From an uncultured delta proteobacterium (GTDB taxonomy: Bacteria > Myxococcota_A > UBA9160 > SZUA-336): DNA of 64,000 nucleotides. Of the stretch, positions 1 through 64,000 are shown one piece after another. Location: contig CAVPHD010000005.1 in assembly GCA_963704165.1 (NCBI GenBank), positions 96,001 through 160,000 on the forward strand. The letters run 5' to 3'. The notes beneath the pieces are model-generated. The model was not told the origin of the DNA. It did not search any database and saw only the letters and a program-made list of their open reading frames with translations. A program made the translations under genes and the position numbers. Positions within the stretch are counted from its first letter, which is position 1, and the number at the start of each line of letters is the position of its first letter.

Positions 1-25
1 CGCGCCGCGCGAGCTGGACCTACGG

Positions 26-1237
26 ATGAGAACGGCAAACCTCTCGATCGCCTTGCTTCTCGTGTGCTCGCCGCTTGTTGCGGTGTCGGCGGCCCCTTCG
101 GCGAGCGAAGGATCCGAGGTCGTCGATCTGATCCCACTGGAGCGAGCAGCCTGGACTCCGAAGAACGTATTCGTCGGCTTGGCCGGGGTCTTCGGCCGCT
201 GGAACCATTGGTACGGTGAACGCGTGATCGAGATCGAGACCGTCCCCCCGGATGCGGACCTCGGTCTCTACTACCTGCGTCAGAGCTTCCAGAAACGCTT
301 CGTGCGCACGAAAGCGCCCGCGACGGTGAGGCTTCCACCCCGTGTCGACTCCACTCCCAAGGACGCGATTCGCATCAGCGCCACCGCGAATGGCTACCTC
401 GCGAAGGAGGTCAGCTTCTCGTCCGCGGACGTGCCTTCGCGAGTGACGATCACGCTGAGTGCGCTGCCCAACTCGCTGGTGTCTCTGGGTCAGACCAGCT
501 TCGGGGGCCGTACCACGATCGTGCTGCGAACCACGGAGCAACCCGAGGTCCGTCTCAGCAAGAGCTCGCGCAGCAACGGGTTCACGATTGCGCTGACCAA
601 GACCGCGCTGAGGCTCGAGAGGACAGCGTCCGGCTCCGGTGCCCGGCTGAAGAGCATCGATGCCAATCAGATCGCCGAGGACGCCGTCGTGCGCGTCGAG
701 ACCGACGCCGCCGACGTGGAGGTCCGCTCGAAGCAGAGATTCGATCCGGTGAGCGCGCACCACGTGCTGGTCTTCGATCTCGTTCGACCGGGCACGACCG
801 CACCGTCGGATGCCGAGATCCGCGCGCACCTCCAGAGCCTCCCCTACGTGCCGAACTCGATCTGCGATGCGCGCTATGCTGAGGTACTTCGGTCGCGTCT
901 CGGTGATGCGCAGATCGCAGATGCGTTGCGCCCGACGGGGGAGATCGCGGACCTCTATCGCCGAGAGGCGATGTTGCGGCTCGGGCGCTTCCGCGAGGGA
1001 GTGGTCCGAACCGAGTCAGGTGAGACGCTGCGCACGGGGAGCTCGCTCGAGATGGCTCTGGCGCTGCAGTCTGCAGCGACCGTGGATGGCTACCTGGCGT
1101 TGCTCGGAGCGCTCGCGCGGTCGGAGTCGCGATCCGACGATGCGATGAGGAGCCTCGTAGCCCCGCAGCTCTCTGCCGCCGAGTTCGCACCGATCTACGA
1201 GGCTGCCGAGCGTATCCGCGCCAGCTGTCACCGTTAG
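26..1237 (+). CDS. Exported hypothetical protein
   Basis: 403-aa ORF with N-terminal signal-peptide-like segment (LSIALLLVCSPLVAVSA); normal protein composition; no family recognised. Confidence 0.7.
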   Translation: MRTANLSIALLLVCSPLVAVSAAPSASEGSEVVDLIPLERAAWTPKNVFVGLAGVFGRWNHWYGERVIEIETVPPDADLGLYYLRQSFQKRFVRTKAPATVRLPPRVDSTPKDAIRISATANGYLAKEVSFSSADVPSRVTITLSALPNSLVSLGQTSFGGRTTIVLRTTEQPEVRLSKSSRSNGFTIALTKTALRLERTASGSGARLKSIDANQIAEDAVVRVETDAADVEVRSKQRFDPVSAHHVLVFDLVRPGTTAPSDAEIRAHLQSLPYVPNSICDARYAEVLRSRLGDAQIADALRPTGEIADLYRREAMLRLGRFREGVVRTESGETLRTGSSLEMALALQSAATVDGYLALLGALARSESRSDDAMRSLVAPQLSAAEFAPIYEAAERIRASCHR

Positions 1238-1311
1238 GCTCGATTCGCCACTCCTTCGAACGGGCTGCGATCACCCGGATCCGCTCCTCACCCCATGAGG
1301 GGAGCCGCAAG

Positions 1312-1995
1312 GTGGACTTCGATTCGCGTTCCGAGTGGCCGCGTGAGCGTCTGGATCGTGAGGGCCCGGAGTCGCTCGCGCTCGCAGAGCTGATCGCGTT
1401 GCTGGTGCGAACGGGTGCGCGCGGGTCCACGTCGCTCCGGGTCGCGGACGCGCTGCTCGAGCGGTTCGGCTCGCTCGACGCGCTGGCGCGTGCGGGCAAC
1501 GCAGAGCTTCGCGGCGTGCCGGGAATGGGTCCCGCGAAGGTGGCATCGCTTCGCGCGGCTTTCGAAATCGGCGCCCGTCTCGCGCGAACCCCTCTCGTTC
1601 CGGGCGAGAAGATGCAGTCACCGGAGCAAGTTGCGGCGCACTTCCGTGCCCGCATGCGCCACTACCGCCAGGAGGTCTTCGTCGTCCTGCTTCTCGACAG
1701 TCGTCACCGCATGATCGGCGAGGTCGAGGTGAGCCGCGGGAGCCTGAATCAGAGTCTGGTGCACCCGCGCGAGGTCTTCGCACCCGCGCTGCGCGAGTCC
1801 GCCGCCGCGATCCTCGTACTTCACAACCACCCGAGCGGCGATCCCCAGCCGAGCCGCGAGGATCACGAGGTGACGCGTCGACTCGTGCGTGCCGGCGAGA
1901 TCCTCGGGATCCGGATGGTCGATCACTTGGTGATCGCAAACGAGGCGTTCACGAGCTTCGCGCGGATCGGGCAACTCGTGGGCTCAAGTGACTGA
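1312..1995 (+). CDS. radC: RadC family JAB-domain protein
   Basis: PRERL N-terminus, HhH segment (VPGMGPAK), VHPREVF, HNHPSGD..PSRED and DHLVI motifs; GTG start with GGAG upstream. Confidence 0.95.
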   Translation: MDFDSRSEWPRERLDREGPESLALAELIALLVRTGARGSTSLRVADALLERFGSLDALARAGNAELRGVPGMGPAKVASLRAAFEIGARLARTPLVPGEKMQSPEQVAAHFRARMRHYRQEVFVVLLLDSRHRMIGEVEVSRGSLNQSLVHPREVFAPALRESAAAILVLHNHPSGDPQPSREDHEVTRRLVRAGEILGIRMVDHLVIANEAFTSFARIGQLVGSSD

Positions 1996-2031
1996 AGTGT
2001 CCGGCCGATCGAAGTGACGTAGGTGTAGAGG

Positions 2032-2394
2032 ATGCCCATGGCACCGAAAGACCGACCCAGAGAGAGCAACCGGCGCAGATCCGAGCGCGAGGACCTGAAG
2101 GTCCGCGTCGACTACTCCGCCGTGGACGCGTTCTTCAGCGAGTTCACGACGAACGTCAATGAGGGCGGCATGTTCATCGCGACCGAGACGCCGGCGCCGC
2201 TGGACTCCGAGGTCGCACTCGAGTTCCGGCTTCCCGGTCTCGACCGACCCGTGAATGTCTCGGGTCGCGTCGCCTGGATCAGCGACGGTAAAGGCGACTC
2301 ACCCGTGGGGATGGGGATCGAATTCCACGAACTCGTCCCCGAGGTTCGCGCGACGATCAACGACCTCGTGCGAAGTCTCCGGCAGCGCCAGTAG
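2032..2394 (+). CDS. PilZ-domain protein (TIGR02266-like)
   Basis: RRxxR motif, NVNEGGMFI, GRVAW, GMGIEF. Confidence 0.88.
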   Translation: MPMAPKDRPRESNRRRSEREDLKVRVDYSAVDAFFSEFTTNVNEGGMFIATETPAPLDSEVALEFRLPGLDRPVNVSGRVAWISDGKGDSPVGMGIEFHELVPEVRATINDLVRSLRQRQ

Positions 2395-2410
2395 CCGCCA
2401 GCCCCCTTCG

Positions 2411-2851
2411 TCAGAAGGGGATCTCGTCGTCCGCACCGCTCGAAGATGGCGACGAGTCCGCGTAACCAGCGCCACTGCCACGCGCAGACGCGTCGTCGCC
2501 GAAGGACCCACCGTCGTCACCACGCCGACCGAGCATCTGCATCGTGTTCGCGACGATCTCGGTCGTGTATCGCTTGTTGCCTTCCTTGTCTTCCCATTCG
2601 CGCGTCTGCAGCCGGCCCTCGACATAGACCTGCTTGCCCTTCCGCAGGTACTCGCCGCAGATCTCCGCGAGTCGCGCCCAGGCGACGACCCGGTGCCACT
2701 CGGTTTTTTCCTGCGGCTCGCCGCTCTTGTCCTTCCACCGCTCAGACGTAGCGACGGAGAAGGTGCAGACGTGCTCACCGGACTTCGTTTGCCGGACCTC
2801 TGGGTCGCGCCCTACGTTTCCGACGATGATTACCTTGTTCACGCCAGCCAT
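2411..2851 (-). CDS. ssb: Single-stranded DNA-binding protein
   Basis: [32 protein letters not shown], acidic tail DDEIPF. Confidence 0.98.
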
Positions 2852-3086
2852 TGCGCACTCCTCTCGTACGAATCGGGGCGAGGATTCGACGACAGGCTAG
2901 CACAATGACGGTTGGGCAAGCCCGGTAGATCTTGCCTTTCTCGTCGCCGTTCCCGATCGTAGAGGTCCCCTCTGGGTTCGAGAGCGCGCTCGAGCCGTCG
3001 TCGCACTACGCGTTCGACGGATCGACGCGACGAGAGATCACGAGGACCGCGAATGAGGGGACAGCGCAACTCACGAGCGACGCAAC

Positions 3087-5375
3087 TTGGGTAGAGGCGT
3101 GAAGCGATCCGCGGCCAAACGCTCGACCAAGGCTGAACCTCGGCTGCCCGGGCGACTCGAGGCCGAGGCGGTGGCCGTGACGCTAGCTGTCCTCGCGCTG
3201 TTCACCGAGGCTGCGCTCCTCTCGTACGATCCGTCCGACCCACTGATTGCGAGCGGAGCGAGGGTCGAAAATTGGTGCGGTCCCGTCGGGGCGCTCGTGG
3301 CAGGCGGGCTGGCGGGCAGCCTGGGATTCGCCGCCCACGTACTTCCGCTCGCCGCGGGCGTCGTTGCGCTGCGCTATCTGCGCGGGCTGCCGTTGCGACC
3401 GCGCTGGATTCCCCTGGCGGGCTGGTCGCTCTGCCTGCTCAGTCTGGCGGCGGGCTTCGAAGTCCTTCACCGTGCGATCCCCGACTCGATCCCGGCGGGC
3501 GCGGGCGGGTTCCTTGGGATTGGAATCGTCGGCCCCTTGTCGCGAGCGTTCTACCTCGCGGGCTCGTCTCTCATTCTTTGGATCGCCGCGGCGCTCGGTC
3601 TACTGGCCGCGACGGGCGTATCGCTTCGAGATGCGACCCAGGGGGCGCGCCAACTCGTACGCCGAGCGGCGCGCGAATTCGGGCAGCTGGCGCGCGTGAG
3701 CGGAGTCCGCCTTCGCAGGCGCCTCGCGGCGCGTGCAGAGGCGCGAGGCGCAGAGCGCGAGGAGGCCGATCCCCCGACGCCTGGAACGCGCCAGAGCCAG
3801 AGAGCCGCGCCCCGTCTCACGCCGTCCCGAAGGGTCAAAGCGGGTGAGCCCGAGGTCGTCGAGTACCGCGTGGCCGCGCCCGCGCCGCTGCGTCAGGAGC
3901 CGTTGCCATTCGCGGACGGTCGAGCCGAGGGGCCGTACAAGCTGCCCGATCTCGATCTGCTCGCCCGCGGACCTGATTCGAGCCCGAACCTCGATCGCGA
4001 CGCGCTGATTCGCAACTCGCAGATCCTCGAGAAGAAGCTCGCCGACTTCGCCGTGCTCGGGCGCGTCGTGAAGGTGCATCCCGGTCCGGTGATCACGATG
4101 TACGAATTCGAGCCCGCGCCCGGTGTGAAGGTATCGCGCATCGTGAATCTGTCCGACGATCTCGCGCTCGCGCTGCGCGCGACCTCCGTCCGGATCGTCG
4201 CGCCGATCCCGGGGAAGAACGTCGTCGGGATCGAAGTGCCCAACGTCGAGCGAGACGTGGTGGTGATTCGCGACGTGATCGCGCACTCGTGCTTCCAGGA
4301 GGCCGAGTCGCGGATTCCGATCGCACTCGGCAAGGACATCTTCGGCAACCCCGTCACGGCCGATCTCGCTTCGACGCCGCATCTGCTCGTCGCGGGGGCC
4401 ACCGGCACGGGGAAGTCGGTGTTCCTCAACGCGCTGCTCTGCAGCATCCTCATGCGTTCGACGCCCGACGACGTCAAGCTCCTGCTCGTCGATCCGAAGA
4501 TGCTCGAGTTCTCGCTCTACCAAGGTGTTCCGCATCTGATCGCCGACGTCGTCACGAATCCGAAGCGCGCAGCCGCCGCGCTCCTCGGCGTCGTGAACAA
4601 GATGGAAGAGCGCTACCAGCTGATGGCGAAGCGCGGCGTGCGCAACATCGAGCAGTACAACAAGGCCATCGCCAAGGATCTCGCCACCCACCGGCCGAAA
4701 GCCGACGACGAAATCGTCCCGAAGAAGCTTCCGTACATCGTCGTCGTGATCGACGAGCTCGCAGATCTGATGATCGTCGCCGCGCGCGATGTCGAGGAGT
4801 CGCTGATGCGGCTCGCGCAGATGGCACGCGCCGCCGGCATCCACCTCGTGCTCGCGACGCAGCGCCCGAGCGTGGACGTGCTCACGGGGATCATCAAGGC
4901 GAACTTCCCGTCCCGAATCTCGTTCCAGGTGAGCTCGCGCACGGACTCGCGCACGGTTCTAGACGCGAATGGAGCGGAAAGACTGCTGGGCATGGGAGAC
5001 CTCCTCTACGTTCCACCCGGCAGCTCGAAGCTCGAGCGAATCCATGGGCCGTACATCTCCGAGAAGGAGGTCGAGGCCGTCACGAAGTGGGTACGCCAAC
5101 AGGGGTCTCCAGAATTCGACCCGACGCTGATTCGTCTCAGTCAGGAAAGCGAGAAGAACGAGGAGCGGGGGGAGGACCTCGATGAGCTCTTCGATCAGGC
5201 AGTCGACGTGGTCGCGCGCAACAGAATCGCGTCGATCTCGTTCGTTCAACGCAAGCTCAAGATCGGATACAACCGGTCGGCGAGGATTCTGGAGCAGATG
5301 GAGGCCGACGGCATCGTCGGGCCTCAAGAGGGAACCAAGCCCCGTGAGATCTTCGTCCGTCCGCCCGACGAGTAG
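3087..5375 (+). CDS. ftsK: DNA translocase FtsK
   Basis: N-terminal TM segments, PHLLVAGATGTGKS Walker A, VIDELADLM, ATQRPSVD, gamma domain QRKLKIGYNRSAR; start TTG 3087 or GTG 3099. Confidence 0.97.
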   Translation: MGRGVKRSAAKRSTKAEPRLPGRLEAEAVAVTLAVLALFTEAALLSYDPSDPLIASGARVENWCGPVGALVAGGLAGSLGFAAHVLPLAAGVVALRYLRGLPLRPRWIPLAGWSLCLLSLAAGFEVLHRAIPDSIPAGAGGFLGIGIVGPLSRAFYLAGSSLILWIAAALGLLAATGVSLRDATQGARQLVRRAAREFGQLARVSGVRLRRRLAARAEARGAEREEADPPTPGTRQSQRAAPRLTPSRRVKAGEPEVVEYRVAAPAPLRQEPLPFADGRAEGPYKLPDLDLLARGPDSSPNLDRDALIRNSQILEKKLADFAVLGRVVKVHPGPVITMYEFEPAPGVKVSRIVNLSDDLALALRATSVRIVAPIPGKNVVGIEVPNVERDVVVIRDVIAHSCFQEAESRIPIALGKDIFGNPVTADLASTPHLLVAGATGTGKSVFLNALLCSILMRSTPDDVKLLLVDPKMLEFSLYQGVPHLIADVVTNPKRAAAALLGVVNKMEERYQLMAKRGVRNIEQYNKAIAKDLATHRPKADDEIVPKKLPYIVVVIDELADLMIVAARDVEESLMRLAQMARAAGIHLVLATQRPSVDVLTGIIKANFPSRISFQVSSRTDSRTVLDANGAERLLGMGDLLYVPPGSSKLERIHGPYISEKEVEAVTKWVRQQGSPEFDPTLIRLSQESEKNEERGEDLDELFDQAVDVVARNRIASISFVQRKLKIGYNRSARILEQMEADGIVGPQEGTKPREIFVRPPDE

Positions 5376-6009
5376 CGCGCGCGCCCTGCTGGCGTGCCTG
5401 GTGCTCACGCTCGTCGCCGCAGAGGCGGAGGACGAAGCGGGCCGCACTCTCGATGCGGTGCAGACGCGCTACGACGCCGTCCGCGATCTGCGCGCGAGCT
5501 TCGAGCAATCGAGCTTCAGCACGGCGCTCGGTACGGAAGTCCGCTCTGGGGGCGAAGTGACCGTCGAGAGGCCCGGAAAGATGCGCTGGGAGTACGCGTC
5601 GCCCGACGGCCGCGTGATCGTCCTCGACGCGAACTCGATCCGGATCTGGAATCCCGAGGAGAACCAGCTTCAGATCGCCGCGATCTCGGTCGGCAACGTA
5701 TCCCCCACGGCACTCGGCTTTCTGCTCGGCCAGTCGGTCCTACGCGACGTGTTCGAGGCCGAGCTGATCTCGGAGCCCGCGCGCGCCGAGCGCGGGCTCC
5801 GACTCCGACCCAAGAGCGACGGCGGTTTCGAATTGCTGGAGTTGTGGGTCGACGCGAAGACCTATCAATTGCGGGAGTCCGTGGTCGTCGATCTGTTCGG
5901 GAACCGAACTCGCCTCCGACTCGACCAGATGCGCGAGAACGAAGGCGTCGGCAGCGCAGAGTTCGAGTTCTCCGCCCCCGAGGGAGCGGAGGTCATCGAT
6001 CTGCGATGA
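5344..6009 (+). CDS. lolA: Outer-membrane lipoprotein carrier LolA
   Basis: ASFEQ, RPGKMRWEY, FEFSAPEGAEVID; follows ftsK; start uncertain (GTG 5344 chosen, signal peptide follows). Confidence 0.9.
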   Translation: MRSSSVRPTSSARALLACLVLTLVAAEAEDEAGRTLDAVQTRYDAVRDLRASFEQSSFSTALGTEVRSGGEVTVERPGKMRWEYASPDGRVIVLDANSIRIWNPEENQLQIAAISVGNVSPTALGFLLGQSVLRDVFEAELISEPARAERGLRLRPKSDGGFELLELWVDAKTYQLRESVVVDLFGNRTRLRLDQMRENEGVGSAEFEFSAPEGAEVIDLR

Positions 6010-6476
6010 AGCGCGTTGTCGGTTTTGCGAATCCGAGTCCGGTGGCGCGCCATCCAAAGAGCGGCACGCCGCGACTCAGTTTGGGTGGCGAAGTCTTGAC
6101 GCCCGGGCCGTCGGCGAACCGTCGCGCCTGCGAGGGTCCGGCAGAGGCCGCTCGCCGAGCGATAAACCGTGGAGTCTCAAGGACTTTCGCCATTGGCTGC
6201 ACGCCTGGGGCCGTTGCAATGAGAAGACGTTTTGATAGACTTTTGAAGTATCCTAACTGTTCGATATATCAGGTGATTTTGGACCGAAGTCGGGTTCAGG
6301 GGTCAGTCCTTCCCGTACCGGGGCGTGTTGCTTCACCCGAGTTCCTTCATGCGAGCTGCAACGCGTCCGTGACTCCGGCGTATAAGCGCTTGAACGCTCA
6401 GGATTTTCTGTCGACACGACGCGACCTGGTGCTTTCTTCGCGCTCGCATCGGATACGAGCTTCGGCAGACTCTGCT

Positions 6477-6492
6477 TGGTATGTCGATTGCA
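6477..6492 (+). promoter_or_regulatory. Sigma-54 (-24/-12) promoter for the Pup-proteasome operon
   Basis: TGGTATG-TCGA-TTGCA matches TGGYAYR-N4-TTGCW with exact GG-N10-GC spacing; 40 nt upstream of the arc ATG, with GAGGAG RBS in between. Confidence 0.75.
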
Positions 6493-6532
6493 TTTCTCGG
6501 AGGCGCGGATCAGCGGAAGGCGAGGAGATCCA

Positions 6533-8365
6533 ATGAGCGACACGGGTTCGGGTTCCGGGAGGAGAGGGTTCGTCCGAGACGTAATGAAGCGCATCTCCGT
6601 CTCGCGCGGAGCTGATGACGACGAACGGGAGAGCCGCTTGCCTGACGACATGGATGAGATCGAGAAGGTTCGAGACTCGCTGCGCTTTCTTGGGCCGGAG
6701 TCGGCCGATCTCGCGCGTCGCGTCGAACGCGTCCTGATGGAGTACGAGATGCTCCGCCAGCGCGTCGAGCGTCAGCGGCAGCAGGTCTTCGACTCCGAGC
6801 GCCAGAACGAGAAGCTCGTCAGCGGACTGCAGGACGCAAAGCAGCAGATCGATCTGCTCAAGCAGGAGGTAGACAAGCTCTGCTCCCCGCCGAATACGTA
6901 CGGGATCTTCGAGCGCAGCAACAAGGACGGAACCTGCGAGATCAACGTCGACGGCAAGATGATGCGGGTGAACTCGCATCCGAGCATCCGCATCGAGGAG
7001 CTGATGGAAGGTCAGCTCGTCGTGTTGAATGAGGCCTTCAACATCGTCGACGCGACGACCTTCGACCCCCGCGGCGAGGTGATGACCGTTTCCGACGTTC
7101 TGGACGATGGGCGCGTGATCGTCCTCGGTCACGCCGACGAGGAGCGCGTGGTGAGCCTCTCGCAGCCGATGCGGCGCGAGAAGCTCAAGGCCGGCGACAA
7201 CCTGCTCGTCAATCCGCGCTCCGGATTCGGCGTGGAGCGTCTGCCAAAGTCCACGGTCGATCAGGTCATGCTCGAGGAAGTTCCCGACGTCACGTACGAG
7301 GACATCGGCGGACTCGGCGATCAGATCGAAGTCCTGCGCGACGCGATCGAGCTGCCGTACCTGCATGCCGACCGCTTCAAGCGCTACAGCCTCTCGCCAC
7401 CGAAGGGCATCCTCCTCTACGGACCTCCGGGGTGCGGGAAGACCATGATTGGCAAGGCGGTGGCCAACAGCCTCGCGCTTCGCATCCAGGAGCTGCGCGG
7501 CGGCGAAGCGAAGAGCTACTTCCTCAACGTGAAGGGTCCGGAGCTCCTGAACAAGTACGTCGGTGAGACGGAGCACAAGATCCGCGAAGTGTTCAAGAAC
7601 GCGCGAGAGAAGGCGGAGGAGGACGTTCCCGTCGTCATCTTCTTCGACGAGATGGATTCACTCTTCCGCATGCGTGGATCCGGGATCTCGTCTGACATGG
7701 AAGCGACGGTCGTCGCGCAGTTCCTTTCGGAGATCGACGGAATCGAGTCTCTGCGGAACGTGATCGTGATCGGTGCGAGCAATCGCCAGGATCTGATCGA
7801 TCCGGCGGTGCTTCGACCCGGTCGCCTCGACCTGAAGGTGAAGGTGCATCGACCCGAGAAGGCCGGAGCGCTGCAGATCTTCACCAAGTACCTGACGACC
7901 GATCTGCCGTTCAGCCAGGATGCGACGAACAAGTACGGACCGGATGTGAAGGCGATCGTTCACGGCATCGTCTCGGAAACCGTCGAGTCGATGTACGCGG
8001 AGAACGAGGAGAACAAGTTCCTCGAGGTCACCTACGCGAAGGGCGAGCGCGAGATCTTCTTCTTCAAGGATTTCTCGAGCGGCGCGATGCTGAAGAACAT
8101 CGTGGACCGCGCCAAGAAGAAGGCGGTGAAGCGGGCGATCACCTCCGGTGACGACGGAGTCCGCCTCTCGGACATGCTCGAATCCGTGCGCGAGGAGTTC
8201 AAGGAGAACGAGGACCTGCCGAACACGACGAACCCCGACGACTGGGCGCGGATCTCCGGGCGAAAGGGCGAGCGCATCATCAACGTGCGCACGCTGATCA
8301 CCGGCATGAACCGCTCGGAGCACCAGATCGAGAACGTCGGCGGTGGCTCGGGGCAGTATCTCTGA
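6533..8365 (+). CDS. arc: Proteasome-associated AAA+ ATPase ARC/Mpa
   Basis: N-terminal coiled coil ending PPNTYG, OB region, GPPGCGKT Walker A, NVKGPELLNKYVGETE, FFDEMD Walker B, ENEDLPNTTNPDDWARISG, C-terminal GQYL. Confidence 0.97.
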   Translation: MSDTGSGSGRRGFVRDVMKRISVSRGADDDERESRLPDDMDEIEKVRDSLRFLGPESADLARRVERVLMEYEMLRQRVERQRQQVFDSERQNEKLVSGLQDAKQQIDLLKQEVDKLCSPPNTYGIFERSNKDGTCEINVDGKMMRVNSHPSIRIEELMEGQLVVLNEAFNIVDATTFDPRGEVMTVSDVLDDGRVIVLGHADEERVVSLSQPMRREKLKAGDNLLVNPRSGFGVERLPKSTVDQVMLEEVPDVTYEDIGGLGDQIEVLRDAIELPYLHADRFKRYSLSPPKGILLYGPPGCGKTMIGKAVANSLALRIQELRGGEAKSYFLNVKGPELLNKYVGETEHKIREVFKNAREKAEEDVPVVIFFDEMDSLFRMRGSGISSDMEATVVAQFLSEIDGIESLRNVIVIGASNRQDLIDPAVLRPGRLDLKVKVHRPEKAGALQIFTKYLTTDLPFSQDATNKYGPDVKAIVHGIVSETVESMYAENEENKFLEVTYAKGEREIFFFKDFSSGAMLKNIVDRAKKKAVKRAITSGDDGVRLSDMLESVREEFKENEDLPNTTNPDDWARISGRKGERIINVRTLITGMNRSEHQIENVGGGSGQYL

Positions 8366-8366
8366 C

Positions 8367-9854
8367 ATGCCACTACCGAGCGTATTGGGCAGCGAGATCG
8401 AGTACGGGATCACCGTCCAGGGCGACCCGGACTTCGACCCGATCTCGAGCTGCGTTCTTCTGGTCAACGCGTATCAGGACAACGAGGAAGCCCGAATTCT
8501 CTGGGACTACGAGCAAGAGAACCCGCTGGCCGATGCGCGCGGCTTCCACGTCGAGGGCGAGAAGTACACGCCCAATCAGCAGGAGAACATCGCGCGCAAC
8601 AAGACGCTCCGGAACGGCGCGCGTTTCTACGTGGACCATGCGCACCCGGAGTACTCGACGCCCGAGGTCACGAACGTCCGCGACCTGATCGCGTTCGAAC
8701 GCGCCGGCGAACGTACGATGGAGGCAGCGCGGCGGGCGGCGACGGCACTGCTGCCGAGCGGCCAGACGGTGTTGATCCACAAGAACAACAGCGACCGCAA
8801 GGGAAACTCCTACGGCAATCACGAGAACTATCTGATCGAGCGCCGGACGCCGTTCCGCGAGATCGTCGAGCACATGACGCCGTTCCTGATCACGCGGAAC
8901 ATCTTCTGTGGCGCGGGCAAGGCCGGCAGCGAGAACCGCGCGCACCCGTGCGAGTATCAGATCAGCCAGCGCGCCGATTTCTTCGAGACCGAGGTCGCGC
9001 TCGACACGATGGTGAAGCGGCCGATCATCAACACGCGGGACGAACCTCACGCAGATCGCGAGAAGTACAGGCGCTTCCACGTGATCATCGGTGACTCGAA
9101 CTTGTGCGAGGTCTCGACCTATCTACGAATCGGGGTGACTGCGATCGTGCTCGGTCTCGTCGAGGACGGCGCGATTCCCAAGAGCCTCGCCGTGAACGAC
9201 CCCGTCAAGGTCGTCAAGGAAATCTCACACGACCTGGCGTGCAAGCGCGCGTACCCGATGGAGCGGGGTGGGCGCATGACCGCCGTCGAGGTTCAGAAGG
9301 AATACCTCGAGAACGCGTTGCGCTACTTCTCGTCGCGTGCGCTCGATCCGATCACGAAGGACGTCCTCGTCCGCTGGGAGCGAGTGCTGTCGCAGATCGC
9401 CGAAGACCCGTTCCAACTCGATCGCGAGGTCGATTGGGTGATCAAGCACAAGCTGATCAAGACCTACATGGGACGCCACGGCGTGGATTGGCACCATCCG
9501 CAGGTACACATGCTCGACCTGCAGTACCACGACGTGCGACCGGACAAGGGCCTCTACCACGTGCTCGAGCGACGCGGAGAAGTCGATCGCATCGTCGAGC
9601 CCGAGGCGATCGAGCGCGCTGTTCGAACGCCGCCGAGCGACACTCGCGCCTACTTCCGCGGCGAGTGCATCCGGCGCTACCCTGAACAGGTGTTCGGCGT
9701 GAACTGGGATTCGATATCGTTCAACGTGGGTGATGAGCCGATCAAGCGAATCCTCATGAACGAACCGCTCAAAGGCACGCGAGCGCACGTGGAAGAGCTG
9801 TTCGAGTCCAGTCCCACGGCCCAGGATCTTGTTCGCAATCTCACGGCGTCGTGA
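8367..9854 (+). CDS. dop: Depupylase/deamidase Dop
   Basis: GSEIEYGI, Dop-loop WDYEQENPLADARGF, RFYVDHAHPEYSTPE, SYGNHENY, NTRDEPHAD, Dop-type C-terminus EPLKGTRAHV. Confidence 0.93.
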   Translation: MPLPSVLGSEIEYGITVQGDPDFDPISSCVLLVNAYQDNEEARILWDYEQENPLADARGFHVEGEKYTPNQQENIARNKTLRNGARFYVDHAHPEYSTPEVTNVRDLIAFERAGERTMEAARRAATALLPSGQTVLIHKNNSDRKGNSYGNHENYLIERRTPFREIVEHMTPFLITRNIFCGAGKAGSENRAHPCEYQISQRADFFETEVALDTMVKRPIINTRDEPHADREKYRRFHVIIGDSNLCEVSTYLRIGVTAIVLGLVEDGAIPKSLAVNDPVKVVKEISHDLACKRAYPMERGGRMTAVEVQKEYLENALRYFSSRALDPITKDVLVRWERVLSQIAEDPFQLDREVDWVIKHKLIKTYMGRHGVDWHHPQVHMLDLQYHDVRPDKGLYHVLERRGEVDRIVEPEAIERAVRTPPSDTRAYFRGECIRRYPEQVFGVNWDSISFNVGDEPIKRILMNEPLKGTRAHVEELFESSPTAQDLVRNLTAS

Positions 9855-9869
9855 GCTAGGGAGAGAGGC

Positions 9870-10127
9870 ATGAAGATCTTCAGACACGAAACGCGGCCGG
9901 CCGTCGGCATCTGGGGCGCGGCTGGCGACCAGACGCAGAAGCAGAAGCCGGGCTCCGGCGATTCGGGCAGCACTCCTTCCTCGGACGCAGGCGGGCAGAA
10001 GAAGCTCGCGAAGAAGGGCGAGGAGCTCAAAGAGGAGATGGACAATCTGATCGACGAGATCGACGAGGTCCTCGAGGCGAATGCCGAGGAGTTCGTGAAG
10101 AACTACGTTCAGCGCGGCGGCGAGTAG
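9870..10127 (+). CDS. pup: Prokaryotic ubiquitin-like protein Pup
   Basis: Disordered N-half, then DNLIDEIDEVLEANAEEFVKNYVQRGGE; RBS upstream; lies between dop and prcB. Confidence 0.96.
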   Translation: MKIFRHETRPAVGIWGAAGDQTQKQKPGSGDSGSTPSSDAGGQKKLAKKGEELKEEMDNLIDEIDEVLEANAEEFVKNYVQRGGE

Positions 10128-10131
10128 CCCG

Positions 10132-10914
10132 GTGTTCAAAGGTCAGACCTACGCCGGCGACAGCTTCTTCGAGTTCCTGCGCGTCGATCATCCCGGACTC
10201 CTGCCGGACTGGACGCACATGGATTGGACCCACGTCTCCTTGCTTCACGGCACGACGGTGCTCGCGATCGTGTGCAAGGAAGGCGCGCTCATGGCAGGTG
10301 ACAGGCTGGCGACCGAGGGACACCAGGTCGGGACGCGAGATCTCGAGAAGGTCTTCCGAATCGACGACTCGAGCCTGATGGCAATCGCCGGAGCCGCGGG
10401 CCCCGCGATCGAGATGGTCCGCATGTTCCAGCTCGAACTCGAGCACTTCGAGAAGCTGGATGGACAGCCGCTGAGCTTCGAAGGCAAGGCGAATCGGCTC
10501 TCGTTCCTGCTCCGTCAGAACCTGCCGGCCGCGATGCAGGGACTGGTGGTGATGCCGATCTTCGCCGGCTTCGACCACGACAAGGGACGCGGCCGAATCT
10601 ACAAGTTCGACATCACGGGCGGACGCTTCCGCGAGGCCGACTATTACTCGACGGGCTCCGGCGGAAAGGATGCGCGGAGTTCGCTCAAGCGGATCGTGCG
10701 CCACGAAGATCTCTCGCGTGAAGAGGCGATCCGCGCCGCCATCGAGGCTCTGGTCGACGCCGCCGACGAGGATCGCGCCACGGGTGGTATCGACGTCGTG
10801 CGCGGCATCTTCCCGACCGTGAAGCTGGCCACGCGATCTGGCGTCGAGGACGTACAGGACGACGAGTTGCGTCGGATCTACGAGGCGATCGCAGCCGAGA
10901 GACGAGCGGCCTGA
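10132..10914 (+). CDS. prcB: 20S proteasome beta subunit
   Basis: 40-aa propeptide ending HG|TT; Thr1, Asp17, Lys33 in register; TGSGG motif; LSFEGKANRL. Confidence 0.96.
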   Translation: MFKGQTYAGDSFFEFLRVDHPGLLPDWTHMDWTHVSLLHGTTVLAIVCKEGALMAGDRLATEGHQVGTRDLEKVFRIDDSSLMAIAGAAGPAIEMVRMFQLELEHFEKLDGQPLSFEGKANRLSFLLRQNLPAAMQGLVVMPIFAGFDHDKGRGRIYKFDITGGRFREADYYSTGSGGKDARSSLKRIVRHEDLSREEAIRAAIEALVDAADEDRATGGIDVVRGIFPTVKLATRSGVEDVQDDELRRIYEAIAAERRAA

Positions 10915-11603
10915 TGAGCACGCCCTTCTACGTTTCGCCGGAGCAGTGGTACCAGGACAAGGCCGAGTACGCGCGCAAGGGAATCGCGCGTGGCCGGCCG
11001 ATCGTCGCGCTCGAGTACGAGTCGGGCATCGTCATGATGGCCGAGAATCGCAGTGCGACGCTGCGCAAGATCTCCGAGATCTACGATCGCATCGCGTTCG
11101 GCGGGGTCGGAAAGCTCGACGAGTACGAGACCCTGAGGAAGTCGGGTGTGCGCTACGCCGACATGCGCGGTTACTCGTTCTCGCGCGAGGACGTCGCGGG
11201 GAAGAGCCTGGCGAACGAATACTCCAATGTCCTCGGCTCGGTCTTCACGCGCGAGATGAAGCCGCTCGAGGTCGAGATCCTCGTCGTCGAGATCAAGGAA
11301 CCCGGAAGCGCCCTCTATCAGATCCGCTACGACGGCAGCATGTCCGACATGACGCACTTCGCGACGATCGGAGGCGACGGCGACAAGCTCGGCGACGTGA
11401 TCCGGGCCGGCTGGAAGCCCGGATTGCCGCTCACCGACGCGGCGAAGCTCGCTCGGCGTGCGCTCGCTGGTTCGGGGAACTCGGGATCCATCGATGACCT
11501 CGACGAGAAGAGCCTCGAGATCGCGATCCTCGACCGCGCGCGCACAGGACGTACCTTCAGGCGGATCGTGGGCGAGGAGGCCAAGGCTCTCCTCCGAGAA
11601 TGA
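10914..11603 (+). CDS. prcA: 20S proteasome alpha subunit
   Basis: PFYVSPEQ..DKAEYARKGIARGR, KISEIYDRI, KPLEVE, LEIAILDR; TGATG overlap with prcB. Confidence 0.96.
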   Translation: MSTPFYVSPEQWYQDKAEYARKGIARGRPIVALEYESGIVMMAENRSATLRKISEIYDRIAFGGVGKLDEYETLRKSGVRYADMRGYSFSREDVAGKSLANEYSNVLGSVFTREMKPLEVEILVVEIKEPGSALYQIRYDGSMSDMTHFATIGGDGDKLGDVIRAGWKPGLPLTDAAKLARRALAGSGNSGSIDDLDEKSLEIAILDRARTGRTFRRIVGEEAKALLRE

Positions 11604-11617
11604 TCGGCGGGAACTAA

Positions 11618-13024
11618 GTGCAGAAGCGGATCTACGGTCTCGAGACGGAGTACGGGATCATATTCACGCCGGAGGGTCGCAAGACGCTGCCGGTCGAGAA
11701 GGCGATTCGCTTTCTGTTCGAGAAGCTGATCACGACCGAGCATTTCCTGAACGTGTTCTTGGAGAACGGCGCGCGCTTCTACCAGGACACCGGTTGTCAT
11801 CCGGAGTACGCGACGCCCGAATGCGCGAGCCCGAGAGATCTCGTGATCTTCGATCGAGCCGGCGAGCGCATCCTCGAGGACCTGCAGCTATACGCGGAAG
11901 AGAAGATCCGCGAAGAGCGCGTTCCGGGCAAGCTCTCGATCTTCAAGAACAACACCGACTTCGTCGGCAACTCCTATGGTTGTCACGAGAACTACCTGGT
12001 CGACCGCGACGTCGATTTCTACTACCTGGCCGAGCAGCTGATCCCGTTCCTGGTGACGCGTCAGATCTTCAGCGGCGCGGGAAAGGTCTTCCAGACGCAG
12101 GACGGGGTGCACTACTGCATCAGTCAGCGCGCGCAGCACATCTACCAGAAGATCTCGGGCACGACGACGAACGACCGCTCGATCATCAACACACGCGACG
12201 AGCCCCACGCCGACCGGGAGAAGTACCGCCGTCTTCACGTCATCGTCGGCGACTCGAACATGAGCGAGTACACGAACTTCGTGAAGATCGCGACCGCCGC
12301 GGTCGTGCTGCAGATGATCGAGGATGGCTTCATCAACAAGGACTTCACGCTCCGACACCCCGTGAAGGCGATCAAGGACATCTCGTACGACACGACCTGC
12401 AAGCGCAAGCTCCGTCTCGAGAACGGGCGCGAGTACTCACCGATCGAGATTCAGCGCGAGTACTGCGAGATGGCGCAGCGCTACATAGAGCAGTTCCCGG
12501 TCAGCGATCAGCTTCGCGAGGGTGTTCGCGAATGGCAGTACATCCTCGACTGCCTCGACAGTGATCCCGAGAAGCTCGACCGGAAGATCGATTGGATCAT
12601 CAAGCGGAAGGTGCTTCGCGGGTACATCGAGAAGCACCAGATCTCCTGGCACGACCCGCGGGTGTTCATGATCGACCTGCAGTTCCACGACCTGCGCCGT
12701 GACCGGGGCTTCTTCTACATGCTGGAGCGCAACGATCACGTCGATCGGCTCTATACCGACTCGGAGATCGAGAAGGCCAAGACCGAGCCGCCTCAGGACA
12801 CGCGCGCGCGAATGCGCGGTGACTTCATCAAGCTGGCCCGGCAGAACAACATCCAGTACGACCTCGACTGGTCGAACATCCGGCTCGGAAACCTTCTGAA
12901 CGTTCGCGTGATCTGCAACAACCCGTTCGAGACCGACACCGAGAAAGTCACGGAGCTCGTTCGCACGATCCAGAAGACGAACCTGCGCCGCACCTCGCTT
13001 TCCAAACTCGTGATTCAGAGCTGA
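11618..13024 (+). CDS. pafA: Pup-protein ligase PafA
   Basis: RIYGLETEYG, FLENGARFYQDTGCHPEYATPEC (catalytic Asp equivalent), SYGCHENYL, RSIINTRDEPHAD, PPQDTRARMRG, PafA-type C-terminus; lacks the Dop loop. Confidence 0.94.
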   Translation: MQKRIYGLETEYGIIFTPEGRKTLPVEKAIRFLFEKLITTEHFLNVFLENGARFYQDTGCHPEYATPECASPRDLVIFDRAGERILEDLQLYAEEKIREERVPGKLSIFKNNTDFVGNSYGCHENYLVDRDVDFYYLAEQLIPFLVTRQIFSGAGKVFQTQDGVHYCISQRAQHIYQKISGTTTNDRSIINTRDEPHADREKYRRLHVIVGDSNMSEYTNFVKIATAAVVLQMIEDGFINKDFTLRHPVKAIKDISYDTTCKRKLRLENGREYSPIEIQREYCEMAQRYIEQFPVSDQLREGVREWQYILDCLDSDPEKLDRKIDWIIKRKVLRGYIEKHQISWHDPRVFMIDLQFHDLRRDRGFFYMLERNDHVDRLYTDSEIEKAKTEPPQDTRARMRGDFIKLARQNNIQYDLDWSNIRLGNLLNVRVICNNPFETDTEKVTELVRTIQKTNLRRTSLSKLVIQS

Positions 13025-13028
13025 CCCA

Positions 13029-13403
13029 ATGGACCAGGAACCCAAGCTTCGATCCGTTCCACCCGGCGCGCCCTCGGGGCCCGCGACCCGCCGCGATCCG
13101 CTCGCACGATCCGAGCCAGATCCGCCACGGAATCGCACGCAGCTCGTGCTGGCCACCGCGCTCGCGCTCGCGCTCGTCCTGTTGGTCTGGAGCTACTTCT
13201 CGCTCGGTTCGCGCATCGACTCGCTCGAAGGCGAAGCGCAGGTTCTGCGCGCGGCCGTCGCCGAACGGGATGAGCTGATCAACGCCCAGCGCAACCGTCT
13301 CGACGAGGTTCGTGGCCGCGTGAAGGAGTTGCTCCAGATCGTCGAGCAACCCGTGACCGGCGAGCCCGCGCCCGCCCCTGAAGCGACCCCCGCGAACCCG
13401 TAA
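13029..13403 (+). CDS. Single-pass membrane protein with coiled coil
   Basis: Pro-rich N-terminus, TM helix LVLATALALALVLLVWSYF, heptad region; starts 4 nt after the pafA stop. Confidence 0.75.
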   Translation: MDQEPKLRSVPPGAPSGPATRRDPLARSEPDPPRNRTQLVLATALALALVLLVWSYFSLGSRIDSLEGEAQVLRAAVAERDELINAQRNRLDEVRGRVKELLQIVEQPVTGEPAPAPEATPANP

Positions 13404-13505
13404 CCCGCAGCTGAACCCGGCGCGCGCACTCAGGGTCCGGTGCCTTCTTGCCGATGAAGGAGGAGGCATGGGGCGCGGTCCCCCTCGAGATTCGGAGCCG
13501 ACACG

Positions 13506-14540
13506 ATGTACAGGTGGCTTGCTGGGCTGCTCTCGAACGATCTCGCCATCGATCTCGGGACGGCCAATGTGCTCGTCTACGTCAAAGGTCGCGGGATCAT
13601 CTGCAGTGAACCGTCGGTCGTAGCCGTTGCGGACGGGCCGAACGGGACCCGAAAGGTCCTCGCTGTTGGCACCGAGGCCAAAGAAATGATCGGCCGTACG
13701 CCAGGCTCGATCCGTGCGATCCGCCCGATCCAGGACGGCGTCATCGCCGACTTCGAGGTCACGGAGGCGATGCTCCGATACTTCATCCAGAAGGCCCACA
13801 ATCGTCGGCGCCTGGTCCGCCCGCGGATCGTGATCTGCGTTCCGCCGTGCATCACCTCCGTCGAGAAACGCGCCGTGCGCGAATCGGCGATGTCCGCGGG
13901 CGCGCGCGAGGTCTACCTGATGGAAGAGCCGATGGCAGCGGCGATCGGCGCGGGTCTGAACGTCACCGAGCCGACCGGGAACATGGTGATCGACATCGGC
14001 GGCGGCACGACCGACGTGGCCGTGATCTCGATGGCCGGGATCGTCACGTCGAGCTCCGTGCGCGTCGGTGGCGACAAGCTCGACGAAGCGATCATCCACT
14101 ACGTCAAGCGCAAGCACAATCTCCTCGTCGGCGAGCGAACGGCCGAGATCATCAAGATCACGATCGGCACCGCGATGGCTACCGGCCCGACGAAGACCAT
14201 GGAGATCAAGGGCCGCGACCTCGTCGCCGGCATCCCGAAGATGATCGTGCTCTCGAGTGACGAGGTGCGTGAAGCGCTCTCCGAGCCGATCCATCAGATC
14301 ATCGACACGGTCCTGCAGACGCTCGAACGCACGCCGCCCGAGCTCGCCGCCGACATCGTCGATCGGGGAATCGTTCTCGTGGGCGGTGGCGCGCTTCTGC
14401 GCGACTTCGATCAGCTTCTGCGCCAGGAGACGAAGCTGCCGATCGTGCGCAGCGACGATCCGTTCACTGCCGTCGCGGCGGGCGCGGGAAAGGCGCTGGA
14501 CAACATCGGCCTTCTGCGCGAAGTCGCGATGGCCTACTGA
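13506..14540 (+). CDS. mreB: Rod shape-determining protein MreB
   Basis: AIDLGTAN, GVIADFE, EEPMAAAIGAG, DIGGGTTDVA, GRDLVAGIPK, TPPELAADI, GGGALLR. Confidence 0.97.
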   Translation: MYRWLAGLLSNDLAIDLGTANVLVYVKGRGIICSEPSVVAVADGPNGTRKVLAVGTEAKEMIGRTPGSIRAIRPIQDGVIADFEVTEAMLRYFIQKAHNRRRLVRPRIVICVPPCITSVEKRAVRESAMSAGAREVYLMEEPMAAAIGAGLNVTEPTGNMVIDIGGGTTDVAVISMAGIVTSSSVRVGGDKLDEAIIHYVKRKHNLLVGERTAEIIKITIGTAMATGPTKTMEIKGRDLVAGIPKMIVLSSDEVREALSEPIHQIIDTVLQTLERTPPELAADIVDRGIVLVGGGALLRDFDQLLRQETKLPIVRSDDPFTAVAAGAGKALDNIGLLREVAMAY

Positions 14541-14542
14541 CG

Positions 14543-15145
14543 CTATTCGGGCGTCATGATGGCCATCGCCATCTTCATCGGCACTTCGACGTCGCCGCCG
14601 AGCTCGAGCTTCCCCGTCATGAATGCGCCCTGAAGGTCGATCTCGCCGCTGAGCAGCTGGCCGAACTCTACGTCCCCGATCGAGACCTTCGTCGTGGATT
14701 TCGGCACCGGGGGCGCGCCGAAATGCAGCACGACACCCCAGTCCGCTTCGCTCTTCACTTCGAGCTGGAGCGTACCCCCGACCTCACGAAGCGCGGCGAC
14801 GCGCGCTGGCGTGAGCACGAAATCGGGATTCCCGCCGACCCCGCCGAGTAGCGCCATCGGCGACGGGCCGACGGTCGCCTCGAGCCGGCTGCAGTCCGAT
14901 TCCGAGAGGGCGAGCGTCACGAGCGGATCTGCGTGGACCGTCTCGGCGCAGCGCATTTCACCGTGCTCGACCACGAGGTGGAAGCGGCCGCTGGCGCCGA
15001 CCTCGACCTCGAGCGCGAAATCCGCGGCGCGCATCTTCGCGAGCAGTTCCGCGCCATCCGCGCCACGTGCGACCTGAGCCGCGAGGCGCTGGTTCCAAGC
15101 TGCGGGTACCTCTTTTCCGAAATACTCAGCGGCGCTGGCCATCAT
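14543..15145 (-). CDS. SCP2 sterol/lipid-binding domain protein
   Basis: C-terminal DLQGAFMTGKLELGGD SCP2 signature; second degenerate SCP2-like unit N-terminally. Confidence 0.75.
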   Translation of the reverse strand: MMASAAEYFGKEVPAAWNQRLAAQVARGADGAELLAKMRAADFALEVEVGASGRFHLVVEHGEMRCAETVHADPLVTLALSESDCSRLEATVGPSPMALLGGVGGNPDFVLTPARVAALREVGGTLQLEVKSEADWGVVLHFGAPPVPKSTTKVSIGDVEFGQLLSGEIDLQGAFMTGKLELGGDVEVPMKMAMAIMTPE

Positions 15146-16199
15146 CGCTCCTCACCAGATTCCTCCGGCGTTTGCTCTGATACCGTTTTACCGCGGCGTT
15201 GTGGTCGGTCAAGTTGGTCGAGAACACGTGCGAACCGTCGTTTCGCGCCACGAAATACAGATAGGGCACGTCCGCGGGGAAGAGCACCGCCCGGATCGCC
15301 TCGATCGATGGACTCGCGATCGGGCTCGGTGGCAACCCCGTGCGCGTGTACGTGTTCCAGGCGTTGTCCTCGCGAAGATCACGACTGCGGATGTCGCCGT
15401 CGAACGACCCGCGCGTCTGCACGATTCCGTAGATGACCGTCGGATCGGACTGAAGTCGCATTCCGATCCGCAATCGATTGCGATACACGCCCGCGATCAG
15501 CGGGCGTTCGTCGGCCCGTGCGGATTCCTTCTCGACGATCGACGCCAGCGTCACGACCTGATCGAGCGTGAAACCGGAGCTCGCGATCGACTCCAGATCC
15601 TCCGGCGTGAGCCGCTTGCGGAACTCCGCGAGCATGCGCTCGAGAACGTCCTCGGGCGGAGTGTGCCGTCGGAAGCGGTAGGTTTCGGGATAGGCGTAGC
15701 CCTCTAGCGATTTCGCCTGCAGCCCGAGCCCGCTCGCGAAGCTCGGGTCGCGCGCCAGCGCGAGAAAGGCCGTACCATCGGTGATGTCCGCGTTGCCGAG
15801 GCGCAGCGCGATCTCGTCGAGGCGCAGGCCCTCGGGCAACGTGACCTCGTGCATCTTGACCTTGCCGCGCACGATCCTGTCGAGGATCTCGATGGGGGTC
15901 ATGGCGGCCGAGAGTTCGTACTCGCCGCTCTTGATCGCGCGGTCCTTGCCGCTGAGGCGCGCATAGACGACGAGTGCGCGCGGGCCGAACAGGGCGCGTT
16001 TCGGGAGCAACTGCGCTTCGGCGAGGCGCTTCGCGATCGGCGCGAGCGACTCGCCGGGCGCAACCCAGAAGATGGTGTTGCCAGCGGCGGGATCGGCGGG
16101 CTCGCGCAGCCCCGAGGCGACGAACCCGAGCGCGATCGAGACGGCGATGGCCATCGCGCCGACGACCGCGATGGCGGCGAGGGCGGGCTTCCGCCTCAT
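15126..16199 (-). CDS. mltG: Endolytic transglycosylase MltG (YceG)
   Basis: N-terminal TM, VTLPEG, LEGYAYPETY, LASIVEKE, NRLRIGMRLQSDPT, NTY..GLPPSPI. Confidence 0.96.
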   Translation of the reverse strand: MRRKPALAAIAVVGAMAIAVSIALGFVASGLREPADPAAGNTIFWVAPGESLAPIAKRLAEAQLLPKRALFGPRALVVYARLSGKDRAIKSGEYELSAAMTPIEILDRIVRGKVKMHEVTLPEGLRLDEIALRLGNADITDGTAFLALARDPSFASGLGLQAKSLEGYAYPETYRFRRHTPPEDVLERMLAEFRKRLTPEDLESIASSGFTLDQVVTLASIVEKESARADERPLIAGVYRNRLRIGMRLQSDPTVIYGIVQTRGSFDGDIRSRDLREDNAWNTYTRTGLPPSPIASPSIEAIRAVLFPADVPYLYFVARNDGSHVFSTNLTDHNAAVKRYQSKRRRNLVRSDDGQRR

Positions 16200-16612
16200 C
16201 GACGCTGGCGTTCCAGCCAGGTGCTGAGGAGAAGCGAGGCGGCGATCGGATCCACGCGTCCGCGCTGCTTCTTCCGGGAGACACCGGAGTCGTCGAGCAT
16301 CCGCTCCGCCTCGCGCGAGGTCCAGCGCTCGTCCAGATACTCGACCGGAACACCCGTGCGCTTTCTCACGCGCTCGCCGAACGCATTCGTGCGCTCGACT
16401 TCCGGGCCGGCGCGGCCGTCCATGTGCAGCGGCAGGCCGATCACGATCTGACCGACTTCACGCGTCGCCACGATCTCCGCGATTCGAGACAGCGCCGCGG
16501 CATCGCCGCGCTTGGTCACGATCGTCTCGAGCGGCTGGGCGAGCATGCCCAGCGAGTCGCTGATCGCGACACCGATGCGGGCTTCGCCGTAGTCGAGAGC
16601 CAGGGTGCGCAC
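16196..16612 (-). CDS. ruvX: RuvX/YqgF family nuclease
   Basis: LALDYGEARIGVAISD, VIGLP, DERWTS, VDPIAA. Confidence 0.95.
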   Translation of the reverse strand: MRTLALDYGEARIGVAISDSLGMLAQPLETIVTKRGDAAALSRIAEIVATREVGQIVIGLPLHMDGRAGPEVERTNAFGERVRKRTGVPVEYLDERWTSREAERMLDDSGVSRKKQRGRVDPIAASLLLSTWLERQRR

Positions 16613-16657
16613 CTCCAGATCATAGCCGCGATCCGAGCGTGGCCCTTGCGACCCTCG

Positions 16658-18157
16658 TCACGCTTTGTTCGCGAGCGCTCCGGCCAGTCGGCGCAATCCC
16701 TCCCGACAGGATTGGCGCACGGCGGGGTCCCCCCGGTGTTCGTGTCTCCGCAGCGCCTGCAGCGCGGGAACCCCGCCGATCTGGGTGATCGCCTGCGCAG
16801 AGGCCACCCGCAGCCCGCGAAATCGAGAGGCTCGGAGGAACGGCGCGCGGTCGAGAATCTGCGACAACGCGGTGATGGCCGCGGGATTGCCGATTCGGCC
16901 GAGGCTGTGAATCGCGGCCCGGCGCACGCTCTCCGCGCGATGTTGCCGTTCGTCGATGACCTCGTACAGCGCCGGAAGCGCCTCGGGCCGACGCAGGCCT
17001 CCGAGGCAGCCCGCGCAAGCCTCCGCGATCTCATCGCCCGCCCGAAGGCCGTCGACCAGCGCCTTCAGTGCGCCATCGTCGCCGATTCGAGCCAGCGCCA
17101 GAGCTGCCTCGCGGCCGAGCGACGCGTCGGGCCCCGCGAGGGCGTCGGCCAGGAAGCTGACGCCTCTTGGGTTCTGCATCTCGCCGAGCAGGCGCGCGGC
17201 GCGGCGCGCGCGTTCCGGCTGCTGCGCGGCGAGCTCATCCACGACCTGTGCGAGGGCGTCGTCGCCGAGCGCGATCAGGAGCTGCGTCACGCGGGCGCGC
17301 GACGCGTCCTTGCGGCTCTCCAGCTGACGGAGCAGGCGCGGCACGGCGATCGTTCCGATCGCGATCAGGACCTGGCTCGCCTGCACGCTCGCCAGGCCCG
17401 AATTCCCGCACGCCTGCTCGACGACGGCATCGAGCAGGTCGTCCTTGCGGCCGAGCCGACCGAGTCGGTCCAATGCCTCCCGGCGAATCGAATCGGGGCG
17501 ATGATGACGATCGGTCGCGTGCCGGGCGAGCACGAGCGCCGCGCGATACGCCTCCATGCTGCGCTTGGCGCGCACGAGCACGTCCACCGACGCCTCGATC
17601 TTGTTCGCGGTCAGGTTGTAGCTCGCGACGTCGTCACAGGTTTCGAGCTCCGAGAGGTGTCGGACGAGGTTGGCAATGTGCTGGGTCAGGAACGCGTTCG
17701 ATTCCGTGCTCGCCGATGCGTCGCCGTTCGGCTTGCGTTCGACCGCCTCGATCGTGCGTGTCCCTGCGGTTCGCAGCGCGCCGGGCAGACCGCCCTGATG
17801 CGCGAGCACCTCGGGTTCTCGCGCGAGCGCCTCGATCACGATCTCGAACTCGGCCGCCGTCGGATCGCCGCAGAAGCGCAAGCGTTGCAGCCGACGCACG
17901 CGCATCTCGTCTGCGAACTCACCCGCACCGGGTCCCGAGATCGGCACGTCGCCGTCGAGCACGAGCCCCGCGTCGCCGACTTCGAGCGCAAACTCGCGCG
18001 CGCTTGCGGGGAGGGCGCGACTCGCCGATTCGCAGCGCTGCACCGCCTCTGTGACGATCGGATGCGTCGGCGGGTGCACGCGCCGGGCGCGGATCGCGCG
18101 CGTCAGCTCGAACACGAGCGGCGCGACGTCTCGTGAGGTCGCTCTTCCCGTTTGCAT
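16658..18157 (-). CDS. HEAT-repeat protein
   Basis: Repeated AARLLGE / AALALARIG / AAIHSLGRIG helical pairs in the C-terminal half. Confidence 0.8.
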   Translation of the reverse strand: MQTGRATSRDVAPLVFELTRAIRARRVHPPTHPIVTEAVQRCESASRALPASAREFALEVGDAGLVLDGDVPISGPGAGEFADEMRVRRLQRLRFCGDPTAAEFEIVIEALAREPEVLAHQGGLPGALRTAGTRTIEAVERKPNGDASASTESNAFLTQHIANLVRHLSELETCDDVASYNLTANKIEASVDVLVRAKRSMEAYRAALVLARHATDRHHRPDSIRREALDRLGRLGRKDDLLDAVVEQACGNSGLASVQASQVLIAIGTIAVPRLLRQLESRKDASRARVTQLLIALGDDALAQVVDELAAQQPERARRAARLLGEMQNPRGVSFLADALAGPDASLGREAALALARIGDDGALKALVDGLRAGDEIAEACAGCLGGLRRPEALPALYEVIDERQHRAESVRRAAIHSLGRIGNPAAITALSQILDRAPFLRASRFRGLRVASAQAITQIGGVPALQALRRHEHRGDPAVRQSCREGLRRLAGALANKA

Positions 18158-18278
18158 CGCTCCCCTCGAATCGCAGGATCGGCCGGCGCGACGCCCCGCT
18201 TGAGCGGGGAGCTGCCGCTCGCTGAGAGTTCTGCTCCCAGCTGGCGGAGCTATCGAGTTTCGCTATTCATTCGTCTTC

Positions 18279-18307
18279 TTGACGCCCAGATCGACGCGGC
18301 CTAGGAT
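18279..18307 (+). promoter_or_regulatory. Sigma-70-type promoter for pgpA-cinA-thpR-recA
   Basis: TTGACG (18279-18284), 17-nt spacer, TAGGAT (18302-18307). Confidence 0.6.
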
Positions 18308-18338
18308 CGGCAAAGGATCCAGAAGTGCTTGAATTTCA

Positions 18339-18803
18339 ATGAGAATATTCATTCTCGCGATCGCCACGGGGGCTGGGTCGGGGTATGCACCGATCGCTTC
18401 CGGGACGTTCGGCTCGGCCGTTGGGCTGCTGCTTTGGTGGGCGATCGCGGGATCGGGTCCGGTTCTCTACGGGGTCGCGCTCCTGATCGTGGTGCTGATC
18501 GGGATCTGGGCCGCCAACCGGGCGCAGGCGATCTTCCGGCGCCACGATGACGGCCGCATCACGATCGACGAAGTCGCTGGAATGCTGCTCTCGCTCTTCT
18601 GGCTGCCCGCACGTCCGGAGGTCGTGGCGGCCGGTTTCTTGTTGTTCCGCCTCTTCGACATCTGGAAGCCCGAGCCCGCCCGTGCCGCGGAGCGGCTTCC
18701 CGGGGGCGTCGGCGTGATGGCGGACGACCTCGTCGCCGGCCTGTACGCGAACCTCGCTGGACAGCTGCTCTGGCGCGTGATCTTCGCGGAGAGCTCCGCG
18801 TGA
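18339..18803 (+). CDS. pgpA: Phosphatidylglycerophosphatase A
   Basis: APIASGTFGS, TIDEVAG, FRLFDIWKP, GVMADDLVAG. Confidence 0.95.
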   Translation: MRIFILAIATGAGSGYAPIASGTFGSAVGLLLWWAIAGSGPVLYGVALLIVVLIGIWAANRAQAIFRRHDDGRITIDEVAGMLLSLFWLPARPEVVAAGFLLFRLFDIWKPEPARAAERLPGGVGVMADDLVAGLYANLAGQLLWRVIFAESSA

Positions 18804-20135
18804 GTACTCGGCAGGCGCGCGACGCGGTCTGGGTGCTCACGATCGGCGACGAGCTCCTGCGGGGCGAGATCGTCGACTCCAACAAGTCGCACCTCTCGGA
18901 GCGCATGCTGGCGCTCGACCTCGAGACCGCGCGCCACGTGAGCGTTCCCGACGACCCCGCGGCGATCGAAGAGGTCCTGCGCGAATCGGCGTCGCGCGCG
19001 CGCGTGGTGCTCGTCTCGGGCGGGCTCGGGCCGACGCGGGACGACATCTCCACCGAGGTCGCCGCGCGAACCTTCGGACGAAAGCTCTACCGCGACGCAA
19101 GCCGCGCTCGAGCAGATTCGCGTGTTCTTCCGGCGCTTCAATCGCGAGATGGCCGAGAACAACGCGAAGCAGGCCGACTTCCCCGAGGGCGCCGTCGTGC
19201 TCCCGAACCCGCTCGGCACCGCGCCGGGGTTCATGCTCGAAGTGCCCGATGCCGCGAGCGGCGAGCTCACGCAGCTGTTCTTCATGCCCGGTGTGCCGCG
19301 CGAGCTCTACCGAATGCTCGACGAGGAAGTCGTGCCGCGCATCGGCGCGCGACTCGGCCGGGGTCGAGTGGTCCGCGCGCGCCTTCTGCGCACGTTCGGG
19401 ATCGGTGAATCGAATCTCGACCGCATCCTTCACGATCTGGCGAGGAGCGATTCCGACGCCGTACTCGGCTTCCGCACGCAGTTCCCCGACAATCTCGTCC
19501 GCATCCTCGTGCGGGCAGGCGACGAGGCCGGCGCTCTGCGAAGACTCGACCAGATCGAGGCGGAGATCCGCGCGAGGCTCGGAGATCTCGTGCTCGGCGT
19601 CGGCGAGCGTGGGCTCGAGGCGATCGTCGCGGAGGTCCTGCTCGAGAAGAAGCTGACGATCGCCGTCGCCGAATCCCTCACGGGCGGGCTCGTGACGAGC
19701 CGGCTCACGGACGTGCCCGGGAGCTCCGCCTACCTTCTGGCGTCGTTCGTCACCTATGCCAACGATGCGAAGGTGCGCGAGCTCGGCGTGGATCCGGATG
19801 CAATCGCACAACACGGTGCAGTGTCGGAGGTCGTCGCGCGTCAGATGGCGGATGGGGCACGGCGCAGAGCCGGCGCCGATCTCGGCCTGGCCACGACCGG
19901 GGTCGCGGGTCCGGACGGTGGCTCGCCGGAGAAGCCCGTCGGAACGCTCTGGTTGGCCCTCGCCGACGCGAGCGGCACGATCGCGCAGCGCTATCAGCTG
20001 ATGACGGAGCGCCGCCACAACAAGGAGCTCGCGAGCCAGCTCGCGCTCGACTGGGTGCGCCGGCGCCTGCTCGGCCTTCCGATCACGGCGGACATGTTTC
20101 CGCGCCTTTCCGGCGCGGGGGCGAAGGGCGCGTGA
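18800..20135 (+). CDS. cinA: Competence/damage-inducible protein CinA (one frameshift near 19100)
   Basis: IGDELLRGEIVDSN and SGGLGPTRDD in frame 1; NPLGTAPG, PGVPRE, AESLTGG, GAVSE, TGVAGP in frame 2; removing one A at 19099-19100 joins them. Confidence 0.9.
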
Positions 20136-20731
20136 GCGATCTGCTGCGCACGTTCTTCGCGATCGATCTCCCCGCCGACGCGCGCGCGCGCGCTGCCGAG
20201 GCGACCGGGCGCCTGCAGGCGGTGGCGCCCCGGGGCGTGCGCTGGATGACCCTCGACAGCCTCCACCTGACGCTGAAGTTCCTCGGCGAGATCCCCGAGG
20301 AAGGCATTCCTCGTCTGATCGCGCGAGCGCACGCGAAGCTGGCGATGGAGCCCACCTTCGAGGTCGAGCTCGCGGGTTTCGGTGCGTTTCCGAACGGGCG
20401 CGAAGCGCGAACCGTCTGGCTCGGAGTCCGCCAGGGCGCATCGGCGCTCGCACGGCTCGCGCGAAAGCTCGACGCCGCGGCCCGCGTCGTGGGCGCAGAG
20501 CGCGAGCGCCGGCCCTTCGAGCCGCATCTCACGCTCGGGCGCACGCGCGATCCGCTCCGAATCGACCTCGAGCGCGCCGCCGCGACGGAACCTGTCGCCT
20601 GGACGGTTTCCGAAGTCATACTCTACGAGAGCCGCCTGCCTGCCGGCGGCGCTCGGTTCGTTCCCCTGGCGCGTTTCCCGCTCGGAGCGGGGATCGACGC
20701 TGATTTCGCCGAATTCGCCCCAGAGACGTAG
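20132..20731 (+). CDS. thpR: RNA 2',3'-cyclic phosphodiesterase
   Basis: RTFFAI, two 2H motifs LHLTLKFLG and PHLTLGR. Confidence 0.93.
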   Translation: MSDLLRTFFAIDLPADARARAAEATGRLQAVAPRGVRWMTLDSLHLTLKFLGEIPEEGIPRLIARAHAKLAMEPTFEVELAGFGAFPNGREARTVWLGVRQGASALARLARKLDAAARVVGAERERRPFEPHLTLGRTRDPLRIDLERAAATEPVAWTVSEVILYESRLPAGGARFVPLARFPLGAGIDADFAEFAPET

Positions 20732-20740
20732 GAGAGAACG

Positions 20741-21811
<1,071 letters not shown>

Positions 21812-21901
21812 GTTCCGGAGAGCCCTCAAGAACGGAACCGGCCGAGACGATCCACCCGCAAGTACCGCTTGCAACCATGCGAGCGTCGAGGCTTGGCGGG
21901 A

Positions 21902-23074
21902 ATGGAACTCAACGACATCTTGACGATCGCGATCAAGGGCTTGGCTTCGGACATCCATCTGAAGGCCGGCCTGCCGCCGCTCTTCCGCGTCGATGGAGCT
22001 CTGGTTCCGCTGAAGAACGGCGAGCGGCTGACGCCGGAGCAGCTGCACGGCATCGCGTCCTCGATCATGACACCGGGCCAGAAGGCCCATTTCGACAAGC
22101 ACCACGAAGTCGATCTCGCCTACTCGATCGCCGGTCTGGGCCGGTTCCGCGTGAACGCGTTCATGCAGCGCGGCACGGTCGGGATCGTCTTTCGCGTGAT
22201 CCCGTTCGGCGTGAAGACGATCGAGCAGCTCGTCATGCCCAAGGTCGTCGAGCGGGTCGCGATGGAACCCCGCGGGCTGGTGCTCGTGACCGGCACGACC
22301 GGATCCGGAAAGTCGACCACGCTCGCCGCCATGATCGACTACATCAACACGAACCGGACCTGCCACATCATCACGATCGAGGACCCGATCGAGTTCCTGA
22401 TCCGCGACAAGCGCTCGATCGTGAACCAGCGCGAGATCGGCGTGGACACCAACAGCTTCGCAACCGCGCTGCGCGCTGCGCTTCGTCAGGATCCGGACGT
22501 GATCCTGGTCGGCGAGATGCGCGACTTCGAGACGATCGAGACCGCGCTCATGGCGGCCGAGACCGGGCACCTGGTCATGTCGACGCTGCACACGATCGAC
22601 GCCGCCGAGACCATCACGCGCATCGTCTCGGTGTTTCCGCCGCATCAGCAGCCGCAGATCCGGCTACAGCTCGCGAGCATCATCAAGGGCGTGATCAGCC
22701 AGCGGCTGGTACCCCGGGCGGACGGCAAGGGCCGCGTTCCCGCCGTCGAGATCCTGGTCGCATCGGCGCGCGTGCGCGAGTGCATCGCCGACCCCGAGAT
22801 GACCAAGGAGCTGAACGACGCGATCGCCAAGGGTTTCACCACCTACGGCATGCAGAGCTTCGACCAGTCGCTGATGCAACACGTGAAGGCGGGGCGTGTC
22901 TCGTACGAAGAGGCCCTGCAGCACGTGTCCAACGCCGACGACTTCGCGCTGCGTTTCAAGGGCATCTCCGGCACCTCCGACAGCTCCTGGGACGATTTCG
23001 ACAAGGAGCAGGCCGAGAAGTCGATCGAGCTCAACGAGCAAGCCGACGACGACCTGAAGCTCGACCGCTTCTGA
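21902..23074 (+). CDS. pilT: PilT/PilU family type IV pilus retraction ATPase paralogue
   Basis: [62 protein letters not shown]. Confidence 0.92.
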
Positions 23075-23127
23075 TCCGCGGCTGACGCCGCCCGACAGCC
23101 CTGCCCCTCGAAGGCGGCGCTGATACC

Positions 23128-25770
<2,643 letters not shown>

Positions 25771-25876
25771 CCCCCCGCATTCGCATCGGATCTGCCCTTC
25801 GGGCCAGCGCCACGTGGGTACGGGATTCGCCACTTCCTGTAGAGTGCGGCTTCGCCGTGGCCCACAGGGAGTAGCG

Positions 25877-27781
25877 ATGAGCGTGCGCAGCAAGGCTCGG
25901 ACGCTTGCGATCCTACTCGCCGTTCTGGCGCTTCCGATGCAGGGTCGCGCCAGCTTCGACCCGACCGATCCCCCGGCGGGTGCGCACACGCAGACCGAGG
26001 GCCCGCGGTACTGGGTCGGCGAGATCGAGGTCCGCTACGCCGAAGATCACCCGCTGCATCCACCGGTCGATCTCGTCCGCTCGGGACAGTACGCGCTCGG
26101 TCAGACCTCGGACGGATTCGTCGGCGCGCGCCGGGGCGGGGACAACTACTGGTTCGTGATGAGCGATCTCGGCATCGAGGGCGCGGAGCCCGTCTACGCG
26201 ACCGGTGTGCGGGATCTCTGCGAGCAGATCGTGGGCGAACTCGGCCAACGGGGACTGATCGGCGTCTACGTCGCGCCCGACCCCGCGCAGATCGATCCCG
26301 ATACCGGTGCGGATCTGCGCGGCGACGACACCCTCCTCAGCCTCGTCATCCACACCGGGCGGGTGCGCGCCGTGCGCACGTTCACTGCGGGCCAGGCCGC
26401 CGCACCCGGCGCGGCGGCGATCGCGAGCGAGTCCCCAGGCTACGAGCAGATTGCCGAGCGCTCTCCGCTGCAGCCGGTCGGCGCGGGCGATCCGCTCGCG
26501 AAGCCGAAGCTCGATGCCTACGTCGCGACCTTGAACCGCCTGCCGGGCCGCGTCGTCGATGTGGTGATCACGCCGACGCTGACGCCGGGCGTCGTCAATC
26601 TCGACTACCTCGTCTCCGAGGACAAACCGTGGACGATCTCGAGCTCGATTTCCAACACGGGCACGCAACAGACCGGCTATTCACGTCAGCGCTTCAGCTA
26701 CGCGAACTACCAGCTCACCGGTCGCGACGACGTGCTCTTGCTCGATTACCTCACCGGGAACTTCGACGAGGTCAATGCGGTGTTGGGCTCGTACGAGACG
26801 AGCCTGCCGTTTTCGTACGACCTGCGCGCGCGCGCGACCGGGTCCTTCAGCGAGTACGCCGCCGATCAGTTCGGCCAGAACGACGCGTTCACGGGTGAGC
26901 AGTACGAGATCGGCGGCACGCTGATCGCGAGCCTGGTTCGACGGCCGGGGCTCTTCCTCGACACGAGCCTCGGCGCGCGCTGGATGCAGATCGACGTCAC
27001 GAACTTCAGCACCGACGCGAGCATGCCGTTCTTCGTGCCCGAGCTCGCCCTCGCGCTCGAGCGCGTACGCTCGACGTCGCGGGTGATCGGGCGCCTGGGC
27101 CTCGAGCAGAGCGTCCCGGCCATCGCCGGAACGAACTCGAACGACATCGACGAGTTCTCCCAAGCGGGTCGCAGCGACGTCGACGAGAGCTGGCGCCTGA
27201 TCTCGCTCGACGTGCGCGGCTCGTTCTTTCTGCGGCCGTGGCTGCGAAGCGTGCCGGTCCGCGCCGGACGCGCGCTTCGCCCGCGCGAGCTCGTGCACGA
27301 GCTCGCATGGCGGCTCGGCGGTCAGTACTCGCTCGGCACGCGTCTGATCCCACAGGTCGAAGGCGTGCTCGGTGGTCCGGGAACCGTGCGCGGCTATCCG
27401 CAGGCGATCGCTTCGGGCGACTCGCTGCTCGGCGGAAGCGTCGAGTACCGCTTCCACCTGCCCCTCGCGCTGAGCGCCGTCGTGCCCTGGGATCTGCCGC
27501 TGATCGGCGAGTTCCGTCCGGCGCCCGACTCCTTCCAGCGCCTGCCGGACTGGGACTTCGTGATCGCGACGTTCTTCGACTACGGCCGGACCTGGAACGA
27601 GAACGCGGTTCCCGGCGAGGAGGACGCGACGCTGGCCTCGCTCGGCCTGGGCCTCGAGGTGGTGGTGCGACAGAACTTCTCCGTACGTTTCGACTACGGA
27701 TTCGCACTCAGCGACGTGGATTCGGCGGACGTCGAGTCGGGCCATACCGAGGCGAACTTCGCAGCGACGGTGCGGTACTAG
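25877..27781 (+). CDS. ShlB/FhaC/HecB family two-partner secretion transporter (TpsB)
   Basis: Signal peptide, POTRA-like region (LNRLPG), NTG..TG motif, loop-6 VRGYP, FFDYG, terminal aromatic strand ATVRY; GGGAG RBS. Confidence 0.88.
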   Translation: MSVRSKARTLAILLAVLALPMQGRASFDPTDPPAGAHTQTEGPRYWVGEIEVRYAEDHPLHPPVDLVRSGQYALGQTSDGFVGARRGGDNYWFVMSDLGIEGAEPVYATGVRDLCEQIVGELGQRGLIGVYVAPDPAQIDPDTGADLRGDDTLLSLVIHTGRVRAVRTFTAGQAAAPGAAAIASESPGYEQIAERSPLQPVGAGDPLAKPKLDAYVATLNRLPGRVVDVVITPTLTPGVVNLDYLVSEDKPWTISSSISNTGTQQTGYSRQRFSYANYQLTGRDDVLLLDYLTGNFDEVNAVLGSYETSLPFSYDLRARATGSFSEYAADQFGQNDAFTGEQYEIGGTLIASLVRRPGLFLDTSLGARWMQIDVTNFSTDASMPFFVPELALALERVRSTSRVIGRLGLEQSVPAIAGTNSNDIDEFSQAGRSDVDESWRLISLDVRGSFFLRPWLRSVPVRAGRALRPRELVHELAWRLGGQYSLGTRLIPQVEGVLGGPGTVRGYPQAIASGDSLLGGSVEYRFHLPLALSAVVPWDLPLIGEFRPAPDSFQRLPDWDFVIATFFDYGRTWNENAVPGEEDATLASLGLGLEVVVRQNFSVRFDYGFALSDVDSADVESGHTEANFAATVRY

Positions 27782-27784
27782 AAC

Positions 27785-30700
27785 ATGAAGAACTCATCGA
27801 GATTCCTCGGACTCTTCGCGCGCGACGCGCTGATCTCCACCCTGGTCGCGGCGATCGCGCTCGGACCGGCCGCGACGCCGGCTTTTGCCGGACCGCAGGG
27901 CGAGCGGGTCCGACGCGGCGACGTGAGCTTCGATCACGTCGAGGGCAGCTCGAGCTGGGTGATTCACGCATCCGACGGCAGCGTCATCGAGTACGACAGC
28001 CTCGACATCGCGATCGGCGAGGCCGTGCAGTTCATGCAGACGCGCAACGGCGAGCTCAACGCGGACGCGCGCGTGCTGAACCGGATCCTCGGCTCCGCGC
28101 CGACGCAGATCCGCGGCTCGCTCACCGGCAACGGCCACATCTACATCGTGAACCCCGCCGGCGTGTACTTCCACGACGGTGCGACGGTGAACGCGAACGC
28201 GATCCACGCCGCGGGCGGTCACTTGTCGGACACCGACTTCGAGGCCGGCGTCGATCACTACACGGGCGTGACGGGAAACATCGAGAACGCCACCGAAATC
28301 CTCGCGCGGGCCGTCAGCCTGGTCGGCGCGGAAGTCGTGAACTCCGGGAGCGTCATCGCGGAGGACGGTTGGATCGTGATCGCCGCGGGGAACGACGTGA
28401 TCATCGGCCGCGAAGACGCCGCATCGGGCGGGCGCGGCTTTCTGCTTCGGGTCGAGGGCGCGTCGGGATCCGTCTTCGACGCGGCCGCGACCGGGGTGAC
28501 GAACACCGGCACGCTCGACGCGAGCGCGGGCGCAGGCGGCACCGTGCGCATCGGCGCGGGTGATCTCTACGGCACGGCGATCTTCAGCAGCGACGCCATT
28601 CGCGCTCGCGAGATCGCGCTCGCAGCCGGGAATCGCGGCGACGTCGCCCTCGCGGGCGAGGTGAGTGCCGAGAAGCTCGACGTCTCCTTCACCGGATCCA
28701 CGGCGACGGGTGCGCTGCGGACGGCCGGAGCCGCGAACGAGACCGTGACCGTGCGCGCCGACGAGCTGAAACTCTCGGCGACCGGAAACTCGAGCGCGCA
28801 GATTCGCGTCGGCGACGAGTTCGCGTTCCGAAGCAAGGATGACGCTGCGCTGGGCCCGGACAGCGTGGCGCTCGAGCAGACCGCCACGATCGCGAGCTCC
28901 GCACTCGGCGCGCTCGACATCGGCACGGCTGCCGCGGGCACTCCGCGGAGCTTCGCGCTGCGCTCGACCGCTGGTGACGTGGTCATCGACGACAAGACCG
29001 TCGTCGCCGGCAGTCACCTCGCGCTCGCCGGTGCCCTCGCCGACATCCGCGGCACCGACGCGCTCGACGTGGCGTCGCTCGCGGTCACGGGCGCCACGCC
29101 CCTGTCCGGCGGCGATGCGACCTCGGAAGGGGATCTGGTCGCGAGCGCGGGGGGCATCTCCGTGACCGGAAACCTCCAGCTCGTCACGAAGCCGACCGCG
29201 AACAATGCACCCGCGATCGAGATGCTCGTCTCCGCGCACGACGGGACGCTCGACGTCGATGGAAACCTGAGCACCAGCGCCGGGGGTCCGCTGCGCATCG
29301 AGGCGCGCAACGTCGATGTCGGATCGACGACCGAGGTCGGTCAGGCCGTGGGCGGAGCGATCAGGACGAGCGGCGACGTGACGATCGGCTTCACGGATTC
29401 CGGCGGTGCGCAGCAGACGCAGACCGTGAAGGCGCGGACGATCGACACGCGCGGCGCGAGCGGCGTGCAGGGCGGCAATGTCGGCGTGGCCGCGATCGGC
29501 GACGTGGCGATCGGCTCGGTCGCGACCAACGGCGGCGCGGCGAGGTCGGCCTCGCAGCCGAACTTCGACGGCGGCTCGGTCAGCTTGCGAACCGACGGGA
29601 AGCTCGCGGTCGGAGCGATCACGACCGGCGGCGCGGGTACCGCGGGCCGCGCCGCGATCGACCTCGCAGGCGGCACGGTGGTGCTCACCGGTGCCCTCGA
29701 CGCGACGGGCGGCCAGGTCGGAAACGCCGACCACGCGCGCGACCGTGCGGTGAGCATCGAGGCGGACGAGATCCGACTCGGGGCGGGCGCGGTGACCGTC
29801 GCCGGCAGCGATGTCGATCTCGGTGGCGCGATTCGCGGCATCGACGTGGTTCCAGCGACGGATCCGCCGACCACGCTTCGTTCCGATCTCGCGATTCGTG
29901 CGAGCGGAGCTACGCGCCTGCACTCGACCGCAGACGTGCGTTCGCTCTCGATCGCGAGCGCGGGAACATCCGTCGTGCTCGGCGGCGACGTCACGGCCGA
30001 CACCACGGTCGCGATCGCGTTCGACACCGCCGGTCTCGGCACGATCTCGAACGCCGGAGCTCCCGTCACCGTCAGCGCGAACCGCGTCGAGCTCGCGGCA
30101 TCGAACTCGAGCGCTTCGAATGGCCGCAGCGCACAGGTCGCTCTCGGCGATGGCATCGACTTCGAGCTCGCCCCGATCGCCGCCACCGAAGACACTGCGG
30201 AGAAGGTCGCCGCTCTCGTGCTCGACCAGGACGGTGCGATCGACAGCACCACCGTATCGCGACTTGCGGACGCGGCTCGGCCCGACACGGACCCCGTCCC
30301 CGACCTCAGGCTCGAGCTCCGCTCGAACGACGCGGTCACGCTCGATGCCACCGCGCGCGCGGACGTGAGCGGCACGGACCTGCTGATCGACTCGAGGAGC
30401 TTCTCGGCGACGGGCGCGACGCAGGCGGCGAGCGACTTCGAGCTCTCCTCATTGGATCTGTCGACGCAGGACGCGCTCGACGTCGATTTCGGCGTCACCG
30501 CCGAGAGCGTGCGTCTCGCGGGCGGCAGCAGCGGAGTGGGTGATCTCACGCTCGGCTCCGAGCTTCGCGCGGACACGATCGCGCTCGTCGCCGGCGACGA
30601 CACGGGCGGCGGCGGTGACGACGCTCGAGTGGTGATCGATCCGAGCGCGAGCCTGCGCAGTCTGTCGAGCCCGAGCGCTCGCCCGACCCGCGTCGATCTG

Positions 30701-33700
30701 ATCCAGGACGCCGCGCTCGACAGCGCCGATCTGCCGGACATCGACGTGTTCGGGGGTAGCGTCGCAGGACTCGACTACCGGCTCGAATCGCGCGACGCCG
30801 CAATCACGCTCTCCGAGGGAACTTCGGCGAAGTTCGCCGGCAGCGCCCTCGATCTCCGAGGTCGGACGGGCGTGAACCTGGGCAGCGAAGAGCTCTCGCT
30901 CACGTCGCTCACGGCCGAGACGCCAGCGGGACTCGTCGTCACTCAGCGCATCGAGGCTACCGGTCCCGACGGAAAGATCCGGCTGCGTGCGGGATCGGAC
31001 GGAACAGGCAACCTCGACATCGGCGCGCGCCTCGCGGCGAACACGATCGAGCTGATCGCGGGTTCGGGAAACGGCACCGACGCCACATCGCGCATCGTGC
31101 TACAGGGCGGTGCTCGCTTCTCGGCCGCCAGCGGAGACGCGCGACCGGACGAATTCAGCTTCGAGCAGGATGCAGCGATCGGCACCTCGACCAGCTCGGG
31201 GAGCGGGACCGCGCTTCCGGATCTCGCGGTCTTCGGCGGCAGCATCGACGGGATGGCCTACGCGCTGCGGTCGAAGGGGGCGGGCGTGCGCATCGACGAC
31301 GCGTCGGCTGTGAACGGCGCGAGGCTCACCCTCGAAGCGGATACCGGGATCGACATCAATGCCGATCTCTCCGTCAGCGCGCTGGACCTCGCGAGCGACG
31401 CGACGCTCTCCGGCAACATCGCGAGCACCGGCGACGTGACTTCCCGGGGCCGGCTCACGCTCGATGGAGCCGGGGATCACGCGGACCAGAGCGTCTCGGC
31501 CGGTGTCGGCATTCTCAGCGCGTCGGGTGCGATCACCAAGTCCGGTGCGGGTGCGGTCTCGCTGAGCGGTCGCCAGGTCACGGTTGCGTCCGTCACGACG
31601 GGTCGAACCGGTGACTCGCTCACGATCAGCGCCGAAGAGAGCGTCACGGCGGGGATCCTCGACGCTTCGGGCACGACCGGGTCCGCCGGCGGCGACGTCA
31701 GCGTCCACGCGGGCTCCGGTGCGACTCCGGGGGCCGTCACGATCGCGAGCATCACCACTCGCGGCGGGAGCGGTCCGGTATCGACGACGGCACCCGAGGA
31801 TGGAGGCGACGGTGGCAACGTTGCCGTGATCGGCTCGGCCATCGCGATCGGCAGCGTGAACAGCAGCGGCGGCGCCGCGAGCGCGATCGCGACGCGCGAG
31901 AGCGATACCGATCCCGAGATCAGTCGGCAGGGCGGGGATGCGGGCACGATCGACTTGACCGCAGGCGAGATCACCCTGAATGGAAACCTCGACGCGCGTG
32001 GCGGTTCGGGCGCGTCCAATGTACCCGAGCTCGTCGCGGGTCTCTCCGGCGGCGAAGCCGACGTCCGCGTGCATGGATCGGTTCTGCTCGCAGCGAACTC
32101 GGCAACGGGCGGGGCGAACTCGATCTACGGCGACCACGTGGTCGTGGACGGTGCAGTGAGTCGTGCGGCCGTGCGGGGCGCGGGCGAGACCGCTCTCGTC
32201 GTCGTCGCGAAGAGCGCGCTCGCATTCGGCGGCAACCTGTCGGCCGACCGGATCGACCTCGAGCTCGCGACCGGCGATCTCGACCTGGCGGCGACGGGAT
32301 CGAGCCAGATCTCGGCGAACACCATTCGCCTCGCCGCGACCGACGGAAACGGCGGCAGCGTCACGAGCGAGGTGATTCTGACCGGACTTCTGCTCGAGAA
32401 CGAAGCGGGTACCGCGACGCCGAGCTCCCTGACGATCGAGCAGGACCGCTCGATCGGAAGCGGCGGTTCGCCCCTGCCCGAGATGGGCGGCACAGACCGC
32501 GCGATCGCGTTGATCTCCCACGACGGGGCGATCGCGATCCAGGCCGCGGACGTGGCGCCGGGCACGAAGCTGACGCTCGCGGCAAACGGCGTCGCGGGTA
32601 CGACGGGCCCCGCGGTCCACGTCGCCGGAGATCTCGACGTCGCCGGGCTCACGATCGGAGCCGTGAGCTCGAACGGTGATCGCGTCGATGGTGACGCGTT
32701 CGTCGCCGGTGATCTCGCCGTGGGCGGCACGGGGTTCCTCTCCCATGCAGATCTCGTCGATGTCAGTGGCGGCGCGGCGATCGACGGTCCCGCGAGGTTC
32801 GCCGGCGAGGGCGATCAGGTGCTGCGCGTCGGTGCGGGCGAGACACTCGCGCTCGGGGGGCTACTCACGTCCAAGAGCACCGCCGGCAAGCTCACGCTCG
32901 ATGCCGATACGATCCGACTCACGGCGCTCGAAAGTCAGACGATCGAGAATCAGGCTGGTCAGCTCGAGATCGGATCGGCGAACCTGGCCGGGATCGTGAA
33001 GGGCGACTTCGACGGCTCGGGGAATCCGGTCCGAGCCGCCTCGCCGGCCGGTCTCACGTTGCGCGGATCGGCGGAGGCCGGTCAGGGTCCCGCGGTCAGG
33101 GTCAACGGCACGCGCGAGATCGACGGTGATCCGCTCGCCGACGGCCGGGACTACGCAATCGCGGTAGCCGACGGCGATTTGACCATCGACGCGCGCCTGA
33201 TCGAAACCGACACCACCCCGGAGGGTGCATTCGCGACGTGGTCGCTCGACGGTGACGTGCTCGCATTCGGCGACGTCACGCTGCTCGGCCGCGGCGAACT
33301 CGAAGCCGGTCGCGAGGACTACGTCCTCACCGCTCGACGCGCGGGTGACACACCTTCGACGTCGCGCGGCGGAGAGCTCCGGGTCATGGGAGTCGCGGCG
33401 ACGGACGGTAATCTCGTGCTTCGCGCCGAGGGCGACCCGCCGAGCGAGCTGCGGCCGAATCCGACCGCGCTCCGCATCGGTGGTGAATTCGACGTCGCGC
33501 ACGACCTGACGCTCGAGGGTACGACGGAAACCGCGTCCGACGCGGTCTTCCGCGTGGGCGGGGACGTGGTCTTCGAATCGCAGGTTCGCGGGCGCGGTGG
33601 TCTCTCGATCGTGAGCGGCGGAGTCACCGATTTCCGCGACGACGTCGCGCTCGACGGGTCCGCTCTGTCGGCCGCCGCCCGGGGTGGGATTCAGTTCGGC

Positions 33701-34792
33701 TCTGTCGCGCAAACGCAGACGATCTCGGCCGGCAGCCTCTCCTTCGGATCCGCGGACGTTCCCCCTCCGCCGAGCGGTCAGGCGAGCCTGTTCCGAAACG
33801 GCGATCTCGTTCTCGACGCGACGAACGGCAATCTGGAGTTCGCAAGGGGCGAGCGGCTCATCGTCGCGGGGGATCTCGACATCTCGTCGAGCAAGAAGGT
33901 CGTGCTCGCGGACACCGCCGCGCTCGATCTCGACGTGAACGGCAGTGAGATCCAGGTCCATGGCGGCTCCGTCGTCGCGGCCAATCACATCGACCTGTCC
34001 AGTCGGCCGAGCGTTCGCGGGTCCCCGAGCGCGACGTTCGCCACGCCGACCCGCGAGGAGGTCTCGGGAAACATCGCCAATGCCGACGTGGTCCTGCGCC
34101 AGTTCTCGAATCGGCCGACCCAGCTCACGCAGTCCGACCTGGCCGCTGGGATCTTCCCGACGGTGAACGGCCCTGCGCTCTACGATTTCGCGATCGAGGT
34201 TCCTCGACTCGGCCGCCCGGCATCGATCACGCGGCCGCGTGCGGACGTCGCGAAGCTCGCGAGCGCGCGCGAGGCACGCCCGCTCTGGGCGGACGAGTTC
34301 TTGGTGTATCTCGATGCGCAATCACGCCGCGCGCCGACCGCACGAGAACAGGGCGCGCTTCCGCCCGTGAGCGCAGGGCCGAGTTCGACGATGCGGGACG
34401 CCGGGCGCGAAGTGGCGAACCCGGCTGCGGAGCAGGCGATCGCACCCTATCGCGCGCTTTTCCGCCCCTCGACGGACGTAGACACCGAGTCAGGAATCGT
34501 TCAAGGCCACGACCGCACGCCCGAGATTCGCGAAGCCTTCGCGCGCGCGGTGGAAGCGGCCTCCTCCCGACGAGGCGGCGCCGCACCCACTGCGGCCGAG
34601 GTCGAAGCCGCGATCGAGGCGGATCCGGAGCTCGAAGATGCGCGCACCTACCGTGCCGATCTCGGTGAGCTCGTCGCTGCGGCCAACCGCGTACTCGACG
34701 CCGATCAGCGCGATCGCTTCCGAGCGCTCCTGCTCGCGCGTGTGACTCCGAAGGGAATCACTCCGACGGAGTTCGACGCGCTCATCCCGTGA
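27785..34792 (+). CDS. Filamentous-haemagglutinin-like TpsA exoprotein (2335 aa)
   Basis: Signal peptide, TPS domain (VLNRI, QIRGSLTGNGHIYIVNPAGVYF), long G/A/T/D-rich beta-helical body; 3 nt after tpsB. Confidence 0.9.
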   Translation: MKNSSRFLGLFARDALISTLVAAIALGPAATPAFAGPQGERVRRGDVSFDHVEGSSSWVIHASDGSVIEYDSLDIAIGEAVQFMQTRNGELNADARVLNRILGSAPTQIRGSLTGNGHIYIVNPAGVYFHDGATVNANAIHAAGGHLSDTDFEAGVDHYTGVTGNIENATEILARAVSLVGAEVVNSGSVIAEDGWIVIAAGNDVIIGREDAASGGRGFLLRVEGASGSVFDAAATGVTNTGTLDASAGAGGTVRIGAGDLYGTAIFSSDAIRAREIALAAGNRGDVALAGEVSAEKLDVSFTGSTATGALRTAGAANETVTVRADELKLSATGNSSAQIRVGDEFAFRSKDDAALGPDSVALEQTATIASSALGALDIGTAAAGTPRSFALRSTAGDVVIDDKTVVAGSHLALAGALADIRGTDALDVASLAVTGATPLSGGDATSEGDLVASAGGISVTGNLQLVTKPTANNAPAIEMLVSAHDGTLDVDGNLSTSAGGPLRIEARNVDVGSTTEVGQAVGGAIRTSGDVTIGFTDSGGAQQTQTVKARTIDTRGASGVQGGNVGVAAIGDVAIGSVATNGGAARSASQPNFDGGSVSLRTDGKLAVGAITTGGAGTAGRAAIDLAGGTVVLTGALDATGGQVGNADHARDRAVSIEADEIRLGAGAVTVAGSDVDLGGAIRGIDVVPATDPPTTLRSDLAIRASGATRLHSTADVRSLSIASAGTSVVLGGDVTADTTVAIAFDTAGLGTISNAGAPVTVSANRVELAASNSSASNGRSAQVALGDGIDFELAPIAATEDTAEKVAALVLDQDGAIDSTTVSRLADAARPDTDPVPDLRLELRSNDAVTLDATARADVSGTDLLIDSRSFSATGATQAASDFELSSLDLSTQDALDVDFGVTAESVRLAGGSSGVGDLTLGSELRADTIALVAGDDTGGGGDDARVVIDPSASLRSLSSPSARPTRVDLIQDAALDSADLPDIDVFGGSVAGLDYRLESRDAAITLSEGTSAKFAGSALDLRGRTGVNLGSEELSLTSLTAETPAGLVVTQRIEATGPDGKIRLRAGSDGTGNLDIGARLAANTIELIAGSGNGTDATSRIVLQGGARFSAASGDARPDEFSFEQDAAIGTSTSSGSGTALPDLAVFGGSIDGMAYALRSKGAGVRIDDASAVNGARLTLEADTGIDINADLSVSALDLASDATLSGNIASTGDVTSRGRLTLDGAGDHADQSVSAGVGILSASGAITKSGAGAVSLSGRQVTVASVTTGRTGDSLTISAEESVTAGILDASGTTGSAGGDVSVHAGSGATPGAVTIASITTRGGSGPVSTTAPEDGGDGGNVAVIGSAIAIGSVNSSGGAASAIATRESDTDPEISRQGGDAGTIDLTAGEITLNGNLDARGGSGASNVPELVAGLSGGEADVRVHGSVLLAANSATGGANSIYGDHVVVDGAVSRAAVRGAGETALVVVAKSALAFGGNLSADRIDLELATGDLDLAATGSSQISANTIRLAATDGNGGSVTSEVILTGLLLENEAGTATPSSLTIEQDRSIGSGGSPLPEMGGTDRAIALISHDGAIAIQAADVAPGTKLTLAANGVAGTTGPAVHVAGDLDVAGLTIGAVSSNGDRVDGDAFVAGDLAVGGTGFLSHADLVDVSGGAAIDGPARFAGEGDQVLRVGAGETLALGGLLTSKSTAGKLTLDADTIRLTALESQTIENQAGQLEIGSANLAGIVKGDFDGSGNPVRAASPAGLTLRGSAEAGQGPAVRVNGTREIDGDPLADGRDYAIAVADGDLTIDARLIETDTTPEGAFATWSLDGDVLAFGDVTLLGRGELEAGREDYVLTARRAGDTPSTSRGGELRVMGVAATDGNLVLRAEGDPPSELRPNPTALRIGGEFDVAHDLTLEGTTETASDAVFRVGGDVVFESQVRGRGGLSIVSGGVTDFRDDVALDGSALSAAARGGIQFGSVAQTQTISAGSLSFGSADVPPPPSGQASLFRNGDLVLDATNGNLEFARGERLIVAGDLDISSSKKVVLADTAALDLDVNGSEIQVHGGSVVAANHIDLSSRPSVRGSPSATFATPTREEVSGNIANADVVLRQFSNRPTQLTQSDLAAGIFPTVNGPALYDFAIEVPRLGRPASITRPRADVAKLASAREARPLWADEFLVYLDAQSRRAPTAREQGALPPVSAGPSSTMRDAGREVANPAAEQAIAPYRALFRPSTDVDTESGIVQGHDRTPEIREAFARAVEAASSRRGGAAPTAAEVEAAIEADPELEDARTYRADLGELVAAANRVLDADQRDRFRALLLARVTPKGITPTEFDALIP

Positions 34793-34807
34793 GCGCGAAC
34801 CCGAGCG

Positions 34808-35665
34808 CTACTGGACCTGTTGCGGACACGACGGATTCGGATCCGTCACGCAGCTCTTCGGCAGGACGCGTGGGCCGTACAGGGGCAGATTCGCGAGCTG
34901 ATCGAGCTCGAGCTCCGCGCTGTCGCGAAGCTCCTCCTCGGGTCCGAGCTCGAGAGCGCGGCGCAGCGTGCTCTCCGCTTCGCCGAACCGCTGCAGGCGA
35001 GCTAGCGCGACTCCGAGATGAACCATGGTGCGCGCGCGGTCCCTGTGACTCGGGTACTGCGTGAGGGCCGCCCGGTAGCGGCGCACCGCGGAGTGCCATT
35101 CGTGCTGGGAGAAGTAGAAGTCACCGATGTCGATGGACTGCCGAGCGAGGCGATCCTCGGCCTCGGCGAGGCGCACGCGCGCATCACCGGCCATATCGGA
35201 GCTCGGGAAGCGCTCGAGCAGCGCGCGGAACTGGGCGACGGCCTCGCGCGTCGGCGCCTGGTCGCGATTCGACGTGCGCATCTGGTTGTACGAGCACAAA
35301 CCATTCCGGTAGAGCGCGTACGCCACCTTCGGGTGATTGGGGTGTAGCTCGACGAAGTCGTGGTAGTAGCTCGACGCTTCCTCGTAGGCCTCTCGCTCGA
35401 AGTGGATGTCGGCGATCGCGAGCTCGGAGAGCAGCGAGTATTCGCTGTACGGGTAGTTGTCGATCACTTCCTGAAACGACTCGATCGCCTTTGGGTAGTC
35501 GACGTCGTGGAAGAACAGGAAGACGCGACGTCCCTCGAGGGTTTTCAGGCCGCGTTGGTAGTAGGATTCGGCGGACGGGAGCTCTTCATCGGGCGGCGCA
35601 GTTGCGCAGGCGCAAAGAAGGGCGATCGTCAGGACGGTGATTCCGCGCGCCGCTTTCTCGAGCAC
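34808..35665 (-). CDS. bamD: Outer membrane protein assembly factor BamD
   Basis: Lipobox LLCAC, TPR pattern YPYSEY, FVELHPNHP, RDQAPTREA, IGDFY; start uncertain (GTG 35665). Confidence 0.88.
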   Translation of the reverse strand: MLEKAARGITVLTIALLCACATAPPDEELPSAESYYQRGLKTLEGRRVFLFFHDVDYPKAIESFQEVIDNYPYSEYSLLSELAIADIHFEREAYEEASSYYHDFVELHPNHPKVAYALYRNGLCSYNQMRTSNRDQAPTREAVAQFRALLERFPSSDMAGDARVRLAEAEDRLARQSIDIGDFYFSQHEWHSAVRRYRAALTQYPSHRDRARTMVHLGVALARLQRFGEAESTLRRALELGPEEELRDSAELELDQLANLPLYGPRVLPKSCVTDPNPSCPQQVQ

Positions 35666-35788
35666 CCCGGCTCGAGGCTCGCGGGTTTCTGTAAGTGTCC
35701 GGTTTTTCACGGATTTTGCACAGTAAACGGGGATCCCAGCGCTGTCAACGCAGGCACCCCCCAAGCCGACTCGAGAAGAGGACGAACG

Positions 35789-36061
35789 ATGCCATCCAAG
35801 GATCAGACGACCGACATCCGCCTGGCCGAGCGCCAACTGCGCCGACAGGGCGCGGTCCAGGGCGGCGCGCCCGACCGCTCGGGACTCGCCGACCTGACCG
35901 GCCAGCTCGAGGTTCCGACGCAGGAGGATCTCGACAAGCTGCGAGCCGACCTGATCAGCGAGGGCGAGGCACGCAATCGCCGCATCGAGCGATTCGTCCG
36001 GGAAGGCCCGCTGAAGCCCGTACCTCGTGTGGTGGTGCCCGTTTCGGAGAACGATCTCTAG
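35789..36061 (+). CDS. Small hypothetical protein (90 aa)
   Basis: AGAGGA RBS then ATG; fills the gap between the divergent promoter region and the next gene. Confidence 0.65.
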   Translation: MPSKDQTTDIRLAERQLRRQGAVQGGAPDRSGLADLTGQLEVPTQEDLDKLRADLISEGEARNRRIERFVREGPLKPVPRVVVPVSENDL

Positions 36062-36077
36062 AGCCGGAGACGGCTTC

Positions 36078-36707
36078 GTGATCAAGGAACGCCTCGGATC
36101 GGACGTCGACGCGGTCGTGTACCGCCTCTTTCCGTTCGTCCGCTCGCTGCGCATCCATCCCGACACGCTGACTCTGACGGGAGCCGCGGTCTCGCTGCTC
36201 GCGGCATGGGCCTTCGCGGAGGAGCAGCGCTTCGTCGCAGGTCTCGCGCTGATGGTCGCAGGCTTCTTCGACCTGATCGATGGGGTGGTCGCCCGGCAGC
36301 AGGGTCTCTCGTCGAGCGCGGGGGCCTTCTTCGATTCGTCGATCGATCGCCTCTCCGACCTGGTGGTCTTCGGCGGTATCGCCGTTGCGCGCGCTGCCGC
36401 AGGTGATGCCGCCGGGACGGTTCTCGTGATGTGGGCGATCACGGCGACCGTGATGACGAGCTATACGCGGGCCTCGGCCGAGAAACGCCTGCACACGCTG
36501 AAAGTCGGAATGATGGAGCGTGGCGAGCGCTTCGGCGTACTGATCCTCGGTGCGCTCACCGGCTTCGTGATGACCGCGGTCGTCGTGATCGCGATCGGTG
36601 CGACCATCACCTCGGTGCAGCGGGTGCTTGCCGGACGCCGACTCCTCCATGAGCTCGATGCGACCGGAGTGGACCCGACAAGAGAGGAGGCGGCGAGTGG
36701 CGGGTGA
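36078..36707 (+). CDS. CDP-alcohol phosphatidyltransferase
   Basis: DLIDGVVAR..GAFFDSSIDRLSD signature; PDTLT; SYTRASAE..GMMERGER. Confidence 0.92.
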   Translation: MIKERLGSDVDAVVYRLFPFVRSLRIHPDTLTLTGAAVSLLAAWAFAEEQRFVAGLALMVAGFFDLIDGVVARQQGLSSSAGAFFDSSIDRLSDLVVFGGIAVARAAAGDAAGTVLVMWAITATVMTSYTRASAEKRLHTLKVGMMERGERFGVLILGALTGFVMTAVVVIAIGATITSVQRVLAGRRLLHELDATGVDPTREEAASGG

Positions 36708-37011
36708 GCAGGGCGGACCGCGTGGATTCAAGCTGGTCGAGGAAGCGGGCGAATCGCCGGCTTCCGAGATGAGCTTCAGCACGCTGGTGATCTCGCTGGC
36801 GAGCTCCGCGCTCGTCCATCTAGGCGTCGCACCCGAGCCCGGTGTCCCCGCGCCCGGGCCCGCGAACCTGCCCCTCGCGCAACAGACGATCGACATCCTC
36901 GAGGTTCTGAAGCAGAAAACGCGCGGGAACCTCGACGCCGACGAATCGAACCTGCTCGAGCAGGCGCTGCACGATCTGCACATGCGGTTTCTGGCTGCGC
37001 GACGGAGCTAG
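36697..37011 (+). CDS. DUF1844 family protein
   Basis: FSTLVISLASSALVHLG, AQQTIDILEVLKQKTRGNL; GGAGG RBS. Confidence 0.85.
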   Translation: MAGEQGGPRGFKLVEEAGESPASEMSFSTLVISLASSALVHLGVAPEPGVPAPGPANLPLAQQTIDILEVLKQKTRGNLDADESNLLEQALHDLHMRFLAARRS

Positions 37012-37017
37012 TCGCAG

Positions 37018-37968
<951 letters not shown>

Positions 37969-37989
37969 AGCAGCAGACAGGCCAACCCA

Positions 37990-38940
37990 ATGACCAGCAA
38001 CATCACGAAGATCTTCACCGGAAACTCCAGCCCGCATCTGGCGGCCGCGATCTGCGAACACCTCGATCTCGATCTCGGACGAGTCGAGGTCGGCACGTTC
38101 GCCGACGGCGAGACGTCCGTGGACATCGGCGAGAACGTGCGCGGCATGGACGTCTTCGTGATCCAGTCCACGTGCGCGCCCGCGAACAACAACTTGATGG
38201 AGCTGTTGATCCTGCTCGACGCGCTTCGGCGCTCGTCGGTCCGCCGTGTCACTGCCGTGATTCCCTACTACGGCTACGCGCGCCAGGATCGGAAAGTGAA
38301 GCCGCGCACCCCGATCACCGCGAAGCTCGTCGCCGATCTGATCTCCACCGCCGGGGCCGAGAGGCTGCTCTGCCTCGATCTCCACGCCGGCCAGATCCAG
38401 GGTTTCTTCAACATCCCCGTGGACAACATCTACGGCATGCCCGTCCTGCTGCAGCAGATCCGCGCACTCGTACCGTCGCGCGACGAAGTCGTCGTCGTCT
38501 CGCCGGACGCCGGTGGCGTAGAGCGCGCGCGCGCGTTCGCGAAGCGGCTCGATGCGAGCATCGCGATCGGTGACAAGCGGCGCGAGCGCAAGGACATTGC
38601 CGAGGTCACGCGCATCGTCGGCGACGTCGACGACAAGACCGCCGTCATCGTGGACGACATCGTCAGCACCGGCGGATCGATCGTGCAGACTGCCGAGGCG
38701 CTCCGCGAAGCGGGCGCGAAGCGAGTGCTCGCGGCGATCACGCACCCCGTGCTCGCCGGCGAAGCGGTCAAGCGCATCGAGGAATCCTGCATCGAACGTT
38801 TCATCACCACCGACACCATTCCGGTGAAGCAGGAAGTCCGCGACAGCGAGAAGTTCGTCATCACGACGGTCGCACACCTCCTCGGTGAAGCGATCCGACG
38901 CATCCACAATGAAGAGTCCGTGAGCTCGCTCTTCGTCTGA
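37990..38940 (+). CDS. prs: Ribose-phosphate pyrophosphokinase
   Basis: FADGE, PYYGYARQDRK, DLHAGQIQGFF, SPDAGGVERA, VDDIVSTGGS. Confidence 0.98.
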   Translation: MTSNITKIFTGNSSPHLAAAICEHLDLDLGRVEVGTFADGETSVDIGENVRGMDVFVIQSTCAPANNNLMELLILLDALRRSSVRRVTAVIPYYGYARQDRKVKPRTPITAKLVADLISTAGAERLLCLDLHAGQIQGFFNIPVDNIYGMPVLLQQIRALVPSRDEVVVVSPDAGGVERARAFAKRLDASIAIGDKRRERKDIAEVTRIVGDVDDKTAVIVDDIVSTGGSIVQTAEALREAGAKRVLAAITHPVLAGEAVKRIEESCIERFITTDTIPVKQEVRDSEKFVITTVAHLLGEAIRRIHNEESVSSLFV

Positions 38941-38961
38941 GTTCGAGCGGAGGGAACCGAT

Positions 38962-39636
38962 ATGTCGATCGAAAGACTCGAGCTCGAAGTGAGCCTGCGC
39001 GACGGACGCGGCAAGAGCGTCACCCGGAAGCTGCGTGCCGCCGGCCGGATTCCCGCCGTGGTCTACGGAAGCGGAATCGCACCGACGGCGATCGAGGTCG
39101 AAAGCCAGGCCCTCGCCAAGGTCCTGCGCGGCGGGGTCAACGCGCTCGTCGATCTGAAGGGCGCGAAGGGCATCGAGGGCAAGCCCGTGCTCGTGAAGGA
39201 AGTTCAGCGCGATCCGCTCTCGCGCCGAGTCGTCCATTGCGACCTCTACGCCGTCAATCTGCAAGCGCGTCTCGACGTCGAGGTTCCCCTTCACTTCATC
39301 GGAATTCCGCGCGGCGTCGCGCTCGACGGTGGCGTGCTCGAGCCGGTCATCCGCGCGCTCGAAGTCTCGTGCATGCCGCTCGCGATTCCGGAGTCGATCG
39401 AGATCGATGTCTCGGATCTCGGCATCGGTGACGCGATCCACGTACGGGACCTCGTGCTTCCCGCCGACGTCGTCTGCAAGACCGACCTCGACATGACGGT
39501 CACGCACGTCGTTGCGCCGAGACTCGAAGAGGTCGCCGCTCCCGTCGCCGCCGAGGGCGTGCCCGCCGAAGGCGCGGCCGCTGCGACCCCCGAGGGCGCT
39601 GCGCCGGCCGCAGGCGCCGCGAAGTCCGGGGAGTAA
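38962..39636 (+). CDS. rplY: 50S ribosomal protein L25/Ctc
   Basis: RKLRAAGRIPAVVYG, VKEVQRDP, IPESIEIDVSDLGIGD. Confidence 0.96.
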   Translation: MSIERLELEVSLRDGRGKSVTRKLRAAGRIPAVVYGSGIAPTAIEVESQALAKVLRGGVNALVDLKGAKGIEGKPVLVKEVQRDPLSRRVVHCDLYAVNLQARLDVEVPLHFIGIPRGVALDGGVLEPVIRALEVSCMPLAIPESIEIDVSDLGIGDAIHVRDLVLPADVVCKTDLDMTVTHVVAPRLEEVAAPVAAEGVPAEGAAAATPEGAAPAAGAAKSGE

Positions 39637-39653
39637 GCGCAGGCAGACGCACG

Positions 39654-40247
39654 ATGCTGCTCTTCGTCGGGCTCGGGAATCCCGGGCCTCGTTACGCCGA
39701 GACGCCGCACAATGCCGGATTCGCCGTCTGCGACCGCCTGATTGCGAAGCACCGCTTCCCGTCGGCCAACGAGAAGTTCGAGGGGCTCTTCACGCGCGGA
39801 AAGATGTCCGGACACGACCTCGGCGTCCTGAAGCCGCAGACGTTCATGAATCTCTCGGGGCAGTCCGTCGGCGCAGCCCTTCGCTACTTGCCGGTCGAGC
39901 TCTCGGATCTGGTGGTCGTCGTCGACGAGATGGACATCCCCGGCGGAAAGCTCCGCCTCCGTCGCTCGGGGGGGCACGGCGGCCACAACGGCCTCAGGTC
40001 GATCATCGAGCAGCTCGGATCGTCCGACTTTCCGCGCATTCGCGTCGGGATCGGCCGCCCACCCGCGGGCCGGGAGCCGACCGGTCACCTGCTCTCGAAG
40101 GTCCAGGCCGAGGAGCGCGATCGCTACTCGGCCACGATCGATCTCGCCGTCGCGGCGCTCGAGATGGTGGCGGGTCAGGGCTTCGAGGCGGCGATGAATC
40201 ACTTCAACGGGCTGCCCCCCGTCGGCCCCCCCACCACGCCGCCATGA
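39654..40247 (+). CDS. pth: Peptidyl-tRNA hydrolase
   Basis: VGLGNPG, HNAGF, KPQTFMNLSG, GGHNGLRSI, RIRVGIGRP. Confidence 0.97.
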   Translation: MLLFVGLGNPGPRYAETPHNAGFAVCDRLIAKHRFPSANEKFEGLFTRGKMSGHDLGVLKPQTFMNLSGQSVGAALRYLPVELSDLVVVVDEMDIPGGKLRLRRSGGHGGHNGLRSIIEQLGSSDFPRIRVGIGRPPAGREPTGHLLSKVQAEERDRYSATIDLAVAALEMVAGQGFEAAMNHFNGLPPVGPPTTPP

Positions 40248-40353
40248 ACACCGGCGCCGTCCAGCGTGCCGATCGGACGGCCGCCCCGAGGTGCGCCCGA
40301 TGCCCGGTGGCATCGCGGAGCGCATCGGACTAGACTGCGCCCGCCGAACGGCA

Positions 40354-40402
40354 CCTTCCTTGGTCCCGGTACCGCCGGGGCCCGACGCCACGAGGAGAGG
40401 AC
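40354..40402 (+). promoter_or_regulatory. Putative S6:S18 autoregulatory ribosomal leader
   Basis: CCTTCCTTG pairs with the SD-containing CGAGGAGAGG; inner hairpin GTCCCGG/CCGGGGC followed by unpaired CCG; directly upstream of the rpsF GTG. Confidence 0.65.
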
Positions 40403-40882
40403 GTGCGAGAGTACGAGTTCGTCTACGTGATCCAGCCCGACGCGACCCCCGAGCGCGAGGCGGAGATCCACCAGCGCATCGACCAGGTCGTCGCCGACCA
40501 GAATGGGCGCTTCCTGCTGCGCGACGATTGGGGCAAGCGCCGGCTCGCCTACGAGATCAAGAAGTTCCAGAAGGGCCACTACTTCCAGGTGAACTTCCTC
40601 GGAGTCGGGAAGGAGATCGCCGAGATCGAACGCCTCATGCGGATCGACGCCGACATCCTTCGCTACCTGTCCGTGCTCGCGAACGAGGATGTGGCGGACG
40701 TCGAGACGCGCGTGGTCGAGGCCGCGAAGCAGGCTGCCGAACAGGCGCAGCGCCGCGCGGAACGCGAGGCCGAGCGGGCAGCGCGCGAGGAACGGGACAA
40801 GGAGCGCGAGCGCGGCCCTGCCGGCGGCGACGACGACGACGACGAGCCGCGGTATCGCGCCGACGACGAGGACGAGGAGTAA
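40403..40882 (+). CDS. rpsF: 30S ribosomal protein S6
   Basis: REYEFVYVIQP, WGKRRLAYEIKK, ILRYL; charged C-terminal extension. Confidence 0.96.
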   Translation: MREYEFVYVIQPDATPEREAEIHQRIDQVVADQNGRFLLRDDWGKRRLAYEIKKFQKGHYFQVNFLGVGKEIAEIERLMRIDADILRYLSVLANEDVADVETRVVEAAKQAAEQAQRRAEREAERAAREERDKERERGPAGGDDDDDEPRYRADDEDEE

Positions 40883-40888
40883 GAGATC

Positions 40889-41164
40889 ATGGTCGACATC
40901 ATTGCCAAGAGGCCGGCGAAGAAGCGCCGACGCGCCGGGCGCAAGATGTTCTCGCGCCACAAAGTCTGCCGGTTCTGCGCGGACAAAGAGATCGACATCG
41001 ACTACAAGGATGCGAAGACGCTGCGGATCTTCATCACCGAGCGCTGCAAGATCATTCCCCGCCGGATCAGCGGGAACTGCGCCAAGCACCAGCGCAGGCT
41101 GACCACCGCCGTCAAGCGCGCCCGGCATCTGGCGCTGATTCCGTACACGACGGCGCACGTCTAG
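40889..41164 (+). CDS. rpsR: 30S ribosomal protein S18 (Zn-binding form)
   Basis: [38 protein letters not shown]. Confidence 0.97.
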
Positions 41165-41173
41165 GGAGACGCG

Positions 41174-41704
41174 ATGGCGACCATCGAGGTGATACTGACC
41201 GAGGACATCCACCGGCTCGGAAACGCGGGAGATGTCGTGCGCGTGAAGGCCGGATTCGGGCGCAACTATCTGCTTCCGCAGGGAAAGGCGATGTTGGCCA
41301 CCGCGTCGCGGGTCAAGCAGGTCGAACACCAGCGGCGCGTGATCGACGAGCTGCAGAAGAAGGCGGTCGCCGGATTCCAGGATCTCGCGCGACGCGTCCT
41401 GGCCGTCGACATGACCTTCGAGATGCAGGCGAGCCCGGAGGGAAAGCTCTTCGGCTCGGTCACGAACGCAGACGTCGCCGCGCGCCTGGCGGCCGGAGGG
41501 GTCGAGATCGAGCGTCGCAAGATCGTGATCGCCGAGCCGATCAAGGCCACCGGCGATCATGCCGTCGTCGTCCGGCTCCATCGCGAGGTGCAGACGTCGA
41601 TCGTCGTGAAGGTCGTCGCCAGCGGGGCGTCCACGGAGAGCGAGGAGTCGGAGCCCGAGGGAATGGAGACCGAAGAGCGGCGGGATTTCGGCGACGACGG
41701 CTGA
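41174..41704 (+). CDS. rplI: 50S ribosomal protein L9
   Basis: LGNAGDVVRVKAGFGRNYLLPQG, GKLFGSVT. Confidence 0.97.
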   Translation: MATIEVILTEDIHRLGNAGDVVRVKAGFGRNYLLPQGKAMLATASRVKQVEHQRRVIDELQKKAVAGFQDLARRVLAVDMTFEMQASPEGKLFGSVTNADVAARLAAGGVEIERRKIVIAEPIKATGDHAVVVRLHREVQTSIVVKVVASGASTESEESEPEGMETEERRDFGDDG

Positions 41705-41753
41705 TCCGCTCGTGTAAGATCCAAGTCGACTTGCGGCGAGGTAGGGGGGCTAC

Positions 41754-43175
41754 TTGCCGAGATCCGTAGATCCACTTCGCGCGATCCCGACGGATCACGA
41801 CGCCGAGAAGGCCGTGCTCGGCGCGATCCTTCTCGACAGTGACGCGCTCTTCAAGGTCGCGCACCGACTCGATCCGGCGGCCTTCGACCTGCCTCGACAC
41901 CGAATCGTGTACGAAGCGGTGCGCGAGCTCTCGGAGAAGCAGCAGGGCGTGACCTTGATCACGCTTCGCTCGACGCTCGAGGAGCGCGGCATGCTCGAGC
42001 AAGCCGGCGGGGCGGCGTTCCTCTCGCACCTCCTCGACGCGGTGCCCACGGCGGCGCACGTCGAGCACCATGCCGAGATCGTTCACCAGAAGTCGACGGC
42101 GCGCGCGCTGATCCGCACCTGTGAGCGGATCGCGGCGCGCGGATACGACGCGCAGGAGAGCGTCTCGCACCTGCTCGAGGATGCCGAGCGTGAGGTGCTC
42201 TCGATCGCGATGCACGGAGCGCAACGGGACTTCACCTCCATGAAGGAGGAGATGCAGAGCACGTTCGAGTACATCGAGCGCGTCCAGTCGGGGCAGATCG
42301 TCGGCGTGCGAACGGGCTTCGAGGACTTCGACGTGCTCACCGGTGGGCTCAGCGGCGGAGATCTCGCCATCCTCGCCGCGCGCCCGAGCATGGGAAAGAC
42401 CGCGCTTGCACTGAACATCGCGCGAAATCACGCGATCGACTTCAACGGCTGCGTCGCGTTCTTCTCGCTCGAAATGACCAAACGCGAGCTCGTGTTGCGG
42501 CTCCTTCTCGGCGAGGCGCAAGTAGACAACAGCCGCTTTCGGGGCGGCGTGCTCTCGGACAAGGACTGGCGCCGGCTCACGCAGGCCGCGGGCGTGCTCG
42601 AAAACGCGCGCATCATGTTCGACGACAGCATGGCGGTCACCGTTGGCGACCTTGCCGCAAAGGCGCGCAGGCTCGACCGCGAGCAGAAGCTCTCGCTGCT
42701 CGTGATCGACTATATCCAGCTCGTCTCCGGTCGCGGCAACGGCGAACGGCGCGAGCAGCAGGTGGCCGACATCAGTCGATCGCTGAAGCTGCTCGCGAAG
42801 GATCTCGACATTCCGGTGATCGCGCTCTCGCAGCTGAACCGGGGGCCCGAGAACCGCCCGGACAAGCGTCCGCAGCTCGCGGATCTGCGCGAGTCGGGTG
42901 CGATCGAGCAGGACGCGGATCTGGTGATGTTCGTCTACCGAGACGAGGTCTACGATTCCGAGAGTCCCGACGCCGGCAAGGCCGAGCTGATCATCTCCAA
43001 GCAGCGCAACGGCCCGACCGGTGCGGTGAAGCTGTACTTCGACAAGGAGCACGGCCGCTTCCGGTCGCTCTCGCACCGCACCGACGCACCGCCGCCGGAA
43101 GCGGGATTCGACTCCGGTCCGGCGGATGACTGGGGGCCGGCCAGCGGGCGCGGCGACCTGGAGCCTCCGTTCTGA
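41754..43175 (+). CDS. dnaB: Replicative DNA helicase
   Basis: AEKAVLG, AARPSMGKT, FSLEM, IDYIQL, LSQLNR, DLRESGAIEQDAD, KQRNGPTG. Confidence 0.98.
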   Translation: MPRSVDPLRAIPTDHDAEKAVLGAILLDSDALFKVAHRLDPAAFDLPRHRIVYEAVRELSEKQQGVTLITLRSTLEERGMLEQAGGAAFLSHLLDAVPTAAHVEHHAEIVHQKSTARALIRTCERIAARGYDAQESVSHLLEDAEREVLSIAMHGAQRDFTSMKEEMQSTFEYIERVQSGQIVGVRTGFEDFDVLTGGLSGGDLAILAARPSMGKTALALNIARNHAIDFNGCVAFFSLEMTKRELVLRLLLGEAQVDNSRFRGGVLSDKDWRRLTQAAGVLENARIMFDDSMAVTVGDLAAKARRLDREQKLSLLVIDYIQLVSGRGNGERREQQVADISRSLKLLAKDLDIPVIALSQLNRGPENRPDKRPQLADLRESGAIEQDADLVMFVYRDEVYDSESPDAGKAELIISKQRNGPTGAVKLYFDKEHGRFRSLSHRTDAPPPEAGFDSGPADDWGPASGRGDLEPPF

Positions 43176-44113
43176 AGCGTCGCGGCGGGGCTCTTCAGCT
43201 GCTGAAACCCCGGGCGCTTCGGCCGGGCGATGCGATCGGTGTCTGCGCACCCTCCGGGCCGGTGAATCCCGAGGTCCTCGACGCGTGCCTGGCCTGGCTC
43301 GCCGCGCAGGGGCATCCGCTCGTGCTCGGGAAGCATCTGCGCGCGCGCGCCGGACATCTCGCGGGGAGCGACGCGGAGCGATTGGAGGACTTGCTGGTGC
43401 TCGTCCGGGATCCGCGCGTCGCCGTGATCCTGTGCGCGCGCGGCGGCTACGGCGTAGGGCGCATCCTGCGCGGCATCCCGGCCGCGGAGCTCCGCGCGTC
43501 CAGAAAACTCGTGGTTGGCTACAGCGACGCGACGCTCCTGCTGTCGTTCCTTCACACGTGCGCCGGGCTCACCTCGTTGCACGGCCCCATGCTCGAGCGC
43601 GAGGACGTCACGGCCGAGGCGCGCGCTCGCCAGCTCGCGCTGATGCGTGGCGAGCCCGCGGGCCTGGCAGCGCTCTTCGGCCGTGCGGTGCGTGCGGGCG
43701 TCGTCGAGGCCCCGCTCGTCGGCGGAAACCTGAAACTGCTGCAGGCGAGCATCGGCACGGAGTGGCAGGTGGATCTGCGCGGCGCCGTCGTCTTCCTCGA
43801 GGAGGTTTCCGAGGCGCCGTACGCGCTCGACCGCGCCCTCGTGCACCTGCGCGACGCGGGCGTGCTCGAGGGGGTGCGCGGTGTCGCGCTCGGTCAGCTC
43901 GTGCGTTGCGAGTCGGAGCGTTACCCTGGCTCGTCGGCGGGCGAGACCGTGCGTGAGATCCTGTCGGACTGCATCGACGGCCCCATCGTCGAGGATCTTC
44001 CATTCGGTCACGTCGCGGACAACCACGCGCTCGGTGTGGGTGTTCGATGTCGCCTGGATGGTGCGCGAGGCGAGCTCAGGCTCCTCGAACCCGTGGTGGA
44101 GGTCGATTCGTGA
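43172..44113 (+). CDS. ldcA: LD-carboxypeptidase (peptidase S66)
   Basis: KPRALRPGDAIGVCAPSG, ARGGYG, GYSD nucleophile, GGNL, FLEEV, PFGH; the conserved N-terminus lies upstream of the first canonical start (43262), so CTG 43172 is proposed. Confidence 0.9.
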   Translation: MKRRGGALQLLKPRALRPGDAIGVCAPSGPVNPEVLDACLAWLAAQGHPLVLGKHLRARAGHLAGSDAERLEDLLVLVRDPRVAVILCARGGYGVGRILRGIPAAELRASRKLVVGYSDATLLLSFLHTCAGLTSLHGPMLEREDVTAEARARQLALMRGEPAGLAALFGRAVRAGVVEAPLVGGNLKLLQASIGTEWQVDLRGAVVFLEEVSEAPYALDRALVHLRDAGVLEGVRGVALGQLVRCESERYPGSSAGETVREILSDCIDGPIVEDLPFGHVADNHALGVGVRCRLDGARGELRLLEPVVEVDS

Positions 44114-45244
44114 AGCTCGCCGAGGTCAAGCGGCGGCTCGGCAAGGTCGAGCGTGCGATCGAGAAGGCGATCGAGGCCGGTGAACTGCCGGGTGCGGTCG
44201 TGATGGCGCAGATGGGTGAGGAACTCGCCTTCACGCACTTCGCGGGTGCCGCGACGCTCGCCCCCGAACGCATCGAAGTTCGCGAGAACACGATCTACGA
44301 CCTGGCCTCGCTCACCAAGGTCATGGCCACGACGGCCGCGCTGATGCTGCTCGTCGCCGAGCGCCGCGTGGATCTCGATTCGCCCGTCGCGAGCTACCTG
44401 CCGTCGTTCGCGGAACGAGGCAAGGAGAAGATCACCGTACGGCATCTGCTCACGCACAGCTCGGGTCTGCGGCCCTGGCGCGCGTATCACGCGGATCTCG
44501 CCGAGCGCGACCGCCGGCGCGGCGAGCACGTCGTGGGAACACGGGACGGCAAGGCGCGAGATCACGAACCGCGTCGTTGCGCAGCTCGCCGGTTCACGAG
44601 CCGGGCGAGGCGTCGGTCTACGGCGATCTCGACTTCATCGTGCTCGGCGCGCTCGTCGAGTCGCTCGCGGGCGAGGATCTCGACGTCTTCTGCGAGCGCC
44701 GGATCTACCAACCGCTGGGACTGGTCGACACGCGCTTCAACCGGCTGCCCTACGGCGGCGAGCGCGCGCGCTACGCCGCCACCGAGCAGTGTAGCTTGTC
44801 GCGAACGCGTGCTCTGGGGCGAGGTCCACGATCCCAACGCCTGGGCGATGGGCGGGGTGGCGGGCCATGCGGGTCTCTTCGGGACCGCTGCGCGACGTGA
44901 TGCGATTCGGCCAGGAGATGCTCGCGGCCGATCGCGGCGAGAGCGCGATCTTCCCGGCCGAAGTCGCGCGCGAGTTCTTCCGTCGTCAGGAGATCGCACC
45001 GGGAAGCGACTGGGCGCTGGGCTGGGATACGCCGACGCGCGGACAATCGACGTCCGGCGAGCACTTCTCGAAGCGCTCGATCGGGCACACCGGATTCACC
45101 GGCACGAGCCTGTGGATCGACCTCGAGCGCGGCATGGTGATCGTGCTCTTGTCGAATCGAATCCACCTCGTCGCGAAGCGCAGCCGATTCGAGCTTCGCC
45201 CGCAGGTCCACGACCTGATCTGGGAGGCGTTCCTTGCGGCTTGA
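44110..45244 (+). CDS. Beta-lactamase-family serine hydrolase (AmiE-like), split by at least 3 frameshifts
   Basis: YDLASLTK (SxxK), LLTHSSG, YGDLDF, GEVHDPNAWAMGGVAGHAGLF, GHTGFTGT spread over three frames between 44550 and 44890. Confidence 0.85.
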
Positions 45245-46666
45245 GGTCCCACCGATCGAGAGCATCCGGCACGTGCATCTGGTGGCGATCTGCGGCACGG
45301 CGATGGGTTCGCTCGCCGCGATGCTGGTCGATCGCGGGTTTCGTGTGACCGGTAGCGACAGCGACGCGTATCCGCCGATGAGCGATCAGCTTCGCGCGGC
45401 CGGGATCGAGGTGCAGAAGGGCTTCGCCCCCGAGCACGTCCTGTCGGACCGTCCCGATCTGGTCGTGATCGGCAACGCCGTCCGTCGCGAGAACCCCGAG
45501 GCGCGCGCGGCCATCGACGGCGGCATCCCGTACGTGTCGTTCTGCGACGCGATCCACCACTTCTTCCTGCGCGGGAAGCACAGCGTGGTGATCACCGGCA
45601 CGCACGGCAAGACCACGACGACGAGCATCGTCGCGTGGATGCTGACGCACGCGGGACGCGATCCTTCGGCGCTGATCGGGGGCGTGTTCGCGAACTTCGC
45701 GGGCAGCTTCCGGCTCGGCGAGGGGCCGGAGTTCGTGATCGAGGGCGACGAGTACGACACCGCGTTCTTCGACAAGACGCCGAAGTTCCTCCACTACGAC
45801 GCGCGCACGCTGCTCGTGACGTCGGTCGAGTTCGACCACGCCGACATCTACGGATCGCTCGATCAGATCCAGGACGCGTTCCGCACGCTCGTCGCGCAAA
45901 TTCCCGACGGACGGCGTGATCATCGCGGCGAGCGACGCCGATTCGGTGCGAGAGGTCCTCGTCGGAGCGAAGGCCAGAGTCGAGGGCTACGGCTTCCGCG
46001 ATGGTGCGGTCTGGCGCGTCTCCGACGTCGCATTCGATCCCGAAGGCACGCAGTTCACCGTCTGGCGCCGCGACGAGCGCGTCGCCCGCGTGCGCATGCC
46101 GATGCACGGCCGACACAACGTCGAGAACGTGCTCGGTGCGATCGCGGTGTGCGCGAGCCTCGGCGTGGCACCCGAAGCCGCTTCGCGCGGCGATGGCCGA
46201 GTTTCGCGGCGTGAAGCGGCGGCAGGAGCTGCGCGGCGAGGCCGGAGGCATGGCGGTGATCGACGACTTCGCCCACCACCCGACGGCGGTACGCGAGACG
46301 GTCGCGGCGATCCGCTCACGCTATCCCGATCGCAAGCTCTGGGCGATCTTCGAGCCGCGCACCAACACGAGCCGCAGGCGATTCTTCGAGAACGACTTCG
46401 CCGACGCGCTCGCGGCCGCGGACGAGGTGATTCTCGCGGGCGTGTTCCGCTCGGACGCGTTGGCCGAGGACGAGCGAATGCGCCCCGAGAAGGTGATCGA
46501 ACGCATTCGCGAGGCGGGGAAGAAGGCGAGCTACCTGGCCGAGGTGGATGAAATCATCGAGCACCTCGTCCGCAACAAGACGGGTCGTGACGTCGCGCTC
46601 GTCATGTCGAACGGCGGCTTCGGCGGAATCTGGGATCGGCTGCTCGCGCGCCTGAAGCAGGCCTAG
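45234..46666 (+). CDS. mpl: Murein peptide ligase Mpl (two frameshifts near 45900 and 46180)
   Basis: ICGTAMGSLA, YPPMS, GTHGKTTT, EGDEYDTAFFDK, EFDHADIY, DDFAHHPTA, EPRTNT, MSNGGFGG. Confidence 0.9.
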
Positions 46667-46673
46667 ATCGCGG

Positions 46674-47105
46674 CTACTCGGCGACCGTGTCGCCCGAACC
46701 TCCGAAGTCCTTCGGGAAGTCCCGGAACTTCGGCAAGCCGTCGCGGACCGCGAGCACCTTCTCGCCGTAGTGCACGTGAAGCGTCGGCTTGAACGTGAAT
46801 CCGGCGATCGTGCCGGCCGGGACGTCCACCAGCCCGATCGCGGGATGCCCGACCAGAACCGGACTCCCACAGGTCTTGCAGAACTGACGGTGGCTGGCCT
46901 CGGTGCGCTTGATCAGACCCAGATTCCCCGCTCCCTTGACCACGCGGACGTTTCCCGCTGGCCAGAGACTGGCCGCGTGGATCGGGGCGCCGAGCCAGCT
47001 GCGGCAGGAGTCGCAGTGGCAGAACGCCTGGACGTTCGGCTCGCCGTCGAGCTCGAGCTCCACCGCGCCGCAGAAGCAGACGCTCTTGTGTCGAATCGGG
47101 GCCAT
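46674..47105 (-). CDS. GFA/CENP-V family protein
   Basis: CxCG, CHCDSCR, FCKTCGS zinc motifs. Confidence 0.9.
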   Translation of the reverse strand: MAPIRHKSVCFCGAVELELDGEPNVQAFCHCDSCRSWLGAPIHAASLWPAGNVRVVKGAGNLGLIKRTEASHRQFCKTCGSPVLVGHPAIGLVDVPAGTIAGFTFKPTLHVHYGEKVLAVRDGLPKFRDFPKDFGGSGDTVAE

Positions 47106-47208
47106 CGGACATCTCCACTTCGAATTCAGGTCGAGACAGGCTACACCCGCCAATCCCGGCCTGCTCGGCTATCCTTCGCGCCCCTACATCGGGAGAGACG
47201 ACGCAGCC

Positions 47209-47766
47209 ATGCAAGCCAACGAGCTCCGACGCGGGATGAACGTCATGATCGACGGTCGCCCGTTCCGTGTTCTCGAATCCGAGATCCGCTCGCCCGGAAA
47301 GGGCCGCGCGTTCATCCAGGTGAAGCTGCGAAGCATCCTCGACGGCACGCAGCGAGAGATCAAGTTCTCGACCGCGGATCAGGTCGAGGAAGCCGCGATC
47401 GAGTCACGCGAGATGGACTACCTGTATTCCGATTCCGACGGCGCGAACTTCATGGACACCGAGAGCTACGAGCAGACGAGCTTGTCGGACGAGGTTCTCG
47501 GCGAGGCGAAGCCCTGGCTCGCGGAAGGCATGAAGTGCTGGGTCGAGACCCTCGACGGGAACCCGATCGGGATCACGCTTCCGAAATCGATCGAGGTCAC
47601 GGTGCGCGAGGCCGAGGCGACACTGAAGGGCCAGACCGCGGCGAAGTCCAGCAAGCCGGCGGTTCTCGAGAACGGTGTCGCGATCCAGGTGCCGTCGTTC
47701 ATCGAGTCCGGTCAGCGCATTCGCGTCGACCCGAGCGAGAAGCGCTATCTCGAGCGCGTGAAGTAG
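47209..47766 (+). CDS. efp: Elongation factor P
   Basis: PGKG loop, YLYSD, FMDTESYEQ, KPAVLENG, VPSFI, YLER. Confidence 0.96.
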   Translation: MQANELRRGMNVMIDGRPFRVLESEIRSPGKGRAFIQVKLRSILDGTQREIKFSTADQVEEAAIESREMDYLYSDSDGANFMDTESYEQTSLSDEVLGEAKPWLAEGMKCWVETLDGNPIGITLPKSIEVTVREAEATLKGQTAAKSSKPAVLENGVAIQVPSFIESGQRIRVDPSEKRYLERVK

Positions 47767-48539
47767 CCCAGGCCGAGGATCCGTGCGCCGCCGCCGAGCG
47801 GCATCGCGTTCGCGATGGCACTCGCGACGAAATCCTTCGCACCGCGAACGGCATCGAGAAGCGCCTCGCCGCGCGCGAGCCGCGCCGCGATCGCGGCGGA
47901 GAGCGCGCATCCCGTGCCGTGCACGGGAGCCCCGCCGACGCGCTCGCCGTGAAGCCACGTGACGCCTTCGGGTGTCGCGAGCAGGTCGTCGGCGGGGCCG
48001 TCGGCGTGACCTGCCTTCACGAGCACGGCGTGCGCACCCGCTTCGAGCAGCACCTGTGCCGCCCGAAGGGGATCGCTCTCGCCGGTGAGCGCCTCCGCTT
48101 CGGGCAGGTTCGGGGTCACGAGTGCCGCGCCGGCGACGATGCGCTCGACCAGGCTTCGCCATGCCCGGCGTTCGAGGAGAAACGAGCCGTCACTCGCGCG
48201 CAGAATCGGGTCGACGACACGGGGGATGTCGGCGTAGCGGTCGAGAGTGTTCGCGACGGACAAGAGCACGTCGTCCGAGGCGAGCATTCCGAGCTTGATC
48301 GCCTGGGGGCGGATGTCCGAGAGAAGCATTGCGAGCTGCTCGCCCACGATGTTCGGGAAGACCGGGAGCGTCCGGTGCACGCCCTTCGTCGTCTGCACGG
48401 TGAGCGCGGTCGGCACCGCCATCCCGTGCACGTCGTGGCGCGCGAACACCTGCAGATCCATCTGCAACCCGGCGCCACCGGTCGGATCGGAACCGGCGAT
48501 CGAGAGCGCGATCGCAGGCGCGGCTCGCGTCGTCACCAT
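47745..48539 (-). CDS. thiD: Hydroxymethylpyrimidine/phosphomethylpyrimidine kinase
   Basis: SIAGSDPTGGAG, TALTVQ, IKLGML, VTPNLPEA, HGTGCALS; 3' end overlaps efp by 22 nt. Confidence 0.94.
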   Translation of the reverse strand: MVTTRAAPAIALSIAGSDPTGGAGLQMDLQVFARHDVHGMAVPTALTVQTTKGVHRTLPVFPNIVGEQLAMLLSDIRPQAIKLGMLASDDVLLSVANTLDRYADIPRVVDPILRASDGSFLLERRAWRSLVERIVAGAALVTPNLPEAEALTGESDPLRAAQVLLEAGAHAVLVKAGHADGPADDLLATPEGVTWLHGERVGGAPVHGTGCALSAAIAARLARGEALLDAVRGAKDFVASAIANAMPLGGGARILGLGYFTRSR

Positions 48540-49702
48540 CTCCGCGCACCGATGGGAACGACCGGGATCTGCGGGGACGACGAGAGCTCGAAGGAGTCGA
48601 TCGGGGCACCCGAGAGGTCGTAGGCGTTCCAGACCAGCCGACCGGGCGAGACATCGAGGATCGCGAAGTGGTGCACGGGCTCGGCGACCGTGATGAAGGG
48701 CCAGCCCGGCGGGATCAATACGGTGTCGAGCGCACCACCCGCGCCACCCACGACCGTGTAGGTGATCCCGTTCTGCACGCCGCGTTGGTAGCAGTGCGCG
48801 TGACCGCTGATCACCAGGTCCACCCCGTACTGCTCGAGAATCGGAACCCAGACGTCCCGGACGTGCGGCTCCCCGTTCCAGCCGGGCTGATCCCAGAGAT
48901 TCGTGTAGGGTGGGTTGTGAAGCACGGCGACGCGGAACTCGGCGTTCTGTGAAGCCGGCGACGCGAGCTCGGCGCGCAGGTAGTCGTCCTGAGCCGGCGC
49001 GACGATGTTCGCGAACAGAAAGACGAATCGCACGCGTCCGATCGTCTCTGCGTACCAGAGCCCGTTCTCGGGAAGCCAGTGGTAGGCGAGGGCGGGAGGT
49101 GAGCTGCCGTCGTGGTTTCCGCGCGCGAGGAGAACCGGTGTGCGCTGGCCCAGATTCTGTGCCGCCGCGAACGGATCGAAGTACTGCGTCTGCCACTCCG
49201 AGAGCACCGCCGCGTTCTGCACCGTGTCGCCGGCGTGTCCGATCACGTCGGGCGCGAAGGGCACGATTCGCTCGAGCACCGACAGGAAACTCGTCCCCGC
49301 GGAATTCTGATTGTCGGAGATCCAAGCCATGCGGAAGCTCGAGTCCGCGAGCGGCGCGGTGCGCACCGGGTAGGTTCCGCTCGTCGTCGGCCCGCTGCGC
49401 ACGCGATAGACGTACGGTGTTCCCGGCGCGAGTCCCGTCGCGATCGCGCGATGCACGAATCGATCCGCCGCAAGGACGATCGTCTCATGCGCGAACACCG
49501 AGTTCTCGGCCGGGCTCGAGATCCCGAAGTCGAGCGCGTTCACCGTCCCGCCGGGATTCGCGTCGGTCTCCCACTGCACGCGAAGCTCGTTCGTTCGAAA
49601 GCTCTGCGGCACCGGCAGCTTGCGGAGAGCCTGAGCGGCGGCCGGCAACGCCGGCAGCAGCGCGAGAACGACCCCCAAGAGCCCTCGGGCGAGGCGATGC
49701 AC
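48533..49702 (-). CDS. Exported metallophosphoesterase (purple acid phosphatase-like)
   Basis: Signal peptide, FN3-like GLAPGTPYVYRV, then SDNQ, AGD, GNHD, HNP and SGHAH motifs. Confidence 0.88.
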   Translation of the reverse strand: MHRLARGLLGVVLALLPALPAAAQALRKLPVPQSFRTNELRVQWETDANPGGTVNALDFGISSPAENSVFAHETIVLAADRFVHRAIATGLAPGTPYVYRVRSGPTTSGTYPVRTAPLADSSFRMAWISDNQNSAGTSFLSVLERIVPFAPDVIGHAGDTVQNAAVLSEWQTQYFDPFAAAQNLGQRTPVLLARGNHDGSSPPALAYHWLPENGLWYAETIGRVRFVFLFANIVAPAQDDYLRAELASPASQNAEFRVAVLHNPPYTNLWDQPGWNGEPHVRDVWVPILEQYGVDLVISGHAHCYQRGVQNGITYTVVGGAGGALDTVLIPPGWPFITVAEPVHHFAILDVSPGRLVWNAYDLSGAPIDSFELSSSPQIPVVPIGARRW

Positions 49703-49711
49703 GCCTCTATG

Positions 49712-50044
49712 CTACGCGCTCTTCCCCGGCGGAGGGGCCATCAGGGTCAGCACTACCGCACGTTCGTTCGAATCGTTCAGCAAGCCGTGCACCTCGCCCG
49801 ATGGCGCGATCGCCGCCTCGCCCGCCGCGAGTGTCTTCTCCTCGTGGCCGACGCGCACGCGGACCCGGCCGTGCGTCACCAGATAGACCTTGTCGCAACC
49901 GTCGTGCGCGTGCGGGGTCTGCGACTGGCCGGGCTCCAGACAGTACAGGTCGAGGAAGAACCGCTCCGACGCGAAGAGTCCGACCTTCTGGAGCTTCGCG
50001 GTCGAGAACGACCAGGCCGACTCGCTCCAGCGCGCGACCTTCAT
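49712..50044 (-). CDS. Cupin domain protein
   Basis: LEPGQSQTPHAH, GEVHGLLN; TGATG overlap with the mrp stop. Confidence 0.85.
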   Translation of the reverse strand: MKVARWSESAWSFSTAKLQKVGLFASERFFLDLYCLEPGQSQTPHAHDGCDKVYLVTHGRVRVRVGHEEKTLAAGEAAIAPSGEVHGLLNDSNERAVVLTLMAPPPGKSA

Positions 50045-51141
50045 CAGGGCGTGTTGACCCACTCGAGGTTTCCGCCGAGCACGGGCGGCGCCTCGACGGC
50101 GAGCAGCGCCAGCTTGCGCGCCACCCGCCCGGCGATTTCCTGGAACTCGCGCGCGGCGGGGGAGTCGGGCGCGGAGGCGACGGTGGGTTTTCCCGCATCG
50201 CCAGCAGTGACCACGTCGGGCTGAAGCGGCAACCGGCCGATCACTTCGGTACCGAGCTCCTTCGCGGCGCGCTCGCCTCCGCCCTCACCGAAAAGTGTAT
50301 GTCGCTTCTCGCAGCCGTCGCAGACGAAGTAGCTCATGTTCTCGATGATCCCGAGCACCGGTACGTTCACGCGCCGGAACATCTGCAGGCCTTTGCGCGC
50401 GTCGATCAGCGACATCTCCTGCGGCGTCGTCACGATCACCGCTCCGGCCAGCGGCGCGGTCTGGCAGATCGTCAGCGCGGCGTCGCCGGTCCCCGGCGGC
50501 AGGTCGAGGATCAGGTAATCGAGCTCGCCCCACTTCACGTCGGCGAGGAACTGGCGGATCACGCCGTGAACCATCGGGCCGCGCCAGATCACCGGGGAGT
50601 CGTCGCCGGCGAGGAATCCGATCGACATCAGCCGCAGGCCGAGCTTCTGCAGCGGCACGATCTTCTTGTCGGGCGTCACCTGTGGGCGACCGCTGATGCC
50701 GAGCATGAGCGGAATCGAGGGGCCGTAGATGTCGCAGTCGAGCAGGCCGACCTTCGCGCCGGTCGTCGCGAGCGCGACGGCGAGATTGACGGCGACGGTC
50801 GATTTGCCGACGCCGCCCTTGCCGCTCGCGACCGCGATCACGTTCTTCACGGACTCGAGGCCCTCGGGTCGCGCGTGGTTCGTCGATCCGCGCGTCTGCG
50901 AGGTCATCGTCACCTCGACCTCGCGGACACCGGGAAGCCGAGCGACCGCCGCACGGGCGTCCGACTGGAACTTCTCCTTCACCGGGCACGCGGGCGTCGT
51001 CAACTCGATCGCGAACGAGACGCGCCCGCCCTCGACGCGGATGTTCTTGACGAAGCCCAGATCGACGATCGAGCGCTTGAAATCTGGATCCTGGATCGGG
51101 CGGAGGGCGTCGAGGATCTCGGACTCGGAGGGGTTGGCCAT
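50044..51141 (-). CDS. mrp: Mrp/ApbC/NBP35 Fe-S cluster carrier ATPase
   Basis: LTTPACP (DUF59-like), SGKGGVGKST, DIYGPS, WRGPM, DLPPGTGD, ENMS..CDGC. Confidence 0.95.
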   Translation of the reverse strand: MANPSESEILDALRPIQDPDFKRSIVDLGFVKNIRVEGGRVSFAIELTTPACPVKEKFQSDARAAVARLPGVREVEVTMTSQTRGSTNHARPEGLESVKNVIAVASGKGGVGKSTVAVNLAVALATTGAKVGLLDCDIYGPSIPLMLGISGRPQVTPDKKIVPLQKLGLRLMSIGFLAGDDSPVIWRGPMVHGVIRQFLADVKWGELDYLILDLPPGTGDAALTICQTAPLAGAVIVTTPQEMSLIDARKGLQMFRRVNVPVLGIIENMSYFVCDGCEKRHTLFGEGGGERAAKELGTEVIGRLPLQPDVVTAGDAGKPTVASAPDSPAAREFQEIAGRVARKLALLAVEAPPVLGGNLEWVNTP

Positions 51142-51242
51142 GTCGTACTCCCTGGCGGGCTGCACAGTTACCAAAGCGTACTTCTTCGTCAAGATTCCCG
51201 CCCGGGGCTCGATACGGCTAGAATCGCCCGCGGGGAGAGGAC

Positions 51243-51581
51243 GTGAGCAAGAGCGCGTACGAGCGCATATGGTCGGTGGTGCGCCGCATTCCCCGGGGCC
51301 GCGTGGCGACCTACGGTCAGGTCGCGCGCATGGCCGGTTTGGCGCGGCATGCGCGGATGGTCGGCTACGCGCTGCACGCGTTGGCCGACGAGACTTCGCG
51401 TTCCGTGCCCTGGCAGCGCGTGGTCAACGCGCAGGGCCGGATCTCCGCGAGATCGTTCGCGGGCAGCGAGATCGACCAGCGCCGACTGCTCGAGCGCGAG
51501 GGCGTGGATTTCGATCCGCGCGACCGCGTCGATCTCGCCCGTTTCGGCTGGCGCCGGACCGCTCCGCGCGGGCGGCGCTAG
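51243..51581 (+). CDS. Alkyltransferase-like (ATL/YbaZ, MGMT family) protein
   Basis: IPRGRVATYGQVA, ARMVG, PWQRVVN (Trp replaces the acceptor Cys). Confidence 0.9.
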   Translation: MSKSAYERIWSVVRRIPRGRVATYGQVARMAGLARHARMVGYALHALADETSRSVPWQRVVNAQGRISARSFAGSEIDQRRLLEREGVDFDPRDRVDLARFGWRRTAPRGRR

Positions 51582-51583
51582 CG

Positions 51584-52006
51584 TTGGCCGATCTCAAGGA
51601 GCGCGAGAAGGCGCTGCTCGGGCGGCTGTCGCGAAGTCAGAAGCCGATGGCGATCGCGGGAGTGGTCATCGCGCTCCTCGGTGCGGCGTACCTCGTCTGG
51701 GCCGTGACACGCTTCGATCCGTTCGTCGATCCGCGCGAGAACCCGGGCTTCGACTGGCCGGTCGCACGCCTCGCGTTCCTGTTCGAGCGCGGGCAGTTCA
51801 TCGTCGAGAACGCGGTGCCCGAGACGGCGGTCGAGGATCGGCTGCTCCGACGACTGGCGCGGAACATGACCTTCTCTTCCGGCGTCATGGTGCTCTTGCT
51901 GAGGATCGCCATCGGCATGCTCGCGGTGGTCATGGGCTTCGCGATGGTGACGGTCGTGGTCGAGCGTGCGCGCCTGCTCGCGATGATTCGCAGTCTCCGG
52001 GAGTGA
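51584..52006 (+). CDS. Hypothetical membrane protein
   Basis: Two hydrophobic helices; fills the gap between the ATL and LLM genes; TTG start assumed. Confidence 0.65.
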   Translation: MADLKEREKALLGRLSRSQKPMAIAGVVIALLGAAYLVWAVTRFDPFVDPRENPGFDWPVARLAFLFERGQFIVENAVPETAVEDRLLRRLARNMTFSSGVMVLLLRIAIGMLAVVMGFAMVTVVVERARLLAMIRSLRE

Positions 52007-52008
52007 AC

Positions 52009-53032
52009 ATGCCAAGGCGGCTTCGCTTCGGGCTCTGGTACGACTTCCGAAACCCGCCCCGCTGGCGCCAGGATCCATCCCGGCTCTACCGAGGAATCGT
52101 CGACCAGTGCGTGCGGGCCGAAGCACTCGGCTGGGACGACGTCTGGCTCAGCGAGCACCACTTCATCGACGACGGCTACACACCGTCGATGCTTCCGCTC
52201 GCCTGTGCAATCGCGGCGCGCACTCGCACGATCCAGATCGGCACGAGCGTACTCCTGCTCCCTCTTCACGATCCGCTGCGTGTCGCCGAGGATGCCGCCA
52301 CCGTCGACGTGATGAGCGGCGGGAGGTTTCAGCTCGGCGTCGCGGGTGGATATCGAAAGGGCGAGTTCACGGGGTTCGGAGTTCCGTCGAGCGAGCGCGC
52401 CGCGCGCATGAACGAAGCGCTGCCGATCCTGCGCCGGCTCCTCGCGGGCGAGCGCGTAACGACCGGGGATGCGCGCTTCTACCGCTACACCGACGTGGAT
52501 CTCCGCCCCCTGCCGATTCAGAAGCCGATGAAGCTCTGGGTCGGGGGTCTCGGAGCCCGCGGTGCGTCGCGCCGCGCGACTCGGAGACGCGTACATCTCG
52601 ACCGGTCCGATCGCGCAGCTCGCATCGATCTATCACGACGAGCTTCGTCGCCTCGGCCGGGACCCCGAAGAGCACGAAATTGCCTCGGGCCTGACGTGGT
52701 TGCTCGTCTCGCGCGATCCCGAGCGGCGATGGCGCGAGGCCGAGGAGCATTTCCTGTACCAGATCAATCTCTATGCGAAGTGGTTCGGTGAAGCAGGGAT
52801 GCAGATCGCCGCGGTCGCGAAGAGCCGGGCCGATCTCGCGAGCCGCGGCGCGATGATCGTTTCACCCGAGCAAGCCGTCGAGGCGATCCGACGCTACGCA
52901 GCCGAGCAGCCGATCACGCGCTTCTACGGCTGGACGCTGCCGCCGGGGCTCCCCCCCGAATGGGCGGATGAGCACCTCGAACTGTTCGCGCGCGAGGTGA
53001 TCCCGAACTGCCGGGAGGTCCAGCCGTTCTAA
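52009..53032 (+). CDS. LLM-class flavin-dependent oxidoreductase (frameshift near 52550)
   Basis: WLSEHHF, LPLHDPLRVAED, SGGRFQLGV, then RRAARLGD and LELFAREVIP in the next frame. Confidence 0.88.
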
Positions 53033-53210
53033 CAGCGGATCCGGGAAGTTGCCGGCGGCTGAACCCCGGCGAGCGGAATCTCGTCTGCGAAAGCCGATAC
53101 GGGATCCGAGTGGGAGTTCCCGGGAGTTCGTTCCCTGCGGGTGGCACACGGCTGATAGGATGGGGCTCCACCCCCGTCGGCGCCGATTCCCCGGATCGAT
53201 CCACCTTCCG

Positions 53211-55728
53211 ATGGAGTTCCTCAACCTGATCCCGAGCCGGCTCGCCACAGTCACGCTCTGGGTCGCGAGCGCGTTCGCGCTGTTCGTGCCGGGAGCGATG
53301 CGTTCGGCCGCGGATACGGTCACGTTCGAGTCGGCGGCCGGCTACAACGACCCGAACATCCCCTATCCGGGTGGGCAACAGCATGGCCCCTACGATTGGA
53401 TCGAGGGGGACGTGCGCGTCGTGGGCACCTGGGCGACGAACGTCGCGACTCCCGGCGCCGGCTATCTCCAGGGCCACACCCACATCGTCTCGAGCGGCCC
53501 GGTCTACCTCGGGCAGACCGGCAACTACATCTACTCGCACGCTTGGAACAGCGATCTCCAAGGCCTCTACATCCACTTCGAGGACAACCGGCCGTTCCGG
53601 CTCTCGTCGCTGCGCTACCGGCTCGGGAATCGCGTCTGGGAGGAGTCCTTCCCGAATGGATTGCCGTGGTCCTGGGGCTCGAACGACGGTCAGCTCCTGA
53701 TCGCGGAGACGTTCGACCCGACACTGACTCCGTTCTCCGTCTTCGAAGCGCAGTTCACGCCGTTCCCGGTCGACGACGGCTCGGTGCATCCGACCAATCC
53801 GGACAGCCCGGCCCCCACGAGCCCGTTCCGAACGCTCACGTTCGACCAGTTCAACAACGTGACGGCGGTCTACATCACCAACTCGGTGGCGCGCGTCTTC
53901 GTGGACAGCTTCGTCCTCGATCCACCGATCCAGACGATCTGTTCGAACGGTCTCGACGACGACGGAGACGGCGCGGCCGACTTTCCGGCCGATTCGGGTT
54001 GCGCCAGCGCGAACGACGCGTCCGAGCGCGGGCCCGGTCTGATCTGTGACGACGACATCGACAACGATGCCGATGGCGTGGCGGACTTCCCGGCCGACGC
54101 CGGCTGCACGAGCCCGGCCGACACGTCGGAGCGCGAGTCGACGCTGATCTGTGACGACGGGTTCGACAACGACGGCGACGGCGTCGCCGACTACCCCTTC
54201 GACCTCGGCTGCACGTCGGGTACGGACGATTCGGAGCGGGATGCGGCTCGGGTCTGCGACGACGGGGTCGACAACGACGGCGACGGCGACTCGGACTTCC
54301 CGGCGGACGCCGGCTGCACGAGCGCGGCCGATGACTCGGAGCGCGACGCGACGCGCGTCTGCGACGATGGCCTCGACAACGACGGCGACGGCGACTCGGA
54401 TTTCCCGGCGGACGGCGGGTGCGCTTCGGGCGCGGACGATTCGGAGCGGGACGCCGCACGCGTCTGCGACGACGGTCTCGACAACGACGGCGACGGCGAC
54501 TGCCGACTTCCCGCTCGACGCCGGCTGCACGATCGCGCGCGGACGATTCGGAGCGGGACGCGGCTCGGGTCTGCGACGACGGGCTCGACAACGACGGCGA
54601 CGGCGACTCGGACTTCCCGGCGGACGCCGGCTGCACGAGCGCGGCCGATGACTCGGAGCGCGACGCGACGCGCGTCTGCGACGACGGCCTCGACAACGAC
54701 GGCGACGGCGACTCGGATTTCCCGGCCGACGGCGGCTGCACTTCGGGCGCGGACGATTCGGAGCGGGACGCGGCGCGGATCTGCGACGATGGTCTCGACA
54801 ACGACGGCGACGGCACTGCGGACTTCCCGCTCGACGCCGGCTGCACGAGCGCCGCCGATGACTCGGAGCGCGACGCGACGCGCGTCTGCGACGACGGCCT
54901 CGACAACGACGGCGACGGCGATCGACTTCCCCGCCGACCCCGGCTGCGCGATCGCGGCCGATGACTCCGAGCGCGACGCGACGCGCGTCTGCGACGACGG
55001 CCTCGACAACGACGGCGACAGCGATTCGGACTTCCCCGCCGACGCCGGCTGCATCGAGCGCGGCCGACGATTCGGAGCACGACCAACGCGCGCCTGCGAC
55101 GACGGTCTCGACAACGACGGCGACGGCACTGCGACTTCCCGCTCGACGCCGGTTGCACGAGCGCCGCCGATGATTCGGAGCGCGATGCTGACGCACGTCT
55201 GCGACGATGGCCTCGACAACGACGGCGATGAGCGCTTCCGACTTCCCCGCCGATGCGGGCTGCTCGGGCGGCGCGGACGATTCCGAGCAGGACCCGGCGT
55301 TGCCCTGCGACGACGGTCTCGACAACGACGGGGATTTCGCGACGGACCATCCCGCCGACGAAGGCTGCACCGCCAGCACGGACCCATCCGAACGCGAGCC
55401 GACGCGGATCTGCGACGACGGCCTGGACAACGACGGCGATCTCGCGATCGACTTCCCGGCCGATCACGGCTGCACATCCGGCTCGGACGACTCGGAGCGC
55501 GAGAGCGGCCACGTCTGCGACGACGGTATCGACAACGACGGCGACGTCTTCGTCGACTTCCCGTTCGACTCGGACTGCGCGGACATCGACGGCGGATCCG
55601 AGGGCGAATCCGTCGCGCCCGAGGTGCCCTCGGTGGGTGGGCCGTGGCGTTGGCTGCTCGGCGCGGCGCTTCTGGCCACGCTCCTCGTCGCCTACGCCGG
55701 CAGGCGGGGTGGGCGCACGCTCGGTTGA
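53211..55728 (+). CDS. Cys/Asp-rich repeat surface protein with C-terminal sorting signal (several frameshifts in the repeats)
   Basis: Signal peptide, ~210-aa aromatic-rich domain, 16 CDDGxDNDGDG..DFP.D.GC units, C-terminal VPSV..WRW-TM-RR. Confidence 0.8.
53940..55620 (+). repeat. 16 tandem ~105-bp coding repeats
   Basis: First Cys codon of each unit at 53940, 54045, 54150, 54255, 54360, 54465, 54572, 54677, 54782, 54887, 54990, 55095, 55200, 55306, 55411, 55516. Confidence 0.95.
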
Positions 55729-55742
55729 AGCCGGTGCCGCTT

Positions 55743-57017
55743 CTAGGGAACCTCTGACTTGAAGAACGACGCGAGGTCCTGACCGGAGATCTGCTCCGCG
55801 ATCTCCCGGACGCGCGCCGTCGTGACGGTACCGCCTTCCTGCACGAGCTGGCGCGCGACGTCATCGAGACTGCGGGCTTGATCGGTGACGTCGCGAATGC
55901 GCCCATCGAGTGCGCGCAGCACCGTCACGGCGCGCGCGGTACCGGCGCCCGAAACGGTTCGGCTCCGCAGGTGCGCGGCCTCGGTGCCGCGTTCGGCGAG
56001 GAACTCGTACGCCCTCTGCAACCGCTCGGGCGACACCGTCTCGGATCGGCCGAGCGCCTGAAGCGAGTAGTACTCGGCCATTCCCTCGATCGCCCAGTCG
56101 CCATCGAAACCGGGTTGCAGGCGAAGCGCAGTGTGTATGACCTCGTGCAGGATCGGGCTCGTACCGTCCTCGCTGATCAACGGACGGTGCGCGTGCAGGA
56201 AGAGCGAGCCCGGACCCGAGAGTCCACCGCGCCACATCGGATCCCCCGCCGAAACGATCAGCAGCCGATCGGGGAGCGATCCGAACGCATCGCGCAGCGT
56301 CGGCAGCGTCCAGCGGAGAAGCGCGAGGATGTCCTGGCGATGAACACCGGCGCCGCGCGGACCCGCGATCGAGATGCGAACCCCCGCGACTTCTTCGCGG
56401 ATCACCCCGAGCACTCCCGCGATCATCCAGCCCGTCGGACGATCGAAGCGGCGCCCGGGATGTTCGACGCGATACTCCCCGCCGCGCATCTTTGCGTAGG
56501 GCGTCGCGATGCTCCAGCCCTCGGGAAGGCGAACGCGGAGCCGGGTCCGAGAGCGCGCTCCGTCCGCCGTGGTGCTCACGTGCGCCGGAGGCACGAGATC
56601 CTCACCGCGAAAGATCGCCCAGGTCTTCGCGCAACGAGCATCGTAACGGCGCGGGTCGCGGAGATGGTCGATCCTGAAGACATACTGGAGCCTTCCGCCG
56701 GAGGGCGGCGGCGTCCACGTCACGTGAGCGCCCTCCGTGGCGATCTTGCCGTCGCCACGGAACAGCAGATGTCGCTGCGGATCGATCCGGAAGCGGACCC
56801 ATTCCAGGTTCTTCGAACCGCGGCCGACCGCGAGCGTGACGTGCGCGGCGCGCTCCGTGGGCACGATCCGGGCGGTGACGTCCAAGTCGTAGATCAAGGA
56901 CTTCGGGGTCGGAGCGGGGATCGGCGCGGTCGGCTGCGTCTGCTGCGCCCGGGCGGACGCGACACCGAACTGCGACGAAGCGCAGAACAGCGCGAGCGAT
57001 AGGATTCCTGCTCTCAA
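55743..57017 (-). CDS. Exported gluzincin-type metallopeptidase-like protein
   Basis: TTG start overlapping the upstream TGA with AGGAG RBS; signal peptide; ILHEVIH followed by WAIEGMAEY. Confidence 0.8.
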   Translation of the reverse strand: MRAGILSLALFCASSQFGVASARAQQTQPTAPIPAPTPKSLIYDLDVTARIVPTERAAHVTLAVGRGSKNLEWVRFRIDPQRHLLFRGDGKIATEGAHVTWTPPPSGGRLQYVFRIDHLRDPRRYDARCAKTWAIFRGEDLVPPAHVSTTADGARSRTRLRVRLPEGWSIATPYAKMRGGEYRVEHPGRRFDRPTGWMIAGVLGVIREEVAGVRISIAGPRGAGVHRQDILALLRWTLPTLRDAFGSLPDRLLIVSAGDPMWRGGLSGPGSLFLHAHRPLISEDGTSPILHEVIHTALRLQPGFDGDWAIEGMAEYYSLQALGRSETVSPERLQRAYEFLAERGTEAAHLRSRTVSGAGTARAVTVLRALDGRIRDVTDQARSLDDVARQLVQEGGTVTTARVREIAEQISGQDLASFFKSEVP

Positions 57018-57973
57018 TTCCGTCGCTCCTCTCTCGCCTCGCGCGAGATCTCGGCGCCGAGCGCGATCCGTTCGGGCCAGGTCATTCCCGGTCGGACGCG
57101 CGCGTTCACCGCCTCGAGCCGCGGGGCGAGGCCCATCTGGTTCGCGATCTGGATCGCGAGTCCAGGTCGGGCATTCAGCTCCAAGATCAGCGGGCCGTGA
57201 TGCGCATCGATGACGACGTCCGCTCCGACGTAGCCGAGCTCGGTCTGGTCGCTCGCACGCACGGCGATCTCGAGCGTGCGTTCCCACTCGGGAATCGCCC
57301 GGCCGACCACCGGTTCGTGCGTATCGGGATGCACCGGAACCGGGCGTCCGTCGAGCACCGCATGGTTCGTGCGACCGGTGTCGATCTCGATGCCCGCGCC
57401 CACGGCACCCTGGTGCAGATTCGCGCGGCCGCGCGAGCGCTGTGTCGGCAGTCGCGTCATCGACATCACCGGCACCCCGCGATAGACGACGACGCGTATG
57501 TCGGGCACGCCTTCGGTCGTGATCGTGGCGAACTCCTGGTGAACCTCGAGCCGCTCCTCGGCGAACGCGACGTCGGGCTGTCCACCGAGTGCGTAAGCGC
57601 CCGAGATGATGCTCGCGGAGTGGTAGAAGAGCGCACGGCGTTCGATCCAGCGTCCGCCGGGTCGCCGGAACCATTCCCCGTCACGCTCGAGCACGACGAG
57701 GATTCCGTTTCCCATCGCTCCGTGCGCGGGTTTCAGCACGAACGACGCGTACGCGTCGAGCTCGCGCAGCATCTTGCCCACCTCGGAGTGCACGCGCGCC
57801 ACCGCGAGCACCGGTGCCGTCGGGATGCCCGCGTCGCGCAGCAGGCGCTTGGTCTCGAGCTTGTCGTCCACGCGTGGGTAGAAGCGCCGTGGATTCCAGC
57901 GCATCGTGAATTCACCGTTGCGCCGATTCATGCCGAGAACTCCCGCGGCGCGCAGCCGGCCTGCGAGCGTCAT
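57014..57973 (-). CDS. Alpha-L-glutamate ligase-like ATP-grasp protein (TIGR02291-like)
   Basis: GVLGMNRRN, NPRRFYPRVDDKLETK, FVLKPAHG, GVPDIRV, ANLHQGAVGAGI, GYVGAD, ELNARPGLAIQIAN. Confidence 0.92.
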   Translation of the reverse strand: MTLAGRLRAAGVLGMNRRNGEFTMRWNPRRFYPRVDDKLETKRLLRDAGIPTAPVLAVARVHSEVGKMLRELDAYASFVLKPAHGAMGNGILVVLERDGEWFRRPGGRWIERRALFYHSASIISGAYALGGQPDVAFAEERLEVHQEFATITTEGVPDIRVVVYRGVPVMSMTRLPTQRSRGRANLHQGAVGAGIEIDTGRTNHAVLDGRPVPVHPDTHEPVVGRAIPEWERTLEIAVRASDQTELGYVGADVVIDAHHGPLILELNARPGLAIQIANQMGLAPRLEAVNARVRPGMTWPERIALGAEISREAREERRN

Positions 57974-59550
57974 GGCACGCCCTCGTCGATCTGGCGCGCG
58001 AACGAGCGGAATCTCCAGAGTTCGGCCAGTCGGTAGCCGGTGTAGCCACCGATCGCGACCAGCGCCCCCATCGTCGAGATCACGAGCTCGGGAAATCCGA
58101 ACATCACGTGGACGAGGGCATCGAGACGAAAGACCGGATAGATGCAGACCGCGATCAACGTCGATGACGCGAGCCGGCGCACGGCCGCGCCTGGACCCTC
58201 TTCTGCGGACGTGATCGAGTAGCGCTCGATCAGCATCGTCAGGATCACGACCGGGAACAGGATGCTCGCGAACAGATCCTTCACCTCGTAGCTGCGTCCG
58301 AGCAGCGACTGGGCGATGATCGCGAGAACGACGACGCAGAGCAGCACGCCGAGTCGCGGGACGAGCAGGAGCTGCAGCCGATCGAGAAAGAGCCGCGAGA
58401 CGATGCCGAGCGCGATCACGGACCCGACCAGCGAGAGCCCGAGCGACAGGGACAGATCGCGAAGCGCGAGGGCGATCAGGAGCGGCATGAACGTCCCGAA
58501 CGTTCGCAGGCCGACCAGGTTCCGGAAGACCGAAATGATCAGCGCGCCGATCGGAAGCAGCAGGAGGATCCGAACCGCCTCCTGCGAACCGACGGGCAGC
58601 CGGTACAGCGAGACGGCGGCGAGCAGCGGATTCGACGGCACCATGAAGGAGGCGACCTCCTTCGCGTCGAGTGATTCGCGCAGCACGCGGTAGCGCGAGG
58701 AGATCGCTTCGAGCCCCGTTTCCTCGATCAGCGTCGAGCTTCCCGAGCGAAGCAGGAGGATGTTCGCGGGCCGCGAGCCGAAGAACCCGAGCGTCGGCGA
58801 CAGCGGAATCCAACGGCCGCCCACCCACACCTCGACCCAGACCGTTTCTCTCGCGTCGCGCTGCGCGTGCAGCCTCAAGCCCGCCGCGAGGCGCGCCGGG
58901 AATCCGACCGCGCGCAGGAGAGAGACGAGCAGCCGCGACTTCCCGACCTGGCTGCCCTCGCCGGCGGCGAGCGTGAGCAACGCGTCCGAGCTGCCGGTGG
59001 TGGCCGTGAGGATCTCGTCGGTCACGTAGCCGAGCAGCGTCCGCATCTGACCGAGGGGGTCGTTCGGCGCGGGCGGTGCGATGCTCGCGACCAACTCCCG
59101 GATCTCGGGAGCGTCGACCGGGAAGCGCGACGACGCGCGGGTATGGGCCGCGACGATGTCTTTGGTGGGCTTCTGCGCGAGATCGGTCGGAATCGGCAGG
59201 GGAATGTCGGCGAGCTGGACGCGAAATGTGTGCGAGATGCTGTGCACGCCATCGAACTTCCCGCTCCACACTCCGGTTCGTTGGCCGCGCTCGTTTCGGA
59301 TCGTGAACACCAGCCGATCGGAGGTCTGCCGCTCGTCGAAGATCTCCTGCTCGGCATCCGCGGAGGGCAACGCGACCCGTACGCTGCCGCGCTGTCCAGA
59401 TCCGCGCGCCTCGAGCTCGAGCTCGACCCGCCACAGGTTCTCGACGTTCGACGGCAGGATCGGAAGCTGCAGAACGAGCGTCTTCCAGGCGAAAATCGAC
59501 AGACCCAGCGCCGCGAGCACGCTTCCGGTGACCGTCGCTGCTCGATTCAC
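57970..59550 (-). CDS. Inactive transglutaminase fused to 7TM domain
   Basis: N-terminal TM, TGase-fold LLRAVGFPAR..WVEVW..WIPLSPT without the catalytic triad, then LYRLP, LLLPIGA, GLRTFGTFMP, LLLVPRL, FPVVILTMLIER, GYTGYRLAELWRF. Confidence 0.9.
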   Translation of the reverse strand: MNRAATVTGSVLAALGLSIFAWKTLVLQLPILPSNVENLWRVELELEARGSGQRGSVRVALPSADAEQEIFDERQTSDRLVFTIRNERGQRTGVWSGKFDGVHSISHTFRVQLADIPLPIPTDLAQKPTKDIVAAHTRASSRFPVDAPEIRELVASIAPPAPNDPLGQMRTLLGYVTDEILTATTGSSDALLTLAAGEGSQVGKSRLLVSLLRAVGFPARLAAGLRLHAQRDARETVWVEVWVGGRWIPLSPTLGFFGSRPANILLLRSGSSTLIEETGLEAISSRYRVLRESLDAKEVASFMVPSNPLLAAVSLYRLPVGSQEAVRILLLLPIGALIISVFRNLVGLRTFGTFMPLLIALALRDLSLSLGLSLVGSVIALGIVSRLFLDRLQLLLVPRLGVLLCVVVLAIIAQSLLGRSYEVKDLFASILFPVVILTMLIERYSITSAEEGPGAAVRRLASSTLIAVCIYPVFRLDALVHVMFGFPELVISTMGALVAIGGYTGYRLAELWRFRSFARQIDEGVP

Positions 59551-59565
59551 GCGCAAGCCCCCGTG

Positions 59566-60681
59566 CTAATCCGGCCGCTCCTCGAGCTCGGTGCGTGCGG
59601 CGCTCAGACCTTCGTCCACGGTGGGCAGCAGGGCGGCCGGGACGTTGGCATTGCGATCCATCGGCTCGTCGGTTGCGATGTGGAAGGCGGCGAAGCCCGG
59701 CATCACGAGCTGATCGAGCGCGATGCCGATCACTCGTCCTCGATGGGACGAGCGGATCGTGGACTTCTCGTTCGAGATCGGATCGAAGACGGTGCCTAGC
59801 ACCTGGTTCGCCTTCACCATGTCGCCGAGCTTCGCGCGCGACGCGAGGATTCCGCCGTCGTCCACGCGGATCCAGCGCGCGCGGTAGTAGAGCGCGGGTT
59901 CAGGAGTCTCGGCGCTCTTTGCCGTTCGCATTCCCAGCTGCACCAACATCCGCTCGACGCCGCGCACTCCGCGCTCGATCTCGTCCGACTGGAAGCGCAT
60001 CGGCTCCCCGGCCTCGTAGGTGATCGCGGGGATGCCGGCCTCGCTCGCCGCGCGTCGCAGTGTTCCGAAGCGGCCCTCGTTGTGGATCGCGATCTCGCTG
60101 CCGAAGGCGCGCGCGAGCCTCAGGATCTCGGGCCGGCGCAGATCGCCGCGCACCTGCGGCAGATTCGTGCGGTGGAACGATCCGGAATGCACGTCCACGA
60201 GCGCGTCACAGCTGCGGATCACGCGCTCGAAGAGCGAATGCGCGAGCCGCGCGGCGCTCGAGCCACGCGGCCTGCCGGGAAAGAACCGGTTCAGGTCGCG
60301 CCGATCGGGCATGTACCGCGAGCTGCGTCGGAAGGCGGCGAGGTTCACGATCGGAATCCCGACCAGCGTGCCCTTCAGCTCGTCGGGTTTGGAGCGGTCG
60401 AGTGTACGGCGCACGACCTCGATGCCGTTCAGCTCGTCGCCGTGAATGCCGGCCGTCAGGCAGAGAACCGGCCCCGGGAGCGTGCCTGCGACGACGATCA
60501 CCGGTGTGGTGGCGTCCTCTCCGACGAACGTCTCGGACACCGGGAGCGGCAGGCGACGCTGGTCGCCGGGCGTGATGGGTTGGCCGAGGAGCTCGAGCGA
60601 CTCCGTCCGGGCAGTCCCCGCCCAGAGCGCCAGGGACGCGAGCGCGGCGATTCTCAGGCGACGAATGGACTTCCCGTGCAT
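59566..60681 (-). CDS. Succinylglutamate desuccinylase/aspartoacylase-family (M14) peptidase with signal peptide
   Basis: AGIHGDELNG, DLNRFFPG, VDVHSG, TYEAG; N-terminal RRLRIAALASLALWAGTART. Confidence 0.9.
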   Translation of the reverse strand: MHGKSIRRLRIAALASLALWAGTARTESLELLGQPITPGDQRRLPLPVSETFVGEDATTPVIVVAGTLPGPVLCLTAGIHGDELNGIEVVRRTLDRSKPDELKGTLVGIPIVNLAAFRRSSRYMPDRRDLNRFFPGRPRGSSAARLAHSLFERVIRSCDALVDVHSGSFHRTNLPQVRGDLRRPEILRLARAFGSEIAIHNEGRFGTLRRAASEAGIPAITYEAGEPMRFQSDEIERGVRGVERMLVQLGMRTAKSAETPEPALYYRARWIRVDDGGILASRAKLGDMVKANQVLGTVFDPISNEKSTIRSSHRGRVIGIALDQLVMPGFAAFHIATDEPMDRNANVPAALLPTVDEGLSAARTELEERPD

Positions 60682-60754
60682 GCGAGGGGCGGATTCCAGC
60701 CCACTTTTCCCGCCGCCGCCAGATCTGCGCGCCCTCCTCGGGGCTCGAACCGGA

Positions 60755-61366
60755 TCAGGGCTTGAGCAGGAGGCGGATTCCGTTTCGCAAGGTGGCTTCA
60801 CCCAGGTTGACGCCGGTGTCCGCGAGAGACATCGCGCCGATCCCGAGCGCGAGCAGGAGCGCCGCGGTCTGGCCGGGCTCGAGGTCGCGCCGTACCTCGC
60901 CGTTCTCCTGGGCACGCTCGACCAGCTTGCCGAGTCGTACGCCGGCCTCGCGGGAGATCTCCGCGAATCGCTGCATGAGCTTCTCGGAGCGGGCGATCGA
61001 TTCGAAGACCCGGTGCGTGGCGATCGGGAAGCTGCCGACCACAGGCCACTCGCGCCGGGCGATGAAGGCCGTGTACCGGCCGATCGCGGCGTCGAGGTCG
61101 TCACCTCCGTTCAGCCCGACCACGGCATCGAGAATTCCGGAGAGCACCCAGTCGGTCACCGCGACCACGAAGTCGTCGCGGTCCTTGAAATGCACGTAGA
61201 AGGCGCCGCGTGTGAATCCAGCTCGGGCGCAGATCGCATCGAGACTCGGTGTGTCCAGACCGTGTTCGATCAGCTCGAGCAACCCCGCTTGAAGCAGCGC
61301 CTTGCGCGTGACTCCTTTCGACTCGGCGCGGCTGAGCCGCGGCTCGACGACGGGGCTCTCTTGCAT
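60755..61366 (-). CDS. TetR/AcrR family regulator
   Basis: SLDAICARAGFTRGAFYVHFKDRDD helix-turn-helix. Confidence 0.92.
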   Translation of the reverse strand: MQESPVVEPRLSRAESKGVTRKALLQAGLLELIEHGLDTPSLDAICARAGFTRGAFYVHFKDRDDFVVAVTDWVLSGILDAVVGLNGGDDLDAAIGRYTAFIARREWPVVGSFPIATHRVFESIARSEKLMQRFAEISREAGVRLGKLVERAQENGEVRRDLEPGQTAALLLALGIGAMSLADTGVNLGEATLRNGIRLLLKP

Positions 61367-61473
61367 CTCTTCGCGCTCCTTGCGCACTCCGACGACCTTC
61401 GGTGTTTTTAACACGACTCAAATCCGCGGGTAACGCAAGTCTCCTTGCGCTCCACGGACTCGCGGGTCGGCGG

Positions 61474-63906
61474 CTATCGGGTCGACTTCAGATGGACGTC
61501 GCGCTGGGGGAACGGGATCTCGATTCCCGCTTCGCGCAGCGCGGTGTTCACGCCGACGGCGATCTCGCTTCGCACGCGCGGGAAGATCTCGAAGCGGGTC
61601 CAGAAGCGAAGTGAGAAGTCGAGCGAGCTGTCGCCGAATCCCGTGAAGAGCGCGATCGGCTCGGGAATGTCGAGCACCTCCAGATGGGCGCGCCCCACCG
61701 CGACGAGCAGTTCGATCACTTGCTCGGGATCCGTGCCGTAGGCCACACCGACGGCCAGATCCACGCGCCGCTGGCGATCGGAAAAGGTCCAGTTCACCAC
61801 TCGTTCGGAGATCAGATTGGCGTTGGGCACGATCACGTCCGCACCGTCGATCGTTCGGACGGTGCTCGAGCGAATGCCGATTCGCTTCACGTCGCCGATC
61901 AGGTCCCCGATCTCGATCGTGTCACCGGTCTGAACCGGGCGCTCGAAGAGCAGGATCAGCCCCGACACGAAGTTGTTGACGACATTCTGCAGGCCGAACC
62001 CGATGCCCACGCCGAATGCGCCCGCGAGCAGGCCGAAGCGCGACAGGTCGATTCCGGCGGCGCCGATCGCCAGCGTGAATCCGATCAGCAGAATCACGTA
62101 GTGCACGCCGGTCGAGATCGCGGCCGGAACCCCGCGCGGGAGCGCGATGTGCGGGAGCACGTCCTCGTCGAGCACGAAGCGCAGGAACTTCGACAGCATG
62201 AAGGCCAGCCAGACCGTGACGAAGAACGCCAGCACGTCGCCGATCGAGACCGAGAGCGTTCCGATCTCGAGTTTCGCGAGGACGACACCTGCGAGCGCCG
62301 AGAGGATCTCGTCGTCGATGTCGAAGAACCGCAACGTGGCGAGGACCCACCCGAGAACCGCGGCCCAGTACACGAAGGCCACGATCCGCCGACGAACCAG
62401 TCCCCCGTGATCGCGCACCAGGCGCAGGCGCCGCAGCAGGGTGCTGCGCAGGACCGCCGTCACCGCGCCGCCGAGGATGCGCGCGAGTGCGTAGGCGGCG
62501 ACCGCCACATAGCTCGCGGAGAGCGTGCCGCGCACGAGCAGTCGGGAGGCCGAGATCATCCCCGCGGCGTTTGCGAGCATCGCGCCGACGAGCAGGGCGA
62601 GCGCGATCCGGCACGCCGGTAGGATCATCGGTCCAAAGCGGCCGACGTCCCCGAAGTGGCGTGTGTTGTCCGGGCGCAGCATCCACGCGAAGAGAGCCAC
62701 CCCGCCCAGCGTCTCGAGCAACAGCCGATACCGCTGCAAGATGGGCACGCCCTCGTCGAGCGACGGCAGACTGCCGAGCACGAAGAGCAGCGCGAGGCCG
62801 AAGACGCCGATGCGAAGGCCCCCGTAGAGCTCTCGCGGCAACAAGCGCAGGATCGGCACGAGAAGGACCAGCGCCTCTACGTCCGTGGCTACGGCCGGTG
62901 GCTTCGCCGCCGCGAACTGCGTGCCGAGCGTCGAGACGACGATCGCCGACGAGAACGGCCGGGTGAAGATGCGAGCGGCCGCCGTCAGCGTCGAGTCCTC
63001 GGCAGCCCAGAGCAGGACGCGTGACCGCGCGAGCAACAGGGCGATCAGGACGAGCCCGAAGACCCCGGCCTGCCAGACGTAGCGCGAGTATTCCAACGCC
63101 GCGTAGTCGGTGAACTCGCCGAGCCGATCACCAACGGAGGCGCGCAGTCGCTCGGCCACCGGTGGCGTGTCCGCCGATCTCACGTAGGCGTCTCCGCTCC
63201 ACAGGGGCGGCTGGTCGCGCGTGAACAGTCGCGACTGGAGCTGCTTCTGCCGGTCGGCGACCCGATCGAGCACTCCACTCACGACGAGCTCTTCCTGGGA
63301 AACCTCGTTCTGCAGCGCGAGAACGTCCAACCTTCGGCGTTGCAGCAGCTTCCGGGCGGCTTTGATCGCCTGCAGCGTCTCGGCGACCCGCTCCTTGGCG
63401 GACCCGGGAAGTCCCGCCGCGCCAGCCGAGCTCCGCGTGATCTCCCAGATCTCTCGCGAGAGGTCGAGCTTCTCGATCTCGGTCTCGATCGCGATCGCAC
63501 GTCGGGTCAAGGCCTGGCGCCACACTCCGAGTCGTTCCGAGCGGGCGCCCCACGCGCTCGAGAGATCCGAGAGCGTCTCGCGCGAGGCCACGCCGCCGAG
63601 TACGTCGTTGGCTCGCTCCTGCCGTTCGAGAAGCCTGGCCGCGAACTCGGGCAGCTTCGTGCCGATCTCGATCTCCGTCGCGTCCGGTGCCGCGACCAAC
63701 TCGATCTGCTTCAAGCCGGTCCGCAGCTTCTCCGAACGCTCGAAGATCTCGGGCGCGGGTACGGGTGCCGGGGGTTGGGGAGCTGCGGGCGTGTCCGGCA
63801 CGGTCGGCGCTTCCACGGCTGCGGGCGCTTCCTGCGCGAGAGCCCGTCCGGCCGTCAGCACGAACGCGGTGACGAGCAAGGCCGTTCGAAGCCGGGTCAG
63901 GTGCAT
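61474..63906 (-). CDS. Large MscS-family mechanosensitive channel (MscK-like)
   Basis: Signal peptide, coiled coil, multiple TMs, GVGIGFGLQNVVNNFVSGLILLFERP, IVPN, GVAYG, IPFPQRDVH. Confidence 0.93.
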   Translation of the reverse strand: MHLTRLRTALLVTAFVLTAGRALAQEAPAAVEAPTVPDTPAAPQPPAPVPAPEIFERSEKLRTGLKQIELVAAPDATEIEIGTKLPEFAARLLERQERANDVLGGVASRETLSDLSSAWGARSERLGVWRQALTRRAIAIETEIEKLDLSREIWEITRSSAGAAGLPGSAKERVAETLQAIKAARKLLQRRRLDVLALQNEVSQEELVVSGVLDRVADRQKQLQSRLFTRDQPPLWSGDAYVRSADTPPVAERLRASVGDRLGEFTDYAALEYSRYVWQAGVFGLVLIALLLARSRVLLWAAEDSTLTAAARIFTRPFSSAIVVSTLGTQFAAAKPPAVATDVEALVLLVPILRLLPRELYGGLRIGVFGLALLFVLGSLPSLDEGVPILQRYRLLLETLGGVALFAWMLRPDNTRHFGDVGRFGPMILPACRIALALLVGAMLANAAGMISASRLLVRGTLSASYVAVAAYALARILGGAVTAVLRSTLLRRLRLVRDHGGLVRRRIVAFVYWAAVLGWVLATLRFFDIDDEILSALAGVVLAKLEIGTLSVSIGDVLAFFVTVWLAFMLSKFLRFVLDEDVLPHIALPRGVPAAISTGVHYVILLIGFTLAIGAAGIDLSRFGLLAGAFGVGIGFGLQNVVNNFVSGLILLFERPVQTGDTIEIGDLIGDVKRIGIRSSTVRTIDGADVIVPNANLISERVVNWTFSDRQRRVDLAVGVAYGTDPEQVIELLVAVGRAHLEVLDIPEPIALFTGFGDSSLDFSLRFWTRFEIFPRVRSEIAVGVNTALREAGIEIPFPQRDVHLKSTR

Positions 63907-63916
63907 CGGAGCCAGT

Positions 63917-64000
63917 CTAGCGCGCGAAGTCGCGGGGCTCGCGCAGCCGGATCGCCACGAGCGCCGCGGCCGCGAGCTTGAAGGCGATCGCGCTGAAGAA
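63917..64000 (-). CDS. C-terminal fragment of a membrane protein (possibly MFS), truncated by the window edge
   Basis: Frame reads FFSAIAFKLAAAALVAIRLREPRDFAR* and ends 10 nt before the mscS start. Confidence 0.5.
   Translation of the reverse strand, partial: FFSAIAFKLAAAALVAIRLREPRDFAR

Follow-up and report, generated by a model that had tools for sequence, protein, structure and literature searches.

The proteasome operon and its leader

The window, by which we mean the whole 64,000-nt stretch of DNA analysed here, carries a Pup-proteasome operon in the order arc-dop-pup-prcB-prcA-pafA. All six genes are intact and form a single operon downstream of lolA.

5344..6009, + strand: lolA (start approximate; its stop is the left edge of the leader)
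6010..6532, + strand: non-coding regulatory leader, 523 bp, from the lolA stop to the arc start
6533..8365, + strand: arc/mpa, proteasome ATPase (TIGR03689, 721 bits, above cut-off)
8367..9854, + strand: dop, depupylase (TIGR03688, 577 bits, above cut-off)
9870..10127, + strand: pup, with C-terminal GGE (PF05639)
10132..10914, + strand: prcB, 20S beta subunit (TIGR03690, above cut-off)
10914..11603, + strand: prcA, 20S alpha subunit (TIGR03691, above cut-off)
11618..13024, + strand: pafA, Pup ligase (TIGR03686, 540.6 bits, slightly below the 551.3 cut-off)

With arc, dop, pup, prcB, prcA and pafA all present, and PafA marginally under its cut-off, the operon belongs to the Pup-proteasome systems. 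The host genome is 84% complete and comes from a class of Myxococcota, not from an actinobacterium. The window's genes include lolA, bamD, pilT and a myxobacterial PilZ gene; most of the arc loci nearest to this one are labelled Myxococcota or Deltaproteobacteria. The gene order ftsK-lolA-leader-arc is class-wide; arc is present in 56/61 relatives and in 37 of the 38 class genomes, and in the phylum's other classes it is absent from all 163 genomes. The literature describes the Pup-proteasome outside Actinobacteria as a sporadic presence gained by horizontal transfer (PMC2588565, PMC7947786); in our case, in contrast, it is class-wide, and the promoter of the operon points to a specific regulator. 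The actinobacterial system (Mpa/ARC, Dop, Pup, PrcBA, PafA) has in common with this one the six genes, their grouping in one operon and the GGE end of Pup, whereas here the host is a diderm member of the Myxococcota and the operon is fixed behind ftsK-lolA. In the open-access literature, we found no publication that links pupylation with Myxococcota, sigma-54 or Deltaproteobacteria.

Several other features of the window deserve a record. Directly 3' of pafA, positions 13029-13403 encode a 124-aa predicted membrane/coiled-coil protein with no Pfam or NCBIfam match. Positions 27785-34792 encode a 2335-aa filamentous-haemagglutinin-type protein 3' of an Omp85-family gene (25814-27781), likely a two-partner secretion pair. 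Frameshifted-looking genes at 18800-20135, 44047-46666 and 51349-52791 of the window, and at C11:84700-86100 of the host genome (G000), are probably assembly errors; cinA, a serine hydrolase, mpl, an LLM oxidoreductase and pilR appear frameshifted.

The initial annotation described a gap of about 520 bp, AT-rich and the longest in the window, in front of arc. We find 523 bp with a GC content of 59.3%. The window as a whole has 67.2%, and slices of 523 nt fall below the leader's value in only 0.8% of cases. Composition is uneven: the AT-rich part is 6150-6420 (54% GC), and the first 140 bp have 69.5% GC. It is probably the longest real gap, because the two larger gaps left by a rough gene caller sit under ORFs with NCBIfam hits. 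Class-wide, the lolA-arc gap has a median of 703 bp and ranges from 174 to 1029 bp (n = 93 leaders). The leader is not a mere spacer, since it holds a second promoter (sigma-70, P1) and a pair of activator boxes besides the sigma-54 promoter (P2).

6086..6101, no strand: FleQ/FlrA-type palindrome box 1, predicted activator site, at about -409 from the sigma-54 start
6109..6124, no strand: FleQ/FlrA-type palindrome box 2, predicted activator site, 23 bp from box 1, at about -386
6175..6187, + strand: IHF-like site 1, about 40 nt 5' of the sigma-70 -35 (same offset in 14/54 leaders)
6214..6241, + strand: predicted sigma-70 promoter P1 (-35 at 6214-6219, 16-nt spacer, extended -10 at 6236-6241, start near 6248)
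6267..6279, + strand: IHF-like site 2, one mismatch, about 50 nt 3' of the -35 start (25 matches at +45 to +54 in 54 leaders)
6381..6408, + strand: weak third IHF-like region, spanning 6383-6395, loosely kept within the genus
6477..6492, + strand: sigma-54 -24/-12 promoter P2 (GG at 6478-79, 10 nt, GC at 6490-91; predicted start 6503)
6522..6527, + strand: arc Shine-Dalgarno

A class-wide sigma-54 promoter motif downstream of a predicted sigma-70 promoter

The coordinates and exact spacing that the initial annotation gave for a sigma-54 motif at 6477-6492 are correct, and the predicted +1 at 6503 lies 30 nt 5' of the arc ATG (6533). The box departs in two positions from the consensus TGGCACG-N4-TTGC(T/A) reported in PMC9765219. 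Conservation before orthologous arc genes, which had been proposed as a check, is extensive. From 110 loci plus the window we removed two without a start, one too short and ten duplicates, which leaves 98 distinct leaders; 91 of them have the strict -24/-12 core at the exact spacing, and none of the 98 has it at spacers of 2, 3, 5 or 6, on the minus strand, or inside arc. A relaxed pattern finds the box in 94/98, at 54-161 nt 5' of the start codon. Of the 33 strict hits in the host genome, 31 are intergenic (intergenic sequence is 13% of the DNA), and wrong-spacing controls give 0/5, 3/8, 1/7 and 0/5 intergenic hits. The intergenic strict hits include pilA, amtB, glnB/K and lpxC (names read from translations). 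The lpxC-like gene (C10:124556-125700, L140) stands behind a strong sigma-54 box; D. vulgaris likewise has an enhancer-controlled lipid A gene (PMC4641369).

A comparison with the genome background had also been suggested. By a matrix trained on 64 arc leaders from outside the window's family, the window box ranks 72 of 7.7 million positions, a good rank but not the top one. The host genome has rpoN, another of the proposed checks, together with about 15 sigma-54 enhancer-binding ATPase domains, GAFTGA enhancer proteins among the encoded products, and both ihfA and ihfB above cut-off. With the class-wide box, these support the earlier proposal that the Pup-proteasome operon has been rewired into a sigma-54/enhancer regulon. 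We take the arc leader to be a genuine regulatory variant, found throughout the class, of a system already known.

A metagenome arc scan with 69 usable loci out of 80 gives the box in 39/39 loci of the class clade, part of which overlap the training set. In the sister arc clade, the nearest outside the class, the box is present in 0/11 loci and a sigma-70 promoter in 11/11; this clade groups with or beside a protein whose cluster includes a member named Tectomicrobia. Actinobacterial-type arc loci, unlike those of the window's class, have the strict box in 0/7 cases (2/7 by a looser pattern) and the palindrome pair described below in 0/6; the pair is found in 0-1/8 of the sister clade. As the box is class-wide, absent from the sister clade, and in its strict form absent from actinobacterial-type loci, P2 was most likely acquired in the class ancestor. 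We infer that the sigma-70 promoter arrived with the operon, and that both the sigma-54 promoter and the FleQ boxes were gained in the class ancestor. If true, this shows a transferred operon gaining a host sigma-54 promoter over an older sigma-70 promoter.

We regard the P2 box as very probably functional. That it is a chance or vestigial match, as a matrix score of only rank 72 of 7.7 million might by itself suggest, is extremely unlikely, being contradicted by the exact spacing kept in 91/98 leaders with diverged flanks and in 39/39 further loci. A start at 6504, suggested by the ends of two RNA-library contigs, was dropped: other RNA contigs span both promoters, so these ends are assembly branch points. 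The RNA contigs come from relatives only, and all runs contained just 5-6% of the words. Another arc clade (L288, L290, L292, L295, L297, L300, L304) has the two promoter types in reverse order in 7/12 loci, with a sigma-54-like box lying 5' of the sigma-70 promoter, and several of its loci have single FleQ-like palindromes still further 5'; it is possibly an independent rewiring.

De novo motif analysis of 81 non-redundant arc leaders reveals three further conserved elements. P1 is found in 71/81 leaders, against 2.2 in shuffles. The window P1 is a weak match, under the threshold of a generic sigma-70 scanner, and a generic sigma-70 scan reports nothing in the window. One terminator-like hairpin appears, at chance level. 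For IHF we used the consensus in PMC7962754. The site that the initial annotation had placed at 6383-6395 does not hold up well, with two mismatches in nine informative positions and a core that is not kept in close kin; better, position-conserved sites lie at 6175-6187 and 6267-6279. Overall, the leaders have 155 IHF-like sites where 110 +/- 12 are expected, a modest enrichment despite the conserved positions.

In the window's family, the only conserved upstream blocks are the palindrome pair, the IHF-like sites and P1; the region between P1 and P2 is not conserved. A structured RNA in the leader was considered and rejected, given a single non-significant miRNA match in Rfam and the unconserved inter-promoter region. 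A small protein was rejected as well, as no stop-free frame of the window's leader is common beyond its two closest kin among the 81 leaders. Outside the window's family, 47/81 leaders (L025, L068 and L093 are examples) have a GCA-repeat block just 3' of the FleQ boxes. The block is not NtrC-like, does not occur consistently at flgB, pilA or fliA leaders, and has no clear second copy in the host genome.

Upstream palindromes and a FleQ-like candidate activator

The boxes at 6086-6124 are palindromes of the form yGTCR-N6-YGACr, which occur across leaders as two 16-bp copies 19-23 bp apart. The pair exceeds the 95th shuffle percentile in 67/81 arc leaders, which makes it a conserved, predicted upstream activator sequence. 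Trained with the window left out, a symmetric model gives 6086-6124 the top rank in the genome. A second matrix, trained on 51 fliA sites alone to remove circularity, places the window pair at rank 1 of 3,869,380 positions and passes 65/81 arc leaders. Of 24 unseen metagenome arc leaders, 18 pass the arc matrix and 15 the fliA matrix. When wider spacings are allowed, the top hit is at fliA, and arc follows as intergenic hit number two, at rank 7 overall. A direct-repeat (Nla28-like) reading of this upstream element was dropped when the site turned out to be symmetric.

The arc motif agrees with published predicted FleQ/FlrA motifs, namely the predicted DVU2894/FlrA-family motif yGTCA-N6-TGACr (PMC4641369), from which the window boxes have two and three differences, and the proposed FleQ box GTCaNTAAAtTGAC (PMC6120874); according to the latter source, genome-wide use of the FleQ consensus in P. 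fluorescens is unreliable.

The same boxes recur at other sigma-54 promoters. Among 49 intergenic sigma-54-like sites in the host genome, the best single palindrome precedes fliA, and the second-best pair precedes a DegT-family gene. Of 37 fliA loci, 29 have a sigma-54 box by our first pattern, and the palindromes pass in all 29; a looser box gives ten more fliA scans (seven formerly missed loci), each with a site of 14-18 bits. At the DegT-like gene, the pair is present in 12 of the 13 loci with a box (30 loci in all), ten of them at -86 to -88; in 11 flagellated kin, flagellin is no more than about 10 kb from this gene. For amtB leaders, the palindrome score is at most 8.6. The flgB leaders have a sigma-54 box in 24/24 cases and a palindrome in just 3/24. 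They are thereby lost as a positive control for the palindromes; they lie 3' of another enhancer protein with different sites, which fits a two-tier flagellar hierarchy.

The candidate activator is encoded at C11:118191-119669 of the host genome and has a receiver, an AAA+ domain with GAFTGA, and a FleQ-like helix-turn-helix. Its gene adjoins flgM, and its ortholog is directly 5' of fliA in at least 36/61 genomes (read from coordinates). A PDB search with the last 83 residues finds P. aeruginosa FleQ and nothing else; the two proteins have the same RTTLVEK helix, which is also kept in the orthologs. No other readable enhancer-protein tail in the host genome has a FleQ-type helix; three tails are cut by frameshifts. 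The N-terminus is a Pfam Response_reg domain with the canonical Asp/Thr/Lys, and there is no FleQ domain. Judged by these features, the protein is FleQ/FlrA-like in its predicted working, yet is not classed as FleQ sensu stricto. A PAS histidine kinase adjoins the ortholog in G045, the one relative examined. The host genome retains the FleQ-like protein, fliA, and flgM with a sigma-28-type promoter (C4:563855-564900, L311; C11:116771-120029, L312) in a genus with no detected flagellin or flgB; other sigma-28-like sites in the genome precede PilZ-like and LysM-like genes.

The tail of the activator is not found in G004, G042, G044, G049, G054, G061 and G062. G004 (74% complete) is excluded; the other six, of which G061 is the same genome as G021, are 91-96% complete where stated. 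Of the six activator-less genomes, five are without the palindrome pair and three also without the sigma-54 box. In G049, G061 and G062, the leaders are short (201, 354 and 174 bp) and carry the sigma-70 promoter alone; rpoN is kept and fliA is absent. G042 and G044 keep the P2 box with no strong palindromes at arc or fliA and no activator found, which implies that another activator can serve P2; as G044 is fragmented and flagellated, its missing activator may be an assembly gap. G054 is a counter-example, with the activator and most of fliA deleted and the arc leader intact with its pair. The deletion is about 6 kb, clean and mid-contig (C13:88212-88445), and removes both enhancer proteins, the kinase and most of fliA; the fliA remnant is 91% identical, which suggests that the event is recent. 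Among the activator-positive genomes scored, 39/44 pass for the pair. The five failures are one truncated contig, three leaders with one strong site, and G046 (score 7.3). In this scoring, 6 of 57 loci were unparsed, of which G049 was scored separately. Kin cannot be counted as independent cases; the losses reduce to some four or five separate events.

Flagellin is found in 27/61 genomes and in 0/12 of the window's genus, where flgB is not found either. The FleQ-like circuit therefore outlives the flagellum, as it is kept in this genus without flagellin.

A proposed FleQ-type model of arc regulation and its alternatives

We propose a two-promoter leader in which a FleQ/FlrA-type protein binds 6086-6124 and activates P2, likely through an IHF-bent loop; as a whole, this reading is moderately probable. 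That the arc boxes match the boxes before fliA makes a FleQ-type regulator likely, rather than a nitrogen regulator. Binding of the FleQ-like protein to the palindrome pair is the firmer part, and we hold it to be likely; activation of P2 by that protein is somewhat less secure, though still the better bet. The FleQ-like protein, phosphorylated at its receiver, would bind the palindromes, IHF would bend the DNA into a loop between the boxes and P2, and the bound protein would then activate the sigma-54 polymerase at P2. P1 would likely set a basal level, above which P2 would raise the Pup-proteasome operon together with fliA. As to purpose, we can only speculate that extra proteolysis serves a motile/dispersal switch and was retained after flagellar loss in the window's genus. 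The support is at the level of sequence, in motifs, conservation, synteny, helix identity and partial co-loss.

On a class-wide scale, it is conceivable, at a little under even confidence, that the laterally acquired proteasome is a direct target of the flagellar master regulator, in the same tier as fliA. Proteolysis would then be part of a FleQ-sigma-54-FliA/FlgM cell-state switch, helping to explain why the cascade survives flagellar loss. If true, the motility hierarchy would include a bacterial proteasome, and the FleQ, FliA and FlgM genes retained in non-flagellated members would have a role. A vague guess about starvation becomes a testable claim about one protein, two 16-bp boxes and one promoter.

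Three known systems are close to the proposed one. E. coli glnAp1/glnAp2 are tandem sigma-70 and sigma-54 promoters with upstream enhancer sites. The arc leader is alike in having an upstream sigma-70 promoter, a downstream sigma-54 promoter and enhancer sites upstream, but here the sites are FleQ-type instead of NtrC sites, and lie about 100-260 bp 5' of P1 without overlap. The FleQ/FlrA class II regulon (P. aeruginosa FleQ, V. cholerae FlrA, D. vulgaris DVU2894) shares boxes of the yGTCA-N6-TGACr type 5' of sigma-54 promoters (motif from PMC4641369), an enhancer protein with the RTTLVEK helix, and the link to fliA and flgM. It differs in that the target here is a protein-degradation operon, a canonical receiver domain replaces the FleQ N-terminal domain, and the circuit persists in a genus without found flagellin or flgB (0/12). 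The boxes here are also 260-640 bp from the sigma-54 box, beyond the sigma-70 promoter and at more than the typical distance given in PMC4641369. Finally, the P. aeruginosa pel promoter also has two FleQ boxes near a sigma-70-type promoter (PMC3424551); pel is without a -24/-12 box, whereas the box of the arc leader is conserved class-wide.

The pel case bears on the best of the alternatives, in which the FleQ-like protein acts on P1 from the same boxes and some other enhancer protein drives P2, for example through the GCA-repeat block outside the window's family. FleQ regulates the sigma-70-type pel promoter from two boxes (PMC3424551), and helical phasing points the same way: the pair is in phase with the sigma-70/IHF block (R 0.52 at 11 bp, n = 60) and not clearly with the sigma-54 box (weak, R 0.30, n = 66), although at fliA the phasing between pair and sigma-54 box reaches R 0.81 (n = 29). 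P2 is kept without boxes in G042 and G044, and a second conserved block exists in 47/81 leaders. On the other side, that second block is missing in the window's family, which leaves P2 there with no other conserved upstream site; the same boxes stand at a fixed distance from the sigma-54 boxes at fliA and the DegT-like gene; the three collapsed leaders drop boxes and P2 together and retain P1; and the activator retains GAFTGA. We consider action on P1 unlikely and keep P2 as the proposed target.

The palindromes could alternatively be sites of a CRP/FNR-family (MrpC-like) factor and not of an enhancer protein. GTC-N8-GAC is compatible with the MrpC motif TGTYN8RAC (PMC4320627), the host genome has four CRP-type genes, and MrpC and MrpB have overlapping sites at one sigma-54 promoter (PMC10701913). 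Yet the sites are at their strongest around fliA, next to the FleQ-like gene, and weaken in genomes that have lost this activator gene, and CRP-type genes persist in one collapsed-leader genome. Such a factor is a quite improbable reader of the boxes.

Nitrogen control of P2 through NtrC, for recycling in starvation, is close to the role put forward in the initial annotation. The mycobacterial pupylation system works under nitrogen starvation (PMC7947786), and the host genome has sigma-54 boxes at amtB and glnB/K and an NtrB/NtrC-like pair. However, an NtrC-type matrix (TGCcc-N7-ggGCA), built from the 18 amtB leaders with a box among 30 loci, passes 1/17 and 4/64 arc leaders, which is the chance level. 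The window scores 6.3 at best, where the amtB median is 14.3, and an NtrC-like gene is kept in a genome that lost P2. As NtrC-type sites are not enriched in arc leaders, and the enhancer is of FleQ/FlrA type, the nitrogen/starvation role is unsupported and NtrC control very improbable; starvation may reach P2 indirectly.

PilR, the type IV pilin activator, was considered as the reader of the arc boxes because its half-site is similar (CGTCA is shared with the pilA enhancer) and G049 lacks both pilA and the arc box, but the geometry differs, with inner halves inverted and a fixed N5, and the arc matrix passes 1/29 pilA leaders (tested in that direction only), so PilR binding has hardly any likelihood. 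The pilA leaders themselves (L143-L172) show a class-wide PilR-type enhancer, GTGACG-N5-CGTCAC, and a CTGC...GCAG dyad immediately 5' of the sigma-54 box.

Follow-up and report, generated by a model that had tools for sequence, protein, structure and literature searches.

The operon analysed here raises the question of whether a diderm bacterium assigned to the Myxococcota carries a working Pup-proteasome system, how this system is related to the actinobacterial one, and how the N-terminal extension of its Pup should be read. The available text of two reviews (PMC6466877, PMC3511204) presents bacterial proteasomes as an actinobacterial feature, apart from a few scattered exceptions. The window, i.e., the whole stretch of 64,000 nucleotides that was analysed, contains at 6533-13024 six intact genes in the order arc-dop-pup-prcB-prcA-pafA, all on the + strand by the ORF calls. 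The intergenic gaps from arc to pafA are +1, +15, +4, -1 and +14 nt. The features of this region are as follows:

6533..8365, + strand: arc/mpa, proteasomal AAA+ unfoldase of 610 aa (TIGR03689 above cut-off)
8367..9854, + strand: dop, depupylase/deamidase of 495 aa, with Dop loop (TIGR03688 above cut-off)
9870..10127, + strand: pup, 85 aa, long form with an RGGE end (TIGR03687 and PF05639 above cut-off)
10132..10914, + strand: prcB, 20S beta subunit of 260 aa (TIGR03690 above cut-off)
10914..11603, + strand: prcA, 20S alpha subunit of 229 aa (TIGR03691 above cut-off)
11618..13024, + strand: pafA, Pup ligase of 468 aa, without Dop loop (TIGR03686, 540.6 against 551.3 bits)
13029..13403, + strand: single-pass membrane protein of 124 aa with a coiled coil, its ORF 4 nt 3' of pafA

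The gene order and motifs given in a preliminary description of this DNA, made from the sequence alone, were borne out by the ORF calls, NCBIfam models and motif checks, and the system is complete, as claimed there. In the NCBIfam search, Arc scored 721.5 bits (TIGR03689, cut-off 504.75), Dop 576.8 (TIGR03688, 492.3), PrcB 272.5 (TIGR03690, 191.9) and PrcA 278 (TIGR03691, 139.05). Pup scored 57.1 against 41.45 on TIGR03687 and 67.8 against 27 on PF05639. The HMM check that the description had proposed for TIGR03686-TIGR03691 was passed for TIGR03687-TIGR03691, and only TIGR03686 fell just below its cut-off. Arc has the Walker A/B motifs, pore loop, Arg finger and GQYL C-terminus, as expected of an ARC/Mpa ATPase with OB domains. 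Its first three elements were kept in all 54 near-full-length copies, and the 64 complete tails read GQYL (59), GQYV (3) or otherwise (2). Dop possesses the Dop loop and aligned over its full length with the solved Dop 5LRT/4B0R (E 3e-157); its catalytic motif YxDHAHPEY was found in 64/64 copies. PrcB has a 40-aa propeptide followed by T1/D17/K33, with Thr1 at 10252. The triad was present in 67 of the 72 PrcB copies examined, and in the remaining 5 the matched stretch contained no HGTT/RGTT site.

The operon is flanked by ftsK and lolA upstream and by mreB and mltG downstream. Among the neighbours named earlier, lolA and mltG stand, whereas bamD is real but lies at 34811-36460, about 22 kb away. 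The flanks were said to be free of mobile elements, and indeed no transposase or integrase was found among 17 ORFs scanned in 1-18157 or 30 scanned in 16661-63999. The GC3 of the operon (0.83-0.88) is close to that of four neighbour genes (0.81-0.86). The host genome, whose assembly is 84% complete in 12 contigs, encodes BamA, BamD and LolA, in line with the claim of a diderm host. The 124-aa membrane protein gene after pafA is possibly co-transcribed with the operon. Its product matched no family above cut-off in profile searches; an ORF with a hydrophobic segment lies 3' of pafA in 40/82 class loci at a strict threshold. This coupled gene, the promoter and the Pup leader discussed below were absent from the preliminary description.

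The distribution of the system was followed in the host class, which is probably UBA9160. We found prcA in 54/57 class genomes and in 0/243 from sister classes; Pup was found in 36/37 class genomes and in 0/163 others, in a genome set overlapping that used for prcA. The lolA gene is directly 5' of arc in 56 of 80 loci; contig ends truncate 22 of the others, and 2 have something different. The operon tree and the ftsK+mreB tree of 39 loci shared 15 of 16 strong flank splits without conflict (Mantel p 0.001). The operon belongs to the core traits of a single Myxococcota class, where it is fixed at the ftsK-lolA...mreB site. Its class-wide presence, fixed neighbourhood and tree agreement bear out the description of the system as long-resident.

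Such an operon could also stem from a chimeric assembly, from contamination or from recent transfer out of an actinobacterium. The completeness and fragmentation of the host assembly speak for this explanation, and some PafA proteins of the metagenomic collection (P0090, P0091) do resemble assembly chimeras. Against it, the same neighbourhood recurs in the 56 of 80 independent genome records, GC3 is host-like, and the tree is congruent with ftsK+mreB. Moreover, the window PafA is 61-64% identical to Entotheonella/Nitrospinota/Vecturithrix proteins and 47% identical to Nonomuraea PafA, and the AU test rejected a clade of class plus actinobacterial PafA (p 3.3e-5). On synteny, GC3, the AU test and tree congruence we rejected this explanation as extremely improbable.

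In the PafA tree, from which the probable chimeras P0090, P0091, P0092, P0095 and P0098 were excluded, PafA formed a clade with Entotheonella, Nitrospinota, Vecturithrix and CSSED10-310 proteins (support 98-100). When these five proteins were included, Nonomuraea PafA was drawn into the class. One PafA tree kept 36 of 67 rows, and 31 long-branch or redundant rows were left out. The label "actinobacterial-type" was not upheld for PafA, which belongs to a separate diderm clade. Since the PafA root differs between the two trees and the monophyly of all non-actinobacterial PafA was not rejected (p 0.39), we claim no donor. The surprise implied earlier is lessened by sporadic homologues in NC10, Nitrospinae and Proteobacteria, recorded in the available text of PMC7947786, and by NCBI names of relatives, which already include 'Pup--protein ligase [Myxococcales bacterium]'. 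Our literature search, which covered papers outside subscription, returned none on a Pup-proteasome system in this Myxococcota class, on sigma54 with pupylation, or on a Pup extension or leader.

The window operon is real, and it is a variant of a known system. Its six genes and their order are those of the actinobacterial system (4B0T, 4BJR, 4B0R, 5LRT), and so are the catalytic motifs, the Dop loop, the GQYL tail, the helix of Pup and its GG[E/Q] end. The window operon differs in its diderm host, its PafA clade and alpha-loop, a sigma-54 element and the presence of HslV and Lon. A search of the genome for Bpa gave no match, and the control was equally silent. The nearest kin are the Pup loci of Nitrospirota, Nitrospinota, Methylomirabilota (NC10), Tectomicrobia and Moduliflexota; those in Nitrospirae, NC10 and Nitrospinae have already been published (PMC7947786, in its available text). 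These loci share the PafA clade and the TTTN[D/E]R loop. Unlike them, the system of the Myxococcota class is fixed class-wide at a single locus. In three Methylomirabilota-type loci and one Nitrospira locus, pup does not lie between dop and prcB.

The sole earlier deltaproteobacterial Pup system that we found in the literature is the membrane-anchored Pup ligase of Plesiocystis/Rhodopirellula, which has a transmembrane insert and occurs without a proteasome (Iyer, Burroughs, Aravind 2008, PMC2588565). It shares the GS-fold ligase family with the window PafA, but a Plesiocystis-type identity was rejected, as the window protein can be aligned over its whole length with soluble PafA, and its gene is linked to prcBA. 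A separate Plesiocystis-type membrane ligase, with no adjacent Pup, is encoded elsewhere in the host genome (G000:C12:29356-31155).

Because the TIGR03686 cut-off was missed, we file the window protein as a PafA-clade ligase and not as a strict member of that equivalog. Only 13 of 41 relatives passed this cut-off, and the Nitrospinota, Entotheonella and Vecturithrix proteins also scored below it (534-543). The protein retains GhExE, Asp57, Thr183, Thr184, Arg193 and the PafA-type one-residue insertion after the catalytic Asp, and it groups with PafA, not Dop. The roles of these residues and of the insertion follow the available text of PMC7947786, as do the 22 ligase/depupylase-discriminating positions of its Table 1, at which the window protein is PafA-like in 8 plus the insertion, Dop-like in 1 (Pro67) and neither in 12. 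The best fold match of the predicted structure was the PafA-Pup structure 4BJR (TM 0.87), although the alpha-loop (residues 174-187) was modelled at pLDDT < 50. The window PafA is thus predicted to function as a Pup ligase. Its alpha-loop matches the actinobacterial signature at 2 of 9 positions (His174, Ser180); it is clade-specific, shares TTTN[D/E]R with Entotheonella/Nitrospinota-type relatives, and is identical in 75/77 copies. The mean pairwise identity over 39 loci was 87% for PafA, 80% for MreB, 73% for Arc, 73% for Dop, 63% for PrcB and 61% for PrcA.

Such conservation, exceeding that of MreB and of Arc, Dop, PrcB and PrcA, would suit a real machinery whose PafA is a narrow-specificity ligase, with one or a few conserved partners and a role in regulation rather than bulk degradation. 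The near-identical loop points the same way, being unlike the actinobacterial loop that contacts substrates (PMC7947786, available text), as does the retention of four Lon genes and HslV. However, actinobacterial-type alpha-loops are nearly invariant too, so invariance alone implies no narrow substrate range. The conserved Arc docking tail and PrcB catalytic triad imply that degradation is under selection. We regard a narrow-specificity ligase as improbable.

The tag itself was described earlier as a true Pup, which agrees with its scores on the Pup models and its YVQRGGE end; it is the only Pup-like gene found in the host genome. The UBact tag ends in R[S/T]G[E/Q] and fails the Pup models. 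A UBact-proteasome operon was reportedly described by Lehmann et al. in 2017, and it is said to combine likewise a small tag with ligase, depupylase, ATPase and 20S genes in Gram-negative phyla. In contrast to UBact, the window tag passes TIGR03687 and PF05639 and lacks the R[S/T]G[E/Q] end, and a UBact identity was rejected. The C-terminus is RGGE or RGGQ in 69/69 class Pups. A depupylase-only role of Dop, proposed earlier, fits the window genome, where Pup ends in Glu, but not the class as a whole: 21/69 class Pups end in GGQ, so the lineage as a whole probably still requires deamidation.

Two putative promoters were located upstream of arc:

6214..6241, + strand: distal sigma-70-like promoter TTGCAA-N16-TAGACT, predicted from the pattern in the lolA-arc gap and followed by an A+T-rich stretch
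6477..6492, + strand: predicted sigma-54-type -24/-12 element, 40 nt 5' of the arc start

The sigma-54 element (GG-N10-GC) scored at least 10.2 in 56/57 loci versus 1.4% of 1140 shuffles, and the window contains no second match (0.01 expected); a transcript from it would be predicted to start near 6503. RpoN and enhancer-binding ATPases are encoded in the genome; inspection of the 190 nt 5' of the site revealed no enhancer sequence in common. Six actinobacterial-type loci scored 7.2-8.6, three Methylomirabilota-type loci were borderline (9.6-10.2), and the element was absent from the three Entotheonellia/Nitrospinota-like loci with enough sequence (5.6-6.6). The sigma-70-like pattern, which was written after inspection of the gaps, occurs in 50/57 lolA-arc gaps versus 23/5700 shuffles; a generic promoter scanner did not list the window copy. 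No Rfam match to a structured RNA was obtained in the window gap or in four further loci.

Judging from sequence, the intact and nearly class-wide operon likely works as in mycobacteria, with a predicted boost by sigma-54. In this scheme PafA would attach Pup to lysines of the substrates, Arc would unfold whatever is tagged and feed it into the 20S proteasome, and the tag would be taken off by Dop. The distal promoter may provide basal expression, and sigma-54 together with an enhancer-binding protein may provide conditional induction. Replacement of HslUV by the proteasome was rejected: HslV was above cut-off in 54/61 class genomes, next to the four Lon genes of the host. The Pup system would instead be a regulated, substrate-selective route added to Lon and HslUV.

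The feature that is new here is the N-terminal Pup leader:

9873..9917, + strand: Pup N-terminal leader, codons 2-16, a candidate propeptide with a hydrophobic stretch followed by an Ala-Ala junction

A leader of 15-32 residues is present in 54/68 class Pups and in 4/4 complete Entotheonellia/Nitrospinota-like loci. It sets the window Pup apart from actinobacterial Pups, i.e., the 69-aa Nonomuraea Pup and actinobacterial-type metagenome Pups of mostly 62-65 aa. Class Pups are 66-70 or 83-99 aa long, with none between. Clean in-frame deletions removed the leader on at least 8 occasions (8-10 changes on the tree); in close relatives it is deleted just after the ATG, and independent deletions end within 2 codons of the junction. 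The dop-pup gap is alike for short and long Pups (median 19 vs 30 nt). An alternative start at an internal Met was rejected: long Pups start at an ATG led by a Shine-Dalgarno sequence, the internal Mets have none, and 30 of 51 leaders do not end in the Met found in the other 21. An RNA-level (intron-like) leader was also rejected, as the long forms are all in frame and synonymous sites are unconstrained.

Losses that are clean and without intermediate lengths suggest a removable propeptide, whose cleavage at Ala-Ala would expose the normal threading end. We rank this reading ahead of two others, though tentatively. The L27 of Firmicutes offers an analogy for the leader: it has an N-terminal leader cleaved by Prp, with a hydrophobic end before Ala, and its leaderless relatives start at the junction. 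The Pup leader is likewise short and hydrophobic before Ala, with leaderless relatives starting at the junction. Processing of the Prp/L27 type was nevertheless not found: Prp (PF04327) gave 0 matches in the 84% complete genome, while the control matched in three genomes, and the host L27 starts with MAHKK and has no leader. TldD/PmbA genes are present in the genome, and nothing connects them with Pup. A position-weight scan of 43,981 ORFs with this weak motif (Pup itself 13.0) gave 85 matches, and none of the best 40 was a convincing leader on another protein. Other points against a propeptide are that the leader is dispensable in 14/68 class Pups and is under weaker selection than the disordered linker (dN/dS 0.38-0.45 vs 0.23, values from protein-guided alignments and biased low). 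In addition, the Met that ends 21/51 leaders could let deletions between two ATGs give exact ends without cleavage.

The leader may equally stay on Pup, as a handle for the Arc pore loop, as a degron (Lon/HslUV/ClpXP) setting free-Pup levels, or as a PafA- or Dop-binding segment; taken together, these are possible but fall short of an even chance. They agree with the persistence of a basic start and a hydrophobic end in at least three groups of phylum rank, with protein-level selection (dN/dS < 0.5) at a normal synonymous rate, and with the lack of a processing protease in the Prp search. An uncleaved leader leaves unexplained both the absence of partial deletions and the loss of the leader in sister genomes that keep 95-99% identical Arc and PafA.

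A further reading, rather unlikely but worth weighing, takes the leader for a near-neutral extension that arose a single time by capture of an upstream start codon and then disappeared through chance deletions. The repeated losses and the variable length and sequence would fit, the junction Met would offer direct repeats for deletion, and the bias in dN/dS would overstate constraint. Yet the leader is retained in most class Pups and in an outgroup clade, and in the family of the window the deletions end at the junction even though 5/6 other long forms have no internal Met.

Thus, the Pup-proteasome belongs to the fixed core of an entire and widespread Gram-negative class. Its PafA belongs to a multi-phylum diderm clade and is not a direct actinobacterial offshoot, which reopens the direction of transfer assumed in the available text of PMC7947786, with the root unfixed. 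The pairs of long and short Pups beside nearly identical enzymes offer a ready test of the role of the Pup N-terminus, and this PafA, strongly conserved and with a substrate loop of another kind, can serve as a tool for finding out how PafA selects its targets. As the core chemistry is almost certainly the established one, only processing of the leader would make the advance more than incremental. It is a somewhat doubtful but consequential prospect that this Myxococcota class, Tectomicrobia and Nitrospinota form a separate Gram-negative branch of pupylation that makes a pro-Pup, in which a protease must clip the hydrophobic-Ala-Ala junction before threading. If true, this would be a maturation switch of which no description exists for Pup, and in the class it would go together with sigma-54 control and with a ligase that follows a substrate code of its own.

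The Pup-proteasome operon in the window is real, intact and inherited. Its six genes, arc-dop-pup-prcB-prcA-pafA (window 6533-13024, + strand), were borne out with the coordinates of the preliminary description and intergenic gaps of -1 to +15 nt. Of the six products, five (Arc, Dop, Pup, PrcB, PrcA) scored above their curated NCBIfam cut-offs, and PafA scored below (540.6 vs. 551.3). The claimed motifs were confirmed, namely the GQYL tail, the Dop loop, the Pup end RGGE and T1/D17/K33 of PrcB, which a 40-residue propeptide precedes; Arc also has Walker A/B, a pore loop and an Arg finger. As for the claimed neighbours, lolA (with ftsK) lies on one side and mreB...mltG on the other; bamD is 22 kb downstream. 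The operon GC3 resembles that of the host, which, since the genome encodes BamA, is indeed a diderm. Elsewhere in the window, a Mpl/MurC-like ligase occupies two overlapping frames (45219-46663, + strand), probably through a frameshift or sequencing error, and two large ORFs of ~690 and ~2330 aa downstream of alaS (25703-34789, + strand) gave no NCBIfam match at E 1e-15.

Among the 80 best PafA loci drawn from genome records, most carry the label Myxococcota or Deltaproteobacteria. A minority are labelled Spirochaetaceae, Geobacter or Gammaproteobacteria; those placed in the tree share the clade and gene order, and we infer that these labels are submitter mislabels. The records include UBA4427 and UBA6930, a genus and a family that passages of a bioRxiv paper (10.64898/2026.07.10.737566) assign to class UBA9160 ('Vahlivitia', Myxococcota_A); therefore, the host class is probably UBA9160. 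The word 'proteasome' is absent from the main text of that paper. In the class, 54 of 57 genomes had PrcA, vs. 0 of 243 from the phylum's other classes; for Pup, the counts were 36/37 vs. 0/163, in a sample overlapping that of the PrcA survey. PafA/Dop family matches occurred in 41/41 near relatives. The lolA gene lies immediately 5' of arc in 56 of the 80 loci (22 are interrupted by contig ends; L072 and L085 deviate). The operon tree has 15 of 16 strong flank splits in common with the ftsK+mreB tree (39 loci) and conflicts with none; these flanks are linked to the operon, so the agreement reflects joint inheritance of the block. The shared gene order and congruent trees uphold the proposed long residence and, together with the class-wide distribution, exclude a chimera or a recent transfer. 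The system is missing from sister classes, and this patchy presence in the phylum would fit either one old acquisition from the diderm pool that holds the closest outside PafA proteins (see below) or many losses.

The closest PafA proteins outside the class (61-64% identical) belong to clusters named Entotheonella/Entotheonellia, Nitrospinota, Vecturithrix and CSSED10-310; identity of the window PafA to that of Nonomuraea is 47%. In quick IQ-TREE analyses (LG+G4), class PafA formed one clade (99-100) nested with these four groups (98-100), and this larger clade was separate from Nitrospira, Methylomirabilota and actinobacterial-type PafA. Five probable chimeras were removed beforehand: the metagenomic proteins P0090, P0091, P0092, P0095 and P0098 distort the tree and resemble assembly chimeras of actinobacterial or Dop segments fused to class PafA. 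The initial designation 'actinobacterial-type' did not hold, as the AU test rejects grouping of class and actinobacterial PafA (p 3.3e-5). A single clade of all non-actinobacterial PafA is compatible with the data (AU p 0.39), and the root position differs between the two trees. In the sections consulted of earlier surveys, Pup is sporadic outside Actinobacteria (Iyer 2008, PMC2588565), with NC10, Nitrospinae and Proteobacteria listed and transfer out of Actinobacteria proposed (Hecht 2021, PMC7947786). The only deltaproteobacterial case in the sections of the former is the Plesiocystis membrane ligase without a proteasome, whereas the window PafA is linked to proteasome genes. Public annotation already gives the class proteins their Pup-system names.

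The window PafA lacks the Dop loop and retains GhExE, Asp57 with the PafA-type insertion, Thr183, Thr184 and Arg193. Table 1 in PMC7947786 gives 22 positions for comparison: the window PafA has the PafA state at 8 of them plus the insertion, the Dop state at 1 and neither state at 12. These 12 are concentrated in the alpha-loop, which touches substrates according to that paper, and which is the same in 75 of 77 class copies. Mean pairwise identity of PafA (87%) exceeds that of MreB (80%); for Dop it is 73%. The AlphaFold model (pLDDT 76) matched best the PafA-Pup complex 4BJR (TM 0.87); because Dop structures reached 0.83, the predicted fold separates PafA from Dop only little. Two further proteins were noted:

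G000:C12:29356-31155 (window's own genome, outside the window), + strand: second PafA/Dop-family protein, 599 aa, with a hydrophobic insert (Plesiocystis-type membrane ligase)
Window 13029-13403, + strand: single-pass membrane coiled-coil protein of no family, coupled to pafA, 5' of mreB

The membrane ligase gene sits upstream of gatC/gatA with no pup nearby, and comparable frames of 595-655 aa occur in ~15 of 41 relatives. The operon pup is the sole Pup gene in the genome, and the ligase could use its product. At least 40 of 82 class loci have an ORF similar to the coiled-coil one after pafA; Entotheonellia/Nitrospinota-like loci have none. Genes for pafA away from any proteasome genes were seen at L127 (9001-10413, followed by a membrane coiled-coil ORF), L125, L130 and L131. 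Another class genome, G034, has two extra Dop/PafA-like gene pairs (~200-220 bits; C88:2711-5519 and C42:28937-31960), possibly UBact-type or other tagging systems. At L120, L121 and L124 (Methylomirabilota-type) and L134 (Nitrospira), dop adjoins prcB directly with no pup in between, and a search of the rest of these loci for a Pup-like helix was negative.

Most class Pups differ from the actinobacterial form by an N-terminal leader (codons 2-16 in the window, 9873..9917), which is absent in Nonomuraea and actinobacterial-type loci and ambiguous in L133 (Nitrospirae). Among 68 Pups with a Shine-Dalgarno-led ATG (2 excluded, frameshifted L040 included), 54 have 83-99 aa and 14 have 66-70 aa, with no intermediates. 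The long forms carry 15-32 extra residues, running from a basic start through a hydrophobic stretch to an Ala-Ala that is >90% conserved; the short forms start at the hydrophobic-Ala-Ala junction. No Shine-Dalgarno precedes the internal Mets, and long and short forms have a similar dop-pup gap; therefore, the short forms have lost the leader DNA. Alignment showed deletions of 51 nt and 45 nt directly after one common ATG. The window leader is similar to the L014 leader. Over a tree of 74 loci, the leader state changed 10 times, 8 of them forced by strong branches (14 in shuffles). Outside the class, the leader is present in L092, L094 and L095 (PafA adjoining Entotheonellia) and L107 (adjoining Nitrospinota), and 90-aa Pups that form a cluster in the ESM Atlas are mostly from Tectomicrobia. 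For 16 pairs, dN/dS was 0.45 at the leader start, 0.38 in its motif, 0.23 in the linker and 0.06 in the helix. Either full retention or full loss, always at the same junction, would be expected of a cleaved propeptide, although this reading of the leader is tentative and less likely than not: no leader-cleaving protease was identified in the genome (84% complete), and for some of the class, Mets retained at the junction can account for how exact the deletions are. Our literature search found no publication on a Pup leader or extension.

It had been proposed that Dop acts only as a depupylase. This stands for the window genome, in which Pup ends in RGGE, but probably not for the class as a whole: GGE ends 48 of 69 Pups and GGQ 21, so a deamidase role of Dop is likely needed in ~30% of the class.

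Upstream of arc, a sigma-54 consensus score (weights from the sigma-54 consensus) of at least 10.2 was reached in 56 of 57 loci vs. 1.4% of shuffles; a stricter pattern matched in 10/57 only. The sites lie mostly 55-210 nt 5' of the arc match. The window has the following:

Window 6477-6492: predicted sigma-54-type site (consensus score)

The genome encodes RpoN and 13 near-full-length enhancer-ATPase domains; no shared enhancer sequence was visible in the 190 nt above the site across loci. A post-hoc pattern, a sigma-70-like element, occurs 300-1200 nt upstream in 50/57 loci and is weak in the window. Right after this putative distal promoter, at 6240-6285 and equivalent spots in relatives, there is an A+T-rich conserved stretch, which may resemble an IHF-type bending site. 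Borderline sigma-54-like sites were also seen 5' of arc at L120, L121 and L124. A literature search on sigma54 and pupylation yielded no related publication.

HslV is present in 54 of 61 class genomes and the window's genome has four Lon genes; thus, the proteasome is an addition to other proteases. The Bpa search gave no match, with an uninformative control. Judged by its genes and motifs, and with the mechanism taken from PMC6466877 and PMC3511204, the operon would very probably work like the mycobacterial system. Its host, PafA clade, predicted promoter and Pup architecture set it apart from the latter.

Follow-up and report, generated by a model that had tools for sequence, protein, structure and literature searches.

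Can two predicted exported zinc peptidases stand in for RloA at an rloBC locus that has none? The rloABC operon of P. aeruginosa was characterised in 2025 (Lormand et al., mBio, PMC12239564). It has a role in hypo-osmotic tolerance and poly-Glu turnover: RloA, which is secreted, cleaves stretches of 8-10 Glu, and a triple rloA mutant is rescued by loss of rloB or rloC. Pseudomonas genetics indicates that the RloB/RloC product is harmful when uncut. A lineage where the aspartic eraser has been exchanged for two unrelated zinc enzymes is an independent test of what that product is. The core pair at the locus described here is already known as Rlo; what is new is that RloA is missing from the locus and that two predicted exported zinc peptidases are in its place.

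Layout and conservation of the cluster

Four minus-strand open reading frames, A to D, occupy positions 55743-60681 of the window, the 64,000-nucleotide stretch of DNA that was analysed, and the arrangement claimed for them in an earlier note on this DNA is borne out:

Gene A, 60681-59566, minus strand: 371 aa; M14 zinc hydrolase of the AstE/AspA family, predicted to be exported; PF24827 at 2.7e-44
Gene B, 59550-57970, minus strand: 526 aa, GTG start; RloB-like inner-membrane protein; PF14402, PF14400 and PF01841
Gene C, 57973-57014, minus strand: 319 aa; RloC-like cytoplasmic ATP-grasp ligase; PF14397 and TIGR02291
Gene D, 57017-55743, minus strand: 424 aa, TTG start; two-domain gluzincin, predicted to be exported, from a family that is M61/M1-like and has no name

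The coordinates agree with the tight linkage that the note had described, with a 15-nt gap between A and B, an ATGA overlap between B and C, and a TTGA overlap between C and D. No sigma-70 promoter or intrinsic terminator was found in 55500-61600, by a search that is uninformative at 68% GC.

Neighborhoods were compared in 30 genomes, all from one class, that carry the same RloB subfamily. D adjoins rloBC in 27 of them, the remaining three being cut by contig ends, A lies within the cluster in 22/30, and all four genes occur together in 20/30. With these counts both peptidases are conserved beside the ATP-grasp/7TM pair, as the note's four-gene grouping anticipated, and the linkage of the four genes is far above chance. 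The two peptidases are unequal, however: D is near-obligate, whereas A is accessory and dispensable, and 7 of the 29 testable genomes have no A in the cluster. Since every one of the 30 genomes comes from the same class, the linkage may go back to a single recruitment event. Literature searches turned up no paper on the four-gene form, which is in line with the suggestion that it is undescribed.

The association of D with rloB extends beyond this sample. D is present in 0/28 genomes without PF14402, and in a phylum-wide sample all 15 genomes with D fall within the 21/151 that carry PF14402. Conversely, D stands alone in Pseudomonas-like and other genomes, and A has been lost or moved in several lineages, as might be expected if the peptidases were co-regulated envelope enzymes or passengers without a role in RloBC chemistry. 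We consider this highly improbable, given a fixed gene order, overlapping stop and start codons, and 43-80% identity over 6 families of the class, as well as the strict co-occurrence of D with rloB and a metagenomic locus (L144) at which D comes after canonical-type rloBC.

An RloB/RloC core without RloA

The ATP-grasp/7TM pair (PF14397 with PF14400/PF14402) was correctly recognized in the earlier note, which left its product unspecified; what the note missed is that this core is the Rlo system already studied experimentally (PMC12239564). Its claim that the PF05618 protease is absent was sound: no match to this RloA family was found in the window or elsewhere in the 84%-complete genome, and PF05618 was found at 0/30 loci with the same RloB subfamily. 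PF05618 does occur elsewhere in 6/30 genomes, and all six genes are without a signal-like leader. In the RloB and RloC trees alike, one branch separates the D-linked proteins from the RloA-linked ones (support 100 and 98). D is unlinked, with RloA also present, in 4/4 of the Pseudomonas-like genomes that have it, and of 59 metagenomic D loci whose upstream DNA is long enough to tell, 20 lack an adjoining rloC; D is therefore not always a dedicated RloA substitute. Other RloBC variants have TPR proteins as neighbors or fuse the 7TM part to the ligase and lie next to HlyD genes, in keeping with export.

B is predicted to comprise an N-terminal helix, a periplasmic beta-sandwich with a transglutaminase domain, and a C-terminal multi-helix membrane domain (model pLDDT 85.8). 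Residues 37-295 align with 3isr (Z 22.9, rmsd 3.2, 250 aligned). The Cys/His/Asp triad of intact enzymes is replaced by S200/V237/S251, and Ser occupies the Cys site in 43 of 50. Judged from these residues, the transglutaminase domain is catalytically dead, just as the note had read this TM-transglutaminase-7TM protein. B was also considered as a Glu-tailed self-acceptor, and this was rejected for the RloB family at hand, whose C-termini are variable and without a terminal Glu.

The membrane domain of B carries invariant Arg/Glu residues. An atlas search with this domain gave no usable match, PDB sequence searches with B gave nothing significant, and a fold search with the whole protein gave it helical matches only (Z<=8.6), which at whole-protein scale are no proof of a new fold. 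A relaxed profile alignment pairs the membrane domain colinearly with CapC along 138 columns, in which Gly/Pro motifs coincide, and within the class, among the genomes listed, CapC (2) and RloB (16) never overlap. One could thus picture B as a remote CapC/PgsC relative and the product as a surface poly-glutamate layer, possibly gamma-linked, that A and D anchor or release. However, the match of B to CapC is not significant (profile-profile E=0.39, probability 0.15%), reciprocal HMM ranks are 23 and 9 or worse, with B placed 23rd among the ORFs of the genome for the CapC profile, and the capsule analogy drawn in the earlier note is not supported at the sequence level. A PDB sequence search for a solved CapC found none. 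The ligase, moreover, is an ATP-grasp enzyme and not the Mur-type CapB, and CapC and PF14402 are both present in three genomes elsewhere in the phylum. Since RloA cuts poly-alpha-Glu, alpha-linked Glu is likelier than a gamma-Glu capsule. We regard a capsule-like system as very unlikely.

C scores 334 bits against TIGR02291, above the cut-off of 314.2, and 51.8 bits against TIGR00768 (RimK), where the cut-off is 143.4. Its ATP-grasp residues align with those of RimK; the N-terminal ~60 residues are missing, and the RimK N-terminal domain PF18030 has no match in C. C has no hydrophobic segment and signal-like leaders were seen in 0/58 RloC rows (hydropathy heuristic), consistent with the description of C as a ligase without a signal peptide.

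Two predicted exported zinc peptidases

Four features of the peptidase genes bear on their proposed roles:

Zinc site of D, 56085..56147, minus strand: H291, E292, H295 and E311, an HExxH motif plus downstream Glu, conserved in homologues
Residues 264-268 of D, 56214..56228, minus strand: the M61 exopeptidase-motif Glu position, which is Ser267 by alignment
Predicted Sec-type signal peptide of A, 60604..60681, minus strand: residues ~1-26, with a basic N-region and hydrophobic core
Acidic C-terminal motif of A, 59566..59583, minus strand: E-[R/A/H/V]-P-[E/D]-stop, conserved, after a variable linker

Signal peptides were judged by a hydropathy heuristic (a leader with 11-residue mean hydropathy of at least 2.0, counted by hand) and not by SignalP. 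By this measure leaders are present in 81/83 D rows and in 39/47 A-like rows; all 8 A-like rows without one are rimK-linked, and 39/39 of those not linked to rimK have one. Both peptidases thus have signal-like leaders, as the earlier note had proposed, and its reading of D as a signal-peptide metallopeptidase agrees with the predicted leader and the retained HExxH and downstream Glu.

No Pfam or NCBIfam family matches D at E<=0.1, PDB sequence searches returned nothing significant, and PF05299 gave no match to D itself and marginal matches to some of its homologues. Its model (pLDDT 92.9) aligns with 4fgm (Z 27.9, rmsd 3.3, 365 aligned) and its profile with an M61 protein at a probability of 97%; the fold is that of a two-domain gluzincin, M61/M1-like and without a PDZ domain. 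The family forms 227 clusters at 50% identity (E<=1e-30). Two long D 'fusions' (P0127 and P0191) were taken as read-through on the basis of an internal signal-like stretch and their status as single members.

All four zinc-site residues are kept in 95/95 close homologues of D, and H291, E292, H295 and E311 are kept in 82, 84, 82 and 83, respectively, of 84 distant ones. In M1 enzymes the exopeptidase motif is GAMEN/GXMEN (PMC10221039). A motif matching it is present in the M61 protein L197, and D has Ser267 at the position of its Glu, as do 95/95 close and 82/84 distant homologues. We take the catalytic Tyr of M61 to precede a helix that ends in Leu-Asp, where D has Thr360; Thr is found there in 76/95 and 69/84 homologues, and Tyr is outside the four commonest residues. 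Because D does not conserve this Tyr position, it could be slow or non-catalytic. D also conserves eight Arg.

A has the M14 AstE/AspA signature of His-Glu-His zinc ligands, a catalytic Glu, and an Arg/Asn-Arg carboxylate site. H80/E83/H165, E223, R122, R132 and R171 are identical in 48/48 aligned rows and N131 is invariant (44 rows), with roles assigned by comparison with PMC10998430 and PMC9974463. In a quick version of the M14 tree, the closest cytoplasmic paralogue of A is a rimK-linked M14, located within about 2 kb of rimK in 8/8 rimK genomes, which has the same zinc, catalytic and carboxylate-binding residues at about 40% identity; RimK is known to ligate poly-alpha-Glu. The relationship of this cytoplasmic enzyme to A, predicted to be exported, parallels that of RimB to RloA. 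From the rimK linkage of the paralogue only, we infer that A may be specific for C-terminal Glu.

AstE/AspA enzymes such as aspartoacylase have a shielded site and small substrates (PMC10998430), and the solved relatives of A use small N-acyl amino acids or dipeptides. Together with the divergence of C from RimK, this would suit a system in which the product of C is a short peptide or N-acyl-amino acid, perhaps not based on Glu, that B exports or senses and A and D hydrolyze. Such a small product is distinctly unlikely in our estimation: RloA requires at least 8 Glu, which suggests that what the RloBC core makes is long, and the two-domain peptidase fold of D is large.

The acidic motif of A is present in 28/38 exported-type homologues, 0/8 rimK-linked ones and 0/1569 control ORFs of the genome. 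A ribosome-binding-site artefact was rejected as its origin, because the motif lies too far from the B start and is retained in relocated copies of A. This conserved C-terminus might serve as an acceptor or imitate a substrate, which raises the possibility of protein-tag editing. C would then add Glu tails to a specific target that B presents, whether a protein of the envelope, a lipoprotein or a precursor of the cell wall. D and A would remove or shorten these tails outside the inner membrane in a cycle of regulation, and no polymer would be free. RimK and RimB act on a protein tail (PMC11957791), and the Rlo paper leaves the tag option open (PMC12239564). However, the cluster has no conserved substrate gene, B of this family has no terminal Glu, and the tail of A is on a protein that is predicted to be exported and is dispensable. 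We therefore view tag editing as unlikely, although it deserves serious consideration.

Proposed pathway and known systems

We give an even chance to the hypothesis that this is a lineage-specific form of the Rlo system in which RloBC synthesizes poly-alpha-Glu or a Glu tag and exports it, D depolymerizes it in place of RloA, and A releases Glu. In the cytoplasm, C would activate Glu with ATP and extend a Glu chain, as its kinship to RimK and its TIGR02291 match suggest. Because C is without the RimK N-terminal domain, acceptor site and passage would be provided by B, through the invariant Arg/Glu residues of its membrane domain, while its dead transglutaminase domain would keep hold of the periplasmic chain. 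Chain cleavage, otherwise the task of RloA, would fall to D, a role suggested by its complete zinc site, the loss of the Glu with which M61/M1 enzymes bind a free amino end, and its eight conserved Arg. A would have an accessory function, freeing one Glu at a time from a C-terminus or from short products, much as the M14 enzyme CphZ acts on cyanophycin dipeptides; CphZ provides the precedent for M14 enzymes as second-step polymer hydrolases (PMC9974463). By analogy with P. aeruginosa, the system may serve homeostasis of the envelope or of osmotic balance, and the peptidases would keep the product from accumulating to harmful levels. Of the earlier note's interpretation, the trans-envelope Glu polymer or tag system with conserved, predicted exported peptidases is supported and the capsule analogy is not supported at the sequence level, and its product and trimming steps are retained here in conditional form.

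A bolder version is possible but doubtful. D may be a new family of secreted poly-alpha-Glu depolymerases, with an M61 fold and a charge-reversed pocket, that together with an exported rimK-type M14 clears periplasmic RloB/RloC polyglutamate; the RloB membrane domain would then be remotely related to CapC, and the unlinked Pseudomonas D would be a fourth, unrecognized Rlo eraser.

Should D and A prove to cut poly-alpha-Glu as well, three different folds would converge on one substrate, a strong argument that Gram-negative bacteria have a periplasmic polyglutamate. The unannotated peptidase family of D and the rimK-linked M14 clade would then also gain a function.

The cluster resembles CapBCADE/PgsBCA in its overall layout of a ligase, a membrane partner and exported hydrolases, a layout described in part in PMC11915815. 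It differs in having an ATP-grasp and not a Mur-type ligase and no significant CapC homology, and it encodes neither CapA nor CapD. D shares its fold and HExxH...E zinc site with M61 and two-domain M1 aminopeptidases (4fgm, 7xyo, 8j9c, 6a8z), but has no PDZ domain, Glu-to-Ser and Tyr-to-Thr replacements, 10-19% identity and no Pfam match. Cyanophycinase and CphZ likewise form a two-step breakdown of an amino-acid polymer in which an AstE/AspA-family M14 performs the last step, although the polymer is a different one and its CphA synthesis is cytoplasmic (PMC9974463); the similarity of A to CphZ is remote (8ein, E 1.8e-6, over the C-terminal part only). The rimB-rimK(-M14) locus also combines a Glu ligase with an eraser, and A is a paralogue of its M14 with the same active-site residues. 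Unlike that locus, which is cytoplasmic and without a membrane component, C is without the RimK N-terminal domain and A has a signal-like leader and an acidic tail. P. aeruginosa rloABC corresponds in its parts, with a dead-transglutaminase/7TM protein, then a TIGR02291 ATP-grasp, and a co-encoded predicted secreted peptidase. Here, however, two zinc peptidases replace the RloA retropepsin, and RloB belongs to a separate subfamily (224 bits against NF052267 RloB, under the cut-off of 900; about 27-33% identity; a separate side of the tree) whose transglutaminase domain is more complete than that of P. aeruginosa RloB.

A known core pair with exchanged partners

The core pair of the cluster, of RloB and RloC type, is already known. 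In Pseudomonas aeruginosa, rloABC encodes a secreted retropepsin, an RloB-type membrane protein and an RloC-type ligase; according to PMC12239564, RloA cleaves Glu runs of 8 or 10 and not of 6 or fewer, and a triple rloA mutant is rescued in low salt by deletion of rloB or rloC. Neither "desuccinylase" nor "M14" appears in the main text of that study.

Genes of the cluster and its neighbors in the window
53049-55728, plus strand: Asp-rich repeat protein gene
55743-57017, minus strand: gene D, predicted gluzincin
57014-57973, minus strand: gene C, RloC-like ATP-grasp ligase
57970-59550, minus strand: gene B, RloB-like protein
59566-60681, minus strand: gene A, predicted M14 enzyme
60755-61414, minus strand: TetR regulator, directly upstream of the cluster
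61474-63906, minus strand: MscK-like mechanosensitive channel, upstream of the cluster, same strand

Re-reading the sequence bore out the four linked ORFs of the earlier note, with their 15-nt gap and two 4-nt overlaps. Pfam and NCBIfam profile searches assign A to the AstE/AspA M14 family, locate PF14400, PF01841 and PF14402 in B, which scores best in NCBIfam against RloB (224 bits; cut-off 900), and return no family for D; C passes the TIGR02291 cut-off. PF05618, the retropepsin family reported missing here, has no match anywhere in the genome (84% complete).

Among 61 sampled genomes of the class, 33 contain PF14402: 30 with RloB of gene B's subfamily, 2 with the canonical type (G042 and G044, both beside a PF05618 gene with a signal-peptide-like leader) and 1 with a 7TM-ligase fusion only. 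D lies within 4 kb of rloB on the same strand in 27 of the 30, and at the other three (G002, G003, G004) the locus ends at a contig edge; A belongs to the cluster in 22, lying upstream in 21 and downstream of D in 1; of the remaining eight genomes, three have it elsewhere, four gave no match and one is untestable. Both peptidases are conserved beside the pair, as the reading in the earlier note required, and all four genes occur together in 20 genomes. PF05618 turns up in six of these 30 genomes, each time away from the rloBC locus and without a leader. D was found in none of the 28 genomes of the class without PF14402, and its sole occurrence outside the 30 is in G044, unlinked to the canonical rloABC. 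In a phylum sample of 151 genomes, D occurs in 15; each of these belongs to the class and is one of the 21 genomes with PF14402. Quick, unrooted trees of full-length, non-redundant rows place 50 RloB of this type across a branch from the canonical ones (support 100) and split 24 RloC likewise, in a hand-picked subset (support 98). Because the genomes are kin, the partner swap may count as one recruitment event.

Unlinked D loci count against strict dedication of D to rloBC. Of the best 80 of 533 metagenomic D loci, 59 extend 400 bases or more upstream, and rloC is there in 39; identity is at most 48% in 17 of the 20 lacking it. Among 201 Pseudomonadota genomes, PF14402 occurs in 25 and D in 4, all with rloB plus 2-4 PF05618 genes; there D sits elsewhere, adjoining a CxxCxxCC gene and RNase D, and the four seem to form a single group at genus level, hence about one observation. 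At a single locus (L144), D directly follows canonical-type rloBC. We think it highly improbable that A and D are co-regulated envelope enzymes or passengers outside RloBC chemistry. Standalone D homologues with signal-like leaders and no Pfam match (L233-L236) occur in Pseudomonas-like genomes that have rloABC. Haloarchaeal plasmid proteins annotated "glycyl aminopeptidase" (L166:1886-3313) resemble the catalytic domain of D; they lack the exopeptidase-motif Glu, as D does, and keep the Tyr.

The two peptidases

Compared by structure, the predicted model of D (pLDDT 92.9) resembles gluzincins of the M61 and M1 families (4fgm: Z 27.9, rmsd 3.3, 365 aligned), and the profile of D matches an M61 protein of the phylum, L197, with probability 97%. 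In homologue alignments the catalytic Glu and the residues that bind zinc hardly vary. The exopeptidase-motif Glu of L197 corresponds to Ser267 in D (Ser in 95/95 close and 82/84 distant homologues), and its Tyr region to Thr360. In M61 and M1 enzymes this Glu holds a free amino end, and the Tyr is catalytic. The M1 motif is described in PMC10221039. Positions 120, 137, 193, 251, 263, 278, 324 and 332 are Arg or Lys in at least 80% of the 84 distant homologues. From these sequence features we infer an enzyme that would be independent of a free amino end and would bind a polyanion; D may instead have a non-catalytic binding role.

The closest paralogues of A (~40% identity; leaders of 4-9 residues) are encoded no more than about 2 kb from rimK in all 8 rimK genomes of the class and split from A's group with support 100. 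H80, E83, H165, E223, R122, R132 and R171 are common to both groups (48/48 rows), and A's conserved residues correspond to the aspartoacylase catalytic set (PMC10998430). A small product, such as a short peptide or N-acyl-amino acid, is an improbable alternative for the cluster. Another AstE/AspA-family member, CphZ, is able to complete amino-acid polymer breakdown (PMC9974463). A C-terminal E-x-P-E/D occurs in 28 of 38 exported-type A, 0 of 8 rimK-linked proteins and 0 of 1569 control ORFs; one guess is that this tail is a self-inhibiting substrate mimic.

The rimB-rimK-M14 order recurs in one gammaproteobacterial genome. At such loci (L066-L074, L243) a cytoplasmic AstE/AspA protein, a candidate Glu-removing enzyme, accompanies rimK, and several of the RimK carry a C-terminal TrkA_C domain; a literature search joining rimK or rimB with the AstE/AspA M14 family found no paper. 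Editing of Glu tails on an envelope protein, lipoprotein or cell-wall precursor, with no free polymer, is for the cluster itself a rather unlikely reading, though the likeliest of the alternatives.

The ligation pair and its variants

Alignment shows that B has lost the transglutaminase triad. Its residues 37-295 match the bacterial transglutaminase-like structure 3isr (Z 22.9), and the residues invariant over 54 RloB-family rows, including R343, E442, R443, R507 and R513, are confined to the membrane domain. C retains the ATP-grasp residues and is missing the RimK N-terminal domain. A profile test of the likeness of B to CapC raised earlier gave no significant match, and we consider a CapC-related surface polyglutamate layer very unlikely. 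Proteins of ~1000 residues with two N-terminal CapC domains and an unannotated remainder (L251:5878-9030 and ~20 similar genomes) are common in the phylum.

Other PF14402 loci adjoin TPR proteins. At six (L228-L230, L232, L239, L240), an RloBC variant precedes a gene for a long TPR protein and others of lipoprotein or outer-membrane-like type, and TPR-type variants occur in other Myxococcota and in Pseudomonadota. Two 7TM_transglut-ATP-grasp fusions (L080:5109-6974, L079:4415-6328) each adjoin an HlyD-family gene, the former also a peptidase S51 (cyanophycinase-family) gene and a cyanophycin-synthetase-like ligase. Both the TPR neighbors and the HlyD-linked fusions fit polymer export. At L242, an rloBC pair with no RloA beside it runs convergently toward an operon of circularly permuted ATP-grasp, transglutaminase and proteasome-like genes.

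Genomic setting and proposed function

The TetR/MscK order is conserved within the genus, even where A is lost; an MscS-type gene lies near two further loci only. In view of the hypo-osmotic stress link of Rlo this setting is suggestive, but the adjacency may be plain synteny. On the other side, the Asp-rich gene converges on D across a 14-nt gap. Its 105-bp repeat (14.3 copies, 54043-55546) is spread over several reading frames, so the gene is frameshifted or mis-assembled; the protein has no Pfam match and ends in a hydrophobic segment and basic tail resembling a C-terminal sorting signal.

The data establish the gene arrangement, the conserved exchange of partners, the folds and the altered residues. 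We propose, with about even confidence, that RloBC makes an exported alpha-Glu polymer or tag, with D and A in RloA's place; within this explanation, Glu would be the substrate, the product would be exported and both peptidases would trim it. Literature searches, mostly of open-access papers, gave no description of the four-gene form, which agrees with its earlier designation as possibly undescribed. The proposed working is like that of the Rlo system, but the cluster has no RloA; RloA acts on a polyanion and needs no free amino end, a profile that D would share.
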